DNA from: Planctomycetota bacterium
Lineage (GTDB): Bacteria; Planctomycetota; B15-G4
DNA length: 64,000 nucleotides
Reading direction: 5' to 3'
Assembly (NCBI GenBank): GCA_029245865.1
Contig: JAQWOM010000043.1
Span: 76,846-140,845, forward strand
Part shown: in pieces, positions 1-64,000 of the stretch
Position numbering within the stretch: position 1 is the stretch's first letter
How the letters are laid out: the number at the start of each line of letters is the position of its first letter
Translations under genes and position numbers: made by a program
Notes under the pieces: generated by a model
What the model was told of the DNA's origin: nothing
What the model saw: the letters and a program-made list of their open reading frames with translations, nothing else
The model's database searches: none

Positions 1-770
1 GGTCGCCGCTCAGGAGCAGCATGTCGACCAGACGGTTCCAGAGCGGAAACAGAATCACGAGTGTCCAGAGCACCATGAAGAAGGCGTCTTGCCAGGTCAC
101 AGATTCCAGTACTGGAAAAGCAGTGTAGGACTGAAGCGCAACCGTCTTGCCCGGCTCTGGCTCTTTTCCGTACTTCGCTGCCTTCAAAGTCGACTTGATC
201 TCGGCAGCACTCTCCGAGAGCAGTTCAGCCTCTGACTTCACAGCCGCCGAGTCACCCTCAAGAGAGGCGGCCACCAGAGTGTCGGCAGCTCCCTGCGCCC
301 GATCCAGCAGCGCGTAATGATCGGGTGCGAGTTGCCGACGCATGGTGTTCAAGCGCAACGACAACGAGCCTCGGTCTAGATTGATCCATTCTTCGTATGA
401 TTTAGGAACGTTCTGACGCGATTCAAACCAATCCGCCTTGGCTGACCCCTCGAGCGTCTCACCGCGCGCAGTTTCCTTGGCCTCCCAGTCGACGAAGCCT
501 TTTTCTCCACTTTCCACCTTGCGGAGGAGGTCGCCGGCAACCAGCGTCACCAGGCGGTGTGCCGCACGATACTCGCCGTAGTTCGTGCCTTCGAAATAGA
601 GCGGGCGGTCATTGGCCAGCAGAGGCGCAAAAATTGCGACGGCATACAAACCCACCAGTAATGCCAAGGCGACGCGCACAGACTTTCGCTTCTTCAGCTG
701 CCCCAGAACCAGGTCCCAGTAGTCCTTGCTGTAGGTGTCGCGTTTCCCCCCTGCCCCTTGCTCAGTCATA
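1..770 (-). CDS. ABC transporter permease, OppC/DppC-like, N-terminal part (gene continues beyond window start)
   Basis: Minus-strand reading frame from ATG at ~770 (ATGACTGAG...) translates to a membrane-protein N-terminus. Its start overlaps the stop of the OppB-like permease at 762, giving a typical permease pair. Continuation past position 1 is inferred. Confidence 0.55.
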
Positions 771-1763
771 CGCAATCCTCGGGTCGACAACCGCATACAG
801 GATGTCGGAGAGAAGGAAGCCGAGCAGCGTCATGAATGCCGAAAAAGTGACCGTGGCCATGATGATGTTGTAGTCACGCATCACCAGGCCTTCGAACGCG
901 TAGAGCCCCATGCCAGGGATATTGAAGATGGTTTCCACCAGAACAGATCCGCCGATAAGGATCGGCAAGATACTGGCAAACACGGTGATGACAGGGATCA
1001 CTGAGTTACGCAAAGCGTGCTTGAAGATGATCTTCTTCCGGTCGAGCCCCTTGGCGCGAGCCGTGCGAATGTAATCTTGCTGAATCGTTTCGAGCATGCC
1101 GACACGCATCTGACGTGACAGGTACGCGACACCACCATAGGTCAGCGTGGCCACCGGCAAGACGCCGTGCCAGATCGTGTCCATCACGTACTGCCAGGTC
1201 GTCATGCTGGCAGCATCTTTGCCGTGCAAGCCGATCACGGGGAACCACTCAAGGCCCGTGGCACCGAAGGCCAGAATCAGCATGAGACCGGCCCAGAAGG
1301 TCGGCAGCGAATACAGCAAGAAGAGCCCGAAGGTGATCACCTTGTCCCAGAAGCTGCCTCGTTTCACCGCCGAGTAGATGCCAAGCGGCAAGGCAATCAG
1401 GTAGCTGAGAAGGGTTGCGATCAACGACAACGGCACAGTGATCTTCAGCCGCCGCCACAGTTCATCGGCAACCTGCACATTCGGCTGGAAAAACTCGGAA
1501 CCGAAGTCCAGCGTCGCGACGTTCTTCACCCACTCCCAGTACTGGACGTAGATCGGTTCATCGAGGTGAAAGCGCGCACGGAATTTATCGTACGCGCTCT
1601 GGGTGTCACCGCCCGCCTGCTGACCTTGCATGTCCAGGTCGCCCGCGGTGGCAATCGCGGCCGGGTCTCCGGGCGCAAGCTGAATCACCAGCATCAGCAA
1701 GACCGTGATGCCGAACATCGTGGGCACCATCCACAGAATGCGGCGCAAAATGTACAGGAGCAC
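762..1763 (-). CDS. ABC transporter permease (OppB/DppB family)
   Basis: 333-aa ORF with about six hydrophobic helices. It carries the conserved EAA-like loop of binding-protein-dependent permeases (...ARAKGLDRKKIIFKHALRNSVIPVITV...). It lies next to a family-5 substrate-binding protein. Confidence 0.8.
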   Translation of the reverse strand: MLLYILRRILWMVPTMFGITVLLMLVIQLAPGDPAAIATAGDLDMQGQQAGGDTQSAYDKFRARFHLDEPIYVQYWEWVKNVATLDFGSEFFQPNVQVADELWRRLKITVPLSLIATLLSYLIALPLGIYSAVKRGSFWDKVITFGLFLLYSLPTFWAGLMLILAFGATGLEWFPVIGLHGKDAASMTTWQYVMDTIWHGVLPVATLTYGGVAYLSRQMRVGMLETIQQDYIRTARAKGLDRKKIIFKHALRNSVIPVITVFASILPILIGGSVLVETIFNIPGMGLYAFEGLVMRDYNIIMATVTFSAFMTLLGFLLSDILYAVVDPRIAYD

Positions 1764-1811
1764 GCGGAGAGGCCCGGGGGAGGGAAGAATCGCGGAAGGA
1801 GAGTCTACGAA

Positions 1812-3854
1812 CTACTGATCGAGCGGCCGAGTGCCTGGAGTTCCTGCTTCAAGATACAGGTCACGCATTCGGTAACCGGGCTCAAACTTGTACAGCTTCA
1901 TGCCATGAACGCGCTTGTTGATCGCGATCTTGCGCGGCACGTTCCATCCGAAAAGATAGGGCTGAAGCTCATAAATACGCGCATGCATCTCGCGCCAGAT
2001 CTCGTGCCTCTTCTCCGCATTGAGTTCACGGCGACCAGCGTCGATCAGGCGGTCGACTTCGGCATCACGCAATCCTGCGTGATTGCTCGAACGCTTCTCG
2101 AAAACTGCCTCGTCACCGTGCCAGATCTGCATCGGATCCGATTCGGGCGTCGGCAGCGTCCAGGCCATGTTCACGGCGTCGAAATCACGGTCGAGGATCT
2201 TTTCGAGCAAGGTGGCCCACTCGTAAGACTGAATGTCGACGCCGACTCCGATCTTGCGGTACGCATCCTGCAGGGCCTGCAAGAACTTCTCGCTAGCCTT
2301 GTTGCCTGACGGCATGAGGACCTGAATCACCAGATCTTCACCATCTTTGTCGACGATGCCGTTGCCATCGCGGTCATACCACCCCGCTTCCGACAGCAGG
2401 TCCTCGGCCGCTTCGATGTCGTACTCGAGTGGCTCAAGATTCCGTGCATAAGCCGGGCCGAAGTAGAACTCGGTGCACATCGACCACAATGCGAAACCTT
2501 CGTAGTTGGTTTCAATCCAGCCCTGCACATCAAAAGCGTGTCCCAGCGCCTGACGAACGCGCACATCCTCGAACTTCTTGCGCCAGAGGTTCCACGATGT
2601 GTAGCCAATATTGCCTACGTACGTCAGCGCCTTGTACGCCCGGTCGGTAAACACCTTGCTGCGCGTGCCTTCACCGACGAAATCCTCGGACTTGAGTCGA
2701 TTGAAGATGTCGATCTCATCGTTGAGCATCGCCTGCCAGGCCGAGTCATCATCTTTGATGTACCGCCAGCGGATGTTGTCCAAGTAACCGGACTCCTCAG
2801 GACTCTTCTCCCAGTAGGTGTCGGCCTTCTCGGCATCCATGTACTGATTGCGTTCCCAACCGGTCACGCGGTACGGGCCGAGTCCAACCCATTCGATGTT
2901 GTGCGGGTTGTCATTGACCTCGGCAGCCTGCTCGTCGAGCGTGGCTTCTGGATTGTACTTCGGGTGGTCGGGGTCGAGCAGGTTGTAGAGGTGGCTGGGA
3001 AGAATGCAGAAGTCCAGGCCGAAGGAGCCCAGCGTTCCGAAATACTGCTCATCCCAGAAGAAGCGCACCACACCGGGCCCCAACACATCTGTGCGCTTGA
3101 TTTTCGCGTACTTCCAGCGCTTCTCATCGCAATCCACGCCCGGGTTCTTGTAGAGCTCCCAGCTGAACACGAGATCATTTTCGTCCAGCGGGTGGCCATC
3201 TTGCCAGAGCACGTCATCCCTCAACTGGAAGGTGTAGACCGTCTCGCGCTCGACCGATTCAACATCGGCCTTCGGGACCGTCGTGCGCTCCATCTCGTGG
3301 AACTGACTTCCGCTTTCAACAACGTAAGCGTCTGCCGTTTCTTCGACAATCTTGCCGAAGACGATGTTCTGAAAATCCTCGCCCGGCCCGCCCTTCAGGA
3401 AGAGCGCGTCCTCCACGTCATAGCCGGCCGCCGCGTCCAACTCGTACTCCCAGGTGACGGGGCTGAACTGGAGCAGGCCAGCATGCAGGTCGAGATGCGC
3501 GTGCCGAATACTCGCGGAGTTTTCGATGGCGAAGTTCAGATTGGGAGGCTCAGAAGACACGTGGGTGATGAGGCGCCCGCCGAGCGCAGGTTTCACCTTG
3601 CCATCCGGGTGCAAGCGGTCGACCTCCGGGTCGCCCGGCCCAGCCAGGTCGGCTTCGGTCACTCCCGCAGCTCTGAGCGCGGGAGTCAACTCGCGATCCC
3701 CGCCTTCCCCCACCGTCCCACGGACTGCCAGAGCCGAGGGACTGCTGATCAGCAACACGAAAGTCGCAAGCAGTCCCATGAGCAGGCCTGGTTGCCTTGA
3801 GGGGGCCTGCGAGTTGTCAGTGGAAATCCTGATGCGAGCGAGAGGACTGGGCAT
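1812..3854 (-). CDS. ABC transporter substrate-binding protein, family 5 (peptide/oligopeptide binding)
   Basis: Large ORF with an N-terminal signal peptide (MGLLATFVLLISSPSALA). Length and composition are typical of extracellular solute-binding protein family 5, directly upstream of the two permeases. Start chosen at the internal Met before the signal peptide (3854 or 3779). Confidence 0.7.
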   Translation of the reverse strand: MPSPLARIRISTDNSQAPSRQPGLLMGLLATFVLLISSPSALAVRGTVGEGGDRELTPALRAAGVTEADLAGPGDPEVDRLHPDGKVKPALGGRLITHVSSEPPNLNFAIENSASIRHAHLDLHAGLLQFSPVTWEYELDAAAGYDVEDALFLKGGPGEDFQNIVFGKIVEETADAYVVESGSQFHEMERTTVPKADVESVERETVYTFQLRDDVLWQDGHPLDENDLVFSWELYKNPGVDCDEKRWKYAKIKRTDVLGPGVVRFFWDEQYFGTLGSFGLDFCILPSHLYNLLDPDHPKYNPEATLDEQAAEVNDNPHNIEWVGLGPYRVTGWERNQYMDAEKADTYWEKSPEESGYLDNIRWRYIKDDDSAWQAMLNDEIDIFNRLKSEDFVGEGTRSKVFTDRAYKALTYVGNIGYTSWNLWRKKFEDVRVRQALGHAFDVQGWIETNYEGFALWSMCTEFYFGPAYARNLEPLEYDIEAAEDLLSEAGWYDRDGNGIVDKDGEDLVIQVLMPSGNKASEKFLQALQDAYRKIGVGVDIQSYEWATLLEKILDRDFDAVNMAWTLPTPESDPMQIWHGDEAVFEKRSSNHAGLRDAEVDRLIDAGRRELNAEKRHEIWREMHARIYELQPYLFGWNVPRKIAINKRVHGMKLYKFEPGYRMRDLYLEAGTPGTRPLDQ

Positions 3855-4216
3855 GGCGTGAGTTCCGGAGTCGTCGGAGAGCCGTGAGTGGCCCACGGAC
3901 AAGGAGCAAAAGGACGTGCGATGCGTCTGTCGGCGTCTGGCCTGAGCACACCCTGGTCAGAGCAACCGTCGTAGATCGGATGGAAGCCGGTGATCACGAC
4001 TGACCCGGCCAGCATGTGATGGTGTTGGGGAGAAGAAAGAAGCCACGCCACGGATAAAAACCAGCCCGCCAAAACGCCGAGTCGAGGGCTCCAAAAGGGG
4101 AGCGCAAGGTACTGCCAGCGGCATGTGGTGTCAATGCTCGCAGAACATCACAACGTCTTGAATCGCAAGCTCTTGCGGCGATACCAGAAGATCTAGCGCC
4201 CCAACTGTGGAGAGCC

Positions 4217-4750
4217 TCAGAGCGGCAGATACTGCGCCGCCGGAATCCGGAGGCCTCCCAGTTCCAGGCTGCCAAACGGAGAGTCGGCAGTGAGGACATG
4301 GGCCGCGCACAAGGCCAGCAACACGGCCGCCTCCAGCATCCCACGCCAACGCATTCTCACGAGGGTCCAGGGCATCATGGCACGCAGCAGGCGCGTCAAG
4401 CCCAGGGCCCCTGCAGCCAGCACCGGAGCCGCCACATACAGGGCCATGGCTCCCGCCTGAGTCGCGCAGCGAATCGCCTTTGGCTCTGTCATGCCGCCTT
4501 CTCCTCGACGCGCCAGCAAGGAGGCCACGCCGAGCATGCCCCCGAAACCTGTCAGCGCAGAGCCCAACTCATTGGGCAACAAGAATGGCTGCTCAGGGAA
4601 CAAATACGACCGCAATGCCAGCAAACCGACTGTCCATGTGTAAGCCGCCACAGCACCCGCCAGAAGCGCCAATGTGCGCTGCCAGGACACATGGCTCGCG
4701 GTGCTCAGAGCTCCCAGCAACAGGGGCCGCAAGCACGACAGCATGGCCAC
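4217..4750 (-). CDS. hypothetical integral membrane protein
   Basis: 177-aa ORF with about four hydrophobic helices and high GC3. The overlapping plus-strand ORF is R/Q/H-rich antisense noise. Confidence 0.35.
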   Translation of the reverse strand: MAMLSCLRPLLLGALSTASHVSWQRTLALLAGAVAAYTWTVGLLALRSYLFPEQPFLLPNELGSALTGFGGMLGVASLLARRGEGGMTEPKAIRCATQAGAMALYVAAPVLAAGALGLTRLLRAMMPWTLVRMRWRGMLEAAVLLALCAAHVLTADSPFGSLELGGLRIPAAQYLPL

Positions 4751-4783
4751 TACGGCAACGAATTGATCCAGGAGGTCGATAGC

Positions 4784-5170
4784 TCAGCTCACCGAAGCGA
4801 CGGCCTCGATCTCCACCAGTGCATCTTTGGGGAGGCCTGCCACGGCCACGGTGGACCGAGCTGGTAGCACAGACCCGAAAGCCTGTTCGTACACGACGTT
4901 CACGGCAGCGAAGTCCTCCATGCTGCGCAGAAACACCGTCGTCTTCACAACTCGGGAGAGCCGGCTTCCCGCAGCTTCAAGCACCCCCGCGAGGTTTTTC
5001 AGCACCTGTTGCGCCTGCTGCTCGACGCCCCCACTCACCATCTCGGCGCTTACGGGGTCGAGCCCGATCTGCCCACTTGTGTAGACCAGAGAACCAGCCA
5101 CAACGGCTTGGCTGTAAGGACCGATAGCTGCAGGAGCCTTCTCGGTGGCAACGATTTGATGTTCAGCCAT
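4784..5170 (-). CDS. ridA: RidA family protein (reactive intermediate/imine deaminase, YjgF/TdcF-like)
   Basis: Starts at MAEHQIVATEKAPAAIGPYSQAV...; shows the GPYSQA and VKTTVFL signatures of the YjgF/RidA family. Confidence 0.75.
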   Translation of the reverse strand: MAEHQIVATEKAPAAIGPYSQAVVAGSLVYTSGQIGLDPVSAEMVSGGVEQQAQQVLKNLAGVLEAAGSRLSRVVKTTVFLRSMEDFAAVNVVYEQAFGSVLPARSTVAVAGLPKDALVEIEAVASVS

Positions 5171-5294
5171 GACTGGAACGACTCCTGGATCGACACTTTG
5201 CCTTTTCATCGCCCCCGAAACGTGACGGGAGCACGCATTCACTCTTCATCTATCTTCACCTATCACGCTTTACCTATCACGATCTATCGCGTGA
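5171..5294 (-). promoter_or_regulatory. intergenic leader upstream of ridA with five CTATC(AC) repeats and an ATCACG/CGTGAT inverted repeat
   Basis: Sequence cATCTATCttcacCTATCACgctttacCTATCACgATCTATCgcgtgatca lies between the coaD stop and the ridA start. Candidate operator/promoter element. Confidence 0.25.
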
Positions 5295-5765
5295 TCAGTC
5301 TCGATCTGCGAGTGCAGCAGCGACGGCCGCAGGAACAAATCTTGTCACATCCCCACCGGACCGATGCACTTCGCGCACCAAGCGTGAAGAGATGTGTGCC
5401 GTCACCATCGATGCGGGCAAGAAAATCGTCTCCATGTCAGCATCTAATTGACTGTTCGCTCGCGACATCTGCAACTCAGACGAAGCATCTCCCGAGTCAC
5501 GAAGACCGCGCACCAGGACGGACGCCCCGACCTCGCGCGCTGCTGTCACGGCCAGCCCTTCAAAGGCGACCACTTCGACATCGCTCGGCAACACGTCACG
5601 CAACAACTCCAACCGCTCTTCGAGAGCGAGCCAGCCCTGCTTGTCGGCATGCCGACCGACTCCGACCACCAAACGATCCAGCACACGCAGAGCGCGTTGT
5701 GCCAGATCCACATGGCCATGTGTCGGAGGGTCGAAAGAACCCGGGAAGAATCCGCTGATAGGCAT
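5295..5765 (-). CDS. coaD: phosphopantetheine adenylyltransferase
   Basis: Starts MPISGFFPGSFDPPTHGHVDL..., the T/HxGH nucleotidyltransferase motif of CoaD. About 157 aa. ATG at 5765. Confidence 0.8.
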   Translation of the reverse strand: MPISGFFPGSFDPPTHGHVDLAQRALRVLDRLVVGVGRHADKQGWLALEERLELLRDVLPSDVEVVAFEGLAVTAAREVGASVLVRGLRDSGDASSELQMSRANSQLDADMETIFLPASMVTAHISSRLVREVHRSGGDVTRFVPAAVAAALADRD

Positions 5766-5821
5766 GGGGGCAGGATAGCAGGGACGGCACCGACCCGCCC
5801 AAACTCGCTTCTCTGGCGGGA

Positions 5822-7138
5822 GTGCCCCCGGGGACGCAACGCCAGCGGAGTCCATCCGTCCACTCTCACGTGTCAAACGTCGGACTGCTTCTCTTTGCCC
5901 TCCTTGCCCGGCTTCTACCCGGCGGCTGGGGGCTCGTGGTTGCCCCTCTGGCAGCCACTCGCCGTGTCGGCCGCCCAGCGATCTGCGGGCTGTTCATGCT
6001 GAGTCTCTCCACGACTTCTTCGAGCTCCTTCGAATCAACACGAACAGATCTTGGTGTGCACGCGGTGCAACTCACAGGCCAATGGCGGTCTCCTCCGGGG
6101 CAAGACTCCTACCTGAACACAACCTCCGGAGACGTCGCCATTCAGCTTGCTGCTGATCTCTCCGCCCCACCCCCGGGGGCAATCGTCACGGTGCTGGCGC
6201 GCCTTGATTCAAGCGGACGGGCCACGGGCATTCACATTTCAGACCAGCACAAACCTAGCGGTGCCTGGATCGATCGCTGGTGCGCCACTGCCGTCCAAAG
6301 GATTCGGTCACTTGCAGGAGCACATCGTGGACTCGTCGAAGCCCTGCTTCTTGGCCGCCGGGAGAGCCTTCCTCCCACCACACGCGACGACTGCATCGCA
6401 ACGGGAACCATGCACCTTTTTGCTTTGAGCGGATTGCATGTGGCACTTCTCACAGCAGCAGTTCTCCGCATCCCTGGCCTCGGGCGTGCATCCACCCTGG
6501 CTTCTCTTGCAAGCATCCTCGCTTTCCTTGCATTGACAGGGAGCAGACCGTCGCTGATGCGCGCCTCACTGAGTTGGCTCGGGCTCACAACAGGGCTCTT
6601 GAGCGGGCGCGCCGGCCATGCACTTCCTCGCCTTCTAGCCGTGGCCTTAGCTCTCGCAGTGATCTCACCGAGACTTGCGCAGGACCTTGGGGCACAACTT
6701 TCATTCCTTGCTGTCGGCGGCCTACTGGCTGCTGTGCGCTTGGTTCGAGGTGGATGGCTCGGCCCGGCCGGCGCCTTTCTCACCACGGCCCCCTTGTGCC
6801 TCGAAGTCTTCGGTCGCGTGCAACCCTGGGGTCTTCTGATCACCCCTTTGCTTGTACCTGCCGTGGCACTGCTGTTGATCACAGGCGTGGTGGCCGTCTT
6901 CCCGGGCATGCTGCTGGCCGGACTTGACCCACTCACCGGCCCCCTTCTTCGTGGCTCCGCAGACGCACTCACATGGCTTCTGCACGCGTCTGCCTTCTAC
7001 GTCCCCGCCCCATGGACTCCGCCTCCATTCCCTCTTCCCGGCGCCCTTGTCTCCCTTGCCGTCCTTGCCGCTCTGCTCGCGCTTCCGTCCTGCCGCAAAC
7101 ACGCAGCAACATCGCTAGCCAACAACAGGTACGACTGA
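5822..7138 (+). CDS. comEC: ComEC/Rec2 family DNA internalization channel protein, short form without C-terminal metallo-beta-lactamase domain
   Basis: Contains the competence-domain signature ...ATGTMHLFALSGLHVALL..., preceded by a DUF4131/OB-like segment and followed by multiple TM helices. Start uncertain: GTG at 5822 is the longest option; ATG at 5996 is an alternative. Confidence 0.65.
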   Translation: MPPGTQRQRSPSVHSHVSNVGLLLFALLARLLPGGWGLVVAPLAATRRVGRPAICGLFMLSLSTTSSSSFESTRTDLGVHAVQLTGQWRSPPGQDSYLNTTSGDVAIQLAADLSAPPPGAIVTVLARLDSSGRATGIHISDQHKPSGAWIDRWCATAVQRIRSLAGAHRGLVEALLLGRRESLPPTTRDDCIATGTMHLFALSGLHVALLTAAVLRIPGLGRASTLASLASILAFLALTGSRPSLMRASLSWLGLTTGLLSGRAGHALPRLLAVALALAVISPRLAQDLGAQLSFLAVGGLLAAVRLVRGGWLGPAGAFLTTAPLCLEVFGRVQPWGLLITPLLVPAVALLLITGVVAVFPGMLLAGLDPLTGPLLRGSADALTWLLHASAFYVPAPWTPPPFPLPGALVSLAVLAALLALPSCRKHAATSLANNRYD

Positions 7139-7142
7139 CTTC

Positions 7143-8621
7143 ATGAAAAACTCACAGGCTCATAAAGACGCACGCGTTCACACTTACTGCCTTCACGGAT
7201 CACGCGCACAGGAAGTTGAACTCGAATTGCAACTCACTGGCGGACTCATGCAGCGCATCATCATGAGCGGATTAGCTGGGGGCGCCTTGCGTGAATCCCG
7301 CGAACGCATTCGCGGGTGTCTTGAACGTGCGGGGCTTCAACTCCCGAAACGGTCTTTACTCGCTAATTTTGCTCCAGCCGACATTCCCAAACAGGGCAAT
7401 GGGTTTGACCTCCCCCTCGCGCTTGGGATTCTTGCGTTGACCGAGCAGGTAAATCGAGCGGCACTCAGTGATCGTGCCATCGTTGGCGAAGTCGCTCTAG
7501 ACGGCCGACTGCGCCCCATTCGCGGAGCTCTCACCCTGGCGCTTGCAGCACGGCAGGCGGGGAGAACTCGCTTCATGCTGCCCTGGGAAAACGGCCCCGA
7601 GGCTTCTCTCGTAGACGGACTGAAGATTGAAGCCGTCCGAACGATTCAACAGGCACTTGACGTTCTGAGCGGGACTCCTGCACCTGAGCCACCCGCAACA
7701 TCCCAGAGTGATGCAACCCCGCTTGATCTCGCGGACGTACGTGGACAAGCGTCGGGGCGCCGCGCACTCGAAATCGCAGCACTGGGCGGACACAACCTCC
7801 TCATGTCCGGCCCCCCCGGCACGGGCAAGACCATGCTCGCGCAAAGATTGCCGGGACTGCTCAACCCACTCACCGAAGAAAACGCCTTGGAAGTCTCAGC
7901 ACTGCATGGGCTGGCCAGCGGTGGTGTCTCATGCATTGTTCGCCACCCACCCTTTCGCGCGCCGCATCACACCATCTCTCGCGGTGGACTGACGGGAGGC
8001 GGCAACCCGATCACTCCCGGTGAATTGAGCCTTGCTCATCGTGGCGTTCTCTTTCTCGACGAGATGCCAGAGTTTCCGCGGATGCTCCTTGAGACTCTTC
8101 GCCAGCCCCTCGAAGAAGGAAAGATTCGGCTCGCTCGAGCGGGCCGTGCCGTGGAGTTCCCAGCACGAGTACAACTCGTGGGCGCCATGAATCCGTGCCC
8201 CTGTGGATACAGGGGCCACCCGCGTCGGGGTTGCCGGTGCTCACCCTCCTCACTGGCTCAGTATCGCCGGCGAATTTCGGGGCCTCTCCTCGACCGATTC
8301 GATCTGGCCGTCGACGTGCCTCCGCCGGAAGCGGACAGCTTGCTCACATCCAAGAAGGGCGAATCCACCGCGGCGGCTCGGCTGCGTCTTTCGGCAGCCG
8401 CCCCTGCTCAACCCAACGCACCCGCTGTACCCAAGAATCGCCGTGTGCGGCGGCGATTAGAGCAAGCCATTGCGACTTTTGCGCTCTCCCCCCGTGGAAT
8501 GCACCGAACCATAGCTGTGGCACGAACCATTGCCCGACTACGTGGAGCCGAAGAGACCGACATCTCAGACCTCGACGAAGCTCTCTCATTCCGCAACGGC
8601 TTCTCCGGAGCTTCCGAATGA
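7143..8621 (+). CDS. comM: YifB/ComM family Mg-chelatase-like AAA+ ATPase
   Basis: N-terminal Lon-protease-like domain; Walker A GPPGTGKTMLAQR; C-terminal zinc ribbon motif NPCPCGY...CRCS characteristic of ComM/YifB. Confidence 0.8.
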   Translation: MKNSQAHKDARVHTYCLHGSRAQEVELELQLTGGLMQRIIMSGLAGGALRESRERIRGCLERAGLQLPKRSLLANFAPADIPKQGNGFDLPLALGILALTEQVNRAALSDRAIVGEVALDGRLRPIRGALTLALAARQAGRTRFMLPWENGPEASLVDGLKIEAVRTIQQALDVLSGTPAPEPPATSQSDATPLDLADVRGQASGRRALEIAALGGHNLLMSGPPGTGKTMLAQRLPGLLNPLTEENALEVSALHGLASGGVSCIVRHPPFRAPHHTISRGGLTGGGNPITPGELSLAHRGVLFLDEMPEFPRMLLETLRQPLEEGKIRLARAGRAVEFPARVQLVGAMNPCPCGYRGHPRRGCRCSPSSLAQYRRRISGPLLDRFDLAVDVPPPEADSLLTSKKGESTAAARLRLSAAAPAQPNAPAVPKNRRVRRRLEQAIATFALSPRGMHRTIAVARTIARLRGAEETDISDLDEALSFRNGFSGASE

Positions 8622-8771
8622 CGAAGCGAAAGGTCGGATTTGAGTACCTCGGAGACAAGTCTCCTCACGCACACGCACTTCATCCCGTAACAGCGCGTTG
8701 TAAAGTTCAAGTCCGGCGCATGCTACTGTAGCGCGTCCCCCCATCCACCCAGGAGAGCGCGACCGCTGTCC

Positions 8772-10685
8772 ATGCCTTCAACCACGGTGGATTCACACAC
8801 CCCCATGCCAGCGCACCAAGCACCGCGCGGCCTCTGGGCATGCGTGCGTGACGGGGGCCGACCGCTCGGGGCTTTTCTGATCCTCGCGCTGGGCATCAAG
8901 CTGCTGATCATCATGGCAGCGCTGGGCGACGACCCCCTCGCTCGCCACCCCACCAGCGACGCGCTCTACTACCTGGAACGCGCTGCCGGCATTGCAGGAC
9001 TGATCGACGACCCACTGGTCCATGAGCCCTTTCACCTTCCCCCGCTATACCCACAGATCCTGGCTCGGGTTCCCGGCGCCCTGCAGGGAAACTTTGCCGG
9101 CGTCTACGTCATCCAGGCCCTCTTCGGCACAGCAGCACTGCTAGGCGTCTTCTTGCTCGCCCGTCGAAGGGCCAGTCGAAAACTGGCTCTCGGTGCAACC
9201 GGGCTCACCTTGCTCTATGGACCACTGACCTTTTTTGAGTTGAAGCTTCTCGGAGACTCACTGGCTTGCTCGCTGCTGGTGTTCGCACTCGTCGTCACCG
9301 ACCAACTCGCCGATCACTTCAACCCGCAACGCGCAAGCAGCCGTTCCCCACGCCCGAACGGAAGCAGCTCCAGCACCGCAGAGGTTCTCTGGGGATTTCT
9401 CCTGGGGCTACTGCTCGGTCTGACCTCGTTACTGCGTCCACAGATCCTCTTATTTTCTGCTGCGCTCGTCCTGTGGCTGCTGATCCGGCGAGCCCGCACT
9501 GCAGCACTGTGCAGCGCCCTCGCTCTCTCACTCACCCTCTTGCCTTCCTTGCTCCACAACGCCTCGACGGGCGCCCAGTTCACTCCCGTGTCGGACAACG
9601 GTGGCGTCAACCTCTGGCTGGCAAATACAGGACCGCCCTCCGGCACCTTCCTCACCTACGAGGAGTCCTTCGGCGACATTGCGCAACAGGCCCGGTCAGC
9701 ACGAAGCGTCGCAGAGGGCATGGCAGGTCGAGAACTCTCCCCTGGTGACGTCTCAACCACCCTCAGTCGCGCTGCCTGGGATGCCATGATCGCCGACCCC
9801 GTCCAGTTCTTGGCGCGGCTACGCCTGCGAGCGCAGGCTTCCCTCGAATCCTTTGAAACGGGCATCGTCGCCGTCCCCGAGGTGGAAGCCCAACTCATTG
9901 GACCTCTGCGAATTCTTGCGGTTCCTTTCGGAATCTTAATCGCATTCGGTGGCGCAGCGCTCGTGATCCTCTCAAGGCGAAGCGGCGCTCGCTCGCGCTC
10001 TCCGGAAGAAAACGCTGCGGCGACACCCGTCTTTCCCATGCTTGCGCTGGCCGGGCTCGTCATACTGACAGCGCTGATCTTCTTTCACTACAGCCGCTTT
10101 CGACTTCCACTCATCCCTCTCCTGGCCATCAGCATCGCCTGGGCGTTTTCCTCCATCCAGGCACACAGACCGACTGCTCTTCGTGCAGGACTTGCACTGC
10201 TGACAGCAGCCTGCCTCGCCTGGATCGCCTGGCTACCGGGAGAGCATCATGCCCGCACCCGCACCATCGGCTGGACGAGCTTGGCAGAAGCTCGCCTCGC
10301 TCTGGCCCCACCCGCTCGGCGCCAATCAGCACTCAAGGCGGCTGACGAAGACATGACCCGAGCACTGGAACATGAACCCACTCTGATCCGAGCGCGGCTA
10401 CAAGCGCATCACATTGCGTTGGGCCTCGGTCGCTTCGATGACGCCCTGAACCATCTGGATGTGGTCTCTGAAGTCCTTCCCGACCACCCCAAGGTCCTCA
10501 TGAACCGCGCCTGGCTCCATGCCTGGCAATCACCGAACAACCGGCACTACGATCTAGAAGCTGCGCGCACCCTGGTCGAAAGATTGCGCATGGAATCGAT
10601 TCTTGATTCCGATCTCGCGCCGCATGTTTACCGCCTGGATGCAACCGTCACGGCACTGGAACAACAAGAGTCTTCTGGTCGCTGA
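8772..10685 (+). CDS. GT-C fold membrane glycosyltransferase-like protein (GT39/GT83-like) with C-terminal TPR-like repeats
   Basis: More than 10 predicted TM helices in the N-terminal ~470 aa with a conserved acidic first loop. C-terminal ~150 aa are soluble and helical-repeat-like. Family assignment by architecture only. Confidence 0.4.
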   Translation: MPSTTVDSHTPMPAHQAPRGLWACVRDGGRPLGAFLILALGIKLLIIMAALGDDPLARHPTSDALYYLERAAGIAGLIDDPLVHEPFHLPPLYPQILARVPGALQGNFAGVYVIQALFGTAALLGVFLLARRRASRKLALGATGLTLLYGPLTFFELKLLGDSLACSLLVFALVVTDQLADHFNPQRASSRSPRPNGSSSSTAEVLWGFLLGLLLGLTSLLRPQILLFSAALVLWLLIRRARTAALCSALALSLTLLPSLLHNASTGAQFTPVSDNGGVNLWLANTGPPSGTFLTYEESFGDIAQQARSARSVAEGMAGRELSPGDVSTTLSRAAWDAMIADPVQFLARLRLRAQASLESFETGIVAVPEVEAQLIGPLRILAVPFGILIAFGGAALVILSRRSGARSRSPEENAAATPVFPMLALAGLVILTALIFFHYSRFRLPLIPLLAISIAWAFSSIQAHRPTALRAGLALLTAACLAWIAWLPGEHHARTRTIGWTSLAEARLALAPPARRQSALKAADEDMTRALEHEPTLIRARLQAHHIALGLGRFDDALNHLDVVSEVLPDHPKVLMNRAWLHAWQSPNNRHYDLEAARTLVERLRMESILDSDLAPHVYRLDATVTALEQQESSGR

Positions 10686-10747
10686 AGCGCCGGCAGGCCG
10701 CGGGCCACCCCAGAGAAGCGGAGCAAGTCATTACTGCTTCGAAGGCT

Positions 10748-12982
10748 CTACACAGACTGCGCAGCCTCGAGCCCGAAGAGGGCGCGCACTCGAGCAGCAT
10801 CATCCGCCGTCACAGCCGCACAGCTCAGCCAATGTGCGACACCTCCGGCCACAAGATCTCGCGGATCAGTTCCGTAAGTCGCGAGTGATTCATCAACGAA
10901 ACTTTCGAGATCAACAGCATCCGCTTTCAGCGCAGCCTCCAGGCCGGGAAGAAAGGCCGTCCCGAAGTGCACCTTCAGGTCCAATCCCAGCAAGTTGCTC
11001 ACGCGAGAAGCGCTCTCTGTGAGTTCTATGCCCACACGCGCGAGCATGAGGCGCTCAAAGGCACGCCCCAGTTCACCAGCTTCGGCATCACAGCGCTTCC
11101 GCTCAGCATCGAGCTCATCCGCAGAGAGATCCCCCTTGGGGGTGACCCCCGGCACCTCGACATAGATCTTATTTTTCGGCTCTGTCCCACTCGGACGGAT
11201 GATCAGGCGAACATCATTCTCAAGAGTAAGGACCAGCACGTTACGCGAAGACGCATCTGTTCCAGATTTGATGGGCCCAAGCCAGCCTGACTCGTCCGCC
11301 AGATCTTCGAAAGACAACACCTTACGGCCGAGGATCTCTTGCGGCGGATCCGCACGCAAACTGCCCTGGATCGCACGAATGCGGTCGAGTCCGCTCGCGC
11401 CTGTCATCACAGTCGTCAGCAACTTGTTCGCCATGTACCCGAAACGTGCGTACAGGGCATCTAACTCGTCGAGCAGAGTTCGACCTTCGGCAACAAGAGT
11501 CGCGTTCAGCTCGGCGAGCATCAGTGCCGCACCCGCTGCATCTTTGTCTCGCACGACAGAGCTCAAAAGAAGGCCGTGACTTTCCTCGACACCGAGAACG
11601 AAACTCTCCGGCTTAGCGTGAATCTCTCTCCAAGATCCCGTCTCTTCGAGATTTGCCAGAACTTTGGCCATGTACTTGAAGCCGACCAACAGATCAGACA
11701 CGACCTTGCATCCATAAGAACGCGCAATCGTTGTCGCGAGACTGGATGTCACGAGCGTCTTGAGCATGAACGCATTTTCGGGCAGCAAGCCAAGCTCCCG
11801 TCTTCGCCCCAGGACAAAGCGAGTCACCAAAAAGACGATCTCGTCACCGGAGACAAACTGCCAGCTGCCATCTTTGCGACGAGCTTCCAGCCCAATGCGA
11901 TCTGCGTCCGGATCCGTGGCAAGAATGATGTCGGCATGACACTCATCACCAATCTTCTCCGCCTGCTCATAGCAAGCGGGCACCTCTGGATTGGGCGCAA
12001 GGAACTTCACCGCAGGGAACTTGCCGTCGAAAGCCTCTTGTGACGGAACCGCACGGACGTCAAAGCCCTCTGCCCGAAGAAGCCTTCCCACGGTTGAAGC
12101 GCCTGTGCCGTGCAACGGGGTGAAGACGATGCGCCCCCCTCGCTGGTCGGGAGCCAGGGAAAGCTCGGCATTCACCCGAAGATAGTGCTCATTCTCGGTG
12201 GGCCCGATCAACTCGATCATGCCTGTCCGAAGGCCGTCCTCGAATGGAAGCCCGTGCACATCCAGGATGCCTTCCACTCGCCGAGCGAGCATCTCGTCGT
12301 CAGGTGGGACATCCTGACCACCGTGACGATTGTAGAACTTGCCTCCGTTGTCATCCGGATGGTTGTGGGAAGCCGAGACGTTGAGCCCGCCGTGGGCCTT
12401 GTTGTGCCGAATAGCCAGGCTCAATTCGGGCGTCGACATGTATTCGCCGCCTCTCGGGTCGAGCATGAGAACCCGGATTCCGTTTGCTGCGTAGACACCT
12501 GCAGCTTCTGCTGCAAAATCTGCGGAGCTCATATCCATCAAAGGGTTGGGCAAGTTCGTGTCGTACACACCGCGCAGATCGGAATAAACCCGAACATCAA
12601 AAGCGACAACCACGACAACATCTGCATCCGGGTAGGCTTCCTTCAAGGTGTCAGCATGCCCTTGCACTGACGTCAGAAGTGTCCAGGAGTTGAATCGATT
12701 GGTCCCGATGCCAACCGCTCCACGCCGGCCCCCTGTGCCAAATGGAATCACTTGCCAGAAGGCATCGAACAACAACTCGAACTCACCCTGGTCAATAAGA
12801 CTTTCGAGTTGAGGGCGGTATGTGGCAAACCGTTCTTCGAGCAGCCATGGCTCCAGCGCCTCGAACGCCAAAGATTTGGTCGACGAATCGAAATCTAGTA
12901 GCTCAAAGCCCTTGTGGGCCGCTTCCAGAAGAGAACTCAACGCGACGGGCTCCGAGCGGTGACGACTTCGGCCATGCACCAA
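10748..12982 (-). CDS. alpha-D-phosphohexomutase family protein (phosphoglucomutase/phosphomannomutase-like)
   Basis: Active-site phosphoserine loop VSASHNHPDDNGGKFY (TASHNP motif), metal-binding loop ...ATDPDADRIG..., and sugar-binding ...GVEESHG.... The long N-terminal extension is unusual. Confidence 0.75.
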   Translation of the reverse strand: MVHGRSRHRSEPVALSSLLEAAHKGFELLDFDSSTKSLAFEALEPWLLEERFATYRPQLESLIDQGEFELLFDAFWQVIPFGTGGRRGAVGIGTNRFNSWTLLTSVQGHADTLKEAYPDADVVVVVAFDVRVYSDLRGVYDTNLPNPLMDMSSADFAAEAAGVYAANGIRVLMLDPRGGEYMSTPELSLAIRHNKAHGGLNVSASHNHPDDNGGKFYNRHGGQDVPPDDEMLARRVEGILDVHGLPFEDGLRTGMIELIGPTENEHYLRVNAELSLAPDQRGGRIVFTPLHGTGASTVGRLLRAEGFDVRAVPSQEAFDGKFPAVKFLAPNPEVPACYEQAEKIGDECHADIILATDPDADRIGLEARRKDGSWQFVSGDEIVFLVTRFVLGRRRELGLLPENAFMLKTLVTSSLATTIARSYGCKVVSDLLVGFKYMAKVLANLEETGSWREIHAKPESFVLGVEESHGLLLSSVVRDKDAAGAALMLAELNATLVAEGRTLLDELDALYARFGYMANKLLTTVMTGASGLDRIRAIQGSLRADPPQEILGRKVLSFEDLADESGWLGPIKSGTDASSRNVLVLTLENDVRLIIRPSGTEPKNKIYVEVPGVTPKGDLSADELDAERKRCDAEAGELGRAFERLMLARVGIELTESASRVSNLLGLDLKVHFGTAFLPGLEAALKADAVDLESFVDESLATYGTDPRDLVAGGVAHWLSCAAVTADDAARVRALFGLEAAQSV

Positions 12983-13093
12983 GGATCACCGTGATCATCA
13001 AGTGCAGACTGTCGCAGTGTGGCGCACTTCTGCGGGGATTCAAGGGATGGGAGTGCGAAAAGGCCACTGAACCCGAGAAGGCCCTGCAGAGCC

Positions 13094-14015
13094 TCACTTC
13101 CTCAGGAACAGCGCACGCAGGACGTGCCTCGCGATCTCGGGATTCCTGGCCAAGCGTCGCTGCGTGTAGGCATGCCAATCTCGACCGTAGGGAACATAGA
13201 TGCGAACGGCGTGGCCGGCATTTCGAAGGCGCTCCGCCTCACCCTGACGAACCCCCATGAGCAACTGAAACTCGTATTTCCTGCCCCAGGGATCACCAAC
13301 CACCAAGTCAGATTTTCGGGCAACTTCGATGCAAGCGTCGGCCACGTCGCTGTCATGTGTGGCAAAACCGACCCGAGCCCCGCCTTCAAGAAGCTGAGCG
13401 GCCAACTCAACATAGCTGCGAGAAATCGCGGCTGGTTCGGTCCAAGCGATCTCTTTCGGCTCGAGATAGATTCCCTTTACCAATCGCACGTCGAGTGAGT
13501 CGAATTCAGACAACAGGGCTGCTGCATCGCCAGCCGTGCGAAACAAACGCGACTGCAAAACGCAACCCAGGTTGGCGTGACTCGCGCGCACTTCACGAAA
13601 GACGCCAAGAGTCACATCAATCGTCTCTGAGCCTTCCATTTCAAGACGAACGCGACGCCCTTGGTCGGCTGCACGACTGCACAGTTGCGACAGCATACGC
13701 ACACAAGCAGCCTGGTCGTTCGTGGCGCCGAGGTGAGTGGGCTTCACGGAAACAGTGGTCGTCGGGTCTACCTCCGGCAACTCGGACAAGGCCAGCTCGT
13801 ACTCCGCCAGCGCCGCAGCTGCCTCCCCAGCATCTACAACACCCTCGCCAAGCACATCCAGGATCGTGCCGAAGCCCTCTTTTCGAATCGCGCGAATCCG
13901 CTCGAGCGCCGCAGGCAATTCAGAACCTGCGACATAACGCTTCGCAATCGCCCAGATAATGGGCTTGGGGATGACCGGGAGCGACAAGCGCACAACCTGG
14001 TCTAGAAGACTCACC
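13094..14015 (-). CDS. proline dehydrogenase (monofunctional PutA PRODH domain)
   Basis: GTG start at 14015 (VSLLDQVV...), chosen to avoid overlap with the upstream gene. Conserved PRODH blocks ...LVKGIYLEP..., ...FATHD..., ...FQLLMGVR..., ...IYVPYG...AY..RR..ENP. About 307 aa. Confidence 0.7.
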
Positions 14016-14030
14016 CCGCCCCCCTTCTTT

Positions 14031-14792
14031 TCACTTTCCGATCTCGAGTCGAGCCGCACAGAGATCAGGAATATTAGGGTTGTCGTAGATCTTCCTCTGA
14101 ACCGTTGCGATGTCGTAGTCGGTACGCAAGAAGCGAACTTCATGACCATCAACGATGACGCAGGAAGCGCGCGGATCCCCGTCTCGCGGCTGACCGACTG
14201 AGCCAACATTAACGATAGCCTTACTGCTGCCATCCCACTCGAAACGATAGTCCAGTTGGCCGGGGTCGAGAAACTGAAGATCTTCGGTGAAGACGCCGGG
14301 GAAATGCGTGTGGCCAACAAAGCAGACGCCATCAAGATGGTCGAAGATGTCGTGGATCTTGTCCGGAATGAAGATCACATCTGTCTTCATGATGTATTCG
14401 TGAATAGGGTCACGAGGCGATCCATGAACCAACAGATACTCACCCATCTGAGCGCGGTCCGGCAAGCTTTCGATGAACCGCCAGCGAGAACGTTTGAGCG
14501 AACTCGAGAGCAGAGAAGGCTTCAGGGTACGTCGGTTGTATTCGATCACTTGGCGCGCAACAGGATTGAAGTCTTGCGCCCCACGCAACAGCGCTTCATC
14601 GTGATTTCCGCAGATCGTCGTCTCGCAATGACGCATGACCAGGTCGATGCAGTGTTCGGGGTCTGGTCCGTAACCCACAACGTCACCGAGGCACACGATG
14701 GCCTCAACGCCTTCCTTTTCGAGACGCGAAAGAACCGCGCCCAGCGCCTCGGTGTTGGAATGCAGGTCGGAGATGATCGCAAAGCGCGTCAC
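14031..14792 (-). CDS. metallophosphoesterase (calcineurin-like phosphoesterase, YfcE/MJ0936-like)
   Basis: Starts MTRFAIISDLHSN...; motifs DxH...GD...GNHD...GH of the calcineurin-like superfamily. Confidence 0.7.
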   Translation of the reverse strand: MTRFAIISDLHSNTEALGAVLSRLEKEGVEAIVCLGDVVGYGPDPEHCIDLVMRHCETTICGNHDEALLRGAQDFNPVARQVIEYNRRTLKPSLLSSSLKRSRWRFIESLPDRAQMGEYLLVHGSPRDPIHEYIMKTDVIFIPDKIHDIFDHLDGVCFVGHTHFPGVFTEDLQFLDPGQLDYRFEWDGSSKAIVNVGSVGQPRDGDPRASCVIVDGHEVRFLRTDYDIATVQRKIYDNPNIPDLCAARLEIGK

Positions 14793-14793
14793 G

Positions 14794-15798
14794 TCAGGAC
14801 TTCTCCACCATACGACGAAGGGTAGAAATCAAAGAGCGCCGCGATTCTTCGGCGTCATCCTTTGAAAGCGTTGTTCCGGCGGCGTAAACGTGCCCTCCTC
14901 CACCAAACTGCCGCGCGACACCATTCATATCCAGATCGCCGCGTGAGCGAAGACTGACCGAGATTCGACCATCTTCCAATTCGGTGAAGAGCGCGACGAC
15001 CGAGACGTTTTCGCCGGAGCGAAGGAGATCAAGGATCGGGTCAGCCTCATAACGCGTCACGCCAAGGTCATCAAGGAATTGACGCCTTACAAATGACCAC
15101 ACGAGCTTTCCACCGCACTCTTCATTCATGGAGCGCGCAACATGACCGATAAGCCGCAACATCGGACCGCTGTTGGATTGGTAAATCGAGCGATACATCG
15201 CGGGAAGATCGAGTCGATGTGCAGATAGATCTGCGACCAGATCCATGACTTCGCCATTTGTATTGGGATACCGAAACCACCCGGTGTCCGTGGATAGCGA
15301 GACAAAAACACTCTCGGCGATCTCCCGGTCAATCTTCCCACCCACATGCTTGATGAAGTCGTAGACAAGCCGGCCCGTTGCTGTGGCGGACGCGTCCAGA
15401 AGATTGAGGTCAGCCGGCCCCTCTCCCTCGCAGGGATGGTGGTCGATACAAACCGTTTTCGCGCGACTGGCTTGAGCCGGCTTTTCCAACGCACCCAGGC
15501 GTCCCATGGATGAGAGGTCACACATCACAAAGAGGTCAGCCGACTGCACCAGTTCTGCATGCTGATCGGGATCATAAACCTCATAATTACGGCCAAATTC
15601 CATGAACCCGTAACGAGGGCTCAGAGGAGCGGTCAGCATCGCCGTGACATGACGCCCGGTGAGCTCGAGATGCCGCCGAAGAGCGGCAACGGCGCCTACG
15701 GCGTCTCCATCTGCATTTTCATGCCCCGTCACGACAATCGAGTCGGCACTCAGGAGAAGTTCCTGAAACTGATCAAATCGCTCGGACAGGGCTTCCAT
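14794..15798 (-). CDS. DHH family phosphoesterase (NrnA-like bifunctional oligoribonuclease/pAp phosphatase)
   Basis: Motifs HENADGDAVGA, DHH, and GGGH (DHHA1) near the C-terminus. Confidence 0.7.
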   Translation of the reverse strand: MEALSERFDQFQELLLSADSIVVTGHENADGDAVGAVAALRRHLELTGRHVTAMLTAPLSPRYGFMEFGRNYEVYDPDQHAELVQSADLFVMCDLSSMGRLGALEKPAQASRAKTVCIDHHPCEGEGPADLNLLDASATATGRLVYDFIKHVGGKIDREIAESVFVSLSTDTGWFRYPNTNGEVMDLVADLSAHRLDLPAMYRSIYQSNSGPMLRLIGHVARSMNEECGGKLVWSFVRRQFLDDLGVTRYEADPILDLLRSGENVSVVALFTELEDGRISVSLRSRGDLDMNGVARQFGGGGHVYAAGTTLSKDDAEESRRSLISTLRRMVEKS

Positions 15799-15846
15799 CT
15801 ATCGAAAGCTAGCCGTGCCCAGACAGTGAGTCAAGATCCGATGCAG

Positions 15847-17028
15847 TCACTCCGAAGACGCCCCCCCAGGCTCCAGCACAACTCCTGCGTGAACCGTGAA
15901 GAGAACCGAAGCCTCTCCAGACCAGGCCCAGGACGCCAGAGCGTCGCTCCCCATGGATTCTAGGTCTTCAGGGCATGGTCCCAGAACGCAACCGTCGGCC
16001 ACCGAGCCAACCGCCCAGGTCGCTGGCCCTTCTGGCAGCTTCAGCGCACGGCGGCCGCCGTGCGTCGCGCCCTTGAGAATCAAGAGAGGCGGAACATCAG
16101 GGCGGTCAGCTGCAAGGCGGACCAGTTCTGAGAACAGATCAACCTCTTGGTTGCTCGCCGCCGAGTCAGTCCCAAATGCGACATCGACTCCCACCCCATC
16201 AAGCTCCAGCAGCCGGTGTGGCGGCCGGTCAAAATGCCGATGGGTTCCATGACAATAGACCACCGAAGACTGGTGGCGCGCCAACCGGTCGATGTCATCG
16301 TCATCGAGGTCATTGCCGTGAATCACGGCACCGCCCGACGCAAGCAATCCAGCTCGCTCGACATATTCGATCGGACGAATTCCCGGAGGGCGGGCAAAGG
16401 GCTTCCCCTGTCCGATCGACTCCAAGAAACCTGCAAAGGGTCCATCACCATGCATCAGATAGCGCGTCTCGTCCGCTGACTCTGCGATGTGCATCGCAAG
16501 AGGCAACCCACGCACCTCACCAGCACGCACAATCTCTGGCAAGACATCCTCGTGCACCGAGTAAGGCGCATGAGGAGAAAGGCCCAACTCATGCCCAGCA
16601 CAACCCAACGTGTCTACTGTTCTCATCACACTCGCCAATCGTTGGCGCGCAGCTTCTCTCTCGACACCAATGATTTCCAAATACGAGCGGCCACCTAGTT
16701 TCGCGAGGCGACGCCCCCGAGTCCCCTCCCCTTGAGAGCCATCGATATCTCCGACGGCCACCACGCCGCACTGAGCAAGCGATTGAGCCTCTTGTGAAGC
16801 AGCGTCTACGATATTGCGACCGGAAGCACGCAAGGCCCCAACAGACCGAAGCCATTCAGGAAAAGATCCCCGAGAAGGAACGGCGGGCGAGCCCGCCAGA
16901 TCTAGATGCGAGTGCGCATTCACCAATCCTGGAATGAGCACACCATCCACAGGCCGAGCCCGAGAGCCGGCAGCGACAAATCGAGTCGTACACCCTCCGG
17001 CAATCTCCCAGGAGATGTGCCGTCGCAA
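15847..17028 (-). CDS. amidohydrolase family protein (chlorohydrolase/deaminase-like)
   Basis: Metal-binding HxH motif GLVNAHSHLDL near the N-terminus, later HIAE and HG..L.D blocks of metal-dependent amidohydrolases. Confidence 0.6.
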   Translation of the reverse strand: MRRHISWEIAGGCTTRFVAAGSRARPVDGVLIPGLVNAHSHLDLAGSPAVPSRGSFPEWLRSVGALRASGRNIVDAASQEAQSLAQCGVVAVGDIDGSQGEGTRGRRLAKLGGRSYLEIIGVEREAARQRLASVMRTVDTLGCAGHELGLSPHAPYSVHEDVLPEIVRAGEVRGLPLAMHIAESADETRYLMHGDGPFAGFLESIGQGKPFARPPGIRPIEYVERAGLLASGGAVIHGNDLDDDDIDRLARHQSSVVYCHGTHRHFDRPPHRLLELDGVGVDVAFGTDSAASNQEVDLFSELVRLAADRPDVPPLLILKGATHGGRRALKLPEGPATWAVGSVADGCVLGPCPEDLESMGSDALASWAWSGEASVLFTVHAGVVLEPGGASSE

Positions 17029-17084
17029 ATCACCCTGCGCATCGAGAGCTGCGCGAAATTGAAGCGAGCGCCGAGTGACGTGTC

Positions 17085-20000
17085 TCAGAACGAAACGTTC
17101 CTTGTGACCAGTTCGACCTCATCGATCACAACGTCACCAAAGGTCACGGCCCCCGCCCCATGATCCGGGTCCACGAAATCGCCGTCTACGAGCAGTTGAA
17201 AGCGAAGGTATGTCTTTCCATCTGCAATAGATCGAGCAACCTCGGGCAAGCCCACGATGCTGTTAGGCAACTCGAGATCCGCCCCCACAAGGCTCACTGT
17301 CCCAGGGTCGACGGCCACTCGGATAGTCACATCGGGATCTGTCGCACGCAGGACATGGAGAGTCGTCCCATCAAACGCAACCGCTGAGGCGACAGAAGGG
17401 ACACCTCCGTCCACGATCCGCGCATAGCCGTGCACACCATCCAGCGAGATCCCCTTCGATCCGTCAGCGACACTGAACTGAATCAACATCGAAGAACCCG
17501 CTCCATAACGAGCCATCGGATCAACAGCCCAGGCTGTCTGAGTGGCTGCGTCATACGCCAGTCCCGTGAATTCAAAGTCGAGCGCTTCGGCGTCGCGTTG
17601 AACCCGGAACATGTCATCTACATGGAGCACCGTGAAGTCGGCGGTGAACGGGTCACCCGCCAGTGGATCAATCGTTGGGATCGAGACAACAAGGTCAGAC
17701 CGATTCGCTGCGATCAAGAGTCGATCGTCTTCTGTCATCGCGCCAGGCACAAAAGCCATGCCACCTTCCAACACGGACGGCAAGCGAATCGTGCGCTGGA
17801 ACAGCCCGGTCCCACGGTTAAACACGTGGACGAGGCCTGCGCCACGCTCAAGCAAATAGAGTTCGCTGGTGGCACCGCCCACGGCCATGGAAACAATGTC
17901 CAGTTGACTCCCTCCCACAGAGGGGATGTCTGGCAACGCGAGATCGGTACTGCCGGCCAGGTCATGAATGACAGACGTGCTCTCGCCGATGCTGTAGAGC
18001 AGGGCATTCTCAGTCGCATCAAACACGAAACCTGCGCGGCCGGACACGAGATCAGACGCCTCGTAGAAAGTCGGAGAAGCACCCGCGACATCCAACACGC
18101 CGTTGATATCCACCTTCGTCGGGTTGAAAACAAAGCGGAATGGAGGACGAAGGAACTCACCGGAACCGCCGGACTGCCCACTCTCCAGATAAGACCAGCT
18201 CAACCCGGTTTCTGCGACACCATCCTCATCAGTGTCGGCAGAGTAGTTCACGACAAGAGACTCGAACTCGGGGTTTGAGAGACCTGAGTTGTAGAACCGG
18301 CTTTCCGCCACGGAACGAGGCAAGCCAACAAGCCGCCCCACGTTCTCCGCGCTCAGCACGGGATCCGTCAGTCCGAAGAAACTGGATGGCAGCAAGCTAT
18401 CCGAGAAATTCTCGAACCGGATCCAACCGTCTCCACCAGTTCCCCCCAGACCAAGACCTTCAACGCTACCGCCCTCTCCGCCCTGTGCCTCAAGGAGCGC
18501 GCCGCCAAAGAGCTTGAACCCGCTGCCGCCGCGCAGAATGAGGCTGCCACCGGAACCACCCCCGCCACCGGCATAGAGAGCCACCGGAGCATCGATTTCT
18601 CCCCCATCGCCACCTCGCACCGACAGGGTTGCTGAACCACGCACTGTGATGAACTTCGCGCATTCGAGTTCGATACTGCCGCCTCCAGAACCACCGCCAG
18701 CTCCAGGGGTGAGCAGTGGCAGTGTGGATGCGGACGTTGCAGCGTTCAGCGTCCCAGTCACGGAGACACCGCTGCCACCACCTCCCGACCCACCGAGCGC
18801 ACTCGGGGGAACAAGCAGGAAGCTCACTTCAGAGCCCAAGCTCAGCCCAGGTCCTCCGAAACCACCCGGGCCCGAGGTCAGTCCCACGTCGACTTCGAAT
18901 GATTCGATCCGTTCCACGGTAAAGGTGGGATCGGTGAAATCCGTGATCTCGAATAACCAGCCATCGTTGGGAGCGTTTGGTACCAGAGAGGATCCAATCA
19001 AGGCCGTGGGATCCAGACTCGAGAGAGAAGCGCCCGAGGTCTGGGTCAGCCAGTCAAATTCTGTATCGCTCACCGCAACACCCGTACCGCGCACGGCGCC
19101 GAGCCCACCACCGCCTCCGGGTGACGCATCGAGTGCAACACCACCTAGGCCCTTTCCGCGCTGATCTTCCAGTGGGTCTGACAGAGGCCCACTCGAGCCG
19201 CCTGTGGAGCCACCAGAAATGCCGCCGCCACCGCCACCGCCACCGCCCGTCGTCATGATGGCCGGCGAGTCGTTGACGACCACATACGGCAAGGCGCCTA
19301 CGCCGCCACGTTGAAATCCACCCAAGTCTCCGCCGGGCACTCCCTGCAATCGACCGATCAAGTAAGAGTCACCGGCCGCAGCAATGGGCGCGTAGTTGGT
19401 GCCAATGTTGTCCGACACCTCAAGCATCGACTCTCCTTGAGAATCATCCACTTCGATGGAAGAGACACTCCCGACCACCGTCACTTCCTCAACGACGAAC
19501 ACGGGATTGTTCTCGTCAATAAGCTGATTCTTCGTACCGGCGTTCAACTGATCGGATGTCCCGAGCCCCATGTTGGGCTGCAGCAGGATTTCTCCGGCCA
19601 GCACCTGGGCATACAGATCCGGATCGCCTCCCAGCCCCAGCCCCGGGTCAGTCAGAATCGAAAGGTCAGTGTTCTCATCGGTGAGCAAGCTCGAGGTCAA
19701 GGAAACGCTGCGCCCTGTCGCACCGCGCATGCGTGGGTCCGCGGTTTCGAAAGCAGTGCCTGACATCGGCACGCTCGGCGAGACCAGATCCAACAACACA
19801 GTGTCTACCGAGCCATCTGCCGAGGTGTCCACCGCAAGAAGGACATCACCGCCATCGCCTCCAGCCCCCGCAGAGACAAGGCTTTGCCCGCCAAGACCGC
19901 CCTGTCCGAGATAGTCTGCATAGAGCGGGTCTGACGCATTCACTGGAACCGGCAAGATTTCACCCGGAACCCCGCGGGACAGCACCGAGCCGGCAATGTC

Positions 20001-21515
20001 TATATCCACCGTGGCCCGGATCACGATCGACGCAGGCACTCCGTCCAACGGGTGCCCTGGGCTTTGGACGATGAACTCATCGGGGTCGTTCATTCCGTCG
20101 TCGTCTCTGTCGCGCAAGACAGCGAGGGTCCAATCTGCCGGCAACTCAACGCGTCGAAATTCCCAGGCGCGCGGCTCGAACACGCCGGGACTCACCTCTT
20201 CGACAGTCGGAAGCAAAACAGCCTTCTCATCGAAGTCCACAACAGCCTCAAGCGGGACGTCCGTCGTTCCCAGAGCGACTGCCGTGCCCTCCGGATCCAA
20301 GATCAAGTTGCCGTCAAGACCGAGGCCTCCTGCCAAACCAGTTGTGAGCGCACCTTGTGGTGAGGCCCACTCCGCAGAACTCCCTGTAAGGCTCTCTTGA
20401 GCTGTGTTGTCAAAGGGCTCCGTGACAAGGTACGCCAGCGGATCAATGCCACTCACCGTGCTCACAGGCGCAGAGATCAACGGCGAGAAGTCCCCCGACA
20501 AGGAGAGCTTGGAATTGCCGGCCAGGTCTTCAACGCTCGCTTTGACTTCCACCAACAGAAAGGCGTCTGGTGGAAGCGCCACCAGGTCGGATCGCCACCG
20601 AGCGATGGTCAAATCGCCCTGCTGATGCAGGAAGCTCAATGTTGCAGGCGCGATAATGGGCACGAAATCACCATCCCCTGCGGTGTTGAGCAAGATCTGG
20701 ATGGAAGGACTCGAACCGTCCACAGAACTGAACACGGTCTGCGGAATCACAGCATCGTTGAAAATAAAGACGAGGTCGCGAAGCGGGGAGTACGGAACTG
20801 TGAGGACAGAGCCTTCGACCACCTCGGTGGGATTGCTGAAGAACAGCAAACTCTCTTCTGTCAGGTCGGCATCACTGTCCGCATCCACGATATCGCCGAA
20901 CGAAATCCCTGTGGTGTCGTCCACGAAGAATGCACGTACCGTTGGGTATCCCGGCTTTGTATCGAGTGCCTCTGTAGGCGTCCGGAAGAAGTACGACGTG
21001 TCCGCATTCGACATCGACTTCCCGCCCTCGGAAAGAATGCCATTACCCCCCGACGGATCACCAAAAGTGATCTCGTAGAGCGCATCTTCAACAAAACCAA
21101 AGGTGACATTCTGCGAGTTGAACTCAAGCAACGGCCGGATGAAGACGCGCTTACCTTGCACATCAAAGACCGCGGCCGCCTGCAGTCCAGCCGGGGCGCT
21201 CGACAGCCCCGCCGCGTCAGCGACAGTCACGAGCCTGAGGCTGCTGCTCATAACGCTCGCCGGATCCACACTCTTGTTGAAGATCAACTCAACCGATTGA
21301 TCCAGGCCTGCGAGCTTTGAGCCGTAGGGGCCCGCGATCACGCCAAAACCCTTCAGGCCGGAGGAGCTTGAACCGCCACCACCACCGCCACCGCCTCCGC
21401 CTCCTCCGCAAGCCGTCAGGAGGGCGATCACGAAGACCGGAAGAAGACGCAGAAAACGTGTCAGAGGTGCCATGGGTGAGGGCCTTGCCGAGTCTGGACG
21501 GGGGCGCGACATCAT
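17085..21515 (-). CDS. giant surface lipoprotein paralog C (lipobox LTAC followed by a G12 tract; glycine-rich beta-helix-like repeats; beta-propeller-like C-terminal region)
   Basis: Signal peptide MAPLTRFLRLLPVFVIALLTAC, then GGGGGGGGGGGGSSSSG. Internal G-rich blocks (TTGGGGGGGGGISGGSTGG; AGGGSGGGSIELE...GGDGGEIDAPVALYAGGGGGSGGSLILRGGSG). Start ambiguous between ATG at 21515 and 21473. Confidence 0.7.
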   Translation of the reverse strand: MMSRPRPDSARPSPMAPLTRFLRLLPVFVIALLTACGGGGGGGGGGGGSSSSGLKGFGVIAGPYGSKLAGLDQSVELIFNKSVDPASVMSSSLRLVTVADAAGLSSAPAGLQAAAVFDVQGKRVFIRPLLEFNSQNVTFGFVEDALYEITFGDPSGGNGILSEGGKSMSNADTSYFFRTPTEALDTKPGYPTVRAFFVDDTTGISFGDIVDADSDADLTEESLLFFSNPTEVVEGSVLTVPYSPLRDLVFIFNDAVIPQTVFSSVDGSSPSIQILLNTAGDGDFVPIIAPATLSFLHQQGDLTIARWRSDLVALPPDAFLLVEVKASVEDLAGNSKLSLSGDFSPLISAPVSTVSGIDPLAYLVTEPFDNTAQESLTGSSAEWASPQGALTTGLAGGLGLDGNLILDPEGTAVALGTTDVPLEAVVDFDEKAVLLPTVEEVSPGVFEPRAWEFRRVELPADWTLAVLRDRDDDGMNDPDEFIVQSPGHPLDGVPASIVIRATVDIDIAGSVLSRGVPGEILPVPVNASDPLYADYLGQGGLGGQSLVSAGAGGDGGDVLLAVDTSADGSVDTVLLDLVSPSVPMSGTAFETADPRMRGATGRSVSLTSSLLTDENTDLSILTDPGLGLGGDPDLYAQVLAGEILLQPNMGLGTSDQLNAGTKNQLIDENNPVFVVEEVTVVGSVSSIEVDDSQGESMLEVSDNIGTNYAPIAAAGDSYLIGRLQGVPGGDLGGFQRGGVGALPYVVVNDSPAIMTTGGGGGGGGGISGGSTGGSSGPLSDPLEDQRGKGLGGVALDASPGGGGGLGAVRGTGVAVSDTEFDWLTQTSGASLSSLDPTALIGSSLVPNAPNDGWLFEITDFTDPTFTVERIESFEVDVGLTSGPGGFGGPGLSLGSEVSFLLVPPSALGGSGGGGSGVSVTGTLNAATSASTLPLLTPGAGGGSGGGSIELECAKFITVRGSATLSVRGGDGGEIDAPVALYAGGGGGSGGSLILRGGSGFKLFGGALLEAQGGEGGSVEGLGLGGTGGDGWIRFENFSDSLLPSSFFGLTDPVLSAENVGRLVGLPRSVAESRFYNSGLSNPEFESLVVNYSADTDEDGVAETGLSWSYLESGQSGGSGEFLRPPFRFVFNPTKVDINGVLDVAGASPTFYEASDLVSGRAGFVFDATENALLYSIGESTSVIHDLAGSTDLALPDIPSVGGSQLDIVSMAVGGATSELYLLERGAGLVHVFNRGTGLFQRTIRLPSVLEGGMAFVPGAMTEDDRLLIAANRSDLVVSIPTIDPLAGDPFTADFTVLHVDDMFRVQRDAEALDFEFTGLAYDAATQTAWAVDPMARYGAGSSMLIQFSVADGSKGISLDGVHGYARIVDGGVPSVASAVAFDGTTLHVLRATDPDVTIRVAVDPGTVSLVGADLELPNSIVGLPEVARSIADGKTYLRFQLLVDGDFVDPDHGAGAVTFGDVVIDEVELVTRNVSF
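21372..21407 (-). repeat. (CCN)12 / Gly12 coding tract immediately after the lipobox Cys of giant paralog C
   Basis: Plus strand reads ccgccaccaccaccgccaccgcctccgcctcctcc; encodes 12 consecutive Gly. Confidence 0.85.
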
Positions 21516-21801
21516 GTATTGCACATTAAGGGGGATCAGTTCTGTCATGCCTGCCAAGCTCCGATTCTGAGGGCGGAGCCAACGGGTAGCTATAGGATGC
21601 CATCTCAAGTCGGACACGTCTCCGTGGGCACCGAGGACTTCCCTCAGTTCACTGCCATTTCCCCATCCTCGGGGGCCTCAGAGGACCTGCCGAGGCCATG
21701 GCTGCCCACCGTGGCCAGAAGGCCGTCCCTCAGGACATTCGACGTCTCCGGCGGCTGGATCTGATACACCGTTCCGATTCCCGCATCTCGGAGCCCCTTG
21801 A

Positions 21802-22587
21802 GTGCCCCCCTCTCCGCCCCCTCTGATCGACACCCACTGCCACCTGGCCTTTTCTGCCTTCGATGAGGACCGCTCGGAAGTGCTGAATCGGGCCCGGGAG
21901 GCCGGACTGGTGAGTTGCGTCGCTGTCGCCGTGGACGCCCAATCGGCCCGCCAGGCCCTTGCCCTGGCCAAGGCCGAGCCGGGGTTTGTGTATGCCACGG
22001 CGGGCATTCACCCCACCGAAGAGGCCGTGGCAGACCCGGCGGAGTTCCCCCTCGTGCGCGAGTTGCTGGAGTCGAAGCAGTTTGTCGCCGTTGGAGAAAC
22101 CGGGCTCGATGCGTATCACGAATGTGCCCCTCTCGACATCCAGCGCGATGCGCTGATTCAACATCTCAACCTGGCCCTTCAGTGCGACCTCCCGGTCGTG
22201 CTGCATTGCCGTGATGCATTTCCGGAACTTCTCGCAGCTCTTGAGAGCTACCGGGGAGAAGGACTGCGCGGCGTCCTTCACTGCTTCACTGGAGGACACT
22301 CAGAGCGCGAGGCGCTGCTCAGCCTCGGCCTGCACATCGGCGTCGGCGGTATTGCAACCTACAAACCGAACTCGGACTTGCGCGAGGTTGTTCGCGAAAT
22401 CCCCGACGAGCGACTGCTGATCGAAACAGATGCCCCTTGGCTTTCACCTGTACCAATGCGTGGCCGGCGCAACGAGCCAGCCTTCGTCGCTCATGTGGCA
22501 TCCAGGCTCTCCGAAGAACGCCAGCAGCCTCTCGCGACACTCGCGAAACAGTGCACCGCAAACGCCCAGGCACTGTTTCGCTTCTAA
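21802..22587 (+). CDS. tatD: TatD family metal-dependent hydrolase/DNase
   Basis: IDTHCHL..., GETGLD, HCR, HCFTG and ETDAPW blocks in TatD order. Confidence 0.8.
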   Translation: MPPSPPPLIDTHCHLAFSAFDEDRSEVLNRAREAGLVSCVAVAVDAQSARQALALAKAEPGFVYATAGIHPTEEAVADPAEFPLVRELLESKQFVAVGETGLDAYHECAPLDIQRDALIQHLNLALQCDLPVVLHCRDAFPELLAALESYRGEGLRGVLHCFTGGHSEREALLSLGLHIGVGGIATYKPNSDLREVVREIPDERLLIETDAPWLSPVPMRGRRNEPAFVAHVASRLSEERQQPLATLAKQCTANAQALFRF

Positions 22588-22618
22588 AGTTCCTCGATCG
22601 AAGGTTAGAAGTCGCCCT

Positions 22619-23506
22619 TCAAACAGCGAGCCATGTCATGGCTCTCCAGGCGGCCCCCGGCCAGGCGAGTTCCGTCAAAATCCCAACCGAGAGGAAGGGA
22701 CCAAAGGGCAAGCCAACCGGCCCGCCTCGCCCCGACATCCGGGCTGCGATCTTGAGAAAAATGCCTACCAGCGCTCCGACGAAGCACCCCACGAGGATTG
22801 CCTCAAGAACCAGAATGGGCCCGAGAATGGTTCCAGCAAAGGCCATCCATTTCACATCTCCAAGTCCCATGGCGTCTTGAACACCCGCGGCTTCGATCTG
22901 GCTTCTCAGCATGATGTTGCCCAGCCGCCCGACCAGCCACAGCGAGCCTCCGCCCGCAAGCATCCCCATCAGCGCCACGAGAAGGCTTGAGCCATGAACG
23001 AAGGGCTGTCCACCGATGGGTCCGACTTCGCCGGCAAGAAACAGGACGCCATCGACATGCAACTGGGGAATCAGCAAGGAGGCCAGGAGGCCCAGGGCGA
23101 TTCCGGGCAGCGTGATCACGTCCGGAATGATGAAGTGCTCGAGATCGATGGCACTCACGATGACGCAAAGTGACGCCATCACCCAACCAACCAGAAGAGG
23201 CGTCCAGGCAATCTGCTCTCCATGAATCTCCTGAGCCCAGAAGGCGACGAACAGCGCTCCGGTCAGCAGTTCCACCACAAGATAACGTGCAGAAATCTTG
23301 GTGGAACAATATCGACAGCGCCCCCGAAGGCAGAGCCACGAGAGCAGCGGAACATTGTCAAGCCAGGAGAGTTGCCTCTTGCACGTCGGGCACAAGGAAC
23401 GCGCCGGTTTCCAGAGACTCAAGCCCTCACGTGGCACACGATGAATAACAACGTTCGCAAAGCTCCCGACGGACAAGCCCAGGAACGAAACGAAACACCA
23501 CCCCAT
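22619..23506 (-). CDS. pilD: prepilin peptidase (A24 family, PilD/GspO-like), bifunctional leader peptidase/N-methyltransferase architecture
   Basis: N-terminal zinc-binding CPTC...CRYC tetracysteine, catalytic Asp in ...IDLEHFIIPD... and ...GLGDVKWMAF..., eight TM helices. Start at MGWCFVS. Confidence 0.8.
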   Translation of the reverse strand: MGWCFVSFLGLSVGSFANVVIHRVPREGLSLWKPARSLCPTCKRQLSWLDNVPLLSWLCLRGRCRYCSTKISARYLVVELLTGALFVAFWAQEIHGEQIAWTPLLVGWVMASLCVIVSAIDLEHFIIPDVITLPGIALGLLASLLIPQLHVDGVLFLAGEVGPIGGQPFVHGSSLLVALMGMLAGGGSLWLVGRLGNIMLRSQIEAAGVQDAMGLGDVKWMAFAGTILGPILVLEAILVGCFVGALVGIFLKIAARMSGRGGPVGLPFGPFLSVGILTELAWPGAAWRAMTWLAV

Positions 23507-23540
23507 CCAGCCCTCAGTCAGGCTCTGCATGCCGGAGATC

Positions 23541-24305
23541 CTATGATTTGGAAAGCGTCACGACGAGTGGTCCTTCGGGCGAACGACCATCGAGCCCCCG
23601 CAAACCGATTCTCTTCCAGATCAACTCGAGCGATCCGGATTCCGGGGGGACGCGGAGAAGGACCTCACTCCGAGAACCCTCCAACGACCAGCGGGTGTCT
23701 GGCAAAACGGGCTTGAGTTGAAGGCCTTCGGCGACAGGGAAGAGTGGGCAACTGGCAGGCGACACGGAGTTGGGCGCAACCACCCCCTCGAAAGAGAGTG
23801 CGATGACACCGTCATACGGAACAGGCCCCTGCTCATGGGGAGATCGCCCGTTGATGGACTTGAGTTCCAGCAGCCCGGCGTAGCTGAGCCTTGGCTCAAG
23901 AGTGACTTCCAGCCAGCGGGCTTCCGCCATGGAAGCACCTGAGTGAGACCGGAGAGCCTGAAGAGACGGCCAGCCAGCAAGCCTGATGAGAAGCTTTCCG
24001 GGAGGGTCTTGAACAAGCGCTTCATCGAGGAGGAGCGTCACCTCGAGTTGAGGACCGCTCAACTTCAACTGGTGGGCCAGGGGAGTTCCCTCATCGGTGA
24101 CCACTCGAACGGCGCCTTCGGTCACAAGTAACAGATCAAGATCTGCCGAAAAATCAATGACCACACTCTCATTCAGTGATCTCGATTCCGTCCAGCCGGT
24201 CACAAAGAGAGGCATCTCATCAACGGCACCACTCCCGCATTGAGGCGTCACGAGCGCCAGGGCACAGAACAAAATCAAACGGGGGAGCCGCCAGTCGAAA
24301 GACAT
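23541..24305 (-). CDS. hypothetical secreted protein, operon partner of giant lipoproteins and pilD
   Basis: Signal peptide MSFDWRLPRLILFCALALVTPQCGSGA; beta-rich body with no recognisable catalytic motif. Begins 26 nt after the giant B stop and ends 10 nt before pilD. Confidence 0.5.
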   Translation of the reverse strand: MSFDWRLPRLILFCALALVTPQCGSGAVDEMPLFVTGWTESRSLNESVVIDFSADLDLLLVTEGAVRVVTDEGTPLAHQLKLSGPQLEVTLLLDEALVQDPPGKLLIRLAGWPSLQALRSHSGASMAEARWLEVTLEPRLSYAGLLELKSINGRSPHEQGPVPYDGVIALSFEGVVAPNSVSPASCPLFPVAEGLQLKPVLPDTRWSLEGSRSEVLLRVPPESGSLELIWKRIGLRGLDGRSPEGPLVVTLSKS

Positions 24306-24331
24306 GCCGTCCAACAATCGAGGTCGAGTCG

Positions 24332-27300
24332 TCAGTAGCTTGCACGCATGCGAACGTATTCCGCTTGCGGCCGGAAGCTCTCGACCCCGAATGGGAATTC
24401 GGTCAAATTCACGCCGATGTCGAAACGAACTCGAAACCGCACGAGTGGATACCCCGACAGTTCGGTCAAGTCGGACAGCCACGCCGTAGTCGTCTCCTCA
24501 TCCGGGACACTTGATCCGGGACGCACAGCATAAGCACCCTGAAAGCGAACGGACACGGCGGCGTTATCAGAAACTGCGTCGAGTTGCAGAATGCTCTGAT
24601 CTGGTGCATTCACGCGGATATCGTTGTACGGGGCTGTGTTGCCAGGTGACGAAGGGAACAAGCTCGGCGACCCTGTGCTGATCGAGTTTTTCACGTAGTG
24701 GGCAGGCTTGCCCACGACAGCACCGCTCAGAATCATCCGTCCATCGCTTCCTGCTGGGGTCACCTCAGGTGCCGAAGCGTGATGAGTCCCCAGAAAAGCC
24801 TCAAAGAACGGTGGAGTCCGTCCATCCTCATTGCGTGCACGTAAACCCGCTCCCTGGAAGTCCAGCCAGACCGAGGTCCCCACGCTCACTGTCCCGAGGG
24901 GGGGCGGCGTCTTGCTCGGGTGAATCACGGGCAAGCGCGTGACCAGATTGTCCGGATCGAAGACATCTTTACCGTCCAACTCCACTGTCGGAAGCGTTCC
25001 ATCGGGCTCCACCATACGGACGCCAAAGGGAATCGTTTCACCGGCGTGAGTCGTCCCCGGCGTTTTTGGAAATTTGGGATCGGAGGCGGGGTTGTTGATT
25101 TCCTTGAACGTCACCGGGTTGTAGCCGTTGTAGGTCTTCATGACCTTCTCCGGCTCAGGCTCACGCACGAAGGCGACCCCAGGGAATTCCGGCATCTCCA
25201 TCATCGCCGTGTCAAACCAGGTCTGACCAGAGTCTGGGGGATATTCATTGGTCAGCGACGGGAACGACCCATTGGGTCCGCCCTCACTCGGGATGAGTGG
25301 TGGGTAGGCCCCATTCAAGACGTAATAACGATCGAAAAAATTGGTCCCGGGTTGCAGAACGAATGAGCGGTGATGAAGCATGTCGATGTAGCGCAGGTCG
25401 TCCGACAGTTCGTCATCAGGAAAATCGGGGTGATCACCCTGCTTCGCGTTGAGGTCGCCCGTCCAGGTTCCGAGTTTCAGAATGGAGCGCTGCTTTGCGA
25501 AGAGGAAAGCGCCCGGTTGAATCTCGGGGAACCCCGTGCCATCCCCCATCTGCAACTGGATCAGGCCGGCGCCACCCTGCCCTCCGTCACTCCGCGTGTG
25601 ATCAAAAGTAAAAGACTGGAAGTCGATGGTGTTGGCGGGATTTGTCCGAGAGTCACGCCCCATGCCTCCCGACACATCCAGAGAGGCCCCCTGCTTGCCA
25701 TCAACGTCGACATAGGACGCGCTCAGGTGACCTTCGTCTGCCTCGATGCGAATGTTCCCCGCTGCCTGAAGGACGATTGCACCGCCACTGCCGCCACCGC
25801 CACCTCCGCTGAAGGCACTCGTCTGAACCACTTCTCCTCCGCCACCGTGGCCGCCGCTGGCATCGATGTGACCGAGGCGCCCGATGACGATGTCACCAAA
25901 CGAGCGAATCTGGACGGAACCGCCCCCGCCACCACCTCCCCCACCCTTTGCATCCAGGCTAGAGGGAGCCAGAAAGACGCCCACCAGGAGCTTGGGGAAG
26001 AAGGGCGGGGCAAGCGCCGGTGGTACGGGAGCACCGAGGGCATTCAACGACCAACCTGCGTGGCGCATGCTGTCAACGCGCGAGCCACCACCCCCACCAC
26101 CTTGTCCACCAATCAGCACGGGCAGTTCACCACCCGCACCAATGAAATCGTTGGACGTGTCGCCATCGCGGAAAACCGGATCGCCGGCATCCGCACCAGG
26201 CTTGATGCGAGAAATACTGGTTGGATCGGTGTAATCCTCAGACGCCCCCGGCTTGAACGTCATATAGACGCACTGCAGCGGTGTCTTCGGCAACTGCCCC
26301 GAATAGAAGTTCTCGTCATTGCCGTAGACGGCGTCGCTCCGCTTGTTGTTCGTAGGGCATTTCGTAAAGGGGAACCAACTGCCGTTGCTCTGAATCAGAT
26401 AGGCCCCACTTCCTTCACGCGAGGGCTGCCCCACGTGATAGAAACTTCCGCCACCTCCACCAGGTGCCCGATGGTGTTCGGTGTTATCGCTTGGCGGAAT
26501 CTTGGGGATAAACGCGGCCGTAGGATCAAAGCCCACTGTGCTTAACCCCCCATGCCCTCCAATCTGCTGAACCGTCAGCTTTCCGCCAGGAGTGAGAACG
26601 GGGCCGAAGCCACGCTCACCTGTTTCCGGAGTGACGTACTGGTCGAGGGAGGCGGGTCCGTTGGGGTCGAACAACGTCGGCTGGCTGTCACCGCCTCGGC
26701 CACCACCGGGGCCACTTGGCCCTCCACGCACCGCGACAAAACCCGAATCGAAAGAATCGTCACTGAGACCGTCCGTCCCTTTGATCGTCAGGACCCCGTT
26801 GATTTCGACCTTGCGCGTCGCCGTGATCACCAACGGCTTGCTACCCCGAGCGATCACTTGCGCGCCCTCAGGGATGATGAAATCGCGAAATGCGAACTGA
26901 CCGCCATAGATGGTGATGTTCTCTGTGATGCCCGGAGTCGCACCGCTCGGCAATGGGAAAGACTGCGCATCTGTATCCAGGAAGACCGTGTTGAATGTGG
27001 TCAATTCCAGCGACAGATCCCTTTCACCCTTCGTGGAACTTGAACGCGTGTAAGCAAACAGCTCTTCGAAATCGGGCGATCCCCCAGGAAGGAAATCGCC
27101 GAGGTCTACTGTCTCGCTGACACCGACAGAGGCTCGCAAGCCGGGCACAATGGACGAGCCCACAAAGGAGCCCGACCACTCGGCAAGCGGGCTCGTGCCA
27201 ATCGGCGATTCATCCTCGTACTTCCGCTCCTCAAACTCTTCGAGGAATGTGTCGTCAATATAGGCTTCTGGCCCGGCCAGGGGGATCGCTGTGTGCAAAC

Positions 27301-29335
27301 TGAGCAGTCGCGTGGCTCCCAGGGGCGTCACCGTATCTTCGGGGTCTTCATTCACCGCGTTCGTACCGAAGAGTGACATCAGCGTGTTGCGCTGCATCAC
27401 ATCCAACTCGGCATCGATCGGAAGGACGCCCACGGGCCTCAGCTCCAAGACAGCGCCCTCTTCGGCGTTGGACTGAACCACCACATCGACATCGAAGTCC
27501 ATGAAGCCGACGGTCAACGCCCGAGCCGGGCTCAGGTTCTCTGGAAAGCTTGTAAGCGGGTGCCCGAAAGCCGCCACGTCTGAGACAACTGTGCCAAGAA
27601 CGCCCAGGTCGGGGTCGATGACCTGGATGGAATCGAGTGTTCGGTTGAGCGCCAAGATCCGATTCTCGCCGACAAACTGGAGATCGACGTATCGCCCGGA
27701 GAGTTCCAGCGCGACATCGGTTTCCAACCCACTGAAAAGGCCGTCGCCGTCCTCAAATTCCCCGTCAAGTTCGAAGTCAATCGGCGCCAGACGTAAGATC
27801 GAGGTTTGATCAGGATTGCCATTTCGAATGGCGAGGGCATACAGCTTCCCCGAGGGAGCCTGCGCGAGATCGAGGATCTCACCCGCAGATTCCGGTTGCG
27901 GAGCACTCAGAAACCCCGTCTCTCCATCACCCGTGGCCACGCTCACCAGAATCGGGGCCTGGAGGTCTTCCTCGACAGGGTTCGGCCGGCGTCGGATGAC
28001 GGTTGGCAACAGTTCATGAAGACGCCGAGTGCTCCTGTCGTACGCCACAAGTCGGCCGTCCAGAAGCGTCACAAGCCCCACCAGATCTTCGAGCCCTGTC
28101 GTGACAGGTCCTGGCTCACCGCCCTCGTCAGGCGCAACAGCCATCCGTGCGTGAAACGGATCTCCGAGGACAGGGTCCGCCACGGAGAGCAGGTCAGGCC
28201 CTCCATCCACTTTGAGAATCGACCACAGCAGCGACGCGTCCAGACCACACGCCATGCTTCCGATCGTGCCTGTCAGTTCGGGATCAGGGTCGGGCAGTGC
28301 GCCCGAAGTCTCGTTATGAAGAAAGATGTTTGCGCCTGAAGCGTCCGGATCCACGCCCTCGTCAAGCGCCGAGAGAGCCTCGAAGGCCGGATGCACGCCG
28401 AACGTGTCTGCTGGCACGGCGTGCGACACAAGCAGTCCAGTTCCCCGAGCCCGCAAGAAGAACGTCGGATCAAGGAGACCGTCAGCATTGAGATCTAAAC
28501 CCGCCAGGTTGTCACTTGTCGGCACCAAAGCACGGTCGTAGGTCAGTGCGATCTGCTCGGCGCCAAGGGGAAACAGCGATGTCCCCTCGAACTCGAGCGA
28601 GGTCGTCGAAAAGGTCTGCGGGAAGAAGTCCGTCGTGCCATCCGGGGGGACGGCGCCTGCGAGGGCCGGTTTCAATCCATCAGCACCGCTCGTGGGATAA
28701 TAGGCTGCCGAGTTCGAGGTGGTGCCAAACTTCACCGTGCCAGGCACACCTTTCAGATCAGGGTGCAGATTCTGGATACGCGTACTCGGCAAGGTGGAGA
28801 CGGCCACCGTGTAAACCGACGCTGGCAACAAGCCCGGCACGGATTCTGCGGGCGCAGAAAGAACCGGTGAAAGCGGGGCCGTCGGCACGAACGGCCGAAA
28901 CTCCACCGTATTGCCAACGCGCACATAAGTACCCTTGGCAGTGATGACCGGGGTGGTGCCATTGGCCCCCGACTCCGGCCCCACCTCAGCGAGCGTGGTG
29001 TAAACGGGCAGGGAGGCGCTGTTAAACGGCCCCGAAGGTGGACCGCTGAACCGAAACACCAGCGTCAGATTGAGTGGGCCACCAGCCGTTGCTGGCGTCG
29101 AACTCAGATCTTCCATGGGCGGCTGCGTGAACTCCGGATCTGAACCTATCCGGAACGAAAACCCCAGAAAATTGACCAGGTTCGACGTGCCGCCGCCGCC
29201 ACCGCCGCCACCGCCACCACCGCCGCCGCCACACGCCGCGAGTGACAGACAGACAACTCCTAGAGCGAGGCCTCCGAAGACCCGGGCGGTCGATCGCGTC
29301 ACCACACCGGCTCGGCCGTCAATCCAGCTTTTCAT
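24332..29335 (-). CDS. giant surface lipoprotein paralog B (lipobox LAAC followed by a G14 tract; beta-propeller-like and glycine-rich beta-helix-like modules)
   Basis: Signal peptide MKSWIDGRAGVVTRSTARVFGGLALGVVCLSLAAC, then GGGGGGGGGGGGGGTSN. Internal poly-G (AKGGGGGGGGGSVQIRSFGD...SGGGGGGSGGAIVLQAAGNIRIE). Start overlaps the giant A stop by ~16 nt, suggesting translational coupling. Confidence 0.7.
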   Translation of the reverse strand: MKSWIDGRAGVVTRSTARVFGGLALGVVCLSLAACGGGGGGGGGGGGGGTSNLVNFLGFSFRIGSDPEFTQPPMEDLSSTPATAGGPLNLTLVFRFSGPPSGPFNSASLPVYTTLAEVGPESGANGTTPVITAKGTYVRVGNTVEFRPFVPTAPLSPVLSAPAESVPGLLPASVYTVAVSTLPSTRIQNLHPDLKGVPGTVKFGTTSNSAAYYPTSGADGLKPALAGAVPPDGTTDFFPQTFSTTSLEFEGTSLFPLGAEQIALTYDRALVPTSDNLAGLDLNADGLLDPTFFLRARGTGLLVSHAVPADTFGVHPAFEALSALDEGVDPDASGANIFLHNETSGALPDPDPELTGTIGSMACGLDASLLWSILKVDGGPDLLSVADPVLGDPFHARMAVAPDEGGEPGPVTTGLEDLVGLVTLLDGRLVAYDRSTRRLHELLPTVIRRRPNPVEEDLQAPILVSVATGDGETGFLSAPQPESAGEILDLAQAPSGKLYALAIRNGNPDQTSILRLAPIDFELDGEFEDGDGLFSGLETDVALELSGRYVDLQFVGENRILALNRTLDSIQVIDPDLGVLGTVVSDVAAFGHPLTSFPENLSPARALTVGFMDFDVDVVVQSNAEEGAVLELRPVGVLPIDAELDVMQRNTLMSLFGTNAVNEDPEDTVTPLGATRLLSLHTAIPLAGPEAYIDDTFLEEFEERKYEDESPIGTSPLAEWSGSFVGSSIVPGLRASVGVSETVDLGDFLPGGSPDFEELFAYTRSSSTKGERDLSLELTTFNTVFLDTDAQSFPLPSGATPGITENITIYGGQFAFRDFIIPEGAQVIARGSKPLVITATRKVEINGVLTIKGTDGLSDDSFDSGFVAVRGGPSGPGGGRGGDSQPTLFDPNGPASLDQYVTPETGERGFGPVLTPGGKLTVQQIGGHGGLSTVGFDPTAAFIPKIPPSDNTEHHRAPGGGGGSFYHVGQPSREGSGAYLIQSNGSWFPFTKCPTNNKRSDAVYGNDENFYSGQLPKTPLQCVYMTFKPGASEDYTDPTSISRIKPGADAGDPVFRDGDTSNDFIGAGGELPVLIGGQGGGGGGSRVDSMRHAGWSLNALGAPVPPALAPPFFPKLLVGVFLAPSSLDAKGGGGGGGGGSVQIRSFGDIVIGRLGHIDASGGHGGGGEVVQTSAFSGGGGGGSGGAIVLQAAGNIRIEADEGHLSASYVDVDGKQGASLDVSGGMGRDSRTNPANTIDFQSFTFDHTRSDGGQGGAGLIQLQMGDGTGFPEIQPGAFLFAKQRSILKLGTWTGDLNAKQGDHPDFPDDELSDDLRYIDMLHHRSFVLQPGTNFFDRYYVLNGAYPPLIPSEGGPNGSFPSLTNEYPPDSGQTWFDTAMMEMPEFPGVAFVREPEPEKVMKTYNGYNPVTFKEINNPASDPKFPKTPGTTHAGETIPFGVRMVEPDGTLPTVELDGKDVFDPDNLVTRLPVIHPSKTPPPLGTVSVGTSVWLDFQGAGLRARNEDGRTPPFFEAFLGTHHASAPEVTPAGSDGRMILSGAVVGKPAHYVKNSISTGSPSLFPSSPGNTAPYNDIRVNAPDQSILQLDAVSDNAAVSVRFQGAYAVRPGSSVPDEETTTAWLSDLTELSGYPLVRFRVRFDIGVNLTEFPFGVESFRPQAEYVRMRASY
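29189..29230 (-). repeat. (CCN)14 / Gly14 coding tract after the lipobox Cys of giant paralog B
   Basis: Plus strand gccgccgccaccgccgccaccgccaccaccgccgccgcc; encodes 14 consecutive Gly. Confidence 0.85.
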
Positions 29336-32300
29336 AAGGGATGACGATCGAGTTGATGATCGGCGGTTGCGTGGAGTTGGGCGCGACACCGAAGCTCGCC
29401 CGGAACTTGATGTAGGTGTACTCATCATCCGGGCCACTGAGATCGACGGTGAAGTTGGGCTCATCGGAACGGACGTAACCCGACTCCAGCGTGGGCGCCG
29501 CGAAGTTCAACTGGCGGCCAGCACGGAAATCAACGGCCAGCGACGCAGCAGGATCGACGTCGGCAACTGGCGGATGAATGATGGGCCGCTGGTAGCGAGC
29601 CGTGGTTCCATCCACTTCGATCGTGGGTGATTCGATCACCGAAACGCGCTTCTTGTACTTCCACATCATGTAGTAGCGGCTGTTGTCACCAAAACGCGAG
29701 GGAGGAGCCGTCATGCCTGGCTCGTTCGAGATGACGGTGGGCGCGGTGTTCGAGAACCCCTCATTGAAAGGAATATCACACGGGTCAGCACCCGGCCCGA
29801 TGGCCCCTGGTGGAGGTCCGTACCCGAAGAAGAAGGTCGGCGGCTGCCCGGTCGGCCCCGGAAACGACGTGGGGTCCGGAAGCGGATTCATGAGCATGCC
29901 GTTGGCGTAGTAGTAGTTCGTCTCTGGCAAGACGTTGCCCCCGGGCAAGGTCGTGATGCAGCAGAGGTCGTCGTCATAGACGCCGTTCAGCGGACCGAAC
30001 GACTCGGGGCCTGTGTAGCTCGGTGTGGGTTGAATGGCGATCGTGTCGCCTCCGGCACAGTCCGGAGATTCGGGAATCTTCGGTGGCGTGATGTAGTCAA
30101 TGGGCAATTGGGTCGGCATGCCGTTGTGAAGACCCTGAGGTGCCACGGCCGAGGTGTAGGAACCAGGCTTGAGCAGAGGGCCACCCTCGCCCGCATGCAA
30201 GTAGTTGAGCTGCTTGGGGCAGGTCGCAATCCCAATCGACCAGTTGGGTGCGTTGTAGGCTGCCGGGTGCTGACCCTGACTCCAGATACGGAAGCGAGGC
30301 AACACGGAGGTCAGGATGCCGGGCGAGAACCGATACACATTGCCAGGAGGAGGCGATTCGTTGGGACCGATGGAATACTCGATGAGCATCGGGAAGCGGC
30401 TGTCGTACGGGAAAGAGAAGACATCCTCTTTGCCGAAAAACGGGTCGAGTCCCGCATTGAAGTCCGGATAGTCCAGATAGAGGTTGAACGCACCAGGCGT
30501 TGACCCTGCGTTCGTCGGCTTGAACAGGTTGGTCGGACTCAGCGTGTAGGCCGTTCCGCGCTGAACAACGGTTGTCGTCTCTGGCTGGGGGTTCTTCTCC
30601 AGTTGTGCCTCCAGGTTGTTGGTCAGGCCTTGTCCCTCTCCAATGCAGCAGTTGTCGAAATGCTCAAGACGGTTGCAGTCAAAGTTCCTGTCCAGGCCTG
30701 AATCATCGTCGGCAGGAATTCCGTTGGTCTGATTCGTGTTGGGCCCGCGGCCTCTGTTCGCACCACCGAGACCGACGAGGAGTTCGAAATCGTCCAGCAC
30801 CGTGGGAAACACGACGTCATCGAACGGGGACCAGGCCAGACCCACCAGATCGAGAGTCACGCCGGCGAAAGACGTCTGGGACGGCGAGGCATCACCTGCA
30901 CGGTAGACATGCTGGAAGCGCGCACCGAAACCCGAGTTGATCGGCGTTCCTGCGCCAAAGCCCAGCGACACCAGCAAATCTTCCCCGTTCGGCGACGCCC
31001 AGGCCGAAGGTTTGGGGGGATTGTTGTTGTCGATCAGGTGCTGAATGACAGCTGCCGGCGCACCGGTGAGCCAACCGGGAATGTTCAGGCCGACCTCCGT
31101 CACCTGCGGGCCGTAGATGAAACGCCGCTCTGGAATGCCGTTGTCGTCTGAATCGATCGGAGGGTAATCGTTGTATTCGACCCCAGACGTCACGCTGTCA
31201 TGCACGCTGCCCTCTGGGTAAGTGATGTTTGCTGTCAGCGGCTGCCCAAGGAAGCGGTGCACAATCACGCCGTAGTCGGGATCGCTGCTCGGCAAGGTGT
31301 CAAAGGTCATCGAGTTGTCGATCGCCGGCGGGAAGGCCCCTCGCGAGGGGCTCGTCGGCACGAGAAAGAAGTTCTCGGTGTCCCCCTGGTCGAGAAGGGC
31401 TGCGGGAAGGCCGAGCCCTCGACCACCCACATTGATGCAGCCCGTGATGCCCAAGGTGTTCAGGTCATCCAGTTGAGCCAGCACTTCGGGAGTTGCCGTG
31501 GCCGCGATCTCGTCAATCGTGGACTGAGGAGGAAGCGTACGCACCACGAGACGGAGTTGGCTGGCGGTACCACCAAAGCCAACGAAACGCGAGTTGGATG
31601 TTTCAACCTGATCTTCAAGGTAAGGCTGGAACTCCATCACGGACCCATTGTCCAGGGCCACCGTCCGCCCCAGTCGCATGTCCCTGAATGCGCTATCGGT
31701 CGGAGACAAAGAACCGTCCGCGACATAAAAAGACTCGTAAGGATCGAAGCTCGCGACGTCCATGCCCTCGCTGAACTGGAGACGCAACGACGTGCGAGGC
31801 GGAACAGCAAGGAAAGTCGACGTCGCTGCATTCCAGTGATTCAGACGCTCCTCTCCGAACTCATCGAACATGCGTACGAAATACCGCAGATCGCTGTTGA
31901 ACTGATCCTGAGGATCGTTCGGATCACGCGGGACGCTCTCTGGGTCGACCGTGATCGCCGCAAGGCTGACCGGATCGCTGGGAAAAGGAGGCGGAATGGG
32001 CTCGAAGAATTCGCTTCGTGACACGGTGTAGGCATCACCCACATTCGTGTCCACAGCAAGAGACTGCCCCGGCGCCAGCCTGAAGACGGCGTCGCCCCCG
32101 GAATTGAAGTTCGACTCCAGGACGTACTGGGTGGTGCCCTCGAAGGATTCCACTTCCATCAATCCGTTGGCCCATTCGCCCTCACCGTCATTCGCGCTGG
32201 TGTTCGGAAGCTGAGCCAGCGAGTCATCGCGGAGCTCAAACTGTCCACCCACAAAGTCGAGAGAAGACAGTGAACTCGACAGGACCACACGACGAATGAT

Positions 32301-33152
32301 GCGAGGAGCTGTGAGATCGGGCAGGAATCCGTTGAACGACACCGCGCCGTCATCTGTCTGCAACACGATCGCGTCGAGTGCGCTGTTCCCCGTGTTGACC
32401 GGAAGTGGGCGCACCAGACTCCCAAGCTTGTCATCTCGTGTCTGAATGGGCAGGCCCGAGACGGACTCCAACGCGCCACCTCCGACACTTCCGCTCACGA
32501 CGGCTCTCAGGAATCCCGTGGAATCCTCCACGGCCGTTCCCGTCTGGTCAAAAACCAGCGGGCTGGCTTCAAACCCAAGACTCTCGCTCGTGATGCCGAC
32601 GATCACCACCTGGTTTCCCACCACGAACGCGCGAGACGGAATGACGGCCCCAGACTTACGTTGCAATTGAACCGTGCTCAGAGGACCGAGCCGATTCGTT
32701 TCCCCCTCGGCCGTCGGCGACAGCAAAGCGAGACTCGCCTCCGACACCGGCATGGAGAACTCAAGAATCAAAGCGGCATTGCGAGGCAGCAATGGAATCT
32801 GCGGCGTGAGCGGATCCAAGATCTGAGCCAAGCTGAGCGACGCGAGAGAGGAAAGCGAGGCTCCTTCGGTGAGCACCTTGGGAAAGCCCGGCAAGACAAC
32901 ACCGGTGAGCGGGTCGATCTCGTAGAGCGAGGCTGGGTTCACCAAGTTCAAGAGTTCGCCCTGCAGATCCAAGATGGGCCGCGCAAAGGCTGCGCCCGTC
33001 AGGAAGAAGTCGACATCCGGATCCAGAGGTGTCGAGCCTCCAGTGCTTCCACCACCACCACCACCACCCCCGCCACCACCACCACCACCACATGCCGCCA
33101 GCAGCCCAAACATGGCCGCGACAAGGGCTCGACTGAGCAGGGACTGTGACAT
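29319..33152 (-). CDS. giant surface lipoprotein paralog A (lipobox LAAC followed by a G15 tract)
   Basis: ATG at 33152 with GGAG 8 nt upstream. Signal peptide MSQSLLSRALVAAMFGLLAAC, then GGGGGGGGGGGGGGGSTGGS. About 1277 aa, rich in G/D/P/S/T. Shares the C-terminal motif RPIIHP with paralog B (RLPVIHP). Confidence 0.7.
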   Translation of the reverse strand: MSQSLLSRALVAAMFGLLAACGGGGGGGGGGGGGGSTGGSTPLDPDVDFFLTGAAFARPILDLQGELLNLVNPASLYEIDPLTGVVLPGFPKVLTEGASLSSLASLSLAQILDPLTPQIPLLPRNAALILEFSMPVSEASLALLSPTAEGETNRLGPLSTVQLQRKSGAVIPSRAFVVGNQVVIVGITSESLGFEASPLVFDQTGTAVEDSTGFLRAVVSGSVGGGALESVSGLPIQTRDDKLGSLVRPLPVNTGNSALDAIVLQTDDGAVSFNGFLPDLTAPRIIRRVVLSSSLSSLDFVGGQFELRDDSLAQLPNTSANDGEGEWANGLMEVESFEGTTQYVLESNFNSGGDAVFRLAPGQSLAVDTNVGDAYTVSRSEFFEPIPPPFPSDPVSLAAITVDPESVPRDPNDPQDQFNSDLRYFVRMFDEFGEERLNHWNAATSTFLAVPPRTSLRLQFSEGMDVASFDPYESFYVADGSLSPTDSAFRDMRLGRTVALDNGSVMEFQPYLEDQVETSNSRFVGFGGTASQLRLVVRTLPPQSTIDEIAATATPEVLAQLDDLNTLGITGCINVGGRGLGLPAALLDQGDTENFFLVPTSPSRGAFPPAIDNSMTFDTLPSSDPDYGVIVHRFLGQPLTANITYPEGSVHDSVTSGVEYNDYPPIDSDDNGIPERRFIYGPQVTEVGLNIPGWLTGAPAAVIQHLIDNNNPPKPSAWASPNGEDLLVSLGFGAGTPINSGFGARFQHVYRAGDASPSQTSFAGVTLDLVGLAWSPFDDVVFPTVLDDFELLVGLGGANRGRGPNTNQTNGIPADDDSGLDRNFDCNRLEHFDNCCIGEGQGLTNNLEAQLEKNPQPETTTVVQRGTAYTLSPTNLFKPTNAGSTPGAFNLYLDYPDFNAGLDPFFGKEDVFSFPYDSRFPMLIEYSIGPNESPPPGNVYRFSPGILTSVLPRFRIWSQGQHPAAYNAPNWSIGIATCPKQLNYLHAGEGGPLLKPGSYTSAVAPQGLHNGMPTQLPIDYITPPKIPESPDCAGGDTIAIQPTPSYTGPESFGPLNGVYDDDLCCITTLPGGNVLPETNYYYANGMLMNPLPDPTSFPGPTGQPPTFFFGYGPPPGAIGPGADPCDIPFNEGFSNTAPTVISNEPGMTAPPSRFGDNSRYYMMWKYKKRVSVIESPTIEVDGTTARYQRPIIHPPVADVDPAASLAVDFRAGRQLNFAAPTLESGYVRSDEPNFTVDLSGPDDEYTYIKFRASFGVAPNSTQPPIINSIVIPYEKLD
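33045..33089 (-). repeat. (CCN)15 / Gly15 coding tract after the lipobox Cys of giant paralog A
   Basis: Plus strand ccaccaccaccaccacccccgccaccaccaccaccaccac; encodes 15 consecutive Gly. Confidence 0.85.
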
Positions 33153-33495
33153 CACATCACTCCGGTGATTCATGCGATTCATGGCGATAGGTGCGATTCG
33201 TCTGGAACAGCGGCCCCTCGCAAAGGAAGACCTCCATCTAAAGAAGAGGATACCCGTGCGTTTCCGACTGACCATACGCGTGCCTTGAAGGATCGAGGGA
33301 ATCAGCCGTCCGGAGGATTCAGAAGGGGGAAGGCGGCCTGGAACCCGCCCAGGATACCCTTTCAAGCTGCTCTCTGCCTTGACGAAGAGCGCCCACAAGG
33401 CCTGACAGAGCCGCACAGGGCGTCGGCCGAATCACAGGGTTCTCGGGCTCCACCAGGGCTCCACCAGGGCAACGCCACCGGCCACCGACATCCAC

Positions 33496-34464
33496 CTAGG
33501 GAGAAGCCGCCCATGAGTCCCGTACTTGCCTCAAGAACCCCCGGAACCCGGAATCCAGCGGGGCCAGCACGTCGTCTCGCGCATCGCCCGTAATTCCCAG
33601 CGCCGCCACGATCCGGGCCCTGAGCGCCTCGACGCCATATCCCGTCTTTCCGGACACTCCGGGCGGCCCGCCTCCGTCCGCATCATCCACCTTGCCCTGC
33701 ACGCGAAGCAGCAAGGCCTTGGCAGGGCATCTGGCCAACAAAATCTCGTCGGAAGACTGCAGCACATGCACGAGGAGGTCGGCTCCTGGTCGCTGGATCT
33801 CGTGCTCAGCTCCCCCCTCCGTATCCTCCAGCACCACCATGACGCCGTTCATCTGAGTCACGGCCGTGACCGCATCCCGCGTCGTGCCGGCCATCGGCGA
33901 CACCAGGGCGCGGTCTTCCATGAGCAAAGCATTGAAGAGCGTGCTCTTGCCGACATTCGGCAAACCCACGAGACGCACCGTGGGCGGATGCTCCAGATGC
34001 CGCGCCAGAAGAGCATGAGCGAGCGCGCCGTGAATCGCTTCTCGTAAGGCATCTTCACGACCACCGCGAGCCACGACCTTTTCCAGTTCGTGAAGGGCGC
34101 CATGAAGTCGGCTGGCCCGCGCCCGAGCAGCCCGCAGGCCCGGCACAATCGAGAGCCCTGAGGAATCCGTGGGTCGCTCCTGCGCGCCTTCTTCAGCGCC
34201 GAGGCCCTCGAGCACAGCTGCGACGACGGCAGCCCCGCCATGCACATGCAGTTCGGCCCCCGATTCCCTTCCAAGAACCAACACATCATCGACATCGCGG
34301 CCATCGACTTGGAGGCGCGCTCTGACGAAACGCCCTGGCGCGGGCCAGGCCAGACGATGACCGGCTCTGTTCGCAAGCTGAACGGCCTCGCCTGGCACAC
34401 CTTCCAGAACGATCACCGCCACAGCTGCAACGCCCGCCGGGGTGAGAACGGTTGCCCGGGTCAC
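33496..34464 (-). CDS. MnmE/TrmE-like GTPase, C-terminally truncated (lacks the C(I/L/V)GK catalytic tail)
   Basis: N-terminal domain and G domain align to MnmE (...HVHGGAAVVAAVL...; GLPNVGKSTLFNALL...AGTTRD...DTEGG...). The protein ends ~30 aa after the G domain with no CxGK. GTG start at 34464 overlaps the coaX stop (GTGA). Confidence 0.6.
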   Translation of the reverse strand: MTRATVLTPAGVAAVAVIVLEGVPGEAVQLANRAGHRLAWPAPGRFVRARLQVDGRDVDDVLVLGRESGAELHVHGGAAVVAAVLEGLGAEEGAQERPTDSSGLSIVPGLRAARARASRLHGALHELEKVVARGGREDALREAIHGALAHALLARHLEHPPTVRLVGLPNVGKSTLFNALLMEDRALVSPMAGTTRDAVTAVTQMNGVMVVLEDTEGGAEHEIQRPGADLLVHVLQSSDEILLARCPAKALLLRVQGKVDDADGGGPPGVSGKTGYGVEALRARIVAALGITGDARDDVLAPLDSGFRGFLRQVRDSWAASP

Positions 34465-35219
34465 ACCTGCTCGCCGGCCCAGAGACGGAGACCTCGGTGC
34501 ACGAGAGCTTCGTCCCAATCGACTGCTCGTTCGGAAAAGAGCGAGGCCTTGGCTCCGGCTACGGACGTATGACGACTTGCGGCAAGCCAAGCGCGCCCCC
34601 ACCCCCCGGTCACGCAGAGCCTGGCCTCCTTCTCGCCCAGGCTGCTGAACGCGGCTTCCACGAGATGGTCCACACCGCCAACAGCCAGTCCCCAGACCCC
34701 TCCGGACAGTGCCCCCATGGTTTCCAGCCCGGGAGTCGGGCGGCCACCCTCGAGAGCAGCCGTCGAGATCAAGGGCAAAGCCGGTGCATGTGCATGCAAG
34801 CCGGCAAACGCCGCGGCTGGGCCCGGCGCAATGAATCCACCACGAAACACACCCTCCCGATCCACGAGATCCACCGTCACAGCAGTTCCCGCGTCAACAA
34901 CGACCACCGGGCCTGGGAGCGCCCCGAGCACGGTGGCCAAGCGGTCAGCCCCGGTCGACTCGGCGAGAGACTCACAGGCCAACGGTACGGGAGCATCTTC
35001 TAGATGGCGCAAGGTCGCCTTGCCGCGCTGGGCGACCGCCTCCGCAAGCGCCTCCCAGCGTGACTCGGAGACGGTGATCCCAACGGCCTCACCCACGAGA
35101 ATCTCGGCCGCTTCGAGCGGATCTGCCACGCGCGTCACCACGACACGCTCGCCCTCCCACCTCCCGACGCCGAGCGACGAGTTGCCGACGTCCACCGTCA
35201 GCACATCATGCCGAGGCAT
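34461..35219 (-). CDS. coaX: type III pantothenate kinase
   Basis: MPRHDVLTVDVGNSSLGVG..., the ASKHA-fold N-terminal DxGNT-like motif; CoaX length and ...DAGTAVTVD... block. Confidence 0.8.
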   Translation of the reverse strand: MPRHDVLTVDVGNSSLGVGRWEGERVVVTRVADPLEAAEILVGEAVGITVSESRWEALAEAVAQRGKATLRHLEDAPVPLACESLAESTGADRLATVLGALPGPVVVVDAGTAVTVDLVDREGVFRGGFIAPGPAAAFAGLHAHAPALPLISTAALEGGRPTPGLETMGALSGGVWGLAVGGVDHLVEAAFSSLGEKEARLCVTGGWGRAWLAASRHTSVAGAKASLFSERAVDWDEALVHRGLRLWAGEQV

Positions 35220-35271
35220 GGCATCTTCCCCCCGTCATGGATCGCAGGGTGATCGCAGGGTCACGGACCTG

Positions 35272-36297
35272 TTACTTGTCCTTGTTCTTGTTGTGGATGA
35301 CCGTGGTCTCTTCAACCCCAAGCCGCTCCCACAGGACGATGTACTGGGGCTCCTCAGGATGGTTCTTGCCCCAGTTAATGCCTTCCGCGACGGAACTCAT
35401 CGGGTGACCGTTGACAGAGATGATGCGATCACCCGTCTTGAATCCAAAGCGGGCTGGCATCGAACCTTCTTCAACGTCTGTCAGTTCGATCGACGTGCGC
35501 CCACCACCGGAAGGCGTGATCGACCGAGCTCTGACCTGTGACTGGAGTTGGTCTCCTCCATCGGCGAACTCTCGCAAATCGTTTTCACCGAAGACCCAAC
35601 TGCCATCGATCCGCTGAATCGAATCCGCAGGCCATTCATCAAATTCGCTGTTGAGATCCACGGCCGCCGCAAAGGTGATCTGGTCGATCGGCAAACCATC
35701 TCCGCTCGAGTCCAGCCCCGGGGTGAGCGTGACTTCCTCGGCCCCCCACTGGAAGGCAACATCCTGGTGCCCGATGCGAAGGACTTTGCCGAAGTAAGGA
35801 GCTTCGTCGTAAGGCGCCTTCAGCAACTCACCTTCGGTGAGATGAAGTCGACGTCGCTTGCCCGAGGACTCGAGACCGAAGCTGCTGTCGTCCTTCACGT
35901 ACTCCAACGCGATCAGTCGGTAGATCGGATCTTCGTGCCACAGCACCATGCCGACCGCCACGATCTCGTCGAGTTTTTCGAGCTGCACTTCCTTCGGCTT
36001 GTTTGAGCCGTCTTGCCCCGTGCCAGGTTTCTTGGCAACAGGCTCCACCGAACCGTCAATCCGGGCCTTCCAGATCTGCTCGTAGTCCGCCACGGCATAC
36101 GACGTGGGCCCCGCATTGAAGCTCCTGTCTGCCTCGATATCCCGGTTCAGAACTTCACTGAAATAGGTGCTTGGCCTGGACTGATAGCGAAGCTCTTGGG
36201 TCTTGCCCTGGTAGATATCCCAGAAGGTCCACCCGGCCAGCAACAACGCCAGGCAAGCGGCCAGCCAGAGCAGACTTTTGAGCTTCCGGATGTTCAT
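35272..36297 (-). CDS. membrane-anchored PDZ domain protein
   Basis: N-terminal TM anchor (MNIRKLKSLLWLAACLALLLAGW) and C-terminal PDZ-like segment (...FGFKTGDRIISVNGHPMSS...). Confidence 0.5.
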   Translation of the reverse strand: MNIRKLKSLLWLAACLALLLAGWTFWDIYQGKTQELRYQSRPSTYFSEVLNRDIEADRSFNAGPTSYAVADYEQIWKARIDGSVEPVAKKPGTGQDGSNKPKEVQLEKLDEIVAVGMVLWHEDPIYRLIALEYVKDDSSFGLESSGKRRRLHLTEGELLKAPYDEAPYFGKVLRIGHQDVAFQWGAEEVTLTPGLDSSGDGLPIDQITFAAAVDLNSEFDEWPADSIQRIDGSWVFGENDLREFADGGDQLQSQVRARSITPSGGGRTSIELTDVEEGSMPARFGFKTGDRIISVNGHPMSSVAEGINWGKNHPEEPQYIVLWERLGVEETTVIHNKNKDK

Positions 36298-36408
36298 GCT
36301 GGTATCAGTCGCTCGCTGGGGACAAGAAACGGCCTGGTCTGAGGGGTCAGATTGCCGGGCCAAGCGGCATCAATCAACCGCCCCGTCAGCCTTGGACGGC
36401 GCCGAGAA

Positions 36409-37413
36409 TCAACTCTTCCCGTCTTCCCGGGACTGGATCAACAAAAGGCTCAGATCATCGAGGATCTCCGAAACCCCCTCTCCGGTCTGAGACGAGAGGA
36501 TATGGACCCGGCTGCCTGAGGCCGTTTCCAGAGCCTTCGCCACGGCGGACGGGTCCTCCACGGTGTCCGCCCGGGAGACCGCCAGGACACACGGACGCTC
36601 ATTCAGGCCATAACCAGATTGAGCCAGTTCTGTGCGAATCGTCTGCCAATCGACAAGGGCCTGTTCTGGGCCCACCATGGCATCGACCAGATGCAACAGG
36701 ACACGCGTACGCTGCACATGGCGAAGAAAACGGTCGCCCAGGCCGGCGCCCTCGTGCGCTCCTTCCACTAACCCCGGAATATCGGCGATGACCAGGCCAT
36801 CGTCATTTCGGGAGACGAGACCCAGCACCGGCTCGAGAGTGGTGAATGGATAGTCCGCCACCTTGGGGCGCGCTGCAGACACGCGCCGGAGAAAAGTGGA
36901 CTTGCCAGCATTTGGTAGGCCGACCAACCCCGCATCCGCCACAAGCCGCAACTCGAGCTTGAGCCCACGGGTTTCGCCCAGCTGGCCCTGGCTCGCTCGG
37001 CGAGGCACCTGGTTCGTCGGCCCCGCAAAGTGCTTGTTCCCCCGGCCGCCTGCCCCGCCAGCCACCATGACGACTTCGAGATCGGCCTCGTCGAGGTCCC
37101 GCAGCACGTGACCCCGCTGAGCATCCCGGACAAGAGTGCCTACGGGCACGTCAATGATCAGATCTTCACCCGCACGGCCGTGCTTCAAACTGCTGCCACC
37201 CGGAGCACCTTTTTGCGCCCGATAATGTCGGCCGTGCTGAATGCCAGCCAGCGTGTTGCGGTTGCTCACCGCTCGCAGAATGACATCCCCTCCCTTGCCG
37301 CCGTTCCCTCCGTCAGGGCCACCCCGGGGAATGTATTTCTCCCGCCGGAAAGACACCATGCCGGCCCCGCCCGGACCGGAGGAGACCGTGATTTCGGTCT
37401 CGTCGATGAACAT
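36409..37413 (-). CDS. obg: GTPase Obg/CgtA
   Basis: Obg fold N-terminus MFIDETEITVSSGPGGAGMVSFRREKYIPRGGPDGGNGGKGGDV plus G domain GLPNAGKST...DIPGLVEGA. Confidence 0.85.
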   Translation of the reverse strand: MFIDETEITVSSGPGGAGMVSFRREKYIPRGGPDGGNGGKGGDVILRAVSNRNTLAGIQHGRHYRAQKGAPGGSSLKHGRAGEDLIIDVPVGTLVRDAQRGHVLRDLDEADLEVVMVAGGAGGRGNKHFAGPTNQVPRRASQGQLGETRGLKLELRLVADAGLVGLPNAGKSTFLRRVSAARPKVADYPFTTLEPVLGLVSRNDDGLVIADIPGLVEGAHEGAGLGDRFLRHVQRTRVLLHLVDAMVGPEQALVDWQTIRTELAQSGYGLNERPCVLAVSRADTVEDPSAVAKALETASGSRVHILSSQTGEGVSEILDDLSLLLIQSREDGKS

Positions 37414-37482
37414 GAATCAGGCCGCGAAGGTCAGCGCGGAAGGGCCGGAGAACTCGTTCTCCCATCCCTCCGCAGAGGAATG

Positions 37483-37737
37483 TCAGGAAGCCGCAGCAAC
37501 CGGATCAATATGCACCCGGCGACGCGTTCCAAAGCGAACGACTCCGTCGGTCAGCGCAAACAAGGTGTAGTCACGCCCAAGGCCCACGTTGAAGCCGGGG
37601 TGAAATCTCGTTCCGAGTTGACGCACAAGGATCGTACCTGCCGTCACCTTCTGACCGCCGTAGCGCTTGATTCCGCGGTGCTGCGGATTGCTGTCACGCC
37701 CGTTCCGTGTGGAGCCCTGCCCCTTCTTATGTGCCAT
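37483..37737 (-). CDS. rpmA: 50S ribosomal protein L27
   Basis: [31 protein letters not shown]..., canonical L27. Confidence 0.9.
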
Positions 37738-37770
37738 GTTGTCGTACCGCCTGCTCGGGGGTGGGTGCTG

Positions 37771-38073
37771 TCACTGGGTAATGGAGGTAATCGTCAAGCG
37801 TGTGTAGTTCTGGCGATGGCCCATCCGGCGCCGATAATCCTTACGGCGACGAAATTTCTCAACGCGCAGCTTCTTGTCCCGAAAGTGCTCTGCCACGACA
37901 CCCTTGACAGCGGCGCCGTCCACAGTGGGCTGACCGAAGGTCTGCCCGACTGCGAGGATTCTGTCGAACACAACTTCCGAGCCGGGTTCGGCGTCGGGCA
38001 TGTGATCGACGACCAGCGAGTCGCCGTCCTGGACGACGTACTGACGCCCGCGATCATTGATGATGGCCTGCAC
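37771..38073 (-). CDS. rplU: 50S ribosomal protein L21
   Basis: GTG start giving VQAIINDRGRQYVVQDGDSL...; L21 family; rplU-rpmA-obg order conserved. Confidence 0.8.
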   Translation of the reverse strand: MQAIINDRGRQYVVQDGDSLVVDHMPDAEPGSEVVFDRILAVGQTFGQPTVDGAAVKGVVAEHFRDKKLRVEKFRRRKDYRRRMGHRQNYTRLTITSITQ

Positions 38074-38251
38074 GGCTAAACTCCACAGCACTTGCGTGAC
38101 ACACTTGCTTTCAGCTTCCGATCCTTCTGGAAGGAAGGCGACATATCCTACGGACCACTTCCGGCCGGTCAAGCCAGCAAGCGGCCTCTTTCACAGGACG
38201 GCCCCTCACCCCCGAGGCCCTCCAGAGTCCCAATGGCTCACGATTCGTCGA

Positions 38252-40678
38252 TCAGGCTCGCCGATGATCCACATCGTCTGGCAAAGCGATCATCGCCCTC
38301 ACCTCGATATCCTCGTAGGCCAGGCGGTGGTCAGCTCGAACAAAGATCTGCTTACCTCCCTGGATTTCGAGCTCCACCAGCAGTTTCTTCTGGGTGTTGA
38401 GGACAGCTTCGGCCACCTCCGGGCGCACCGTGACAACCAGCACCGAGCCTGGCCGCCAGAGGTTTTCACGAACCTTCCGGACCGTGGCGAGACAGGACGT
38501 CTCATCCGAGGGAATGAACCCCGTGCTCTCGCAATACGGGCACTTCTGGTGCACCGTCCGCTTGAGACTCGGGCGCACCCGCTGACGAGTCATCTCCAGG
38601 ATGCCGAAAGGCGAAAAGCGCGCGACCTTGATGCGCGCCCGATCCTTGCGGAGTTCGTCCTTGAAGAGGCGCTCGAGCTGCTTCCTGTGCTTCTCGAAAC
38701 GCATGTCGATGAAGTCCAGCACCACCACACCGCCGAGATCGCGAAGCCTCAGTTGACGTGCAATCTCCACGGCAGCTTCGCAGTTCACGGCAAAGGCGGT
38801 GTCATCGATACTCTTCGTCTGAGTGGGCTTAAAGCGCCCCGAGTTCACATCGATCGCAACGAGCGCCTCTGTCTGCTCGATCACCAGCGACGCGCCAGAC
38901 TTCAACTCCAGCCGACTCTCAAGAAGGCGGCCGAGCTCTGTCTCAATCCCGTAATGGCTGAAGAGTGGCTTCTCCTCCGCGTAGGTCTGAATCTTCTCGA
39001 CCTTCTCGGGCATGATCTGCCCGATGAACTCACGCGCAGTGTCTGCTGTCGCTTCATCGTCAATGACGATCTCGCCCTCACCATCGTAGAGGTCGCGCAA
39101 GGTGCGGATCACGAGATCATTCTCCTGGTACAGCAAGACCGGTGCCTTGTGTTCCACAGAGCGGGTCTGCATCTGCTCCCACAACCGCAGCAGATAATCG
39201 AGATCTCGCTGGAGGTCCTCCTGACTACAACCGCTGCCAGCCGTTCGGACGATAAAGCCGAGACCATCCGGCGCCTCGAGTTGGCCGACGATCTTCTTCA
39301 GTCGTTCACGATCCGCGTTGCTGCTGACCTTTCGCGACACGCCGCGCTTTTGAATACCCGGCATGAGCACAATGAATCGTCCTGGAATCGAGAGATATGT
39401 GGTCAGCGTCGGGCCCTTCGTGCCGATGCCATCCTTGATCACCTGAACGATGATCTCCTGACCCTTTTGCAGCACGTCCTCGATCGCGGGCATCTGCCGG
39501 GAATCACGCGCACCGCTCTTTCCACCACGACCACCGCGTCGCCCACTCCGGCCTCCCCGCCGACCGTTTTTGCGACCATCGCGACGGCGACTCCCCCCCT
39601 TTTCACCTTCACTTCCGCCATCATCGTTGTCAGAGGTTTCTACAGGCTCTGCCTCTCCGGTGGCTGACCCCTCAGGGTCCTCCGCCGTTGCCACCCCTCC
39701 GCCGTCACCACTGGACGCTGCAGAGGCGGCCGCCCCACGACGCCCACCACGACGTCGGCGACGTCGAGACGGACGCGGGCGCGCCTCGGTTTCCGACTCG
39801 CTCCCAGCGACTGCATTTCCTTCTTCTGGGGTTGAACCATTCGAGTCGCCAGACTCGTCGTCAGCTTCCGCGCTGCCAGCCTCTTGATCGTCTTCTTCAG
39901 CGTCTTCTTCAGCGTCTTCAGCTTCGTCTTCAGCTTCAGCCGTTGCCCCATGGATCTCTGCCACGCTGTCGTCCGTTGGCGCGGACGCCCCATCGTCTGC
40001 TTCGCCCGCGTTCGCGGCCCCCTCTTCCTCACCATCGAGGTCCTCGGCCTGAGTTCCTCTCGCCACGTCGATGTCTTCTCCTGTCCAGGGATCCAGGAGA
40101 TTGTCGGGGCTGTAAGAGAACTCTTCTTCGTCGTCGTGGTCGTGATCGTCCCCCGAGGAAGCCTCCTCTTCGGCACCTGACGATTCGCCCTCCGAGGAAG
40201 CCTCCACTTCGGCGGACTCGGGCTCTTCGCTGCTGGCGACTTCTCCTTCAGAGGCAGAGGCCTCTCCCCCCGCCTCCTCCGCGGGAGTCTCCTCGGCAGG
40301 CTCTTCTTCTGTCGCCTTCGCGGCGGGCTTCACAACATCCTCGTCGTGAGCCACTTCCCGAGCCGCCTGCACGGTCGCCAAAAGACCTTTGGCCTCGTCA
40401 CCGACAGCTGACATGCAGAGGTCGGAGACGTGCAGGAAACCCTGCCGGCTGTGCCCGAACTCGATGAAGGCCGCGCCGATCGACTTCTCGACGTTGGTGA
40501 CCTTGGCCTTGTAAACGTTCCCCAGGGTGCTCCCCAGGGACTGGCGCTCGATGTAGTACTCCTCGAGTCGCCCGGACTGCAGGATCGCTATCCGACTTTC
40601 ATCGGGCTCACTTGCGTTGATGAGCAGCTTGCGACCACCTGCTGCTCCTGAGTTACTGCTACGGCGTCTTCTGGCCAT
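38252..40678 (-). CDS. rne: ribonuclease E/G family endoribonuclease with long acidic and Arg-rich low-complexity C-terminal region
   Basis: N-terminal S1 and catalytic domain (...KLLINASEPDESRIAIL...NVYKAKVTNVEKSIGAAFIEFG...) followed by an RRRRRGGRRG arginine-rich segment and a D/E-rich tail. The annotated ATG overlaps the 3' end of the upstream DUF2344-like gene by ~90 nt. Confidence 0.8.
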   Translation of the reverse strand: MARRRRSSNSGAAGGRKLLINASEPDESRIAILQSGRLEEYYIERQSLGSTLGNVYKAKVTNVEKSIGAAFIEFGHSRQGFLHVSDLCMSAVGDEAKGLLATVQAAREVAHDEDVVKPAAKATEEEPAEETPAEEAGGEASASEGEVASSEEPESAEVEASSEGESSGAEEEASSGDDHDHDDEEEFSYSPDNLLDPWTGEDIDVARGTQAEDLDGEEEGAANAGEADDGASAPTDDSVAEIHGATAEAEDEAEDAEEDAEEDDQEAGSAEADDESGDSNGSTPEEGNAVAGSESETEARPRPSRRRRRRGGRRGAAASAASSGDGGGVATAEDPEGSATGEAEPVETSDNDDGGSEGEKGGSRRRDGRKNGRRGGRSGRRGGRGGKSGARDSRQMPAIEDVLQKGQEIIVQVIKDGIGTKGPTLTTYLSIPGRFIVLMPGIQKRGVSRKVSSNADRERLKKIVGQLEAPDGLGFIVRTAGSGCSQEDLQRDLDYLLRLWEQMQTRSVEHKAPVLLYQENDLVIRTLRDLYDGEGEIVIDDEATADTAREFIGQIMPEKVEKIQTYAEEKPLFSHYGIETELGRLLESRLELKSGASLVIEQTEALVAIDVNSGRFKPTQTKSIDDTAFAVNCEAAVEIARQLRLRDLGGVVVLDFIDMRFEKHRKQLERLFKDELRKDRARIKVARFSPFGILEMTRQRVRPSLKRTVHQKCPYCESTGFIPSDETSCLATVRKVRENLWRPGSVLVVTVRPEVAEAVLNTQKKLLVELEIQGGKQIFVRADHRLAYEDIEVRAMIALPDDVDHRRA

Positions 40679-41346
40679 GTTTCGGCTCCTTGACGTCGCT
40701 CCACTGCAGCCAACTTCGTGAACACCCCAAACCCCGGGGGCTCGCCTCCCATCTCCTGTGTGAGTTGGACAAGTGCTTCTGCCAACAAACCAGGTCTCGG
40801 AGGACGTCCATCCACGGCAACAAGGTCCACGAGAAGATGGGGGCCAGCCCCCTCTTCATTCAGGCATCCACCACGCAAAAACGACCGTACATCGACGGTT
40901 CGTTCCCGGCGGGGATCCTTCACGTGAAACTCCTTGCGCGTCAGCAATGCGGTAAGCGCGTCGGCTACGGACCTCTCACCAGAAACCAGATCCATGCGAT
41001 AGCGGACGGTGGGCATGTCCTCCGGGGGTGACCCCCGACGAACGTCCACCACACCCACACTCTCAGGGAGTGCAGGTTCCAACCTCGCCCGGATCTCTTC
41101 CGGCTGCAGGTCCTCGTTCAGGATCAAGCGTATCCATTCTCCGGTCGAAGCCACTCCCAGCGGGAGGGCATCCGAGAACGTCAACTTGATCCGTGGGTTG
41201 AATCCTTGCGTGTACTGCACGGGAAGCTCACTGCGTCGCAGCGAGCGCTCGATAAGTCGAAGAAAGTCGAGCTGACCCATGAAACGTGCGTCTCCTTGCT
41301 TGGAGACACAGAGGCTTATGGGGTGCCGCACGTCGCTATCGAGCAT
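40588..41346 (-). CDS. DUF2344/TIGR03936-like (radical-SAM-linked) protein
   Basis: ...ARFMGQLDFLRLIERSLRRSELPVQYTQGFNPRIKLTFSDALPLGV... matches the TIGR03936 N-terminal consensus (..ARFLSHLD..R..RRA.LP..YSQGFHPHPK). Start chosen at MLDSDVRHPIS. Confidence 0.55.
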   Translation of the reverse strand: MLDSDVRHPISLCVSKQGDARFMGQLDFLRLIERSLRRSELPVQYTQGFNPRIKLTFSDALPLGVASTGEWIRLILNEDLQPEEIRARLEPALPESVGVVDVRRGSPPEDMPTVRYRMDLVSGERSVADALTALLTRKEFHVKDPRRERTVDVRSFLRGGCLNEEGAGPHLLVDLVAVDGRPPRPGLLAEALVQLTQEMGGEPPGFGVFTKLAAVERRQGAETWPEDAVAVTQEQQVVASCSSTQVSPMKVG

Positions 41347-41459
41347 CGAGTCCCGTCCTGGGCAGTTGCCGCCCCGAATCCATTCGGTTTCAGCACTGCC
41401 CTGTCCCAGACAGGATAAGACCCCTGCCCGCACAGACAAGCACCGACGACCAATCCGCC

Positions 41460-41702
41460 TTAAATCTCACCGAATCCGGCAGAGATAAGCTCATCGAGTG
41501 CCTGGAGGACCTCCTGGGCTTGGGGGCCCATGGCCACAATTTCCAACTCGCAGCCCTGCGCGCCCTGCAAACGCATCATGTCGAGCACACTCGCCCCATC
41601 CGCCTCCCCGCCGGGGCCGCCGACCCGAACCGAGGCCTCAAAACGAGCCACCGTCCGGACGAACTCACTGATCGGACGTGCATGGAGACCCAGCGGATTC
41701 AC
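41460..41702 (-). CDS. ptsH: HPr family phosphocarrier protein (NPr-like)
   Basis: GLHARP active-site His motif. The ORF as called starts with GTG only 6 aa before the His. The in-frame upstream peptide SEVELRQRVRVV resembles a normal HPr N-terminus but has no canonical start codon. Confidence 0.65.
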   Translation of the reverse strand: MNPLGLHARPISEFVRTVARFEASVRVGGPGGEADGASVLDMMRLQGAQGCELEIVAMGPQAQEVLQALDELISAGFGEI

Positions 41703-41749
41703 AACACGGACCCGCTGCCGGAGTTCGACTTCAGAGTCGTCGCCGGGAC

Positions 41750-42223
41750 TCAGGGTGCGTGCTCCTGGAGCACATCCAAAACGGCCTCAGCCGTCTGGGC
41801 TTGACGGATAAAACTCACGAAATCTGGGTCGCGGGCAGCCTGGCTGATCCACCTCAGCGTCGCCAGGTGCTCTTCTGAGCGGCTCTCGGGCGAGATCAGC
41901 ACCAGGAAAGCGTGCACGGGCTCCCCGTCAATCGCGCGAAAGTCCGCCCCTTCTCCAGAGCGCGCCACGATCCCAACAGCACGCTGCAACCCTGGAATCC
42001 GTGCGTGCGGAACAGCCACGCCCTTGCCAAAGGCCGTGCTGCCACGCGACTCGCGCTCAATCAACGACGCGAGAACCTGTTCCTTTCGAGTTTTCGGCAA
42101 GGCCTTGCATCGAATCGCGTGCGTCACCAAGGCTTCGAGAATCTCATCTTTCGAGCCGAGAGGAAGCTCAAGGAGAACCGCTTCGAGAGTGAAGACATCG
42201 AGCAGGGGAGCGGGAGAACTCAT
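41750..42223 (-). CDS. ptsN: PTS IIA-like nitrogen regulatory protein PtsN (EIIA-Ntr)
   Basis: PTS EIIA type-2 fold with phosphorylatable His in ...GKGVAVPHARIPG.... Position downstream of hpf and rpoN. Confidence 0.7.
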   Translation of the reverse strand: MSSPAPLLDVFTLEAVLLELPLGSKDEILEALVTHAIRCKALPKTRKEQVLASLIERESRGSTAFGKGVAVPHARIPGLQRAVGIVARSGEGADFRAIDGEPVHAFLVLISPESRSEEHLATLRWISQAARDPDFVSFIRQAQTAEAVLDVLQEHAP

Positions 42224-42546
42224 AGATGCCTCTTTGCACTTTGGCCACGGTGATGATCTTTCAGGCGTTCTTTGGCTTTCACGACCTGCCGTTCTAGTTT
42301 TTCGACGACGCGATCGATACAGGCCATGACCGAGGAATTCATGGCATGCCCGACAAAGTGCATGTTGTGACCCGCAGAAACGATCACTTCGACGCAATGC
42401 TCCTCGTGTTCCCTGTCGAGAATGATCTCGATGTGCTGCACTTGGTCGAAATATCGGGCAAGCTTCTCGACTTTTTGTCGAGCGTAGTCTCTGACCTCCT
42501 CGGCGTGCTGCTCATGCCGATCGGTCAAATCAATTCGCAACGTCAT
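42220..42546 (-). CDS. hpf: ribosome hibernation promoting factor (sigma-54 modulation protein/RaiA family)
   Basis: MTLRIDLTDRHEQHAEEVRDYARQKVEKLARYFD...: HPF/YfiA fold; immediately downstream of rpoN. Confidence 0.75.
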   Translation of the reverse strand: MTLRIDLTDRHEQHAEEVRDYARQKVEKLARYFDQVQHIEIILDREHEEHCVEVIVSAGHNMHFVGHAMNSSVMACIDRVVEKLERQVVKAKERLKDHHRGQSAKRHL

Positions 42547-42618
42547 GCGCAATTTCCAGGCAAAGAGGAGTCGCAACCAACCCAGGGACGAAGATCTAAG
42601 TGCTGACCGCGTGAGGGA

Positions 42619-43464
42619 TCAGGATAGCAGCCCCCGGCGTCGTGCGCCTCCCCGCGGGTCGGGCTCATAGTCCACTCGCCAGAGAAAGAGAGCATGAGCC
42701 GGCAGCGAGGCCGGCGCGAGAGACCGGTCGGCTGCCGCCAGCATCTCAGGAATCGAGTCCGGGTGAAGACCACCCAGCCCCACATCTACCAGGAGAGCCG
42801 AGAGCAACCGGACCATCCCGTAGAGAAAGCCCTCCCCCGTCACGACCAAACGGACAGCGTGCCGTGAGCTCAGGACTCGAACGGACTGAACGGACCTGAC
42901 CGTTCCGCGATTCTCGGGCATGACCTTGCTCAAAGTCGTGAAATCGTGACGCCCCACCAGTTCCCGAGCTGCCCGCCGCATGGCGCCCACGTCCAGAGAG
43001 GCCGGCACGGCCACGTGCGTCCCACGGAGATGAGGGGGCACAGAGCGCTGCACCGAACGCATGCCTCCCGAGGCCCTCGAGAGGTACAACTGGTAGACGT
43101 AGGTTTTCCGCACTGCGGCATGCCTCGCGTGAAAATCGGCCTCGGCGGGCACGAGGCTGACAGGCCGGATATCCACAGGCAGAACGCCGGCCAAAGCCCC
43201 GCCAAGACGCACCAGAGGAAGTTGGCTGGGATCGTCGAAGTGGAGCACCTGCCCCAAAGCGTGGACACCGGCATCGGTGCGCCCCGAGCCCCAGACCGGG
43301 ACCGGCTCACCCCGCCCGAGGATTTCACCGAGCGATTCTTCCAGCACTCCCTGCACGGTCAACTGCTCAGGCTGGACGGCCCAACCCGAAAAGCGCGCGC
43401 CATCGTAAGCCACGGTGAGGCAACGCCTGGGGGACGCGCTCCCGCTTGCAGCGCCTTCCGCCAC
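42619..43464 (-). CDS. truA: tRNA pseudouridine(38-40) synthase TruA
   Basis: Catalytic motif ...GSGRTDAGVHALGQV... and overall TruA length. Confidence 0.8.
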   Translation of the reverse strand: MAEGAASGSASPRRCLTVAYDGARFSGWAVQPEQLTVQGVLEESLGEILGRGEPVPVWGSGRTDAGVHALGQVLHFDDPSQLPLVRLGGALAGVLPVDIRPVSLVPAEADFHARHAAVRKTYVYQLYLSRASGGMRSVQRSVPPHLRGTHVAVPASLDVGAMRRAARELVGRHDFTTLSKVMPENRGTVRSVQSVRVLSSRHAVRLVVTGEGFLYGMVRLLSALLVDVGLGGLHPDSIPEMLAAADRSLAPASLPAHALFLWRVDYEPDPRGGARRRGLLS

Positions 43465-43467
43465 GGG

Positions 43468-44874
43468 TCAGCCGTAAACCCGTCGAGCGCGGGACGAGCC
43501 GATCTTCATCGCCTTGCGGTACTTGGTCACCGTGCGGCGCGCAATATCGAGCCCATGACCCTGCTTGAGAATGCCCACAATGCTCTCGTCCGAGAGAGGC
43601 TTCGACTTGGACTCCTCGTCAATAATCTTCCGGACAAGCTCCTGAACGGACGCGCGGGACGTGGCATCGCCCGACCCTTTCGAACCTGCCGAAGCGACCT
43701 CTCCTGTGAAGAGGGCTTTCATCGGAACGATCCCACGGGGCGTCTGCATGTACTTGCCGCTGACCGCACGACTGATCGTGCTCACGTGAACACCCAGCGC
43801 GTCGGCGACTTCTTGCATCCGCAGGGGATGCAGAGCGGCCTTTCCATGATCGATGAACTCTGACTGGCGATTGACCAGTTCGCTGGCCACCCGAAACAAC
43901 GTGTTCTTGCGCTGCTCGACGGCATCGATCAGGGACTGCGCACTTTCGATCTTCGAGCGAATGTGCTTTCGCAGTTCTGTGGGCTGGCTCCGGTCCCGTG
44001 CGCGATCGATCGAACGGCGCGAAATCGTCAGTGTTGGAATCCAGTCATTCTCCAGGGCGATCTCGTAATCATCGCCCACCCGACTGACAACAACATCCGG
44101 CCGAACATGTGGAACCTCACGCCGACTGAAACTCCGGCCGGGTATGGGATCCAGATGACTGATCTCTTCGATCGCAGCCAGCACTCGCTCCACCGTCTCC
44201 CCCACCTCGCGCACGATCTTCGGGATTCGATTGTGAGCGATGTCGTCCAGGTGTTGGATCACAAGCGAGGCCAAGAGCTGATAATCCGGACGGTCGTCAT
44301 CGATCTGCAGCAACAAACACTCGACAAGATCTCGACATCCGACACCGCGGGGCTCAAAGCCCTGGACGATATGCAGGGCGTGCTCTTTTTCGTCAACAGA
44401 AGCAGGGGGCGAGAGACCATCGTCGAGTTCGGCGAGTTCCATGGCCAACCACCCTCGATCATTCAACGCATCCAGGATCGCTCGGGCCACGGCCCGCTCA
44501 CGCGCACCCAACTCGAGCACATCGAGCTGTTCGGCGAGATGGTCATGAAGAGTGACCGGCGCGGCGCTGACAGCCTCGAGATAGTCGGTGCGTGAGATGC
44601 GCTCTTCGCTGGCCGCTGGTTTCCACTCGGGATCCTCGTTGTACAGCTCTTCAAGGCGCTCGTCTCCGAGTTCCTCTTGGCCATCCTCCCCGTCGCCATC
44701 GCCCTCACCGGACTCGGCATCCACCTGCAACACTTCATTTTCCTGCAACTCCTGCTGAACCATGTTGGCGAGATCGAGCGCCGGGAGTTGCAACACTTCG
44801 ATGCGCTGGAGGATCTGGGGCGAAAGCCTCAGTTGTAAATCCGGCCGAACGGACTGGTTCAGCCCAAGCTTCAC
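43468..44874 (-). CDS. rpoN: RNA polymerase sigma-54 factor
   Basis: C-terminal RpoN box ...ARRTVTKYRKAMKIGSSRARRV.... HTH and core-binding regions. Glutamine/acidic-rich N-terminus. Confidence 0.85.
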   Translation of the reverse strand: MKLGLNQSVRPDLQLRLSPQILQRIEVLQLPALDLANMVQQELQENEVLQVDAESGEGDGDGEDGQEELGDERLEELYNEDPEWKPAASEERISRTDYLEAVSAAPVTLHDHLAEQLDVLELGARERAVARAILDALNDRGWLAMELAELDDGLSPPASVDEKEHALHIVQGFEPRGVGCRDLVECLLLQIDDDRPDYQLLASLVIQHLDDIAHNRIPKIVREVGETVERVLAAIEEISHLDPIPGRSFSRREVPHVRPDVVVSRVGDDYEIALENDWIPTLTISRRSIDRARDRSQPTELRKHIRSKIESAQSLIDAVEQRKNTLFRVASELVNRQSEFIDHGKAALHPLRMQEVADALGVHVSTISRAVSGKYMQTPRGIVPMKALFTGEVASAGSKGSGDATSRASVQELVRKIIDEESKSKPLSDESIVGILKQGHGLDIARRTVTKYRKAMKIGSSRARRVYG

Positions 44875-45476
44875 GAAGGAGAGTCCATGCTGGAACGGCC
44901 GCTCAACGCATCCGAAAGCATGGCCGCATTGCTGTACTCGATGGCGCTGCCAGAAGCGACACCACGCGCGATGCGTGAAACAGTGACATCTGTCGAGTCC
45001 AGACTCCGCCGGACATGCAACGCAGTGGCATCACCTTCGTAATCGGGGTTCGTCGCCAGAATGACCTCTTTGACCTCTCCCTCTTCCACACGCTCCAGGA
45101 GGCTCTCAATCGTCAGGTCACTCGCTTCGATACCCTCCAGCGGATTCACATGCCCGAGCAACACGTGGTATCGACCACTCCAGCCGGCGTCCTCGAAGGC
45201 GGGCACATCGCGCGGTTGCTCGACGACAAGAACGCGAGTTCCATCACGACTCGAATCCGTGCAAACGCTACACGGACTTCGGTCGGCCAGGTTGTGACAC
45301 ACTTCACACGCCACAACGCTTGCAGCCAAAGCCTCCAAAGCTTCCGTCAATTCCTGAACCTGACCTGTCGGCGCTCGCAATAGATGGAACGTCAAGCGCT
45401 CGGCGGTCCGCGTCCCCACTCCGGGGAGAGTACGGAACGCCTCGATCAGTCGTGTGACGGCGGGAGGGTACGCCAT
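44871..45476 (-). CDS. recR: recombination protein RecR
   Basis: Zinc-finger C-x2-C...C-x2-C (CEVCHNL...CSVC) and Toprim domain; MAYPPAVTRLIEAFRTLPGVG HhH motif. Confidence 0.85.
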   Translation of the reverse strand: MAYPPAVTRLIEAFRTLPGVGTRTAERLTFHLLRAPTGQVQELTEALEALAASVVACEVCHNLADRSPCSVCTDSSRDGTRVLVVEQPRDVPAFEDAGWSGRYHVLLGHVNPLEGIEASDLTIESLLERVEEGEVKEVILATNPDYEGDATALHVRRSLDSTDVTVSRIARGVASGSAIEYSNAAMLSDALSGRSSMDSPS

Positions 45477-45481
45477 GATGG

Positions 45482-45787
45482 TCAGAACTCGGGCAACTCA
45501 AGGCCACCAGCAAGGCGCGCGCGCTGCTCCTCGCGATAGGCACGGCTGCCCTCGGTCGCCTGACGCAAAGCAGCCATCAAAGTTTGCTCGATGAGCGAGG
45601 CGTCCCCGGTCTCGACCAGAGCCGGATCGATGGTGAGAGCCACCACATCCCCGGCGCCATTCACTTTGACCACGACGGCACCGGAACCAGCGCTTCCTTC
45701 CGTCTCATGAGCCTTCAGGTGCTCGTCCAGTTCGGCGAGTGCCTTCTCGAGGTTCTTGGCCTTCTCTAGAAGATGGCGAAAGTCCAT
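45482..45787 (-). CDS. ybaB: YbaB/EbfC family nucleoid-associated protein
   Basis: About 100 aa, ...VVVKVNGAGDVVALTIDP... signature. Classic dnaX-ybaB-recR order. Confidence 0.8.
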   Translation of the reverse strand: MDFRHLLEKAKNLEKALAELDEHLKAHETEGSAGSGAVVVKVNGAGDVVALTIDPALVETGDASLIEQTLMAALRQATEGSRAYREEQRARLAGGLELPEF

Positions 45788-45859
45788 CGGGACCCTCCAA
45801 GACGTGTTTCGGTGTACCCGGCTTCAGATCGGGCCCACCCGATCCTGCCCGAGACATGG

Positions 45860-47548
45860 CTAGAAGTCGACTCTCTCCGCACCAGGCCACTGCTCTTCGA
45901 TGCTCTTTCCAATCTCACCAGCAGCCGGAGAACCAGGGCGTACAGGCGGTCGTGCCTGCTGTGATTCATTTTCAATCAAACGAAAGCTCAGCTTGCGCCC
46001 CTCGACGCCAGAGGCCACTTCGGCCAGTTGATCACGAAGCGCCGGGTCCGAGGATGGGTCATGGAGCGGGGAGGCGCCATCGGCAGGCATCGACATGACA
46101 AGGCAGTCGCCACTCACCGCAATCCCGCCGTAACGGGTTAGCTCCAGACGCAAGGAACGCGAGGGCAGCGCCTCGAGAAACCGGCTTCGAAAATCAGTGA
46201 GTTTGGCCGGAGTCACTTTCGGGCGTTCCGGCTGCTTGGCCGGAACTGGCGGAGAAGGAACCGGACTGCCCCAGGCATCTGTTTCCGTTGCCTGTGCCTG
46301 TGCCTTTGGCGGCGTACTCGGCGTACTCGGCGTACTCGAAGAAGTCTGGGGCGGAGGAGCATTCGGCCGGGCCGTCGAAGCCGGCTGCCGGCCAGAAGAA
46401 GCCCGTACCGGCGGAGTGCTCGGCTCGGGCTCCCCCGCGAGAAGATCCGCCACGGGCTGAAGGTGATTCAGACGAGCCAGCGTGATGAGTGACATCTCCA
46501 CCACCAACCGCCCATCATGCCGCCGTCGAAGCCTCTCAGAGGCTTCGACCAGCACATCCAGCATCGCCAGCATGTGATCCACCGAACTCTCTGCCGCCAG
46601 CTTCCCGAGCAAGACCTGCTCTTCCGGCGTCCTGTCGGCGGCTTCACCCCCTGCACAGGTCACCAACACGCTCTCGATGAGTTCCGTGAGTTGCGCGACG
46701 AGGTCCGCTGGCCGCGCCCCCCGACCGAGAGCATCCCCGGCAGCCTGCACAATCTCGTCGACCCGGCCGGCAAGCGCCGAGCGCACGATCGCTTCGAGCA
46801 ACTCGGGCGGCAAACGTCCGGTGAGACGTTCGAAGTCGTCGACAACCGGGGCTCCCTCGCCAAAGGTGATGAGTTGATCGAGCAATGTCAGAGCATCGCG
46901 CATCCCACCGTTTGCATGCCGGGCAACACGCTCGAGCAGACCCTCGGGAACTTCCACCTCGTCAATCGTGCAAATCTGGGCGAGTCGGTCGGTGATCACT
47001 TCTGCCGTAAGCCGCCTGAAATCGAACATCTGACAACGCGAGCGAATGGTCTCGGGAACTTTGAGTGGCTCGGTCGTCGCCAGAATGAACTTGGCGTGAT
47101 CCGGTGGCTCTTCCAGCGTCTTCAACAAGGCGTTGAACGCCGCTGTCGAGAGCATATGCACCTCATCCACGATGTAGATGCGGTAACGAGACTCCACCGG
47201 ACGAAAGCGCAGGTTTTCGATCAGATCCCGGACGTTTTCGACCTTGTTGTGCGACGCCCCATCAATCTCGACGACATCCAGGCAATCCCCGCTCCCATCG
47301 ATGGCATGACAGACGTTGCATGAACCGCAGGGATCTCCTGCTTCGGCCTCATGGCAGTTGAAAGCTTTCGCCAAGATTCGCGCCATGGAGGTCTTGCCCA
47401 CGCCGCGCGGCCCGGAGAACAGGAACGCATGTCCCGCACGTCCATCACGGATGGCGGAATGAAGCACACGAGCGACGTCCGGCTGTCCGACGACCTCGCC
47501 AAACGAGCGAGGACGGAAGCGGTTAGCGAGAACGGTGTATCCAGCCAT
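45860..47548 (-). CDS. dnaX: DNA polymerase III subunit gamma/tau
   Basis: AAA+ N-terminus (GPRGVGKTSMARILAKAFNC, zinc module C-x-C...C-x2-C, DEVHMLS) followed by a Pro/Ala-rich linker. Confidence 0.85.
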   Translation of the reverse strand: MAGYTVLANRFRPRSFGEVVGQPDVARVLHSAIRDGRAGHAFLFSGPRGVGKTSMARILAKAFNCHEAEAGDPCGSCNVCHAIDGSGDCLDVVEIDGASHNKVENVRDLIENLRFRPVESRYRIYIVDEVHMLSTAAFNALLKTLEEPPDHAKFILATTEPLKVPETIRSRCQMFDFRRLTAEVITDRLAQICTIDEVEVPEGLLERVARHANGGMRDALTLLDQLITFGEGAPVVDDFERLTGRLPPELLEAIVRSALAGRVDEIVQAAGDALGRGARPADLVAQLTELIESVLVTCAGGEAADRTPEEQVLLGKLAAESSVDHMLAMLDVLVEASERLRRRHDGRLVVEMSLITLARLNHLQPVADLLAGEPEPSTPPVRASSGRQPASTARPNAPPPQTSSSTPSTPSTPPKAQAQATETDAWGSPVPSPPVPAKQPERPKVTPAKLTDFRSRFLEALPSRSLRLELTRYGGIAVSGDCLVMSMPADGASPLHDPSSDPALRDQLAEVASGVEGRKLSFRLIENESQQARPPVRPGSPAAGEIGKSIEEQWPGAERVDF

Positions 47549-47674
47549 GTGCAGGAGTCTATCAGCCGGCTCGACGTGAAGGAGGTTCTCCGCAGGAACC
47601 TTCGCGATCAGACTCCCCCGGCGGATTCCGAAAGGGTGCCCTCAAAGTGACAGGCACCCGCAGGAGCGCGCCAA

Positions 47675-47771
47675 CGGAGGGGATCGGCAACACAATGAAG
47701 ACTGCGCTTAGGGCTGCTCCCGTCAGGGCCTGACCCGGTTCACGCGCTTCACTCGCCACCGACCCCCACCG
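47675..47771 (-). ncRNA. ffs: candidate signal recognition particle RNA (4.5S/ffs)
   Basis: Minus-strand transcript contains GGUCAGG-CCC-UGAC-GGG-AGCAGCC. The flanks match the conserved SRP domain IV (GGUCAGG...AGCAGCC) with a compensated 3-bp stem. Terminal helix GGUGGGGGUCGG / CCGAUCCCCUCC. Sits immediately upstream of dnaX, as in many bacteria. The apical tetraloop UGAC is not the usual GNRA. Confidence 0.45.
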
Positions 47772-47876
47772 TCGACGCGCAGCCATCTCGGCTGAGACTC
47801 TTGGAAGACGCTCCAAGAACCCGGTCACGACAACATCATCCACATCCAAGAGGAACCATTGACTGACGCCTCATGG

Positions 47877-47964
47877 TGGCGGAGAGGGTGGGATTCGAAC
47901 CCACGGATCCTCGCGGATCAACGGTTTTCGAGACCGCCACAATCGACCACTCTGTCACCTCTCC
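47877..47964 (-). tRNA. tRNA-Ser (anticodon CGA)
   Basis: Revcomp GGAGAGGTGACAGAGTGGTCGATTGTGGCGGTCTCGAAAACCGTTGATCCGCGAGGATCCGTGGGTTCGAATCCCACCCTCTCCGCCA. Long variable arm, anticodon loop CTCGAAA, encoded CCA. Confidence 0.8.
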
Positions 47965-48056
47965 TGGGCAAAACCATGCTGCGATGCAACGGCGTGCGCG
48001 TCGACTTCCGTCACGGGTTCCTGCAAGTACCACTCATTCTTCCGCGCACGAAAGAA

Positions 48057-48148
48057 TTGGCGGAGAGGGTGGGATTCGAACCCACGGAACGGTTTGACCC
48101 GTTCACTCGCTTTCCAAGCGAGCACAATCGGCCACTCTGTCACCTCTC
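48057..48148 (-). tRNA. tRNA-Ser (anticodon GGA)
   Basis: Revcomp GGAGAGGTGACAGAGTGGCCGATTGTGCTCGCTTGGAAAGCGAG...GTGGGTTCGAATCCCACCCTCTCCGCCA. Anticodon loop TTGGAAA; long variable arm. Confidence 0.8.
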
Positions 48149-48235
48149 CTGACCCGGTCTCTGGCTCCCTGTCCGCAAGCACGCGCTCCAGGAAGCAGAA
48201 ACCGATCGGACATTGTAGGAACCGGCTCCCACGGC

Positions 48236-48742
48236 TCAACCGTGTGGTTTGCCCTTCCCTCGGCGCGCCCTGAAGAACTCCGTGAGCATCTGGCCACAGG
48301 CCTCCCCGAAACGGGGTTCGTGAAGGGTCACACGGTGATTCAGGCGCGGATCCCGCACGACATCCCGCAAGGAACCGCAAGCACCGGTTTTGGGATCGGC
48401 GGCACCGAAGATCAAATGATCCACGCGGGCCAGGACGATGGCGCCCGCACACATGGCGCAGGGCTCCAGAGTCACAGCGAGCAGGCAACCCGGAGGAACT
48501 CGCGGGGCACCAAGCCGTACGCAGCATGCGGACAGGACCAGTCGCTCCGCATGGGCCGTAGGGTCCGAGCGGGTCTCAATCTCGTTGTGAGCTCGCCCCA
48601 TGAGTTCACCGTCGGGCGCCACAAGAACAGCACCCACAGGCACTTCTGACAGCGCAGCGGCCTGGCGCGCATCCTCCAAGGCCCACTGCATCGCCTGATC
48701 AAGCCGAGAATCATCCGGCATCTGTTGGGGGTTCTTATTCAT
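48236..48742 (-). CDS. tadA: tRNA-specific adenosine deaminase
   Basis: CDA-fold zinc motifs HAE...PCAMC (..TAHAERLVL.....TLEPCAMCAGAI..). About 169 aa starting at MNKNPQQ. Confidence 0.75.
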   Translation of the reverse strand: MNKNPQQMPDDSRLDQAMQWALEDARQAAALSEVPVGAVLVAPDGELMGRAHNEIETRSDPTAHAERLVLSACCVRLGAPRVPPGCLLAVTLEPCAMCAGAIVLARVDHLIFGAADPKTGACGSLRDVVRDPRLNHRVTLHEPRFGEACGQMLTEFFRARRGKGKPHG

Positions 48743-48958
48743 GCGCGAGATGGCGAGCTTCTGGAGCTTCTGCTTGAGGGCTCGAAAGGATCGATCTGCA
48801 AGATTCGCAGAGCCTTGGGCACTCGAAGGTACTGATTCGCCCCCGGTGAACGCAGACGGCGAAAGCAAAACAGGTCCGAATCAGGCACTGAGAGGCCCTT
48901 GAGACGTATTCCTGCGCTTTCGCCAGCCCTCTCCCAACCGTCCTTACAAAAGGAGGGT

Positions 48959-49035
<77 letters not shown>

Positions 49036-49529
49036 ATCCGACGCAGCGGGCTGTCTCACGACAACCAAAGAAAGAACAGAAAGAACATTCCCCCGCCCTC
49101 TCTGTCAACACCCCACACCATCCCTATCTCGGTTCGAAGTACCCCCGGCTTGGTGCAATCGCGGTTATTTTTCACCGAATTCTGGAAAAAGTTTCGAGTG
49201 AAACATCGCTTCAACCGCGAGACGTGTTCCGACGACGCCGTGCGTCATTCTTGGCGCTCGTACACGCCCAACACAGCGCACGTGTTGTGAGAAAAAACCC
49301 GAGAGAAAAAGGGTTTTCGCAAATGCAGACGTGTTCCGTGCACTTCCAACTTCCTTGTGCATAACTCTCAAGCAAAGCCACGCGCAGACCTCGATTCTCT
49401 GTCGTTCAGAGGACTTCCGGGATGGAATCGGCATGTTCGGCGCTTCATCCTGCCCGCATCCCACCGATCCAATAACCGAGGGGCATGTGCCCCCTCACAC
49501 ATCCTTTTGCAAAAGGGAGATCCCTGATC

Positions 49530-49847
49530 ATGGCTAAGAAGAAAGCCACTAGAAAAAAAGCGACTCGCAAGAAGGCGACGCGTAAGAAGGCAACGCGTAA
49601 GAAGGCCACGCGTAAAAAGGCAACTCGCAAGAAGGCGACCCGCAAGAAGGCGACTCGCAAGAAGGCGACTCGCAAGAAGGCGACTCGTAAGAAGGCGACC
49701 CGCAAGAAGGCGACCCGCAAGAAGGCGACTCGCAAGAAGGCGACTCGCAAGAAGGCGACTCGCAAGAAGGCGACCCGCAAGAAGGCCACGCGCAAGAAGG
49801 CCACTCGCAAGAAGGCCACGCGCAAGAAGGCCACGCGCAGGAAGTAG
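49530..49847 (+). CDS. histone H1-like lysine-rich repeat protein, about 20 tandem KKATR pentapeptides (AlgP/Hc1/BpH1-like)
   Basis: MAKKKATRKKATRKK... to the stop; GGGAGA Shine-Dalgarno 9 nt upstream of ATG. 15-nt coding repeat with synonymous third-position variation, which argues for selection on the protein. Confidence 0.7.
   Translation: MAKKKATRKKATRKKATRKKATRKKATRKKATRKKATRKKATRKKATRKKATRKKATRKKATRKKATRKKATRKKATRKKATRKKATRKKATRKKATRKKATRRK
49545..49844 (+). repeat. 15-bp tandem coding repeat (aag aag gcN acN cgN), about 20 copies
   Basis: Directly visible periodicity; units differ only at synonymous positions. Confidence 0.9.
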
Positions 49848-49984
49848 TGCACGCCTGCCTTCGGGCAGCGTGATCCGCTCCTGAGCGGACGATGGGCGTC
49901 CTCCGGCAATCGGGGGGCGCCCATCAGCGTTTCTAGGCTAAAACCGGGGCTAAACCGTGGAAAGCCGCCCCCCCTAGATCCGCG

Positions 49985-50659
49985 TCAATCCGAAGCCACG
50001 ACCCAGGCTTCGAGGAACTCGGGGGTCAGTTCCGCCAGCGAGCCGAGGCATTGCAGTGCACCTGCCTCTTGATGAGACGCACCGTCGTCATCCTTGGGCG
50101 GCAAGGCGACAACAGCCATGCCAGCCCGAACGGCGGCCTCCACTCCGTGCACGGCATCCTCCACCACCAGGCAGCGAGCCGGATCACAGTCCAGTTGCCG
50201 TGCCGCCTCGAGGAAAAGATCGGGAGCAGGCTTCCCCCGTGCCACGTCGTCGAGACTGACAACGGCTCCGAGCAGGCGCCTCACTCCCAACTTATCCACA
50301 ACGAGATCGACCTGAAGCTTTCTCGCCGCAGAAGCGAGCCCCAACCGATAACCCTCAATGGACAATGCCAAGAGGCAATCAAGTGCTCCCTCCATCGGAA
50401 GCAGCGTTTGTGAGGCGAGCCGGTTCAAACTCGCCCGGATCCGCTCATGCGCCAGGCGCTCGGGGTCCTCATCCAGGCTGAACTTCTTCACGAGGAGCCC
50501 GAAGAATGCACTTTCAGACATACCTCGACAGGCGTCATAGGCAGACTGCTCGAGGAACGCTCCCCGCGCGCTGAGAACCTCATTGGTCGATGCGTAGTGC
50601 ATGGGCTCGCTGTCGACCAGCACGCCGTCCATGTCGAACACAACTGCCTCGATGTCCAC
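49985..50659 (-). CDS. HAD family hydrolase (beta-phosphoglucomutase-like subfamily IA)
   Basis: Motif I VVFDMDGVLVDSE, motif III K, motif IV ...VVEDAVHGVEAA. Confidence 0.7.
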   Translation of the reverse strand: MDIEAVVFDMDGVLVDSEPMHYASTNEVLSARGAFLEQSAYDACRGMSESAFFGLLVKKFSLDEDPERLAHERIRASLNRLASQTLLPMEGALDCLLALSIEGYRLGLASAARKLQVDLVVDKLGVRRLLGAVVSLDDVARGKPAPDLFLEAARQLDCDPARCLVVEDAVHGVEAAVRAGMAVVALPPKDDDGASHQEAGALQCLGSLAELTPEFLEAWVVASD

Positions 50660-50811
50660 CCGCGACTCCCGGTTTCAGGACATGCGTTCTACTCATCCCA
50701 CGTGTGACCGGTCCACTCCACGACAATGAAACCTTCGATTGACGCTTGTCTCACCCGCCCCAGGCCCTTAGAAAGATCCATATCGCAACCACGTTCCCCC
50801 ACGAGGAGCGC

Positions 50812-52464
50812 ATGACCACAACGGATTACGCCCCACCTGAAGAGCGGGAACGCTGGGGCTCACGGATTGGTCTCATCCTGGCCATGGCCGGGAATGCGGT
50901 CGGGCTCGGCAACTTCCTGCGCTTTCCGAATCAGGCAGCTCAGAACGGGCAAGGCGCCTTCATGGTCGCCTACTTCATCAGCCTCTTGCTGCTGGGCATC
51001 CCGCTCATGTGGATGGAGTGGGGCATCGGGCGACGCGGGGGACATTTCGGTTTCTCGACATGTCCGGGCATGTTCCAGAGTCTGACCCGCGCCAAGTGGG
51101 TCAAGTTCGCAGGTGCCATCGGCGTGGTCATGCCCCTGCTGATCGTCATCTACTACGTCTACATCGAGTCATGGACGCTGGGCTACGCGGTGCAATCCGC
51201 AACCGGAGTTCTCACCGGCGATGACCCCGCCGCACACTTCAAACGCTACCTCGGTGACGGTGGCGGGTTCCTGGGCTTCGAGAGCTTGCAAGGATCGTGG
51301 GAGGCCTACGGTTTCTTTGGCATCACCATCGCGGTGAACCTCTGGGTTCTGTCACGCGGACTTTCCAAGGGCATCGAAGTCATTGCCAAGATCGGCATGC
51401 CGATCCTGTTGCTATGTGCCGTCGCTCTGGTCGCGCGAGTTCTCAGCTTGCCTGACGTCGACGGTCGAACCGCACTGGATGGACTCGCCATTTACTGGGA
51501 CCCCTCCCAGTGGAAGGCACTCTTTGACAATGCCCTCGCAGAAGATTTGTTCGGAAGGACGTCAGCCATCATCTGGCTCGCGGCCGCGGGCCAGATTTTC
51601 TTCACACTCTCCGTTGGTTCGGGGGCCATCAACACCTACGCCTCCTACGTCAAGCGGGACGAAGATGTCGCGCTCACCGGACTCGCCACCGTCTCGACGA
51701 ACGAGTTCTGCGAGGTGATCCTGGGCGGCACCCTTGCGATTCCGGCCGCCTATGTGTTCACCGGCATGTCCGGCGTCATGGAGGGGAGCGGCAGCAACAT
51801 GGGGTTGGCCTTCATCACCATGCCCGATGTCTTTGAGCAGATCCCCCTCTTCGGGCAAGCCTCCGGCGTCGCGATTCTTGGAACCCTGTGGTTTGGGCTG
51901 TTGTTCGTGGCTGGCATCACGTCCTCGCTTGCACTGTCCCAGCCCACCATGGCCTTCTTCCAGGACACCATGGGGCTCACAAGGCGCAAGTCGGCCATGG
52001 TGGTGGGAGCGATCATCCTGATCTTCGTTCAACCCGTGATCCTGATGGAAGGCGTGCTGGACGAGATCGACTACTGGGCTGGCACCTTCGGACTCGTGTT
52101 CTTTTCGACCATCGAAGTGATCCTGTTCATGTGGGTCTTTGGAGCAGGGAACGCCTGGAAAGAGATCCACCTCGGCTCCGACATACGCATCCCACGCATC
52201 TTCAAGTTCATCATGACCTGGGTGACTCCGATTGTGCTGCTGCTGATGCTCTACACCTGGGGCAAGGATGTCGCCCTGGAAGTGCTCCAGTTCCGCGACA
52301 ATCCAAACGGCGATCCCTACACAGAGGCTGGCAAGGTCGGTGCCTACGTGGGGCGCACGCTCATGATCACGCTCTTCGCGTTCTTTGTGGTCATGGTTGG
52401 AGTGGCGGCACGACGCGGGCGTTTCAAGCGCGTCGAGCATCTACAGCCGGAGGATTCAGCATGA
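50812..52464 (+). CDS. sodium-dependent transporter, neurotransmitter:sodium symporter (NSS/SNF) family
   Basis: ...GLILAMAGNAVGLGNFLRFPNQAAQNGQGAFMVAYF... is the NSS TM1 signature. 12 TM helices. Confidence 0.8.
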   Translation: MTTTDYAPPEERERWGSRIGLILAMAGNAVGLGNFLRFPNQAAQNGQGAFMVAYFISLLLLGIPLMWMEWGIGRRGGHFGFSTCPGMFQSLTRAKWVKFAGAIGVVMPLLIVIYYVYIESWTLGYAVQSATGVLTGDDPAAHFKRYLGDGGGFLGFESLQGSWEAYGFFGITIAVNLWVLSRGLSKGIEVIAKIGMPILLLCAVALVARVLSLPDVDGRTALDGLAIYWDPSQWKALFDNALAEDLFGRTSAIIWLAAAGQIFFTLSVGSGAINTYASYVKRDEDVALTGLATVSTNEFCEVILGGTLAIPAAYVFTGMSGVMEGSGSNMGLAFITMPDVFEQIPLFGQASGVAILGTLWFGLLFVAGITSSLALSQPTMAFFQDTMGLTRRKSAMVVGAIILIFVQPVILMEGVLDEIDYWAGTFGLVFFSTIEVILFMWVFGAGNAWKEIHLGSDIRIPRIFKFIMTWVTPIVLLLMLYTWGKDVALEVLQFRDNPNGDPYTEAGKVGAYVGRTLMITLFAFFVVMVGVAARRGRFKRVEHLQPEDSA

Positions 52465-52640
52465 ACGATCTTGCCTCGACACTCGGCTTGCAGGCTGCTG
52501 CAGACCTCACACCCGTGATGGGACTCGGGGGATGGCTCTTCATGGGACTGGCTTGGTTGGCCGTCACCATCCTGCTCGTCTGGTCGTACGTGCGCGTGCT
52601 CTCTGGATCGGCTGACGGATCCGACACTGACCCGTCGTGA
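52461..52640 (+). CDS. small single-TM protein coupled to NSS transporter (MetS-like small subunit candidate)
   Basis: 59 aa, MNDLASTLGLQAAADLTPVMGLGGWLFMGLAWLAVTILLVWSYVRVL.... ATG overlaps the transporter stop (ATGA). Confidence 0.5.
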   Translation: MNDLASTLGLQAAADLTPVMGLGGWLFMGLAWLAVTILLVWSYVRVLSGSADGSDTDPS

Positions 52641-53092
52641 CAAACGCCAGTCGGAGTGCCCGCCGTCAATTGGTGGAGCGCGCACGCCAAGAACTCCCCC
52701 GGCCGGGCGACCCACGACTGCTCATAGAAGACTTCCTTGAGCAGAACCTCTCCGGGCCCGAGCTCCTGGAAGTCTTGAGTCGAACGAGCCTGGCCTGGAC
52801 TCAGCTGCGCGACATGGGCCTTGAACGCTCATGGCAAGGTGGCTTTGGATGGTTTCTCGCCAGAAATCTGATGATCTTCGGCGCACTAGCTCTACTCTTC
52901 GCCCTCTCCATGGGCGTCCCGCCCCTTCCACTTGAATCTGCACTCGTCGGCGCCGCGGCTTACTACGTGCTCGTGATGATTCTCATGCCCCTACGTATTC
53001 GCAGGCACGTTCGCCGTCGCGAGGGCATCTTGCGCGCCTATCAGGAAGACCTGGGTGACTACCTCAAGACGCTTGAGTCACCCACCCCCTGA
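52637..53092 (+). CDS. hypothetical membrane protein
   Basis: GTG start overlapping the upstream stop (GTGA). Two hydrophobic helices in the C-terminal half. Confidence 0.4.
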   Translation: MTNASRSARRQLVERARQELPRPGDPRLLIEDFLEQNLSGPELLEVLSRTSLAWTQLRDMGLERSWQGGFGWFLARNLMIFGALALLFALSMGVPPLPLESALVGAAAYYVLVMILMPLRIRRHVRRREGILRAYQEDLGDYLKTLESPTP

Positions 53093-53095
53093 GCT

Positions 53096-54397
53096 TCAGG
53101 CCGCTTCACCGTGATCGTCCAGGTGCCCCCCCGCGTCGGTCTCGAGCAGATCGCCGAACTCTCTGCTGAGTTCACCCTGAACGCAGGAAATCAACAGGGG
53201 CCGATTCTCGAGTCGCGTGTGGAGTCGCACCGGCCCTCCCCACAGAGCAGCGAGATTTTTGAGTGTGTCATCGGCCGCTGCCATCTGGAGTTCCTGCCCA
53301 CTCCAGCAATGCTCGAGTGACAGTTCACCATCACCCCCCTCGCACATCCGGATGAGGGGCTGCCCACCGTTGGTCAAACTCGAAAGAAGCTGCTCCCGCG
53401 CCATGGCACGGTCCTCTTGCGTCTTTCCTAGTTTGTGATGACGACAGAAATCGTCATCCATGAAGTTTTCGACAAAAGTCAGATCGTTGTGCACCGCTCG
53501 AACATCGAACAACTTGGCGAGAGCCGCCTCACCGCCGCCGTGCGCCTTCTCGATGGAGCGGAACAGTTCGAGGCCCAGTTTGTACGGATTCATCGGTCCG
53601 TCACTCCCACCCATGGCGCCACTGTGCTGATCTGCGTAATCAACAACCTCCGCATCACACAGCAGGCTGCTGGTCATGAGGCGACTGTGCCAGAAGCTGG
53701 CCCAGCCTTCGTTCATGACCTTGGTCAGCATCTGTGGCAAGAAGTAGTACGCCTCATCCCGCAGAATCGAGAGCACTTCTTGCTCCCAATCTGCCAGCGG
53801 GGCATCCAGCAGAAGGCGGCCAAGAATATCTCGTTCGCTGACGCCCCTGGCACTGCCCAGCGGTGGTGCATTCCCATGCTGCCCCCTCGCTCGAGCCATG
53901 GCGCCGTGATCCACCAGATTGTCCAAACTGTGCACCCGGTCGATGAATGACTCGACCACTTCCATGCCGTGACGGTCTGACAGAGCCCGTATCCGGGCTC
54001 CGTGGCTGGCCATGCCGTCCATCATGTTTCCGTCGGTGTGTGAAAACCACGCGTTGTTCGCGAAGAAGTCTGCGTGGCCGCACACGTGAGCCATCACCAG
54101 CTTTTGTTCCACAGCGGAGTTCTGACTGAGTAAATACGCCACAACCGGTCGCGTGTTCACCACCAACTCGTAGATCCGCTGCAATCCATACGTGTGGCCC
54201 TTGATCAGTCGGTCGTACTCCATGCCGAAACGCCAATAGGGATAGCGCACGGGGAATCCGCCGAGTGCGGCGATTTCATTGAGCTGCCGGTGGTCCACGA
54301 CTTCGTACACGACCTCTGGAAACTGCAAGCCTCGGCCACGAGCGAGCGACTCGACCTCCTCTTGGAGAGACGTCAATTCAGGCGAGAGGGCGCTCAT
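53096..54397 (-). CDS. SpoVR family protein
   Basis: ...YPYWRFGMEYDRLIKGHTYGLQRIYELVVNTRPVVAYLL...HVCGHADFF... matches the SpoVR N-terminal conserved region. Confidence 0.8.
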   Translation of the reverse strand: MSALSPELTSLQEEVESLARGRGLQFPEVVYEVVDHRQLNEIAALGGFPVRYPYWRFGMEYDRLIKGHTYGLQRIYELVVNTRPVVAYLLSQNSAVEQKLVMAHVCGHADFFANNAWFSHTDGNMMDGMASHGARIRALSDRHGMEVVESFIDRVHSLDNLVDHGAMARARGQHGNAPPLGSARGVSERDILGRLLLDAPLADWEQEVLSILRDEAYYFLPQMLTKVMNEGWASFWHSRLMTSSLLCDAEVVDYADQHSGAMGGSDGPMNPYKLGLELFRSIEKAHGGGEAALAKLFDVRAVHNDLTFVENFMDDDFCRHHKLGKTQEDRAMAREQLLSSLTNGGQPLIRMCEGGDGELSLEHCWSGQELQMAAADDTLKNLAALWGGPVRLHTRLENRPLLISCVQGELSREFGDLLETDAGGHLDDHGEAA

Positions 54398-54399
54398 AC

Positions 54400-55509
54400 T
54401 CAGAGCCCCTTACCGAGGAAAGTTTTGATCGCAGGAAGAATGCCGTCTCGGTCAAGGATCTCAGCACTGATCACATGCTCCTGACCTGTCACAGAGTCGT
54501 CGAGATCTTTCATGAACTGCCCCGACCCGTAAGCGCTCTTCACTTGTCCGTAGCAAAACATGTTGGCACCTGGCAGCAGGCGCTCGCGAAGCAACTCAAG
54601 GCACTTCTCGGTATCTCGGCCACTCCAATTGTCTCCATCCGAGAAATGAAACAGATACACGTTCCAATCCGATGCGGGGAACTGCGTGTCAATCATTTCG
54701 GCGGCGAGTTCGTAAGCGGAACTGATCTTCGTGCCACCGGACTCCCTGAGCCTGTAAAAGGTTTCCTGATCGACTTCCTTCGCGGCCGCATCGTGCACCA
54801 TGTAGCGCGTCTCCAGGCTGCGATACTGACTACGCAGCCAGGTGTCGATCCAGAAAGACACAAGCCTCACGATCTCTTTCTGCTCTCTCCCCATCGAGCC
54901 TGAAACGTCCATCATGTACAGAATCATCGCTGCGTGGTCGGGAGTGGTGACGTCCCGGAACGCGCGATAACGCAGGTCGTCTGCGATGGGAATAAGTTGC
55001 GGGTGGTCCGGGTCGTAACTCGCCTCGCCGATCTGCCGTTTCAATGTCTCTTTCATCGTTCGCCGAAGATGGCGAAGCGACCGCGGCCCACTTCGGCTCA
55101 CGCTGTTGTACTTACGACTCGCAACCTCTACGCGAGCCCGGCCACGGGGCTCGATGTTGGGCAACTCGAGTTCTTCACCAAGAATGGCCGCCATTTCGTC
55201 CAGTCGCAGCTCCACTTCCAGCAAGTGCTGACCAGCCTCACTTCCAGCGCTGCCGACAACATCACTTTCGTCGCCGGGACCCTCCGAAGGGTTCTCATTC
55301 GCGCCGGCGCCCTGCCCACCACCGTTCGTCCCATGCCGCAAGCGGGGCAACTCGATACGAGGCACCGGAATGGAAACGAGTTGCCGCCCCCGCCTCCCGA
55401 CCATCTCACTTCCCGTCAGATACTGCTTGAGATCGCGCTTGATCTGACCGCGCACGATGTCGTCGAAACGCCGCCGGTCCCGTTCGATACGCCCCACGGG
55501 GTTCGTCAC
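54400..55509 (-). CDS. YeaH/YhbH (DUF444) family protein with vWA-like domain
   Basis: MTNPVGRIERDRRRFDDIVRGQIKRDLKQYL... matches the DUF444 N-terminus. Sits between prkA and spoVR as in the canonical triad. Confidence 0.75.
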   Translation of the reverse strand: MTNPVGRIERDRRRFDDIVRGQIKRDLKQYLTGSEMVGRRGRQLVSIPVPRIELPRLRHGTNGGGQGAGANENPSEGPGDESDVVGSAGSEAGQHLLEVELRLDEMAAILGEELELPNIEPRGRARVEVASRKYNSVSRSGPRSLRHLRRTMKETLKRQIGEASYDPDHPQLIPIADDLRYRAFRDVTTPDHAAMILYMMDVSGSMGREQKEIVRLVSFWIDTWLRSQYRSLETRYMVHDAAAKEVDQETFYRLRESGGTKISSAYELAAEMIDTQFPASDWNVYLFHFSDGDNWSGRDTEKCLELLRERLLPGANMFCYGQVKSAYGSGQFMKDLDDSVTGQEHVISAEILDRDGILPAIKTFLGKGL

Positions 55510-57608
55510 GATTCGCCATCCTGCTCCGGCTCAACCAGCTTGGCATCACCTCGAGCAAAGACCCCTGCCACATGCTCCAACGCCCGCCCCGCACACCTTT
55601 CGCAGTAACCGGTGTCCGTCACGAGGCGGCCTGCGATCAGTTCCACCTTCTCCAGAACATCACGATCCACCACGGTGCTAGTCGCGGCCGTGAGCTTGAA
55701 GGTGTCCCGGCTATCCTCAAACAACTTCAACTCGAGCGCAGACCGCAAGCGAGGGTTCGACATGTAGTGAAAGCTTTCACCTCGCACCGCGAGAGCTTCG
55801 ATGTAGTTCACGATCTCACCACGAAAATCGGCCTTTCGTGATTCGGTCACGCCAATCTTTTCCTCGACTGACCTCATCAGACGCTCATCGCCGGGGCCAT
55901 CGTTTTGAACAAAATCCGTCACTGCATCGACGTAGTTGCAACACAAGCGGCAAACCGCTTCCGCGTCCCCCACGACAGCTTCGCGGACCTCGGCCTTGAT
56001 TCGCTCCTCGATTTCCTCGCGCACCAACGCGATCAGTTCCATGAAATGGCGTTTCCGCTCCTCGCTGTCCATCAACGGATGGTCATCCAACCCATGTTCA
56101 AGTGAATCCAGAACATCAAAGGGCGTGAGGCAGGGCGGCGCGCCATCGGCCACCAAGGCCGCAGCAATACGGTCCTGGACATAGCGTGGCGAGATGCCAT
56201 TCATGCCTTCCCCAACGGCTTCCCGGCGCAACTCGCTTGCCGTAGCAGAACCGAAACCATTCACAGCCTGGCCGTCATAGAGGTACATCTTCTGCATGAG
56301 CGAGATGCTGGCGTTCTTCGGCTCTTCCAACCTCGTCAACACGGCCCACATGGACGCTGCTTCGAGCGCATGTGGCGCGAGGTGACGTCCCGCGCATGAC
56401 GTCGTCCCGAAACTCTTGCGGTAAATGCGAACCTCCTGCCCGAATCGCCGGTTGTAGGGAATGTCGATCTTGCAGGTGCGGTCTCGAAAGGCCTCCATGA
56501 GTTCGTTGCCTTGCAGGCGCCGGTACTCGGGGCTGTTCGTGTGCCCTAAAATGACCTCGTCGATGTCAGTCTGCGCAAACTTCTTCGGCTTGACGGTCTG
56601 CTCCTGCGTGGCACCCAGCAAGTCGTAAAGAAAGGCCACATCGAGTTTCAGAATCTCTATGAACTCGATCATGCCGCGATTCGCGACATGGAATTCGCCA
56701 TCAAAGTTGAAAGCCCGTGGATCGCTATCCGATCCGTATTCCGCAATGTGCCGATAGTTGATGTCGCCGGTCAGTTCTGTGCTGTCCTGGTTCTTCTCAT
56801 CCTTGGGCTGAAAAGTGCCGATCCCCCGGCGGTCTTGCTCTGACAAGGTGAAGCGATAAACCTCGATGGCTCGCTCAACTGCTGCAAAATCGCCGCCCGA
56901 CTCGCGCATGATCTTGTCGTGGAAAAACCGACACAGCGGACAGGGTTCTCCAGTTGGCTGCAATTCATAATCACTGTCGAAACGCCGGTTGAGATCCGCA
57001 TACACGGAGCCCAGGACTTGCTTCGGCAAGAGGTGCAGCGGGTCTTCATGCATGGGGCAATCATGAACCTCACCGTCGATCACCCAGCGATAGCTGTAAA
57101 TGGCACCTTCCGAACGACGCGACATGTCCTGCAAGCCACGCTTCAACAATCGTGCAATGGTCGACTTGGAGCTTCCCACGGGTCCGTGCAACAACAACAC
57201 GCGATGCTCAGGTCCCAATCCATGGGATGCAGCACGTAGGTGGGCAACGAAGTCGGCAAGAGGTTGCTCGAGGCCAAAGATGGCATCGCTCCCCTTGTCG
57301 AAGGGATCTTCGAAAAACCGGTAGTGCACCGGCCGCTCGCTTCCAGGAGGGGGCGCATCGCACCCGAAGCCCTGAATCATGTCGAACATGCGCTGAAACG
57401 CATTACGCGCCAGCCTCGGATCTTCACGCACGAGTTCTAGATAGCTGGCAAGCGTTCCGGTCCAGTGGAGATCTTGCCAATGACTTCGTGTGTCGCCACG
57501 GCGGGCGAGGTTGATGTACGAAGGGATGCCAGCAAGCTCCTGGGAGTCGTCCTCGGACAACTCGCGTGGCGTACGGACAGGGCGGTCATCAATGCGGTCG
57601 TCATGCAT
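55506..57608 (-). CDS. prkA: PrkA family serine protein kinase (AAA+-like)
   Basis: Walker A LLHGPVGSSKST, PrkA C-terminal domain, about 700 aa. Confidence 0.85.
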   Translation of the reverse strand: MHDDRIDDRPVRTPRELSEDDSQELAGIPSYINLARRGDTRSHWQDLHWTGTLASYLELVREDPRLARNAFQRMFDMIQGFGCDAPPPGSERPVHYRFFEDPFDKGSDAIFGLEQPLADFVAHLRAASHGLGPEHRVLLLHGPVGSSKSTIARLLKRGLQDMSRRSEGAIYSYRWVIDGEVHDCPMHEDPLHLLPKQVLGSVYADLNRRFDSDYELQPTGEPCPLCRFFHDKIMRESGGDFAAVERAIEVYRFTLSEQDRRGIGTFQPKDEKNQDSTELTGDINYRHIAEYGSDSDPRAFNFDGEFHVANRGMIEFIEILKLDVAFLYDLLGATQEQTVKPKKFAQTDIDEVILGHTNSPEYRRLQGNELMEAFRDRTCKIDIPYNRRFGQEVRIYRKSFGTTSCAGRHLAPHALEAASMWAVLTRLEEPKNASISLMQKMYLYDGQAVNGFGSATASELRREAVGEGMNGISPRYVQDRIAAALVADGAPPCLTPFDVLDSLEHGLDDHPLMDSEERKRHFMELIALVREEIEERIKAEVREAVVGDAEAVCRLCCNYVDAVTDFVQNDGPGDERLMRSVEEKIGVTESRKADFRGEIVNYIEALAVRGESFHYMSNPRLRSALELKLFEDSRDTFKLTAATSTVVDRDVLEKVELIAGRLVTDTGYCERCAGRALEHVAGVFARGDAKLVEPEQDGES

Positions 57609-57870
57609 GGCACTTCACCGAAAAAGGGACTGTGCCCTTCTTATCGGAAGCCCATCCGAACAGCCTTGAGATGGAGAATTCGCTCGAGACCGCCACGAGA
57701 AGCCGGGCAAACCCCCTGAGAAGCCGCCAGCGCCCCCAAAAGCCCTCTGCAAGGCCGCCAAGGCTTCTGGCATGCCGCAGGCAATATCTGGAGTTTTCTG
57801 GGGCTCTCAGGCCCTCAGGGCACAGTTCTGTTGCAAGGACGCACCTCTTCCCCGCCCGTGCGACCGAATC

Positions 57871-60696
57871 CTAGGTCAGATAACGCGGAAACAAGAGCAT
57901 CAAGAGCCACACGATCACAGCAGCGACAGACAGGCGCAGACCCCAGCGATAGCTGGCCGGGTCATAGCGAAACAGCACCGTATGTCGACCTTCAGGAAGA
58001 GGTACGCCGTGCCAGGCAAGGTTCACGTAACGAGTTTCCTGCTCCGGCCCCCCATCCACGGAAGCGGTCCAGCCAGCGGCCTTGTTCTCCGCGAGAATCA
58101 GGACCGTGCTCCCAACCGTCTCAACCTCCACTTCAATCTCTCGACCTCGATGGTCCACGGACAGAACGGTGCCGTGCCCCCCGAGTTCACCTGGCCAACT
58201 CTCCTCAAAAAGCGCGACCTCGCCGGGATCTGCTTCGAGCAGCCTTTCGACTTCATCGTTATGAAGATCCATCTGTTGCCCGACGATGTACGCACGCCCG
58301 TGGTTGTCCATATTTTCCCAGACGCGCACTTCGCTCTCGTGAGCCAGTTCCATCTCTGGAATGTCAGAGAGGTCAACCGTTCGATCCGTGAGGATGTAAC
58401 GAACATCCAACGTGTCGAATCGCGGACTCGCATAGTCAGCTGTCTCGCGCGAGAACGTAAAGTTGGCAAAGGCATCCATTTGGATTGGAACCAGTTGCAA
58501 CCAACGGTGCGTTCGCGAATACCCGAGATTGTCGTAACTCAAGAGATGGTCGACTCCCACGACGAACTGCGTGTCCGGCGGAAGAATCGTCCCTTCCGTA
58601 AAAATACGAAAGGGAGGCTTCTGAGCTCTCAGGAATTCAACGGTCTGCGTTGGAGGAAACAGGTCGTCGGTGTCGCTAGCAACGTTGTAGTGATCACCCA
58701 AGCTCATGACATCCACGGTCACCACGGCGACCAAGACCCAGGTGCCTAAATTACGGTTCTTCATAATCAGCCACCCGAGCCCACCGAGTGACAGGGCAAT
58801 CATGAGGAGATCGCGAGAAGAAAACCGCCGCTCACGACTCACCTGGAGTGCCTGGTCTGCCAGAACGCGACGCTCACCATCATCAATCGCCTCCACGCGC
58901 AGACGGTGGCGCCCCTCTTCCATCCGGTAGGTCATCACACCCTCCCGAAACGGATGCCCCGGGAGGGTTGCAGCTGCCATGCCGGAGCGCAGGACATTGT
59001 CATCCACGAGAATGCGCAGGTCGTCGACTGGCTTCTCGAGATCGAGACAGATGGGCACGACTTGTCGGCCGCTGTACACGATGGCCGGATCCGGCCCCCG
59101 TAGCATGGACGGTGCCGATTCGAGTCCGTCACGGAAGTTGAAGGGCAATCGCAAGACGAGGAAGCCCAACAACAGCGCCATCACCATCGTCACGGCCAGC
59201 CGACCGACACCTTGCAAGACGCCGGGCTTCAATCCGGGTGCCGCGAGGCGGTCGATCACCATCGCCCCCCCGCACGCCGTGCAAAAACCAACCGCACCCA
59301 GCAGGCGCGTCGGAGCCACTTCCGTCAGACCCGGGACCAGGCGTACCAGACCTTCCACCCCAGGCAGATGAAAGGCGGCTCCCCAGAGCAGCAACCCAAC
59401 CAGAGAGAAGAACCGGATGAAACCGTGGCCCATCCCCACGAAAAAACCCAGAGCCAGAAGGATCGGAGGCAGTGCTCCCACATAACCCGCGTTGAGCCCC
59501 GGAAAATCCTGGGCCCCCGTGAACGCCCCTCCACCTGTTGGGTTGCCATAAAGCTCAGGCAGCACGATCACCGAACTCGACACGGCCATCCCCATGCGCC
59601 GCGCCATGACGATTCCCAGGGCGCAAGCAGCCACAGCGAGAATCCGTTTCATGAATCCTGGACTTGCCGAGGCGCGCAAGAGAGCTCCGGCCGTAACGAA
59701 CAAGGCCGTGTAAATCACAGCAGCAAAAGACACACCCCCGGTCTCAACTCTGGATGTCGCGATTTCTCGCAACTGCAAGCCGTGGCTCTCGCGAGCGTAT
59801 TCGAGGAAGGGCACCCACTGCACCGCAGACATGGCCACAGCCAGCAGAACAGCGCCCAGCACCAACATGCGCCCGTGAGCATCCCAAAGCCGGTAAAGCG
59901 CCCAGAGTCCAGACACGAGCCCCGCGACAAAACCTGTTTCTGGGTGACCGCCTATGACAAAGAGTGCAAAGCCAAAGGCAAGCACAGCAACACGACGCCG
60001 ACTGGGATCAGAAACCAGCCTCTCCACTGCCCAGAAAGTGAAGGGCATGGCGAGCAGAGTGTGCGACAGCGCGTATTGCAACCAGAGCACCTGGTGCCCA
60101 CCGAATCCAAACGCGATGGCGCCAAAGGTTGCTGCCCCCAGGGACAAGTTCAATCGCCTGAGAAACAGCCACGTAAAGAAAGCGCTCAGCGACAACACCA
60201 GCACACCCTGAATCCAGGGCAGCCACTCAAGATTGACAAATGCCGCAAGCAGCGTGAGCGGGTGAAGCAGCGAACTCGTGATGTTGCCGAGAAAGGGCTG
60301 TCCGGCCCCGCCACGTGACGTCCAGAGGGCGTCCGCCTCCCCTGCATACACACGCGCCGCTTCCTGAAGGTAGGGGAAGAAGATGCGCGGCTGGTCAACC
60401 AGATAGCTGTTAAGCGACTCCGGGCGCTCAAGTGCGACGTTCCACGGAGCCGAACGGGTCAAGGACTCATGCGCGATCAGAACGCGGCCGGAGCCCAACC
60501 CGTCACGCAACATCCAGGCCGCCATCACCGTAAAAACGGCGAAGGCGATCCAGGCACCGCGACCTCTCGAAGCTGGCACTGTCACTGGCACGGTAGGCAC
60601 CGAGGGCACCGGGCAGCCCCCAGAGATGCCGATCACCTGCAGAAAAACGGGGTTCCGCCACCTGTCGAAGGAACAGCATAAGTCCTCACGGGGCAC
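57871..60696 (-). CDS. YfhO-like large polytopic membrane protein (putative GT-C glycosyltransferase) with extracytoplasmic C-terminal domain
   Basis: More than 12 TM helices in the N-terminal ~600 aa, then a soluble ~300-aa region and a final TM helix. Architecture typical of the YfhO family. Start uncertain. Confidence 0.45.
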   Translation of the reverse strand: MPREDLCCSFDRWRNPVFLQVIGISGGCPVPSVPTVPVTVPASRGRGAWIAFAVFTVMAAWMLRDGLGSGRVLIAHESLTRSAPWNVALERPESLNSYLVDQPRIFFPYLQEAARVYAGEADALWTSRGGAGQPFLGNITSSLLHPLTLLAAFVNLEWLPWIQGVLVLSLSAFFTWLFLRRLNLSLGAATFGAIAFGFGGHQVLWLQYALSHTLLAMPFTFWAVERLVSDPSRRRVAVLAFGFALFVIGGHPETGFVAGLVSGLWALYRLWDAHGRMLVLGAVLLAVAMSAVQWVPFLEYARESHGLQLREIATSRVETGGVSFAAVIYTALFVTAGALLRASASPGFMKRILAVAACALGIVMARRMGMAVSSSVIVLPELYGNPTGGGAFTGAQDFPGLNAGYVGALPPILLALGFFVGMGHGFIRFFSLVGLLLWGAAFHLPGVEGLVRLVPGLTEVAPTRLLGAVGFCTACGGAMVIDRLAAPGLKPGVLQGVGRLAVTMVMALLLGFLVLRLPFNFRDGLESAPSMLRGPDPAIVYSGRQVVPICLDLEKPVDDLRILVDDNVLRSGMAAATLPGHPFREGVMTYRMEEGRHRLRVEAIDDGERRVLADQALQVSRERRFSSRDLLMIALSLGGLGWLIMKNRNLGTWVLVAVVTVDVMSLGDHYNVASDTDDLFPPTQTVEFLRAQKPPFRIFTEGTILPPDTQFVVGVDHLLSYDNLGYSRTHRWLQLVPIQMDAFANFTFSRETADYASPRFDTLDVRYILTDRTVDLSDIPEMELAHESEVRVWENMDNHGRAYIVGQQMDLHNDEVERLLEADPGEVALFEESWPGELGGHGTVLSVDHRGREIEVEVETVGSTVLILAENKAAGWTASVDGGPEQETRYVNLAWHGVPLPEGRHTVLFRYDPASYRWGLRLSVAAVIVWLLMLLFPRYLT

Positions 60697-60880
60697 GGGA
60701 CAACGCGTACGAAGCCCCCTGTTTCACAAAGATTGCCTCAACCGGAGGTCCGGCAGCTTCAGCCGATGCCTCTACAGCCTCGATGAGGTAGAGTTCACTT
60801 CTCGTGATGGCCTGCTCAACCGCCTCTTCGGTTGCTGGGCACCCCTCCTCCCTCGCCCACAAAGCCCGCCTGACGCCTCG

Positions 60881-62290
60881 ATGCCCACGTCCCGCAGCGT
60901 GATCGTTCTCGGAGGAGGCTTGGCCGGCCTGTCCGCCGCCCAAAAATTCACCGAAGCCGGTTGGACCGTGACGGTCATCGAGGAACGCTCTGAGGTGGGC
61001 GGCCTAGCCTCCTCTTACGAGAGCGATGGCTACACTTACGACCTGGGCCCGCACCGCTTGTACAGCAACCTTGACTCGCTCAACGAGCACTTCAAGGTCG
61101 TCCTGGATGGGAACTGGGACTATCGCGATCGCCTCTCGCGCATTTTCATGAAGGGTGCGTTCTTCGACTATCCGCTCAAGGCGAGCAACGTTCTCCAGCT
61201 ATCGCCTTGGCTGATCTTTCGGTCGTTCTTCGATTACATCGTTGTGCGCATCCGCAACGCCATCACGCCCATCCCGGACGACAACTTCGAGAACTGGGTC
61301 ATCAAGCGATTTGGCCGAACGCTGTACGAACTCTTCTTTGGCACTTACACGCGCAAGGCATGGGGAATCCCTTGCACACAGATCTCTGCCGACTGGGCCA
61401 ACCAACGAATCTCGCTGCTCTCGCTCTGGGACACCGTCAAGAAGACGTTGTTCAAACCAAAGAACGTCCCACGCACCTACGTCACGCGCTTCCTTTACCC
61501 CAAGACCGGTGGCATTGGCGCGCTCTCCCTGGGCTATCAGCGGCTCATCGAGCAAGAGGGAGGCACGGTGATCTGCGGCGCGAGCGTCAGATCGCTTGAC
61601 AGTGAGGGCAGTCAAATCACGGCCGTGCACTACGAGAAGGACGGCGCACAGCACTCGGCATCCGCTGACCTCGTGGTGAGCACCCTCCCACTCACCATGC
61701 TGGTTCCGATGCTCGGGGAGCGCGTCCCCGTCGAGGCAACCGAAGCCGTTCAAGGACTGATCCACAAGGGGATCGTCTTTGTCTATCTGATGCTTGACCG
61801 CGAGACGCTGACGCCCGACCACTGGGTGTACATCCCTGAGGAACACATCGCGGTGCACCGGATCAGTGAGTTCACCAACTTCTCGCGAGATTGCGCACCG
61901 CCCGGCAAAACCATGGTCTGCGCCGAGATCACCTCAACCAATGGTGATAAGTACTGGACCATGGAGGATGACGACCTGATCAAGCTGGCTGCCGAAAACT
62001 TGGCCGAGTTAAAGCTTCTGGACCCAAGCGAGTTGAAGGACGGCGGATTTGTTCGACGCGTGGACTACGCCTACCCGATTTACGACCTCACCTACCGCGG
62101 ACATGTCCGCACTCTCATCGAATACCTGCGCACTTTCAGCAACATGGTCTCCACTGGACGGCAGGGTCTGTTTCGCTACGGCAACATGGACCACTCTGTC
62201 GCGATGGGTCATGCCGTCGCCCGGCGTATCCTTGAGGACAGCGCTATCGACCACGAACAGATTGCGGCAGGGGACGAGTACTTCGGGTGA
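60881..62290 (+). CDS. FAD-dependent oxidoreductase, UDP-galactopyranose mutase (Glf)-like
   Basis: Rossmann VIVLGGGLAGLSAA...IEERSEVGG. The ...TLYELFFGTYTRKAWG... segment resembles the Glf EAFFKGYTxKQWG substrate-loop region. Confidence 0.55.
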   Translation: MPTSRSVIVLGGGLAGLSAAQKFTEAGWTVTVIEERSEVGGLASSYESDGYTYDLGPHRLYSNLDSLNEHFKVVLDGNWDYRDRLSRIFMKGAFFDYPLKASNVLQLSPWLIFRSFFDYIVVRIRNAITPIPDDNFENWVIKRFGRTLYELFFGTYTRKAWGIPCTQISADWANQRISLLSLWDTVKKTLFKPKNVPRTYVTRFLYPKTGGIGALSLGYQRLIEQEGGTVICGASVRSLDSEGSQITAVHYEKDGAQHSASADLVVSTLPLTMLVPMLGERVPVEATEAVQGLIHKGIVFVYLMLDRETLTPDHWVYIPEEHIAVHRISEFTNFSRDCAPPGKTMVCAEITSTNGDKYWTMEDDDLIKLAAENLAELKLLDPSELKDGGFVRRVDYAYPIYDLTYRGHVRTLIEYLRTFSNMVSTGRQGLFRYGNMDHSVAMGHAVARRILEDSAIDHEQIAAGDEYFG

Positions 62291-62349
62291 CCCCGGGCGG
62301 TTCGTCATCTCCGCAGCCCACGGCGCCCGGGCCTTCTTCTCAGGACGCC

Positions 62350-63237
62350 ATGAGCATGCGAGAAATGCCGTGCTTATTCTGCGGAACTCACGACGAGCGC
62401 GTTCGTTTTCACGATGGCGCCTACCGCGTGGTCGAGTGTTCACGATGCGGGCTTGTTTACGTCAACCCTCGCTTGCCGACCGAGCAACTCCACGAGATGT
62501 ACCAGGACGAATACTGGAACAGCGACCGAGCCAAAGAATTCGGCTACGCCCAGTATCTATCTGACGCAGACAACTACATCAGGACTTACCAACGCCGCGC
62601 CGCCCTCCTCGATGCCTTCAAGCCTCGGCCTGGACGCGTCCTCGATGTGGGGTGCGCTGCTGGCTTTTTCCTCAAAGTGTGTCGCGACAAAGGCTGGCAA
62701 ACAGAAGGCATTGAGATCGCACGCCCCATGATCGAATACGCGGAGCAATCTCTCGGTCTCTCCAACATGCACCGAGGTGATCTTCTGTCCGTGGATCTAC
62801 CCGAAGCATCGTTTGACGTCCTGAGCATGTGGGACGTGATTGAGCACCTGGAAGAGCCCCTTGAGCACCTCCATCGAGCGCGCAAGCTCCTCCGAGAGGA
62901 TGGAATCCTCGTACTGGAGACGCAGAACGTGGATTCGCGCTTCGCAAAAATCATGGGACGCAGGTGGCAGCACTACAAACACGAGGAACACCTCTACCAC
63001 TTTTCTCCGAGCACGCTCGATCACTTGCTGCGGCAAGCCGGCTTCGAAGTGTTAAGAAACACGCCTCGTGGCGGAGGCAAATACGTCTCCATGGACTTCC
63101 TCGTGGAACGCGTCGGCAAGATTCACCCAGTTCTCTCGGCTCTGGCCAGCCCACTGCTGCTCATGCGCGGTTTCGCCCCCTACATCAACTTGCTCGACGA
63201 GATGGTTGTCGTGGCTTGCAAGTCGCCCGACGCGTGA
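62350..63237 (+). CDS. class I SAM-dependent methyltransferase with N-terminal C4 zinc ribbon
   Basis: CLFCG...CSRCG zinc ribbon, then SAM motif I VLDVGCAAGFF and post-I/II blocks. Confidence 0.7.
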   Translation: MSMREMPCLFCGTHDERVRFHDGAYRVVECSRCGLVYVNPRLPTEQLHEMYQDEYWNSDRAKEFGYAQYLSDADNYIRTYQRRAALLDAFKPRPGRVLDVGCAAGFFLKVCRDKGWQTEGIEIARPMIEYAEQSLGLSNMHRGDLLSVDLPEASFDVLSMWDVIEHLEEPLEHLHRARKLLREDGILVLETQNVDSRFAKIMGRRWQHYKHEEHLYHFSPSTLDHLLRQAGFEVLRNTPRGGGKYVSMDFLVERVGKIHPVLSALASPLLLMRGFAPYINLLDEMVVVACKSPDA

Positions 63238-64000
63238 GCGGGGTGCTGATCTCCGCCCTTGCGCTCTTCGGCGCTTTTCTGACCGGACTCGCGGGCCGCA
63301 CACTCCGCGGCGGACTCTATGCAGGCCTGGTGCTGCTGCTTTCTCTTCCGCTGCTGTTTCCCGACTCCGGACACATGAACGCGGCGGACAGTTCCTTGGA
63401 AAGCGCTCCCTTCCCTCCCGTACAGCTCACCGAACTGATCTTGCCCGACCTGTGGCAACCTCTACCCGCCGCGACTCCCAATCTGATCACTCTGGCTCTG
63501 AACAAGCGTGCGCCCAGCCTGCAATCGCAGAGTTTGGAGCCCTCTCGAGAGGGCCGCTTGTATGTCAGCCTCGGCGCCCTATGCCTCGCCATGATGGCCT
63601 TGGTGGGCGTTCGAGGTCGCACCGCATGGATGGCCAGAGTCTTTCTGGCATTCGGACTGCTTCTGGCATGCCTCGCACCTGGAACGACTCTCCCAGAAGG
63701 CCCTCTCCTCGGGCAATGGAACGCGAACGATCTCGGGCTGCTGATGACATGCCTCTCTCTCGCGACCTTGGCGGGCCTCGGCCTGGGGTCTCTCAAGCCG
63801 CTACAAGAACATGACCCGGTGGCAGCTGCTCTGTTCCTCGGCGCCTTGGTCGTCATCCTCTTCGCTGGTTTGGGCGCATGGGCGGCCTGGGCCGGCTCGA
63901 GTACACCTCAGCAGATCGTCGAGCCCTTCCTTGAGCGCCTGGATCGACAAGGAGCCCTCTCTCCCTCCCCCCAGGCATGCAGCGCCACAGCAGCCCACCT
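63234..64000 (+). CDS. hypothetical polytopic membrane protein (5' part; gene continues beyond window end)
   Basis: GTG at 63234 overlaps the methyltransferase stop (GTGA). Open frame with no stop to the window end, strong GC3 bias, multiple hydrophobic helices. Absent from the ORF track, presumably because no stop is reached. Confidence 0.45.
   Translation, partial: MSGVLISALALFGAFLTGLAGRTLRGGLYAGLVLLLSLPLLFPDSGHMNAADSSLESAPFPPVQLTELILPDLWQPLPAATPNLITLALNKRAPSLQSQSLEPSREGRLYVSLGALCLAMMALVGVRGRTAWMARVFLAFGLLLACLAPGTTLPEGPLLGQWNANDLGLLMTCLSLATLAGLGLGSLKPLQEHDPVAAALFLGALVVILFAGLGAWAAWAGSSTPQQIVEPFLERLDRQGALSPSPQACSATAAH

Follow-up and report, generated by a model that had tools for sequence, protein, structure and literature searches.

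The gene for giant lipoprotein C

The gene for giant lipoprotein C lies on the minus strand at 17085..21473 of the window, the whole 64-kb stretch of DNA that was analysed. Its open reading frame spans 17085..21617, and the initial annotation had placed a giant gene of about 1470 amino acids here, starting at 21515. The frame is real and ends at 17085, but the start had to be moved. Position 21515 is an in-frame ATG 42 nucleotides upstream of the ATG at 21473 (MAPLTRFLRLLPVFVIALLTAC), and the latter fits better since the ortholog consensus begins about 22 residues before the cysteine and since the closest ortholog, P0001, is 1462 amino acids long, exactly the length obtained from 21473 (1462 amino acids plus stop). 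Judged from the sequence, 21473 is thus likely the true start. C is a real and strongly conserved gene, because 34 full-length orthologs are present in Planctomycetota MAGs (40–88% identity, all annotated as hypothetical) and dN/dS is 0.086 against the ortholog with 88% identity.

C is a predicted Sec/SPII lipoprotein with the lipobox LLTAC. The signal peptide (MAPLTRFLRLLPVFVIALLTA, 21408..21473 including the lipobox Cys), read from the sequence, shows a positively charged n-region, a hydrophobic h-region and the lipobox MAPLTRFLRLLPVFVIALL-T-A-C near residue 20, where we looked for the pattern [LVI][ASTVI][GAS]C. The predicted lipidated Cys is directly followed by a flexible tether, Gly12-SSSS-G (21357..21407), which is disordered in the AF2 model (pLDDT <50); the order proposed originally, LLTAC and then G12 and SSSS, is exactly what the translation reads. 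The Gly run is encoded by a mixture of GGA, GGC and GGT codons and therefore is not a slippery homopolymer tract. Cys and Gly-rich tail are retained in 30 of the 35 aligned C-family members, with at least two of the remainder being N-terminally truncated, and the tether ranges from 3 to 13 Gly among the orthologs.

Domain architecture

All features of C are located on the minus strand, and the residues below are numbered from 21515. Two beta-sandwich domains lie downstream of the tether: Ig-like domain 1, which is Big_5/SbsA-like (residues ~56–181, 20973..21350) and is a module common to C and giant A, and a second Ig-like domain (residues ~193–356, 20448..20939). The domain before the Gly-rich region (residues 362–519, 19959..20432), which hhalign with shuffle controls found to be common to C and giant B, contains an EPFD...W motif as well as an EF-hand-like loop, DRDDDGMNDPDE (20079..20114). 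D469, D473 and D477 are invariant in the ortholog alignment, and a weak EF-hand_1 match was seen in the ortholog P0005.

The central conserved region (residues 520–894, 18834..19958), described from invariant columns, a polyG scan and AF2 models, has the first Gly-rich stretches, among them a Gly9 run found in the polyG scan (19221..19247), and the invariant motifs LQPN.G.G and IDENHP. A small beta domain is inserted at ~809–904 in the AF2 models, and relatives of about 1100 amino acids that have no propeller also match the central region. It is followed by the Gly-rich domain of about 190 amino acids (residues 895–1085, 18261..18833), located by hhalign, HMM and alignment A8.

Near the C-terminus, where a beta-propeller-like region had been suspected, we found a five-bladed beta-propeller (residues ~1154–1400, 17316..18056). 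This propeller is real, and it is flanked by beta strands at ~1082–1133 and by the C-terminal strands seen with AF2 (residues ~1420–1476, 17088..17258). In the C family R1438, F1439 and N1473 are invariant, and the final Phe, F1476, is kept in at least 90%. The AF2 models of C have pLDDT values of 84 and 79. By eye, the C-terminus of C looks like that of the relative P0174.

A protein with such domains might be a surface-anchored enzyme, for instance a polysaccharide- or peptide-modifying one, whose catalytic part is the propeller, alone or combined with the solenoid-like Gly-rich domain, and whose Ig-like domains are spacers; many glycan-degrading lipoproteins of planctomycetes and Bacteroidota are built in this way. 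We regard this as improbable: no catalytic family of Pfam or NCBIfam was matched in C or six orthologs even at E = 1, and identity to every structural match is only 6–15%. In addition, shorter relatives in the same genomic slot are built without the propeller, so the family's ancestral function cannot lie in this part.

The Gly-rich domain and its superfamily

The Gly-rich domain of C consists of four Gly motifs and three-strand repeat units of about 41–44 amino acids, then NVG...S.FY; its internal repetition was seen by offset alignment. It is modelled at pLDDT mostly 85–93, with short-strand triads at model residues 248–266, 292–310 and 332–337. The initial annotation had called the block beta-helix-like, and a right- or left-handed beta-helix is a candidate fold: the triads and the internal repetition would suit a solenoid of stacked three-strand rungs, but the unit measures ~41–44 amino acids, and in both fold searches the propeller dominated the results. 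Profile searches gave no Pfam, NCBIfam or PDB match for the domain. An Obg fold was considered and rejected. An RTX beta-roll (GGxGxDxUx nonapeptides, HemolysinCabind) was likewise discarded, with no Pfam match and a unit of ~41–44 amino acids.

We define here an undescribed superfamily of Gly-rich-domain proteins in Planctomycetota. The domain is about 190 amino acids long and has the succession GGxGGGGxG, GxGGGxGGG plus strands, GGGGSGGS(I/L)xLQ and GGxGGxGx(I/V)RxE, then NVG...S.(F/W)Y; alignment A8 comprises 17 superfamily sequences. C has this domain, the preceding E.F..D...W domain and the N-terminal Ig-like domain(s) after the lipobox. An HMM of the domain, trained on distant relatives, recovers every one of the 35 proteins of the C family and of the 57 of the B family; the E-values of the best hits listed range from near 1e-24 for B to 1e-41 for C. 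It gives no real match in the A family. An exhaustive HMM search returned 469 representatives at E <= 1e-3, including the propeller-less proteins of about 1100 amino acids and proteins of about 700–900 amino acids that match the Gly-rich domain alone. All members that carry an organism name are from Planctomycetota; the proteins are annotated as "hypothetical", and the members sampled have lipoboxes. Since none of these relatives has a described function, the superfamily adds no mechanism.

Comparison of giants A, B and C

Exactly three open reading frames with a Cys-polyGly N-terminus are present in the window. Besides C, these are giant lipoprotein B (24332..29335, minus strand, 1667 amino acids), a distant paralog of C with a Gly-rich domain at 25466..25978 (minus strand), and giant lipoprotein A (29319..33152, minus strand, 1277 amino acids), which has one C-like Ig-like domain. 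BLASTP among the three detected no similarity. The initial annotation had quoted a Gly-rich block of C (residues ~938–1040 in numbering from the 21515 start) as homologous to one in B, and this holds: hhalign aligns the two blocks with a probability of 97.2 (E 2.9e-11), and the score of 72.5 is far above that of 100 column shuffles (13.1 +/- 2.8, maximum 21.5), which shows that the blocks are related beyond composition. Residues 362–519 of C are likewise similar to residues 695–857 of B (probability 90.9, score 47 compared to 14.8 +/- 2.9 after shuffling). C and A have in common only one Ig-like domain and the lipobox-polyGly N-terminus, as determined by profile comparison with shuffle controls. 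Thus, as judged by these comparisons, A, B and C are not paralogs along their whole length. A, B and C each belong to an orthologous family of their own, with 40–88% identity, and a second copy of the B family is present in some genomes.

It had been proposed that the three genes are recent tandem paralogs of a duplicating and diversifying class of surface proteins, possibly under diversifying selection. The part of this claim that stands is the set of three Cys-polyGly frames and the two modules common to B and C; whole-length similarity among all three does not, with BLASTP blank and A having no Gly-rich domain. Duplication of superfamily members does take place, as shown by four members of about 860 amino acids in tandem in the same slot in another lineage and by the second B-family copy. 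At this locus, however, the giants form distinct ortholog groups that are arranged in identical order in all related MAGs, and all are under strong purifying selection. The dN/dS value of C is close to those of its neighbours B (0.082), DHH (0.067) and PGM (0.055), and purifying selection on C is as strong as on the housekeeping neighbours. No 100-codon window of C has a dN/dS above 0.17, and the Gly-rich block has the lowest value in C (0.03). The proposal is largely refuted here and appears highly improbable; C is an ancient single-copy gene rather than the product of recent duplication in a fast-diversifying class of surface proteins.

Gene neighbourhood

C is divergent from tatD, as originally described: tatD (21802..22587, Pfam TatD_DNase E 3e-77) is located on the plus strand, a 328-bp spacer separates the two genes, and position and orientation of tatD are unchanged in related loci. 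Beyond tatD, on the minus strand, follow a prepilin peptidase (PilD/A24) at 22619..23530 (Pfam A24_N_bact E 2e-32, Peptidase_A24), conserved in position, and a small putative lipoprotein of about 254 amino acids at 23541..24305, recognised by translation and synteny between B and the prepilin peptidase. The small lipoprotein has no polyGly tether, and its orthologs give a weak Big_5 (Ig-like) signal. The spacing of A, B, the small lipoprotein and PilD is operon-like, with a 17-nt overlap followed by 26-nt and 10-nt gaps, PilD being the last gene.

The gene order A-B-small lipoprotein-PilD-(tatD)-C-amidohydrolase-DHH-metallophosphoesterase is identical in every related MAG examined that was long enough to show it, and in the related MAGs examined C is single-copy at a fixed chromosomal position. 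The string from A to PilD is kept in the clade of the window and in deeper lineages. The slot of C is occupied in deeper lineages by propeller-less versions or by the four tandem copies, or lies adjacent to type IV pilus genes.

Given these neighbours, C might serve a type IV filament system, be it a type IV pilus or type II secretion, as a dedicated accessory or as one of its substrates. C would then be exported by this system, or assembled by it on the surface, along with A, B and the small lipoprotein. The conserved operon-like string with PilD is consistent with this. In one deeper locus (L019) the positional homolog of C is located directly downstream of PilD-EF-G-PilT-PilB-PilC-x-pilin, and in another (L024) a PilT-like ATPase is still at that position. 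Moreover, two reports describe type II secretion systems as placing lipoproteins on the cell surface (PMC12802150, PMC12439988). However, C is a separate transcription unit beyond the divergent tatD, the clade of the window has lost pilT, pilB, pilC and pilin here while C was kept, and PilD is absent in the vicinity of the most distant A homolog. The block also houses clearly unrelated genes, housekeeping genes among them (Obg, PanK, EF-G, TatD, DHH, ProDH, PGM), and may represent slowly rearranging synteny; functional inference from synteny is thereby weakened. Taken together, we consider a dedicated role in a filament system rather unlikely.

Proposed function

On balance, C may well be a clade-conserved, lipid-anchored protein in the cell envelope of uncultured Planctomycetota, with a non-enzymatic role in binding or scaffolding. 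In this reading C is a core envelope component and not a variable adhesin. After lipidation of the Cys, the protein would hang from a membrane. The Gly at position +2 would, by analogy to E. coli, direct it to the outer membrane, a rule that may not be that of Planctomycetota. The leash and the Ig-like domains would form a stalk, and a head made of the Gly-rich domain and the propeller could bind or scaffold, without catalysis, a protein or glycan partner in the envelope or at the surface. C probably works alongside A, B and the small lipoprotein in one envelope context; we propose this because of the A-B-small lipoprotein string with PilD and because of the adjacency to pilT, pilB, pilC and pilin in deeper lineages.

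A more far-reaching idea, which we consider doubtful, is that the Gly-rich module represents a novel fold or domain family, either a wide solenoid or a structure with polyglycine-II helices, and marks giant Cys-polyGly lipoproteins specific to Planctomycetota. These lipoproteins, A, the small lipoprotein and the products of the type IV filament genes nearby might then make up an ancestral envelope or surface apparatus that had gone unrecognised, in which the polyGly N-terminus would be a specific sorting or spacing signal for the giants.

Comparison with known systems

The N-terminal Ig-like beta-sandwich of C has an S-layer SbsA/SbsC-like fold, and its Ig-like domains are comparable to those of SbsA/Big_5 S-layer proteins (SbsC, PDB 4uj6, 2ra1; Pfam PF13205). 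C itself gave no Big_5 match at E <= 1 with hmmscan (gathering threshold 23.6 bits); five of six orthologs score below threshold, at 12.7–19.3 bits, and distant relatives above it. In contrast to the S-layer proteins, C has no S-layer anchoring or self-assembly domains and carries a predicted lipid anchor instead.

Five-bladed propellers comparable to that of C occur in proteins of the YjiK (SdiA-regulated) type and of the bacterial glutaminyl cyclase type (PDB 3qqz, 3mbr, 3nok), but identity to these is 13–15% and there is no Pfam match at E <= 1. For AgmC, which functions in adventurous gliding motility of Myxococcus (NCBIfam NF047640, N-terminal domain), the last ~60–90 model positions align weakly with the Gly-rich repeats of B and some superfamily members. 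These matches reach about 20–23 bits (E 3.7e-5 to 3e-4) and are local, in Gly-rich sequence; B scores 22.8 bits at model positions 340–399 only, against a cut-off of 275 bits over the 412-position N-terminal domain model. C and three orthologs have no AgmC match.

Gly-rich beta-solenoid adhesins, among them RTX beta-rolls and the GGA(I/L/V)-bearing chlamydial Pmp proteins and autotransporter passengers, are extracytoplasmic, as C is predicted to be. The recurring SGGAIVLQ in B and SGGSLILR in C, then short beta strands, resemble these proteins. However, the repeat unit of C is ~41–44 amino acids rather than 9 or ~20–25, and its predicted anchoring is by an N-terminal lipid. C has no Chlam_PMP, autotransporter or RTX match in Pfam at E <= 1, and its model has no C-terminal beta-barrel, with propeller and beta strands located there.

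C is also close in architecture to unannotated proteins with the Gly-rich domain that Planctomycetota MAGs encode, such as P0174 (1134 amino acids), P0208 (864 amino acids), P0202 ('Ig-like domain-containing protein', MEZ5989808.1) and giant B. Like C, these relatives have an N-terminal lipobox, often with a Gly/Ser run after it (P0174, P0208), Big_5 Ig-like domains, the E.F..D...W domain and the ~190-amino-acid Gly-rich domain, and they share the slot adjoining TatD, amidohydrolase, DHH and metallophosphoesterase. Compared to them, C is the longest form and has two additions, the five-bladed propeller close to its C-terminus and the small inserted beta domain.

Results

Giant C, one of three large Cys-polyGly lipoprotein ORFs in the window (the giants A, B and C), is encoded on the minus strand in an ORF of 1510 codons (17085..21617) found by an ORF scan of the window. 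The ATG at 21515, taken as the start in the initial annotation and used here for the residue numbering of C, is possible; we place the gene at 17085..21473, because an alternative in-frame ATG at 21473, encoding MAPLTRFLRLLPVFVIALLTAC, agrees with the ortholog consensus, about 22 residues before the Cys, and the closest ortholog has a length of 1462 aa. The features that had been read from the translation were recovered: ...VFVIALLTAC precedes a run of exactly twelve Gly and then SSSS, residues ~938-1005 hold the block AGGGSGGGSIELE...GGDGGEIDAPVALYAGGGGGSGGSLILRGGSGFKLFGG, and C is divergent from tatD (21802..22587, plus strand, Pfam E 3e-77) with a spacer of 328 bp. The 34 full-length homologs of C (40-88% identity) are without exception annotated as 'hypothetical' and derived from Planctomycetota MAGs. 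Fifteen C loci were recovered from species-representative genomes. Of these, 12 belong to MAGs with a Planctomycetota or Phycisphaerales title, one to an unclassified 'bacterium' MAG and one to a record labelled Pseudohongiellaceae. The 'Pseudohongiellaceae bacterium' records (locus L008; proteins P0060, P0138 and P0146) show the same block of B, small lipoprotein, PilD, TatD, C, amidohydrolase and DHH as the Planctomycetota MAGs. Pseudohongiellaceae is a gammaproteobacterial family, and these records probably represent a mis-binned or mislabelled MAG.

Each giant forms its own orthologous family, with 55 full-length homologs for B and about 50 for A. Every related locus long enough to judge, down to that of a C ortholog of 40% identity, has the same gene order: A, B, a small lipoprotein gene, the prepilin peptidase gene (PilD), in some loci EF-G, tatD on the opposite strand, C and an amidohydrolase gene, followed by DHH, metallophosphoesterase, proline dehydrogenase and phosphoglucomutase (PGM) genes. 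Elsewhere the window carries core chromosomal genes (Obg, RNase E/G, sigma-54, DnaX, PrkA, SRP RNA and tRNAs). Since each giant has its own ortholog family and the order is conserved within core chromosome, the arrangement is ancestral and not a local duplication burst. Giant A (29319..33152), giant B (24332..29335), the small lipoprotein gene (23541-24305) and PilD form an operon-like string on the minus strand (22619-33152), in which the stop of A overlaps the start of B by 17 nt and the gaps on both sides of the small gene are 26 nt (to B) and 10 nt (to PilD). All related loci keep this string, and so does a deeper lineage (L022, L024). The small lipoprotein (~254 aa) has a signal peptide ending in ...LVTPQC, without polyGly; its listed ORF start, a GTG at 24482, overlaps B, and the true start is probably the ATG at 24305. 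Pfam returned nothing for the window copy and faint Big_5 matches for its orthologs.

Some genomes contain two copies of the B family (P0039/P0044 and P0069/P0074), both on a 5.29-Mb contig, or as DHS20C15_11450 and DHS20C15_22280; no second C copy was found among the matches to C. A 637-aa ORF adjoining phosphoglucomutase (8772-10685, plus strand) gave no Pfam match; its orthologs in L001, L002 and L018 are 643-644 and 637 aa long, and its product is another conserved unknown of the clade. The Rfam search of the window revealed only tRNAs and SRP RNA, far from the C locus: the bacterial small SRP RNA (47672-47770) and two tRNA-Ser and one tRNA-Arg genes (within 47672-49035), all on the minus strand just downstream of dnaX.

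Compared over 1462 codons with its 88%-identical ortholog in L018, C has a dN/dS of 0.086; all 100-codon windows lie within 0.03-0.17, the lowest value (0.03) being that of the Gly-rich block. The values for the neighbours are 0.067 for DHH, 0.055 for PGM, 0.011 for the metallophosphoesterase, 0.135 for PilD, 0.082 for giant B and 0.157 for the small lipoprotein, the fastest in the block. A pseudogene or spurious ORF is ruled out by this low dN/dS together with the 34 full-length homologs, and C is a real, conserved, single-copy gene. The initial annotation had explained the three giants by duplication and diversification of a surface protein class. Duplication is real in other lineages: at L020 (4749-16463; GCA_964483245.1), the slot of C, flanked by TatD and DHH, is filled by four tandem members of the Gly-rich superfamily of about 860 aa (860, 859, 864 and 864 aa). 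At the locus studied here a model of recent duplication and diversification is not supported, with separate orthologous families in conserved order, similarly low dN/dS for C and B and no window of C above 0.17, and we consider it highly improbable. Because the constraint on C is housekeeping-like and the gene a fixed single copy, we argue for a core envelope role and not for a variable or niche adhesin.

The window contains three Cys-then-polyGly ORFs and no others, and these are the giants (tracts at 21357-21407, 29180-29230 and 33030-33089, minus strand). The Cys and Gly-rich tail are kept in all three families, with 3-17 Gly and family medians of 8-10. Across the window and the relative loci L001-L025, 19 ORFs combine a lipobox with 700 aa or more beyond the Cys, and in 16 of them the Cys is followed by four or more Gly. 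None of the 18 smaller candidates shows this, the small lipoprotein from the operon-like string among them; the sample is small and the smaller-ORF set includes spurious ORFs. The Gly12 run of C is encoded by mixed GGA/GGC/GGT codons, so that selection at the protein level and not a slippery tract accounts for it; mixed codons likewise rule out slipped-strand phase variation. The Cys-polyGly N-terminus is present in A even though this protein is otherwise little related to B and C, and it may act as a signal for sorting or spacing.

The claim that the giants are three paralogs stood in part. Pairwise BLASTP of C, B and A gave nothing significant, thus they are not full-length paralogs, and no Pfam family was found for any of them at E <= 1. 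Family alignments, one per giant, were compared with hhalign using column-shuffle controls. The Gly-rich blocks of C (938-1040) and B (1131-1267) match with a probability of 97.2 (E 2.9e-11) and a score of 72.5, compared with 13.1 +/- 2.8 for shuffled columns (maximum 21.5, n=100), so the proposed homology of this block rests on column order and not on composition. A collinear upstream domain (C 362-519, B 695-857) matches with a probability of 90.9 and a score of 47 against 14.8 +/- 2.9 for column shuffles. An HMM of the Gly-rich domain built from distant relatives matched 35 of 35 C-family and 57 of 57 B-family proteins, with E-values among the best matches listed of about 1e-24 (B) to 1e-41 (C). 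Judged from these profiles, B and C are distant paralogs with two common modules. The paralogy does not extend to A, whose family gave no match to the HMM apart from the polyGly tether; A has in common with C one N-terminal Ig-like domain (C 72-198, A 125-264; probability 97.1, score 49.7 against 13.1 +/- 2.7 for column shuffles) and with both B and C the Cys-polyGly N-terminus. The full-length match of 95.5% between C and B is driven by signal peptide and polyGly; without these, the N-terminal Ig regions score 24.1, compared with at most 22.0 for shuffled columns, and their similarity is not significant. The C-terminal ~140 residues of the three proteins showed no significant similarity in the profile comparison.

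A profile HMM of C residues 290-1476 was searched exhaustively against 1.84 billion representatives; it recovered 469 proteins at E <= 1e-3, of which 116 reached <= 1e-10 and 40 reached <= 1e-30. Apart from the orthologs, there are relatives of ~1100-1250 aa that match the profile as far as the propeller (E 1e-98 to 1e-58) and many of ~700-900 aa that match in the Gly-rich domain only (E about 1e-10 to 1e-20); a third group consists of unrelated propeller-repeat proteins. All named members are 'hypothetical' or 'Ig-like domain-containing' proteins from Planctomycetota. Sampled family members carry lipoboxes, for example P0174 (1134 aa, ...FASC-GGGGGGGG) and P0208 (864 aa, ...LGAC-SGGSSSGS). 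In the relatives, Pfam detects an N-terminal Big_5 and one Beta_helix region and nothing else, and NCBIfam a weak AgmC_N match in a few. When 17 sequences of the domain are aligned, four Gly motifs are conserved and are followed by NVG...S.(F/W)Y; Pfam scans of the domain in its members found no family. PDB profile searches returned only artificial GGGGS linkers for the domain and, with the whole C family included, GGGGS linkers and a succinate dehydrogenase flavoprotein, likewise artefacts. A full-text literature search found nothing on the domain or its planctomycete family. Neither the ~190-aa Gly-rich domain nor the planctomycete superfamily that it defines has a counterpart in Pfam, NCBIfam or PDB, and C is a member of this undescribed superfamily.

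AlphaFold2 models of C, based on a 35-sequence alignment, have a mean pLDDT of 79.0 for residues 37-760 and 84.3 for residues 700-1476; the Gly/Ser tether is disordered and leads into a low-confidence linker. The domain common to C and B contains an EF-hand/TSP3-like acidic loop, DRDDDGMNDPDE (20079-20114, minus strand), with three Asp invariant in the family alignment (D469, D473 and D477), a sequence pattern that suggests a Ca2+ site. The LQPN.G.G and IDENHP motifs of the central region are invariant; this region also contains a Gly9 run, and a small beta domain is inserted at ~809-904. The Gly-rich domain (895-1085, pLDDT mostly 85-93) is modelled as short-strand triads with Gly-rich coil between them. 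Its repeat unit of ~41-44 aa is about twice the usual beta-helix rung, and on the model the beta-helix proposed previously is plausible. An Obg fold (polyglycine-II helices), an idea that arose from a weak 1lnz match and a GTP1_OBG match at E 0.05, was rejected (hhalign score 15.6 against 11.8 +/- 2.3 for shuffled columns). Fold searches with the C-terminal model gave propeller matches only, confirming the beta-propeller-like region noted before, and left the Gly-rich domain without a fold class. The C-terminal strands of C end in a nearly invariant (>=90%) Phe.

Discussion

C carries a lipoprotein-type signal and a modular beta-rich extracytoplasmic architecture. The protein would be lipid-anchored; that it is sorted to the outer membrane is a guess taken from the +2 rule of E. 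coli. Tether and Ig-like domains would form a stalk, and the head, made up of the Gly-rich domain and the propeller, would bind or scaffold without being catalytic. The propeller could instead make C an enzyme, which we regard as unlikely.

Shorter relatives of C occupy the same genomic slot, therefore the C locus is ancient. In L022 the order is RNase E/G, L21, L27, Obg, a 335-aa protein, PanK, GTPase, A', B', small lipoprotein, PilD, EF-G and PilT-like; in L024/L025 it is B', small lipoprotein, PilD, EF-G, PilT-like, TatD, a 347-aa protein, the homolog P0308, DHH and metallophosphoesterase, the PilT-like ATPase being the sole type IV filament gene in the slot (L024:3196-7657). L019 has PilD, EF-G, PilT-like, PilB-like, PilC, a 220-aa protein, N_methyl pilin, HEAT, P0174, DHH and metallophosphoesterase; its slot from PilD to the positional homolog of C (L019:1-9637) includes a PilT-like ATPase, a PilB-like ATPase with MshEN, PilC (T2SSF) and the N_methyl pilin. 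Type IV filament genes thus were at one time, or are to this day, interleaved with these lipoprotein genes, and the clade of the window has lost them from the position between PilD and C. The pil genes inside the block of deeper lineages provide a testable lead: C could serve a type IV filament system as a dedicated partner or be its substrate, a reading that we consider rather unlikely.

The cell envelope of Planctomycetota is unusual and poorly understood, and most of its large surface proteins are unannotated. The three giants hold fixed, ancient places in a core chromosomal block and evolve as slowly as housekeeping genes, which speaks for a basic role in the envelope and against niche adhesion. 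They are candidates for envelope or surface proteomics and structural work. For the Gly-rich domain, which recurs across many envelope proteins that lack annotation, an entry as a domain family of its own would be warranted.

On giants and orthologs, Pfam and NCBIfam gave sub-threshold Big_5, a weak AgmC_N match in B and nothing else. The match of B to the AgmC N-terminal model is local, with 22.8 bits far below the cut-off of 275 bits. The final residue is aromatic in both C (Phe1476, 17088-17090, minus strand; >=90% of the family) and B (Tyr1667, 24335-24337, minus strand; invariant). It recalls a C-terminal aromatic signal but is not kept by all shorter superfamily members. Many large lipoproteins with several domains have no known function, so that the finding is no field-changing surprise, and giant lipoproteins that combine Ig-like and propeller modules are already familiar as a general kind.

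Follow-up and report, generated by a model that had tools for sequence, protein, structure and literature searches.

The tightly packed genes for giant lipoproteins and a prepilin peptidase found in this stretch of Planctomycetota DNA raise the question of whether the peptidase serves its neighbours. An earlier note on the window, i.e. the whole 64 kb stretch that was analysed, had described a four-gene operon encoding two paralogous giant lipoproteins with poly-glycine tethers, a small secreted protein and a dedicated A24 peptidase, and had proposed an uncharacterised display or processing system. The reading that we consider rather probable is a different one: the giants are clade-specific envelope lipoproteins on Gly tethers, encoded beside an ordinary PilD that does not act on them. 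The features concerned are the following:

17085..21473, minus strand: giant lipoprotein C, about 1462 aa from M49 (1487 aa according to gene callers), LTAC lipobox
21372-21407, minus strand: poly-Gly tether of C, 12 Gly after the LTAC Cys (sequence read)
21802..22587, plus strand: TatD-family hydrolase (TIGR00010, 1.2e-73), convergent with the PilD gene
22619..23530, minus strand: PilD-type prepilin peptidase, A24A, 303 aa, last gene of the unit
23541..24305, minus strand: small partner S, 254 aa, from a lipoprotein family of about 240 aa without poly-Gly tether
24332..29335, minus strand: giant lipoprotein B, 1667 aa, signal peptide and LAAC lipobox
29189..29230, minus strand: poly-Gly tether of B, 14 Gly codons (GGC/GGT mix) directly after the lipobox Cys (sequence read)
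29319..33152, minus strand: giant lipoprotein A, 1277 aa, class II signal peptide, LAAC lipobox, beta-rich multidomain body
33048..33089, minus strand: poly-Gly tether of A, 14 Gly codons (mostly GGT) directly after the lipobox Cys (sequence read, repeat scan)
33153..33495, minus strand: intergenic region 5' of giant A, 343 nt, presumed promoter/leader of the A-B-S-PilD unit (sequence read)

The A, B, S and PilD genes are closely spaced minus-strand open reading frames located where the earlier note had placed them. From the coordinates, the start of B lies inside the end of A with an overlap of 17 nt (about 16 nt had been claimed), and the gaps of 26 nt between B and S and of 10 nt between S and PilD are borne out. 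Independent gene callers yielded identical models for the four-gene unit in other assemblies of the window organism, which together with the coordinates confirms that these are genuine, intact and closely packed genes. A GGAG Shine-Dalgarno sequence precedes the ATG of giant A by 7 nt, and the putative promoter region further upstream contains an 11-bp direct repeat (33445-33470). Scans upstream of A for sigma-70-like and sigma-54-like patterns returned nothing above chance, and terminator patterns likewise did not exceed chance. On its 3' side the unit is bounded by tatD, itself part of a larger conserved block. Giant C, overlooked in the earlier note, is found within the same block on the far side of the convergent tatD and has a transcription separate from that of A-B-S-PilD.

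The first point to settle is the nature of the three giants. A lipoprotein signal was defined as a basic n-region, an h-region and a [LVI][ASTVI][GAS]C lipobox about 15-40 residues from the start. All three proteins display this pattern (LAAC in A and B, LTAC in C), each time after R/K and a hydrophobic stretch. The N-terminus of A reads MSQSLLSRALVAAMFGLLAAC followed by 14 Gly, and that of B ...LALGVVCLSLAAC, again followed by 14 Gly, so that the uninterrupted Gly run directly after LAAC announced for both proteins is indeed there. The lipobox Cys is conserved across more than 110 homologs. The Cys-Gn motif is kept in 48 of the 57 listed B-family proteins, the nine others being seven N-terminally truncated gene calls and two remote matches (P0056 and P0057), and in 64 of 71 A-family proteins, several of the remainder reading CGSGSS or CSGSS. 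The description of the giants as uncharacterised lipoproteins with a conserved Cys-polyGly tether can thus be retained. Judging from these signals, A, B, C and, in most genomes, S would leave the cytoplasm through Sec, receive a lipid on the lipobox Cys and then be processed by Lsp (signal peptidase II). In their mature form, the giants would be attached to a membrane by their N-terminal acyl-Cys, followed by a flexible Gly tether of 5-14 residues, devoid of structure, and further G/S residues.

Homopolymeric tracts of this kind call for caution, and the giants could in principle be frameshifted pseudogenes or their Gly runs assembly or slippage artefacts of GGN repeats. The runs are trinucleotide repeats and vary in length from 2 to 14 in the homologs, as would fit slippage. 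Nevertheless, they never leave the reading frame and invariably start right behind the lipobox Cys, the open reading frames are uninterrupted, and the same gene models recur in independent assemblies of the window organism. Full-length homologs at 40-74% identity were found for B (55) and for A (more than 50), more than 100 proteins of the two families align over about 96-100% of their length, and the AF2 models are confident. The artefact or decay explanation is already refuted: the giants are intact.

Beyond their N-termini, the giants differ more than had been supposed. The claim that A and B are paralogous does not hold, since BLASTP between them gives only E > 0.5, hhalign detects a 30-column Ig-like motif and nothing more, and the predicted folds differ. 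Profile comparisons found one module of about 100 columns, the Gly-rich beta-helix, common to B and C, and a single 59-column N-terminal Ig-like domain common to A and C. Likewise, a beta-propeller and a Gly-rich beta-helix had been attributed to both A and B; the confident AF2 model supports them for B, in the order Ig-like N-terminal region, beta-propeller, Gly-rich right-handed beta-helix and C-terminal beta domain, whereas for A only small beta domains were matched. The model of A, also confident, matches the S-layer Ig-like domains of SbsC and MG-like domains, and its Ig-like domain is situated at the N-terminus of the body. For B, the propeller and the beta-helix match HxuA, EtpA, FHA, ice-binding solenoids and an archaeal S-layer YVTN propeller. 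None of the three giants has a Pfam or NCBIfam match (for B, none above cut-off), and profile searches of the A and B families against PDB sequences gave no real matches. One candidate for the Gly-rich module of B, AgmC_N, was rejected: it scored 22.8 bits against a cut-off of 275, which we take as a common repeat type or composition and not as membership.

The internal beta-helix of B resembles in fold those of FHA, HxuA, EtpA and HMW1 and of beta-solenoid ice-binding and adhesin proteins, at an identity of 9-13%. However, contrary to the two-partner secretion (TPS) adhesins, B would carry an N-terminal lipid anchor instead of being secreted; it has no Pfam TPS or haemagglutinin match, no TpsB partner was found and the window contains no ShlB/POTRA protein. 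B is therefore not assigned to the TpsA/FHA type. The bodies of the giants consist of large beta-rich modules: Ig-like domains in A, B and C, to which B and C add a propeller and a right-handed Gly-rich beta-helix. Adhesins and S-layer-type surface proteins are built from such modules, and a structural or adhesive envelope layer is therefore proposed as the most likely role. The tether would let these megadalton-scale bodies extend from the leaflet in which they are anchored.

The small partner S had been announced as a secreted protein. It is indeed a predicted exported partner of 254 aa, but its family consists of lipoproteins with a conserved lipobox Cys column, the window copy being atypical with VTPQ before the Cys (VTPQ-C). 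The sequence suggests two Ig-like repeats. Family and profile searches gave no match in Pfam, NCBIfam or the PDB, and the family is clade-restricted, with 48 representatives among 1.84 billion proteins.

Is the peptidase itself in any way unusual? It was found to be canonical, as had been claimed. Both Pfam domains are present, PF06750 at 2e-32 (111.4 bits, cut-off 23) and PF01478 at 3.5e-12 (47.1 bits, cut-off 26.5). The residues C47, C50, C72, C75, D129 and the G-D225-V-K motif, which comprise the zinc tetracysteine (CxxC...CxxC) and the two catalytic Asp (motifs DxxxxIPD and GxGDxK), are invariant in 10 sequences from the clade and other phyla. A public entry, 100% identical, is annotated as prepilin peptidase. 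By identity, the orthologs make up a single series (48-100%) that ends in a gap, and with PilD proteins from other phyla the enzyme shares 40-47% identity; no relative of solved structure was found by sequence among PDB sequences. Compared with the bifunctional enzymes PilD, XcpA and GspO (peptidase and N-methyltransferase, MEROPS A24A), it shows no family-defining difference and is unusual only in its neighbours, since giant lipoproteins are encoded where pilBC or gsp genes would be usual.

Substrates of A24 enzymes must have a short basic leader that ends in Gly and precedes a hydrophobic segment with a Glu at +5; the active site of these enzymes is located at the cytoplasmic face. The corresponding class III signal was defined here by such a Gly-terminated leader in front of [FMLIV][ST]L[IVLM]E and a hydrophobic helix. 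No such motif was detected in a six-frame scan of the window, and the N-termini of A, B, C and S, read directly, contain no G-FTLxE class III motif. That the A24 enzyme would be dedicated to the giants, cleaving or maturing them directly, for example within or beside the Gly run, could draw only on the conserved adjacency of the genes and on the cleavage site of A24 enzymes, which lies behind a Gly. We hold this to be very improbable. The giants have classical Lsp-type lipoboxes; after Lsp cleavage, the Gly run would be on the trans side of the membrane, away from the cytoplasmic active site of established topology; the enzyme is a canonical ortholog and not a divergent paralog; and the tether is widespread in the absence of an A24 gene. 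A dedicated or orphan A24 processing system is not supported.

More in line with the evidence, the enzyme would be an ordinary PilD that cleaves and N-methylates the class III signal peptides of pilins or pseudopilins encoded elsewhere. The earlier note had itself considered a sole housekeeping PilD serving distant genes, and several observations lean that way. The enzyme is a canonical ortholog, one copy was found per long contig among the 120 matches listed, and a sister genome of 5.29 Mb encodes three GFTLVE prepilin proteins about 180 kb from its PilD cluster. PilD may be the only A24 peptidase of the genome.

The tether was also followed outside the locus. It is present on B paralogs and on remote A homologs that have no PilD nearby. 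Four of the B homologs (P0004, P0009, P0008 and P0024) had seemed to lack synteny; they are extra paralogs, and the true orthologs were recovered by the PilD search. Ordinary lipoproteins of unrelated kinds also bear stretches of Cys-Gly10+, and the available flanks of their genes contain no A24 gene. A metagenome scan for Cys+Gly10 yielded about 10 lipoprotein-like proteins among the 123 matches listed, most matches being low-complexity G-rich DNA. The Cys-Gn signature is neither unique to the locus nor tied to A24.

Flexible tethers as such are familiar. Surface lipoproteins of the Neisseria TbpB/fHbp type belong to the disordered-linker kind. About half of the E. coli outer-membrane lipoproteins have a disordered N-terminal linker that matters for sorting (bioRxiv 10.1101/2021.01.05.425367). 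The giants share with these proteins the class II signal peptide, the acylated Cys and a flexible low-complexity segment ahead of the folded body, lipidation and localisation being predicted from the N-terminal sequences. In contrast to E. coli-type linkers, the tether consists here of 12-14 residues that are all Gly, the cargo reaches 1250-1630 aa and three otherwise largely unrelated families (A, B and C) have the same N-terminus.

It remains to explain why PilD is encoded next to these lipoproteins at all. The A-B-S-PilD order is the same in each of the eight related genomes or contigs that were compared, within a syntenic block that reads CoaX-A-B-S-PilD-(EF-G)-TatD-C-amidohydrolase-DHH-metallophosphatase-ProDH, and the adjacency is therefore real. 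However, the synteny extends over a neighbourhood of about 30 kb, housekeeping genes included, in every related Planctomycetota genome examined, so that adjacency is weak evidence of a shared function. In two genomes, an EF-G paralog is found 3' of PilD on the same strand. In each genome checked, the four genes adjoin one another at short distances, while rearrangement in the form of the EF-G insertion is seen just downstream. Such contiguity would be the pattern expected of a functional operon and would count against a purely incidental reading. The S family is about as narrow in its phyletic range as the PilD ortholog group. A-B-S-PilD are probably co-transcribed and co-expression of PilD with A-B-S is plausible. 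In the reading of an ordinary PilD beside tethered lipoproteins, its position at the end of the unit would reflect conserved synteny inside a larger syntenic housekeeping region.

An indirect link between the two is conceivable, although we judge it unlikely. A T2SS-like pseudopilus could carry A, B, C and S through the outer membrane to the surface, or these proteins could belong to the envelope portion of a pilus system. PilD would be co-expressed because the pseudopilins that it matures drive display, and the poly-Gly would take part in sorting or translocation. Precedents exist in PulA-type lipoproteins of Klebsiella (PulO/GspO) and InvL of Acinetobacter (GspN), whose surface display via T2SS is established (PMC7857515; PMC12802150). 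As in PulA and InvL, a large lipoprotein gene and an A24 gene occur in one locus, and the known display needs an A24-dependent pseudopilus machine. The conserved order and tight spacing also speak for such a link, as do the pseudopilin-like genes of the sister genome and the fact that, in about 300 kb of clade DNA, the tether is confined to the giant families and absent from smaller lipoproteins. Unlike these systems, the present locus is devoid of secretin, ATPase, platform and pseudopilin genes, its lipoproteins are unrelated to pullulanase in sequence and fold, and the dependence is purely hypothetical. The 64 kb window and the flanking 10 kb of eight related clusters contain no secretin, GspE, GspF, PilB, PilC, pilin or pseudopilin gene, and these do not qualify as pul/gsp-like loci. 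No T4P/T2SS Pfam family was detected in the window either; motif and Pfam scans thus confirm the absence of pilin, secretin and assembly ATPase genes from the window reported earlier. The tether on B paralogs and remote A homologs far from PilD, and the synteny of unrelated genes throughout the region, weigh further against this link.

A more specific version, which we deem quite improbable, would make of the Cys-polyGly a lineage-specific sorting or translocation signal sending A, B and C to the surface via a T2SS-like machine. The operon would then couple the cargo with pseudopilin maturation, S acting as a pilotin or chaperone. If true, megadalton surface layers of Planctomycetota would have a display route that has not been described before.

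The lesson for genome scanning is a negative one, namely that lipoprotein genes with an A24 gene beside them do not thereby form a processing system. On the other side, the pure poly-Gly tether offers a clean natural case of the disordered-linker sorting principle, usable for tests of length dependence. Overall, the locus encodes four conserved envelope lipoproteins without known family, three of them longer than 1200 aa. Because of their confident models and common tether, A, B, C and S are concrete candidates for surface-layer or adhesion proteins in an uncultured marine and soil lineage of the Planctomycetota, a phylum whose envelope is poorly understood.

The four tightly spaced ORFs described in the earlier note were borne out by their coordinates. 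They are co-directional on the minus strand in the order A-B-S-PilD, where A and B are giant lipoproteins, S is a 254-aa partner protein and PilD is an A24A prepilin peptidase. Computed from the coordinates, the overlap between A and B is 17 nt (about 16 had been given), and gaps of 26 and 10 nt separate B from S and S from PilD. In further metagenome assemblies of this organism, independent gene callers arrived at the same models for the four genes (1278, 1667, 254 and 303 aa). The sequence GGAG is located 7 nt upstream of the ATG of giant A, and PilD is probably co-transcribed with the A-B-S unit. A third giant, C, lies beyond a convergent gene.

Features of the giant-lipoprotein locus
29319-33152, minus strand: giant A, 1277 aa, N-terminus MSQSLLSRALVAAMFGLLAAC followed by 14 Gly
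24332-29335, minus strand: giant B, 1667 aa, N-terminal part ...GLALGVVCLSLAAC followed by 14 Gly
22619-23530, minus strand: PilD
21802-22587, plus strand: TatD-family gene, convergent, separating PilD from giant C
17085-21473, minus strand: giant C, N-terminal part ...VFVIALLTAC followed by 12 Gly

The intergenic region preceding A (343 nt) contains an 11-bp exact direct repeat (window 33445-33470; GGGCTCCACCA in 2.4 copies, tggtggagccc on the coding strand) that could be a regulator-binding site. Elsewhere in the window, ComEC- and ComM-like genes for DNA uptake are present, whose pseudopilus partners would require PilD. A 15-bp tandem repeat in 19 copies (49560-49844) codes for (KKATR)x19 within an ORF without any Pfam match; its product is reminiscent of PVC-group nucleoid proteins of the histone H1-like or chlamydial Hc2 type.

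Other features of the window
5822-7138, plus strand: ComEC-like competence protein (PF03772)
7143-8621, plus strand: ComM/YifB-like Mg-chelatase-family ATPase, directly after the ComEC-like gene
47672-47770, 47877-47964, 48058-48149 and 48959-49035, minus strand: small SRP RNA, two tRNA-Ser genes (CGA, GGA) and tRNA-Arg (ACG)
49485-49847, plus strand: basic pentapeptide-repeat ORF, 120 aa, MAKKKATRKKATR..., extremely basic
53096-57608, minus strand: PrkA / DUF444 (YeaH) / SpoVR (YcgB), a conserved, stress-associated three-gene module

The peptidase is a canonical PilD, as had been proposed. It matches PF06750 and PF01478, both above cut-offs, and its tetracysteine (C47, C50, C72, C75) and two aspartates (D129 and, in G-D225-V-K, D225) are invariant in an alignment including PilD of other phyla. 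An annotated prepilin peptidase from a public MAG matches it at 100% identity. The orthologs of the window PilD form a series of about 80 clusters at 48-100% identity, followed by a gap to the PilD of other phyla at 40-47%, and each long contig contributes one A24 protein to the 120 matches listed. An extra segment, LRSQIEAAGVQD, stands just before the GxGDVK motif in the PilDs of the clade (residues ~205-220 of the window protein); it is missing from three of the four aligned out-clade PilDs (P0235, P0238, P0247) and present in P0212.

The earlier note had further read this enzyme as part of a dedicated system for the giant lipoproteins. The giants and S carry class II (Lsp-type) signals, and a six-frame scan of the window for the class III (prepilin-type) motif was negative. 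Given the missing substrate motif and the wrong topology, it is very unlikely that an A24 enzyme processes the giants directly. The dedicated peptidase system is not supported. Three proteins with canonical class III N-termini, GFTLVE(L/V), are encoded in a sister 5.29 Mb genome, ~180 kb from its PilD cluster. The main rival explanation is an indirect link to PilD through a pseudopilus machine displaying the lipoproteins, for which PulA and InvL are precedents (PMC7857515; PMC12802150); it is considered rather unlikely, and family searches found no T4P/T2SS assembly genes in the window, as the earlier note had stated.

The suspicion that the giants are pseudogenes is excluded by their many full-length homologs (55 for B, more than 50 for A; 40-74% identity, ~96-100% query coverage). 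The named ones are all annotated 'hypothetical protein, Planctomycetota bacterium'. The A and B homologs are without Pfam domains, and neither A nor B has a PDB structure related to it over the whole chain. These protein families are new, with neither a family model nor such a relative. A and B had previously been called paralogous, but neither they nor C are paralogs as usually understood. BLASTP among A, B and C gave no significant match, and profile-profile comparison of A and B recovered a 30-column Ig-like motif. The same approach matched A with C over a 59-column N-terminal Ig-like domain (E 7.8e-9) and B with C over a Gly-rich module of ~100 columns (E 1.5e-10, 35% identity). The three are mosaic proteins that have the N-terminal signal, the lipobox, the tether and an Ig-like architecture in common. 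The proposed propeller plus beta-helix composition held for B and, by profile, for C, and failed for A. The S family is very narrow: a set of 1.84 billion proteins contains 48 representatives, each of ~220-250 aa. Its alignment conserves the lipobox Cys, mostly as [AG]C and, in the window copy, within an atypical VTPQC, so S is a lipoprotein family, though one devoid of the Gly run.

The tether, i.e. a Gly run directly after the lipobox Cys, occurs at only three sites in the window, those of A, B and C. It is found in 48 of the 57 listed B-family proteins, in 64/71 A-family proteins and in orthologs of C. Truncated gene calls account for seven of the nine B-family exceptions and for at least one in the A family, where several exceptions read CGSGSS or CSGSS. 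The 14 Gly of the window are extreme because runs in database homologs span 2-11. Across ~300 kb of clade DNA, only the giant families bear the tether, which is absent from five smaller lipoproteins (170-455 aa). A metagenome scan for Cys followed by ten Gly yielded, among the matches listed, about ten lipoprotein-like N-termini on unrelated ordinary proteins. Pfam comparison, made for four of them, identified an SBP_bac_3 solute-binding protein, an S41 peptidase, an fn3+PD40 propeller and an Ig/PKD protein, and BLASTP of nine revealed no homolog of A, B, C or S. Judging from these sequences, the signature is not unique to the A/B/C locus. Its suggested co-occurrence with A24 genes did not materialize (0/120 scanned loci, in the available flanks).

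A PilD search of species-representative genomes returned six loci (54-67% identity). On every contig of sufficient length, tblastn placed the genes as A-B-S-PilD-(TatD, opposite strand)-C. Two more genomes have the identical order, so PilD adjacency is conserved across the clade; contigs of equal length in the A, B and PilD match lists suggest at least ten further such cases. As functional evidence this adjacency is weakened by three observations. Firstly, a region of ~30 kb is syntenic throughout, unrelated housekeeping genes included (GTPase, CoaX, TatD, amidohydrolase, DHH, metallophosphatase, ProDH, PGM). Secondly, the genomes of two relatives have an EF-G paralog on the PilD strand, directly after PilD and before tatD (L003 12214-14217; L018 10927-12942); the window lacks it. 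Thirdly, tethered homologs occur without PilD: the B family is expanded in the 5.29 Mb genome, a single contig with three copies (L001 10001-14959, L002 10001-14977, L006 ~4345-9210), all with the Cys-polyGly start and only one in the PilD cluster, and the tether persists in extra B paralogs and in remote A homologs whose unrelated neighbourhoods lack PilD.

The reading moderately favored is that PilD would serve distant prepilins as a housekeeping enzyme and ride in this conserved unit, and that A, B, C and S would be exported by Sec, lipidated by Lgt and cleaved by Lsp. The mature proteins would be tethered via the acyl-Cys and, on the giants, a flexible Gly spacer, their large Ig/propeller/beta-helix modules forming structural or adhesive components of the envelope. 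Outer-membrane lipoproteins commonly have disordered N-terminal linkers, which matter for their function (10.1101/2021.01.05.425367). The three mosaic giants share a pure-Gly tether, a neat variation on this known principle.

Follow-up and report, generated by a model that had tools for sequence, protein, structure and literature searches.

The C-terminal domain of eukaryotic linker histone H1 and the protamines have a Lys/Ala/Thr-rich, acid-free composition, and they are presumed to undergo a disorder-to-helix transition on DNA as their charge is neutralised. Among bacterial proteins, the chlamydial histone-like protein Hc2 (HctB), rather than Hc1, AlgP or BpH1, appears by sequence to be the closest known relative of the planctomycete protein described here; the PVC superphylum includes both Chlamydiae and Planctomycetota. 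Hc2 is composed of lysine-rich pentamers with evenly spaced charge and binds both DNA and RNA (PMC2848022). Its length varies through the gain and loss of repeats, with silent-site subtypes, and its affinity for RNA is reportedly above that of Hc1, with repression of translation (PMC2848022). BpH1 is another lysine/alanine-rich repetitive bacterial protein of strain-variable length (PMC2848022).

In AlgP and PhaF, a folded N-terminal domain with a second binding function carries a tail of tandem, proline-containing KPAA tetrads (25% basic). These lysine-repeat tails bind DNA, RNA or polyphosphate granules (PMC9239181, PMC12818456). AlgP, with a net charge of +55, is found on polyphosphate granules and its lysine-repeat C-terminus is needed for their even spacing (PMC9239181), while the PhaF tail binds specific mRNAs upstream of the Shine-Dalgarno (SD) sequence and activates translation (PMC12818456). 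Lysine-repeat tails also occur on actinobacterial TopA and on mycobacterial HupB and Ku, as appendages of catalytic or folded DNA-binding domains. Two reports describe such tails as stabilising protein-DNA complexes (PMC5714199, PMC3553676), and in the first of them this is stated for the lysine repeats of Streptomyces TopA and the enzyme-DNA complex (PMC5714199).

Gene, product and repeat array

The window, which is the whole stretch of 64,000 nucleotides that was analysed, derives from a Planctomycetota MAG. It contains a real, conserved bacterial gene in the lysine-rich frame of the plus strand, with the following features:

49530..49847, plus strand: CDS of a polybasic protein of 105 aa, MAK-(KKATR)20-RK, from the start ATG at 49530 to the stop TAG at 49845-49847 (stop codon included)
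49539..49838, plus strand: 15-bp coding minisatellite of 20 units in 11 distinct DNA versions
49445..49924, minus strand: antisense ORF (VAFLR)n of 159 aa, a by-product of the repeat and not a gene

These coordinates and this content agree exactly with the original prediction of a 105-aa (KKATR)n protein of about 20 perfect repeats. The product has a mass of 12.3 kDa (K42 R21 A21 T20 M1), with 63 basic residues, a net charge of about +63 and no acidic, aromatic or proline residue. The repeat occupies residues 4-103, there is no folded domain, and no signal peptide or hydrophobic segment was detected in the 105 aa.

The minisatellite is not uniform along its length. Units 1-7 at the 5' end are each distinct from the others, the centre (units 7-16) contains a higher-order duplication of 75 bp (5 units, 25 aa), and units 17-20 at the 3' end are of the GCC type. 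Over 49560-49844, Tandem Repeats Finder reported 19 copies of a 15-bp period with 91% matches. No exact repeat inside the array is longer than 62 nt, the copies of that length being at 49626 and 49701. Relative to the unit consensus AAGAAGGCGACTCGC, 28 departures were counted and all 28 are synonymous, as had been claimed for the copies of the unit; they comprise third-position changes and one CGC-to-AGA Arg codon. The departures represent 9 distinct (position, base) states, and only 11 of the 45 possible single changes per unit are synonymous, which gives P ~3e-6 for the all-synonymous pattern even when each shared state is counted as one event.

Coding strand

Purifying selection acts on the peptide, and the repeat register is kept. 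The original prediction had drawn this from the synonymous variation; selection on the peptide is supported, but the argument does not discriminate between the strands, and comparative ORF boundaries were needed. The sense and antisense ORFs share their third codon positions, so that synonymous-only variation is compatible with both. The antisense (VAFLR)n is almost as perfect as the sense array, and 26 of the 28 unit differences are silent there too. The strand was therefore settled from other genomes, with the tract defined by charge density. Among the matches listed, an ATG and a stop codon lie no more than 12 codons from the ends of the basic tract in the lysine-rich frame at 60 of 86 evaluable loci, compared with 0-2 loci for each of the other five frames, and the antisense ORF can be dismissed as an artefact, as previously suggested. 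An independent gene caller (ENA) placed the same start and strand in a near-identical locus (L204), giving a 65-aa product.

It is very improbable, and already largely refuted, that the locus encodes no functional protein, whether as a selfish or neutral minisatellite, as the template of a true (VAFLR)n product on the antisense strand, or as an assembly artefact. The antisense frame is open and nearly as conserved, and the same gene caller chose the opposite strand on two truncated contigs, but the tight ATG and stop limits above are confined to the lysine-rich frame. Many arrays lie at contig ends and copy number differs between independent assemblies; nevertheless, single-contig, chromosome-scale assemblies of 3-6 Mb (L017, L019, L076) contain unbroken arrays of 16-27 units, and with 62 nt as the longest exact internal repeat, 150-nt reads are able to resolve the array. 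The collapse of repeats that the original prediction named as a sign of artefact was not seen in these assemblies. An exact look-up in a collection of 15 billion proteins recovered 0 of 20 KKATR-type proteins. This is read as a low-complexity filter of the database, since the 65-aa product called at L204 is itself missing, and not as a sign that the family does not exist. Moreover, the MA(K/A/V)(K/R) start, the SD and the terminator are all kept in orthologues, and the locus is retained across genomes with merely 54-75% protein identity.

Relatives and database searches

Genomes were scanned at the DNA level for two adjacent perfect units (KKATRKKATR), which yielded at least 120 loci; the set of relatives is biased by this requirement. 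We defined an operational stand-alone (KKATR)n group as ORFs of 30-230 aa with an MA(K/A/V)(K/R) start, at least 45% Lys+Arg, pentad periodicity and a stop within ~12 residues of the tract end. The window protein belongs to this group, and besides it, 60 of the 81 complete loci among the matches listed are stand-alone. Similar stand-alone proteins were found, among the matches listed, in Phycisphaerales, Myxococcota, Acidobacteriota and Eremiobacterota. Phycisphaerales, Myxococcota and Eremiobacterota also have separate synteny groups, each specific to its lineage. The pentad periodicity expected of homologues was seen in 68 of 73 relatives, whose highest self-identity lies at lag 5 or 10, and acidic residues are absent from 57 of the 73 (both among the matches listed). 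Low-complexity similarity of this kind does not prove common descent.

KKATR tracts also occur as tails of larger proteins, where the recognisable fusion partners are mostly DNA-binding domains. Dipentad tails were observed on planctomycete topoisomerase I, an H-NS-domain protein and a helix-hairpin-helix protein, which recalls the tails of TopA, HupB and Ku, except that the window protein consists of nothing but the tail. A bacterial HU-like DNA-binding protein (P0118) has a related lysine-rich KKAT(T/A) tail, as read by eye. Enzymes with no DNA role bear such tails as well, namely a WS/DGAT protein (Pfam) and an acetyl-CoA-synthetase-like C-terminus (by eye); a wax-ester synthase (L051) has an HC2-like tail, and one KKATR-tract protein (L097) includes an EF-Tu domain-2-like module.

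A homologous-protein search with the window protein returned nothing. The 701 matches given by phmmer against 1.84 billion representatives were rejected as homologues; the best were tails of long proteins or low-complexity sequences that are periodic but unrelated (RRDAT, QRNAT and the like), and were uninformative. The PDB sequence search gave weak matches only, to sigma factors of actinobacteria in their basic N-terminal region, and a scan of viral contigs gave three incidental two-unit matches. In the literature search no report on stand-alone KKATR proteins was found, the term 'KKATR' giving accidental strings alone.

Comparison with Hc2 and other described proteins

HC2 (PF07382) was the sole Pfam family match. 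The window protein scores 14.7 bits (E = 0.034), below the gathering threshold of 40, and at E values up to 10 it gave only weak HC2 and Extensin_1 matches. Its syntenic orthologue L012 scores 47.5 bits (E = 3e-12), above the same cut-off, and 16 bits were obtained for orthologue L124 and for an Eremiobacterota relative. Members of the orthologous group fall on both sides of the HC2 threshold, the perfectly homogenised versions being penalised, and formal membership of the Hc2 family is borderline. The window protein resembles Hc2 in its consecutive lysine-rich pentamers, evenly spaced charge, acid-free repeat region and length change by blocks of repeats. It differs in that the KKATR pentad has three basic residues (60%) and no proline or valine, whereas the Hc2 pentamer has two basic residues and three that are mostly Ala, Val, Thr or Pro. 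In its published description Hc2 also has a conserved N-terminus of 24 aa, a C-terminal region of 69 aa and a higher-order element of 36 aa (PMC2848022); compared with that description, the window protein lacks non-repeat termini of the Hc2 type, with MAK alone before the array and RK alone after it. Hc2 functions in the developmental cycle of chlamydiae, and no counterpart of that role is known for the window protein.

The original prediction had drawn an analogy with the lysine-rich nucleoid proteins Hc1, AlgP and BpH1. An H1-like repeat protein is indeed the nearest kind, but the best match is Hc2. The BpH1-type model (NCBIfam NF038053, hist_H1_lk_Burk) gives 23.1 bits (E = 7.2e-5) against a curated cut-off of 80, so that the window protein is not a member, and its repeat motif and composition differ from those of BpH1. 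With AlgP and PhaF it shares tandem short lysine-rich repeats, predicted disorder, very high charge and variable repeat number, which in their case differs among isolates and species; unlike them, it has no proline, a period of 5 instead of 4 and no N-terminal domain. Compared with linker histone H1, the window protein has no match to the Pfam Linker_histone winged-helix globular domain and no (S/T)PXK motifs, and its periodicity is perfect. Common descent is not indicated, and 'histone H1-like' is a description of composition alone. The KKAT of each pentad fits the basophilic-kinase pattern [KR][KR]x[ST], which speculatively recalls the control of H1 and protamines by phosphorylation.

Flanking elements

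The strong SD and the downstream hairpins reported earlier were both recovered, and further putative elements were identified around the gene:

49444..49468, plus strand: conserved promoter-like block, with invariant TTCAT (49444-49448) and CACCGAT (49462-49468)
49478..49496, plus strand: candidate 5'-leader hairpin GAGGGGCA-TG-TGCCCCCTC, an RNAalifold consensus of 6 orthologues
49503..49516, plus strand: perfect 14-nt palindrome CCTTTTGCAAAAGG, its 3' arm overlapping the SD; candidate leader hairpin or operator
49515..49519, plus strand: Shine-Dalgarno GGGAG, 10 nt 5' of the ATG; GGAG is invariant in the orthologue alignment
49850..49925, plus strand: three successive 3' hairpins, -55 kcal/mol, z = -5.7 against shuffles; likely intrinsic terminator

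The promoter role of the upstream block, like the leader and terminator functions of the other elements, is one that we infer. The block has no match to the sigma-70 consensus, and a sigma-70 scan gave no plus-strand site. In the leader hairpin, 4 of the 6 pairs show changes on both sides among the 6 orthologues, while the single-sequence fold is not significant (z = -0.8). The palindrome CCTTTTGCAAAAGG is identical in 4 orthologues; locus L059 has a different perfect palindrome, CTGCGTGCACGCAG, at the same place, with 4 pairs changed on both sides. Downstream, the last hairpin has a G+C-rich stem of 15 bp (49891-49925) followed by CAGCGUUUCU, and a G+C-rich hairpin with a T-rich run lies 3' of the stop codon in 5 of 5 orthologues. 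A simple terminator consensus scan gave no plus-strand site at the locus because the T run is short. Rfam returned nothing for the leader or the 3' region, either at the gathering threshold or at E values up to 1.

Synteny and copy-number variation

Five orthologues occupy the same position, in the order tadA, tRNA-Arg(ACG), KKATR-type gene, HAD and SNF transporter genes, with neighbour-protein identities of 54-75% and arrays of about 6 to 27 pentads. The tRNA gene was annotated as follows:

48959..49035, minus strand: tRNA-Arg(ACG), divergent, a syntenic neighbour in every orthologue; a functional link is not implied

The tRNA-Arg(ACG) and tadA genes lie immediately upstream, on the opposite strand, in 7 of 7 members of the clade, within a block of translation-related loci (two tRNA-Ser genes, tadA, tRNA-Arg and SRP RNA). 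A functional link to this pair was considered and rejected as clade-specific collinearity; twelve other lineages that carry the same protein have no tRNA near the gene. Function could not be read from the other neighbours either, as these are an HAD phosphatase and an SNF-family transporter (symporter) in the window, the next downstream gene being convergent, whereas locus L085 has NadE and an aromatic amino-acid hydroxylase. The neighbours are housekeeping genes and are uninformative on function. A PrkA-type Ser kinase operon is located 5.7 kb downstream, with a linkage that is not specific to the KKATR gene.

Repeat number differs between lineages and even between near-identical strains, and 20 is not a fixed number. 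The strain variation anticipated in the original prediction was observed in an independent assembly of 99.4-99.6% identity, where the array has 12 units against 20 in the window; the difference corresponds to a deletion of units 8-16 and a duplication of unit 18. This comparison is based on short-read metagenome assemblies, in which three other contigs break inside the array. Slippage or unequal recombination would lengthen and shorten the minisatellite, for the most part within the homogeneous central units. Such changes would alter protein length, and hence valency, between strains, while selection would hold the peptide register.

Proposed function and rival explanations

We consider the locus to be a single-gene unit whose KKATR-only product probably acts as a non-specific polyanion binder, chiefly of chromosomal DNA, in the manner of Hc2 or the H1 tail. 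Polyanion binding is suggested by the composition and by the experimentally studied analogues, as are the nucleoid role and the formation of helix on binding. The transcription unit would comprise the conserved upstream block, the structured leader, the SD, the ORF and the terminator hairpins. Evenly spaced Lys and Arg side chains would neutralise backbone phosphates, and the free chain, probably disordered, would become helical once bound. AlphaFold2 returned one continuous helix over residues 2-104 with a mean pLDDT of 93, in a single-sequence model of the type that tends to over-confidence for Lys/Ala-rich repeats; a helix of charge +63 without a counter-polyanion is implausible. At ~150 Å, the chain could reach along about 45 bp or link two duplexes, and so may compact or coat the nucleoid.

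The physiological ligand may be other than DNA, because the tails of PhaF, AlgP and Hc2 also bind RNA or polyphosphate. It is unlikely that the protein is directed to RNA or ribosomes. In that role it would tune translation through binding to mRNA leaders or rRNA, or serve as a scaffold for condensates or as an RNA chaperone. The KPAA tail of PhaF, the RNA affinity of Hc2 and the EF-Tu domain-2-like module of L097 are consistent with such a role. The translation-related block around the gene also fits, but this tRNA neighbourhood is kept in the window's clade alone, and the predominance of DNA-binding domains among fusion partners argues the other way. The protein has no sequence features besides charge, which leaves no ground on which to argue that it prefers RNA to DNA. 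That it serves as a scaffold or tether for polyphosphate or other anionic inclusions, linking granules to the nucleoid as AlgP does, is quite improbable. The charge of the window protein is still higher than that of AlgP, and the tail on the wax-ester synthase L051 echoes granule tethering; however, AlgP and PhaF own a folded N-terminal domain that the window protein lacks, and no ppk, ppx or granule gene is adjacent. This role would be compatible with DNA binding as well.

Two further proposals have very little probability. In one, extremely unlikely, the ORF would be a regulatory 'hungry' sequence that responds, through its 42 Lys and 21 Arg codons, to how much charged or inosine-modified tRNA is available. 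CGC and CGT account for 19 of the 21 Arg codons; the inosine-modified tRNA-Arg(ICG) reads both, and the genes for tRNA-Arg and the deaminase TadA lie next to the ORF. The units derive from each other by copying, so the codon bias adds nothing independent; the tRNA/tadA pair is on the opposite strand and its linkage is missing in other lineages with the same protein. With its own terminator and a convergent next gene, the ORF has nothing downstream to attenuate. In the other, whose probability is close to negligible, the product would be an exported polycationic antimicrobial or adhesive peptide. Its extreme cationic charge is like that of protamine-like antimicrobials, but it has no export signal of the kinds sought above, and the only candidate among adjacent transporter, immunity or processing genes is the unrelated SNF-family symporter.

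Beyond the preferred reading of a chromosomal DNA binder, we tentatively propose a broader picture, which is rather unlikely to hold in all its parts together. The (KKATR)n proteins may form a widespread, unstudied class of minimal 'protamine/H1-tail-only' chromatin proteins in Planctomycetota, Myxococcota, Acidobacteriota and Eremiobacterota, hidden from standard databases and homology searches by low-complexity filtering. Dosage would be set by the structured leader near the SD and valency by the hypervariable, contingency-locus-like minisatellite, and charge would perhaps be switched by Thr phosphorylation in the [KR][KR]xT pentads.

Significance

The arrays break short-read assemblies, the wrong strand is sometimes called and the products are absent from the collection of 15 billion proteins, and the family is therefore systematically under-reported. 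With one repeated pentad and natural length alleles, the protein is close to the simplest model of a linker-histone tail that nature offers, and it provides a convenient system for studying the effects of valency and charge spacing on DNA condensation or phase separation. Provided that it is abundant, the protein would be a principal determinant of nucleoid organisation, or of RNA or polyphosphate organisation, in Planctomycetota and several other poorly cultured phyla, where DNA packaging has long been debated.

Repeat structure and coding strand of the KKATR gene

The original prediction had placed a protein of about 20 perfect KKATR repeats here, and translation together with repeat analysis confirmed exactly twenty pentads. 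The predicted Shine-Dalgarno sequence and downstream hairpins were also found, the latter as three in succession after the stop (−55 kcal/mol, z = −5.7).

Features of the KKATR gene in the window
49530–49847, + strand: coding sequence, ATG at 49530 to TAG at 49845–49847; product of 105 residues composed of MAK, then KKATR in twenty perfect copies, then RK
49539–49838, + strand: 15-bp coding array in register
10 nt 5′ of the ATG, + strand: Shine-Dalgarno GGGAG
49626–49687 and 49701–49762: 62-nt exact direct repeat, the longest in the array, offset 75 nt
49445–49924, − strand: antisense ORF (VAFLR)n; its third codon positions are also those of the sense ORF

Tandem Repeats Finder reported a period of 15 bp, with 19 copies at 91% identity. 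The twenty units occur in 11 DNA versions, and none of their 28 differences from the consensus unit AAGAAGGCGACTCGC alters the peptide: each is at a third position except for one CGC-to-AGA arginine codon. A single change to a unit can take 45 forms, of which just 11 are synonymous, so the probability that all 9 distinct variant states are silent by chance is ∼3e-6. The product (12.3 kDa; K42 R21 A21 T20 M1; net charge ∼+63) lacks acidic, aromatic and proline residues.

The synonymous-only copies had been read as selection on the KKATR peptide. Selection on some peptide is upheld, but this variation says nothing on which strand encodes it: 26 of the 28 unit differences are silent in the antisense ORF as well, which is a near-perfect (VAFLR)n because its third codon positions coincide with those of the sense ORF. 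Across 185,579 species-representative genomes, DNA encoding two adjacent KKATR units was found at no fewer than 120 loci. The basic tract was set by charge density, and all six frames were checked for an ATG no more than 12 codons ahead of it and a stop no more than 12 codons beyond it. Among the matches listed, 60 of 86 evaluable loci passed in the frame of the KKATR peptide, as against 0, 0, 2, 1 and 0 in the five other frames. The proteins of the listed loci start with MAKK, MAAR or MAVK, directly at the basic tract, and the strand and start chosen by an independent gene caller at L204, a near-identical locus, agree with those in the window. Since the lysine-rich frame alone is tightly bracketed and the L204 call agrees, these ORF boundaries show the + strand gene to be real and the antisense ORF to be a by-product, as originally held. 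Judged from sequence, the KKATR gene is very probably a real, expressed gene. At two related contigs that end within the array (L205, 1424–1636; L206, 1424–1615), the gene caller's ORF runs opposite to the KKATR frame, so spurious hydrophobic-repeat "proteins" are possible in databases.

Copy number between strains

An exact look-up of the neighbouring HAD protein returned five further contigs. L204 (193 kb), which comes from another sample and has flanks 99.4–99.6% identical to the window, carries a gene of 12 units (65 aa). This gene keeps window units 1–7 and then has five GCC-type units, one more than the window, and so differs by the equivalent of a deletion of units 8–16 and a duplication of unit 18. 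L205 presents a third arrangement within its covered part, and the array is interrupted by the contig end in L205, L206 and L208. The 62-nt repeat shows that the array centre was built by duplication of a 75-bp, five-unit (25-aa) block, much as the chlamydial histone H1-like protein Hc2 has 36-aa elements as a higher-order repeat. This duplicated centre is absent in L204.

The difference could be attributed to assembly artefact. As the longest internal repeat is 62 nt, the array is resolvable by 150-nt reads or k = 141, and simple assembler collapse would not add units, so the extra GCC-type unit of L204 argues against it. The polymorphism of 20 versus 12 units is thus probably real, in line with the expected variation between strains. 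Arrays of 16–27 units are intact in single-contig assemblies of 3–6 Mb (L017, L019, L076), so array length in itself is no sign of an artefact.

Conserved neighbourhood and leader

The gene order in the window is sigma-54, recR, ybaB, dnaX, SRP RNA, two tRNA-Ser, tadA, tRNA-Arg(ACG), a gap of ∼500 nt, the KKATR gene, a convergent HAD phosphatase, an SNF-family transporter, a small ORF, a 151-aa ORF, SpoVR, DUF444 and PrkA (RecR, MDG2150015; DnaX, ...017; HAD, ...020; SpoVR, ...024). None of these neighbours informs on function.

Other features of the window
17085–21617, 24332–29464 and 29319–33416, all − strand: long upstream ORFs of 1510, 1710 and 1365 aa
49103–49109, − strand: GTTGACA, invariant in all five aligned orthologues
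49444–49468, + strand: TTCAT and CACCGAT blocks, invariant in the orthologue alignment
53096–57608, − strand: operon of PrkA (AAA_PrkA and PrkA kinase domain), DUF444 and SpoVR, 3–8 kb downstream of the KKATR gene

The same order is seen at five loci, two in genomes (L059, L012) and three in metagenomes (L124–L126), and their neighbour proteins are 54–75% identical to those of the window. In all five, tRNA-Arg(ACG) and the HAD gene flank a KKATR-type gene; these genes encode 79, 143, 135, 34 and 143 aa, or some 6 to 27 pentads. Degenerate units (KKATA, KKTTR, KKAAK, KKVTA) occur in several; KK is the steadiest part and the fifth-position arginine is replaceable. L012 (JBLIMM010000195.1) is an 8.8-kb contig labelled Pseudohongiellaceae; it is collinear with the window over dnaX, tadA, the KKATR gene, HAD and SNF at 58–73% protein identity, and its place in a gammaproteobacterial MAG is probably a binning error.

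In all five orthologues the stop precedes a G+C-rich hairpin and then a T-rich run. A hairpin upstream of the gene is likewise common to them, with changes on both sides in four of its six pairs. In the window and four of the orthologues a perfect 14-nt palindrome, CCTTTTGCAAAAGG, abuts the Shine-Dalgarno sequence; L059 has another perfect palindrome, CTGCGTGCACGCAG, at that position. Folded alone, the window leader was not significantly stable (z = −0.8), and it had no match in Rfam. The TTCAT...CACCGAT block did not fit sigma-70, which hints at a site for another sigma factor or a regulator. On a comparison of six sequences, too few for proof, the KKATR gene has the look of a one-gene transcription unit whose leader is structured. 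On the − strand, GTTGACA can be read as a −35 consensus (TTGACA) ∼70 nt upstream of tRNA-Arg(ACG), and is probably the promoter of that tRNA.

The PrkA-DUF444-SpoVR operon is a stress and starvation module of the yeaG-yeaH-ycgB type and is collinear in L124–L126. Every KKAT matches the basophilic-kinase pattern [KR][KR]x[ST], so that threonine phosphorylation is conceivable as a charge switch.

Distribution across phyla

The complete loci listed numbered 81, comprising 60 stand-alone proteins with the basic tract only and 21 longer proteins; a further 39 listed loci were cut by contig ends. Phycisphaerales and other Planctomycetota were the main source, joined by Myxococcota, Acidobacteriota, Eremiobacterota/Vulcanimicrobiota, Eisenbacteria, Latescibacterota and some Gammaproteobacteria. 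Homologues with conserved repeat periodicity were looked for: among the matches listed, 68 of 73 mostly basic complete proteins (median length 109 aa) had a self-identity peak at lag 5 or 10, and 57 had no acidic residue. The pentad positions are K (86%), K (96%), A (78%), T (77%) and R (73%; K 15%), percentages biased by the search pattern of two adjacent KKATR units.

An all-against-all comparison of flanking ORFs, approximate since shadow frames occur among raw ORFs from G+C-rich DNA, revealed separate conserved neighbourhoods among the loci listed in Phycisphaerales (35 loci with one common neighbour family), Myxococcota (12–15) and Eremiobacterota (14). This pattern implies long vertical retention inside each lineage, compatible with a single origin or with independent arrival at the motif. 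Seven Eremiobacterota/Vulcanimicrobiota loci (L021, L028, L030, L039, L068, L093, L114) encode basic proteins of the form MAVKRKK...RRKKAAPAA. Directly 5′ of their start is a conserved stretch, in-frame ...LYNIGNNPG...QRKDDSTHM, which suggests a conserved leader or promoter unlike that of the window clade.

None of 20 KKATR-type proteins tested, including the 65-aa L204 product, was found in a 15-billion-sequence protein collection. The collection's own gene table does list that product, and the collection contains the flanking RecR, DnaX, HAD and SpoVR of the same contig; a filter against low-complexity proteins appears to be at work. The family is consequently invisible to word-indexed homology searches.

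Relation to known lysine-repeat proteins

The window protein had no above-threshold match in Pfam or NCBIfam. At relaxed thresholds the only meaningful family was PF07382, "histone H1-like nucleoprotein HC2", with 14.7 bits against a cut-off of 40; the orthologue in L012 scored 47.5 bits (E = 3e-12). Hc2 consists of consecutive lysine-rich pentamers, two basic residues and three mainly Ala/Val/Thr/Pro, with evenly spaced charge; duplicated and deleted repeat elements, with silent-site subtypes among them, give it lengths of 165 to 237 aa, and it binds DNA and also RNA, the latter more strongly than Hc1 does (Klint et al., PMC2848022). The window protein shares this architecture and takes it further, with three basic residues per pentad and without the non-repeat termini of Hc2. 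The proposed likeness to Hc1, AlgP and BpH1 therefore stands as to the H1-like lysine-repeat kind, but Hc2 fits better: the BpH1-type NCBIfam model gave 23 bits against a cut-off of 80, and AlgP and PhaF carry KPAA tetrads on a folded N-terminal domain. A linker histone H1 globular domain was not found in the window protein.

KKATR dipentad tails also occur on larger proteins.

Longer proteins with KKATR-containing or KKATR-type basic tails
L051, 779–2584, − strand: WS/DGAT wax-ester synthase
L082, 4119–6773, + strand: planctomycete topoisomerase I
L050, 3204–4121, − strand: protein with two H-NS C-terminal domains
L121, 4457–5278, − strand: helix-hairpin-helix protein
L025, 1915–2433, − strand (Bdellovibrionota) and L036, 6298–7122, + strand (Myxococcota): duplicated ∼35-aa module KAGVKRExGxLYxIDKxGxVxRxKMARGG

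The wax-ester synthase tail recalls granule tethering by PhaF. Read by eye, the HU-like protein P0118 has a related KKAT(T/A) tail. The ∼35-aa module had no match in Pfam and may be an undescribed small nucleic-acid-binding domain.

AlgP, an H1-like lysine-repeat protein of strain-variable repeat number, has been known since papers dated 1990 in the reference list of PMC9239181, and Hc2 and BpH1 are further long-known strain-variable H1-like proteins (PMC2848022). The KKATR protein belongs to this known kind and is not a new one. Three features are new, or at least absent from the searched literature: a (KKATR)n protein that stands alone as tail only, the spread of this form over several mostly uncultured phyla, and the conserved leader.

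Possible function

The window protein is 60% basic without other feature. AlphaFold2 modelled a single helix over residues 2–104 (pLDDT 93), taken here as no more than a propensity for helix when the charge is neutralised. Among lysine-repeat tracts examined by experiment, those of Hc2 (PMC2848022), AlgP peptides (PMC9239181) and, reportedly, TopA tails (PMC5714199) bind DNA. On this indirect evidence, together with the KKATR-type tails on topoisomerase I, H-NS-domain, helix-hairpin-helix, HU-like and wax-ester synthase proteins, the KKATR protein is likely to bind nucleic acid or another polyanion.

A role in RNA binding or translation has its counterpart in PhaF (PMC12818456) and Hc2 (PMC2848022), which bind RNA, and a polyphosphate scaffold in the AlgP tract, which binds polyphosphate granules (PMC9239181). 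A sensor of tRNA supply, a secreted peptide and an artefact are the other rivals to a nucleoid role. Nucleoid compaction as the main role is put forward tentatively, at slightly short of an even chance. On the favoured interpretation, the KKATR protein would be a non-specific polyanion binder, most probably nucleoid-associated, in which expansion and contraction of the array would change protein length and hence valency.
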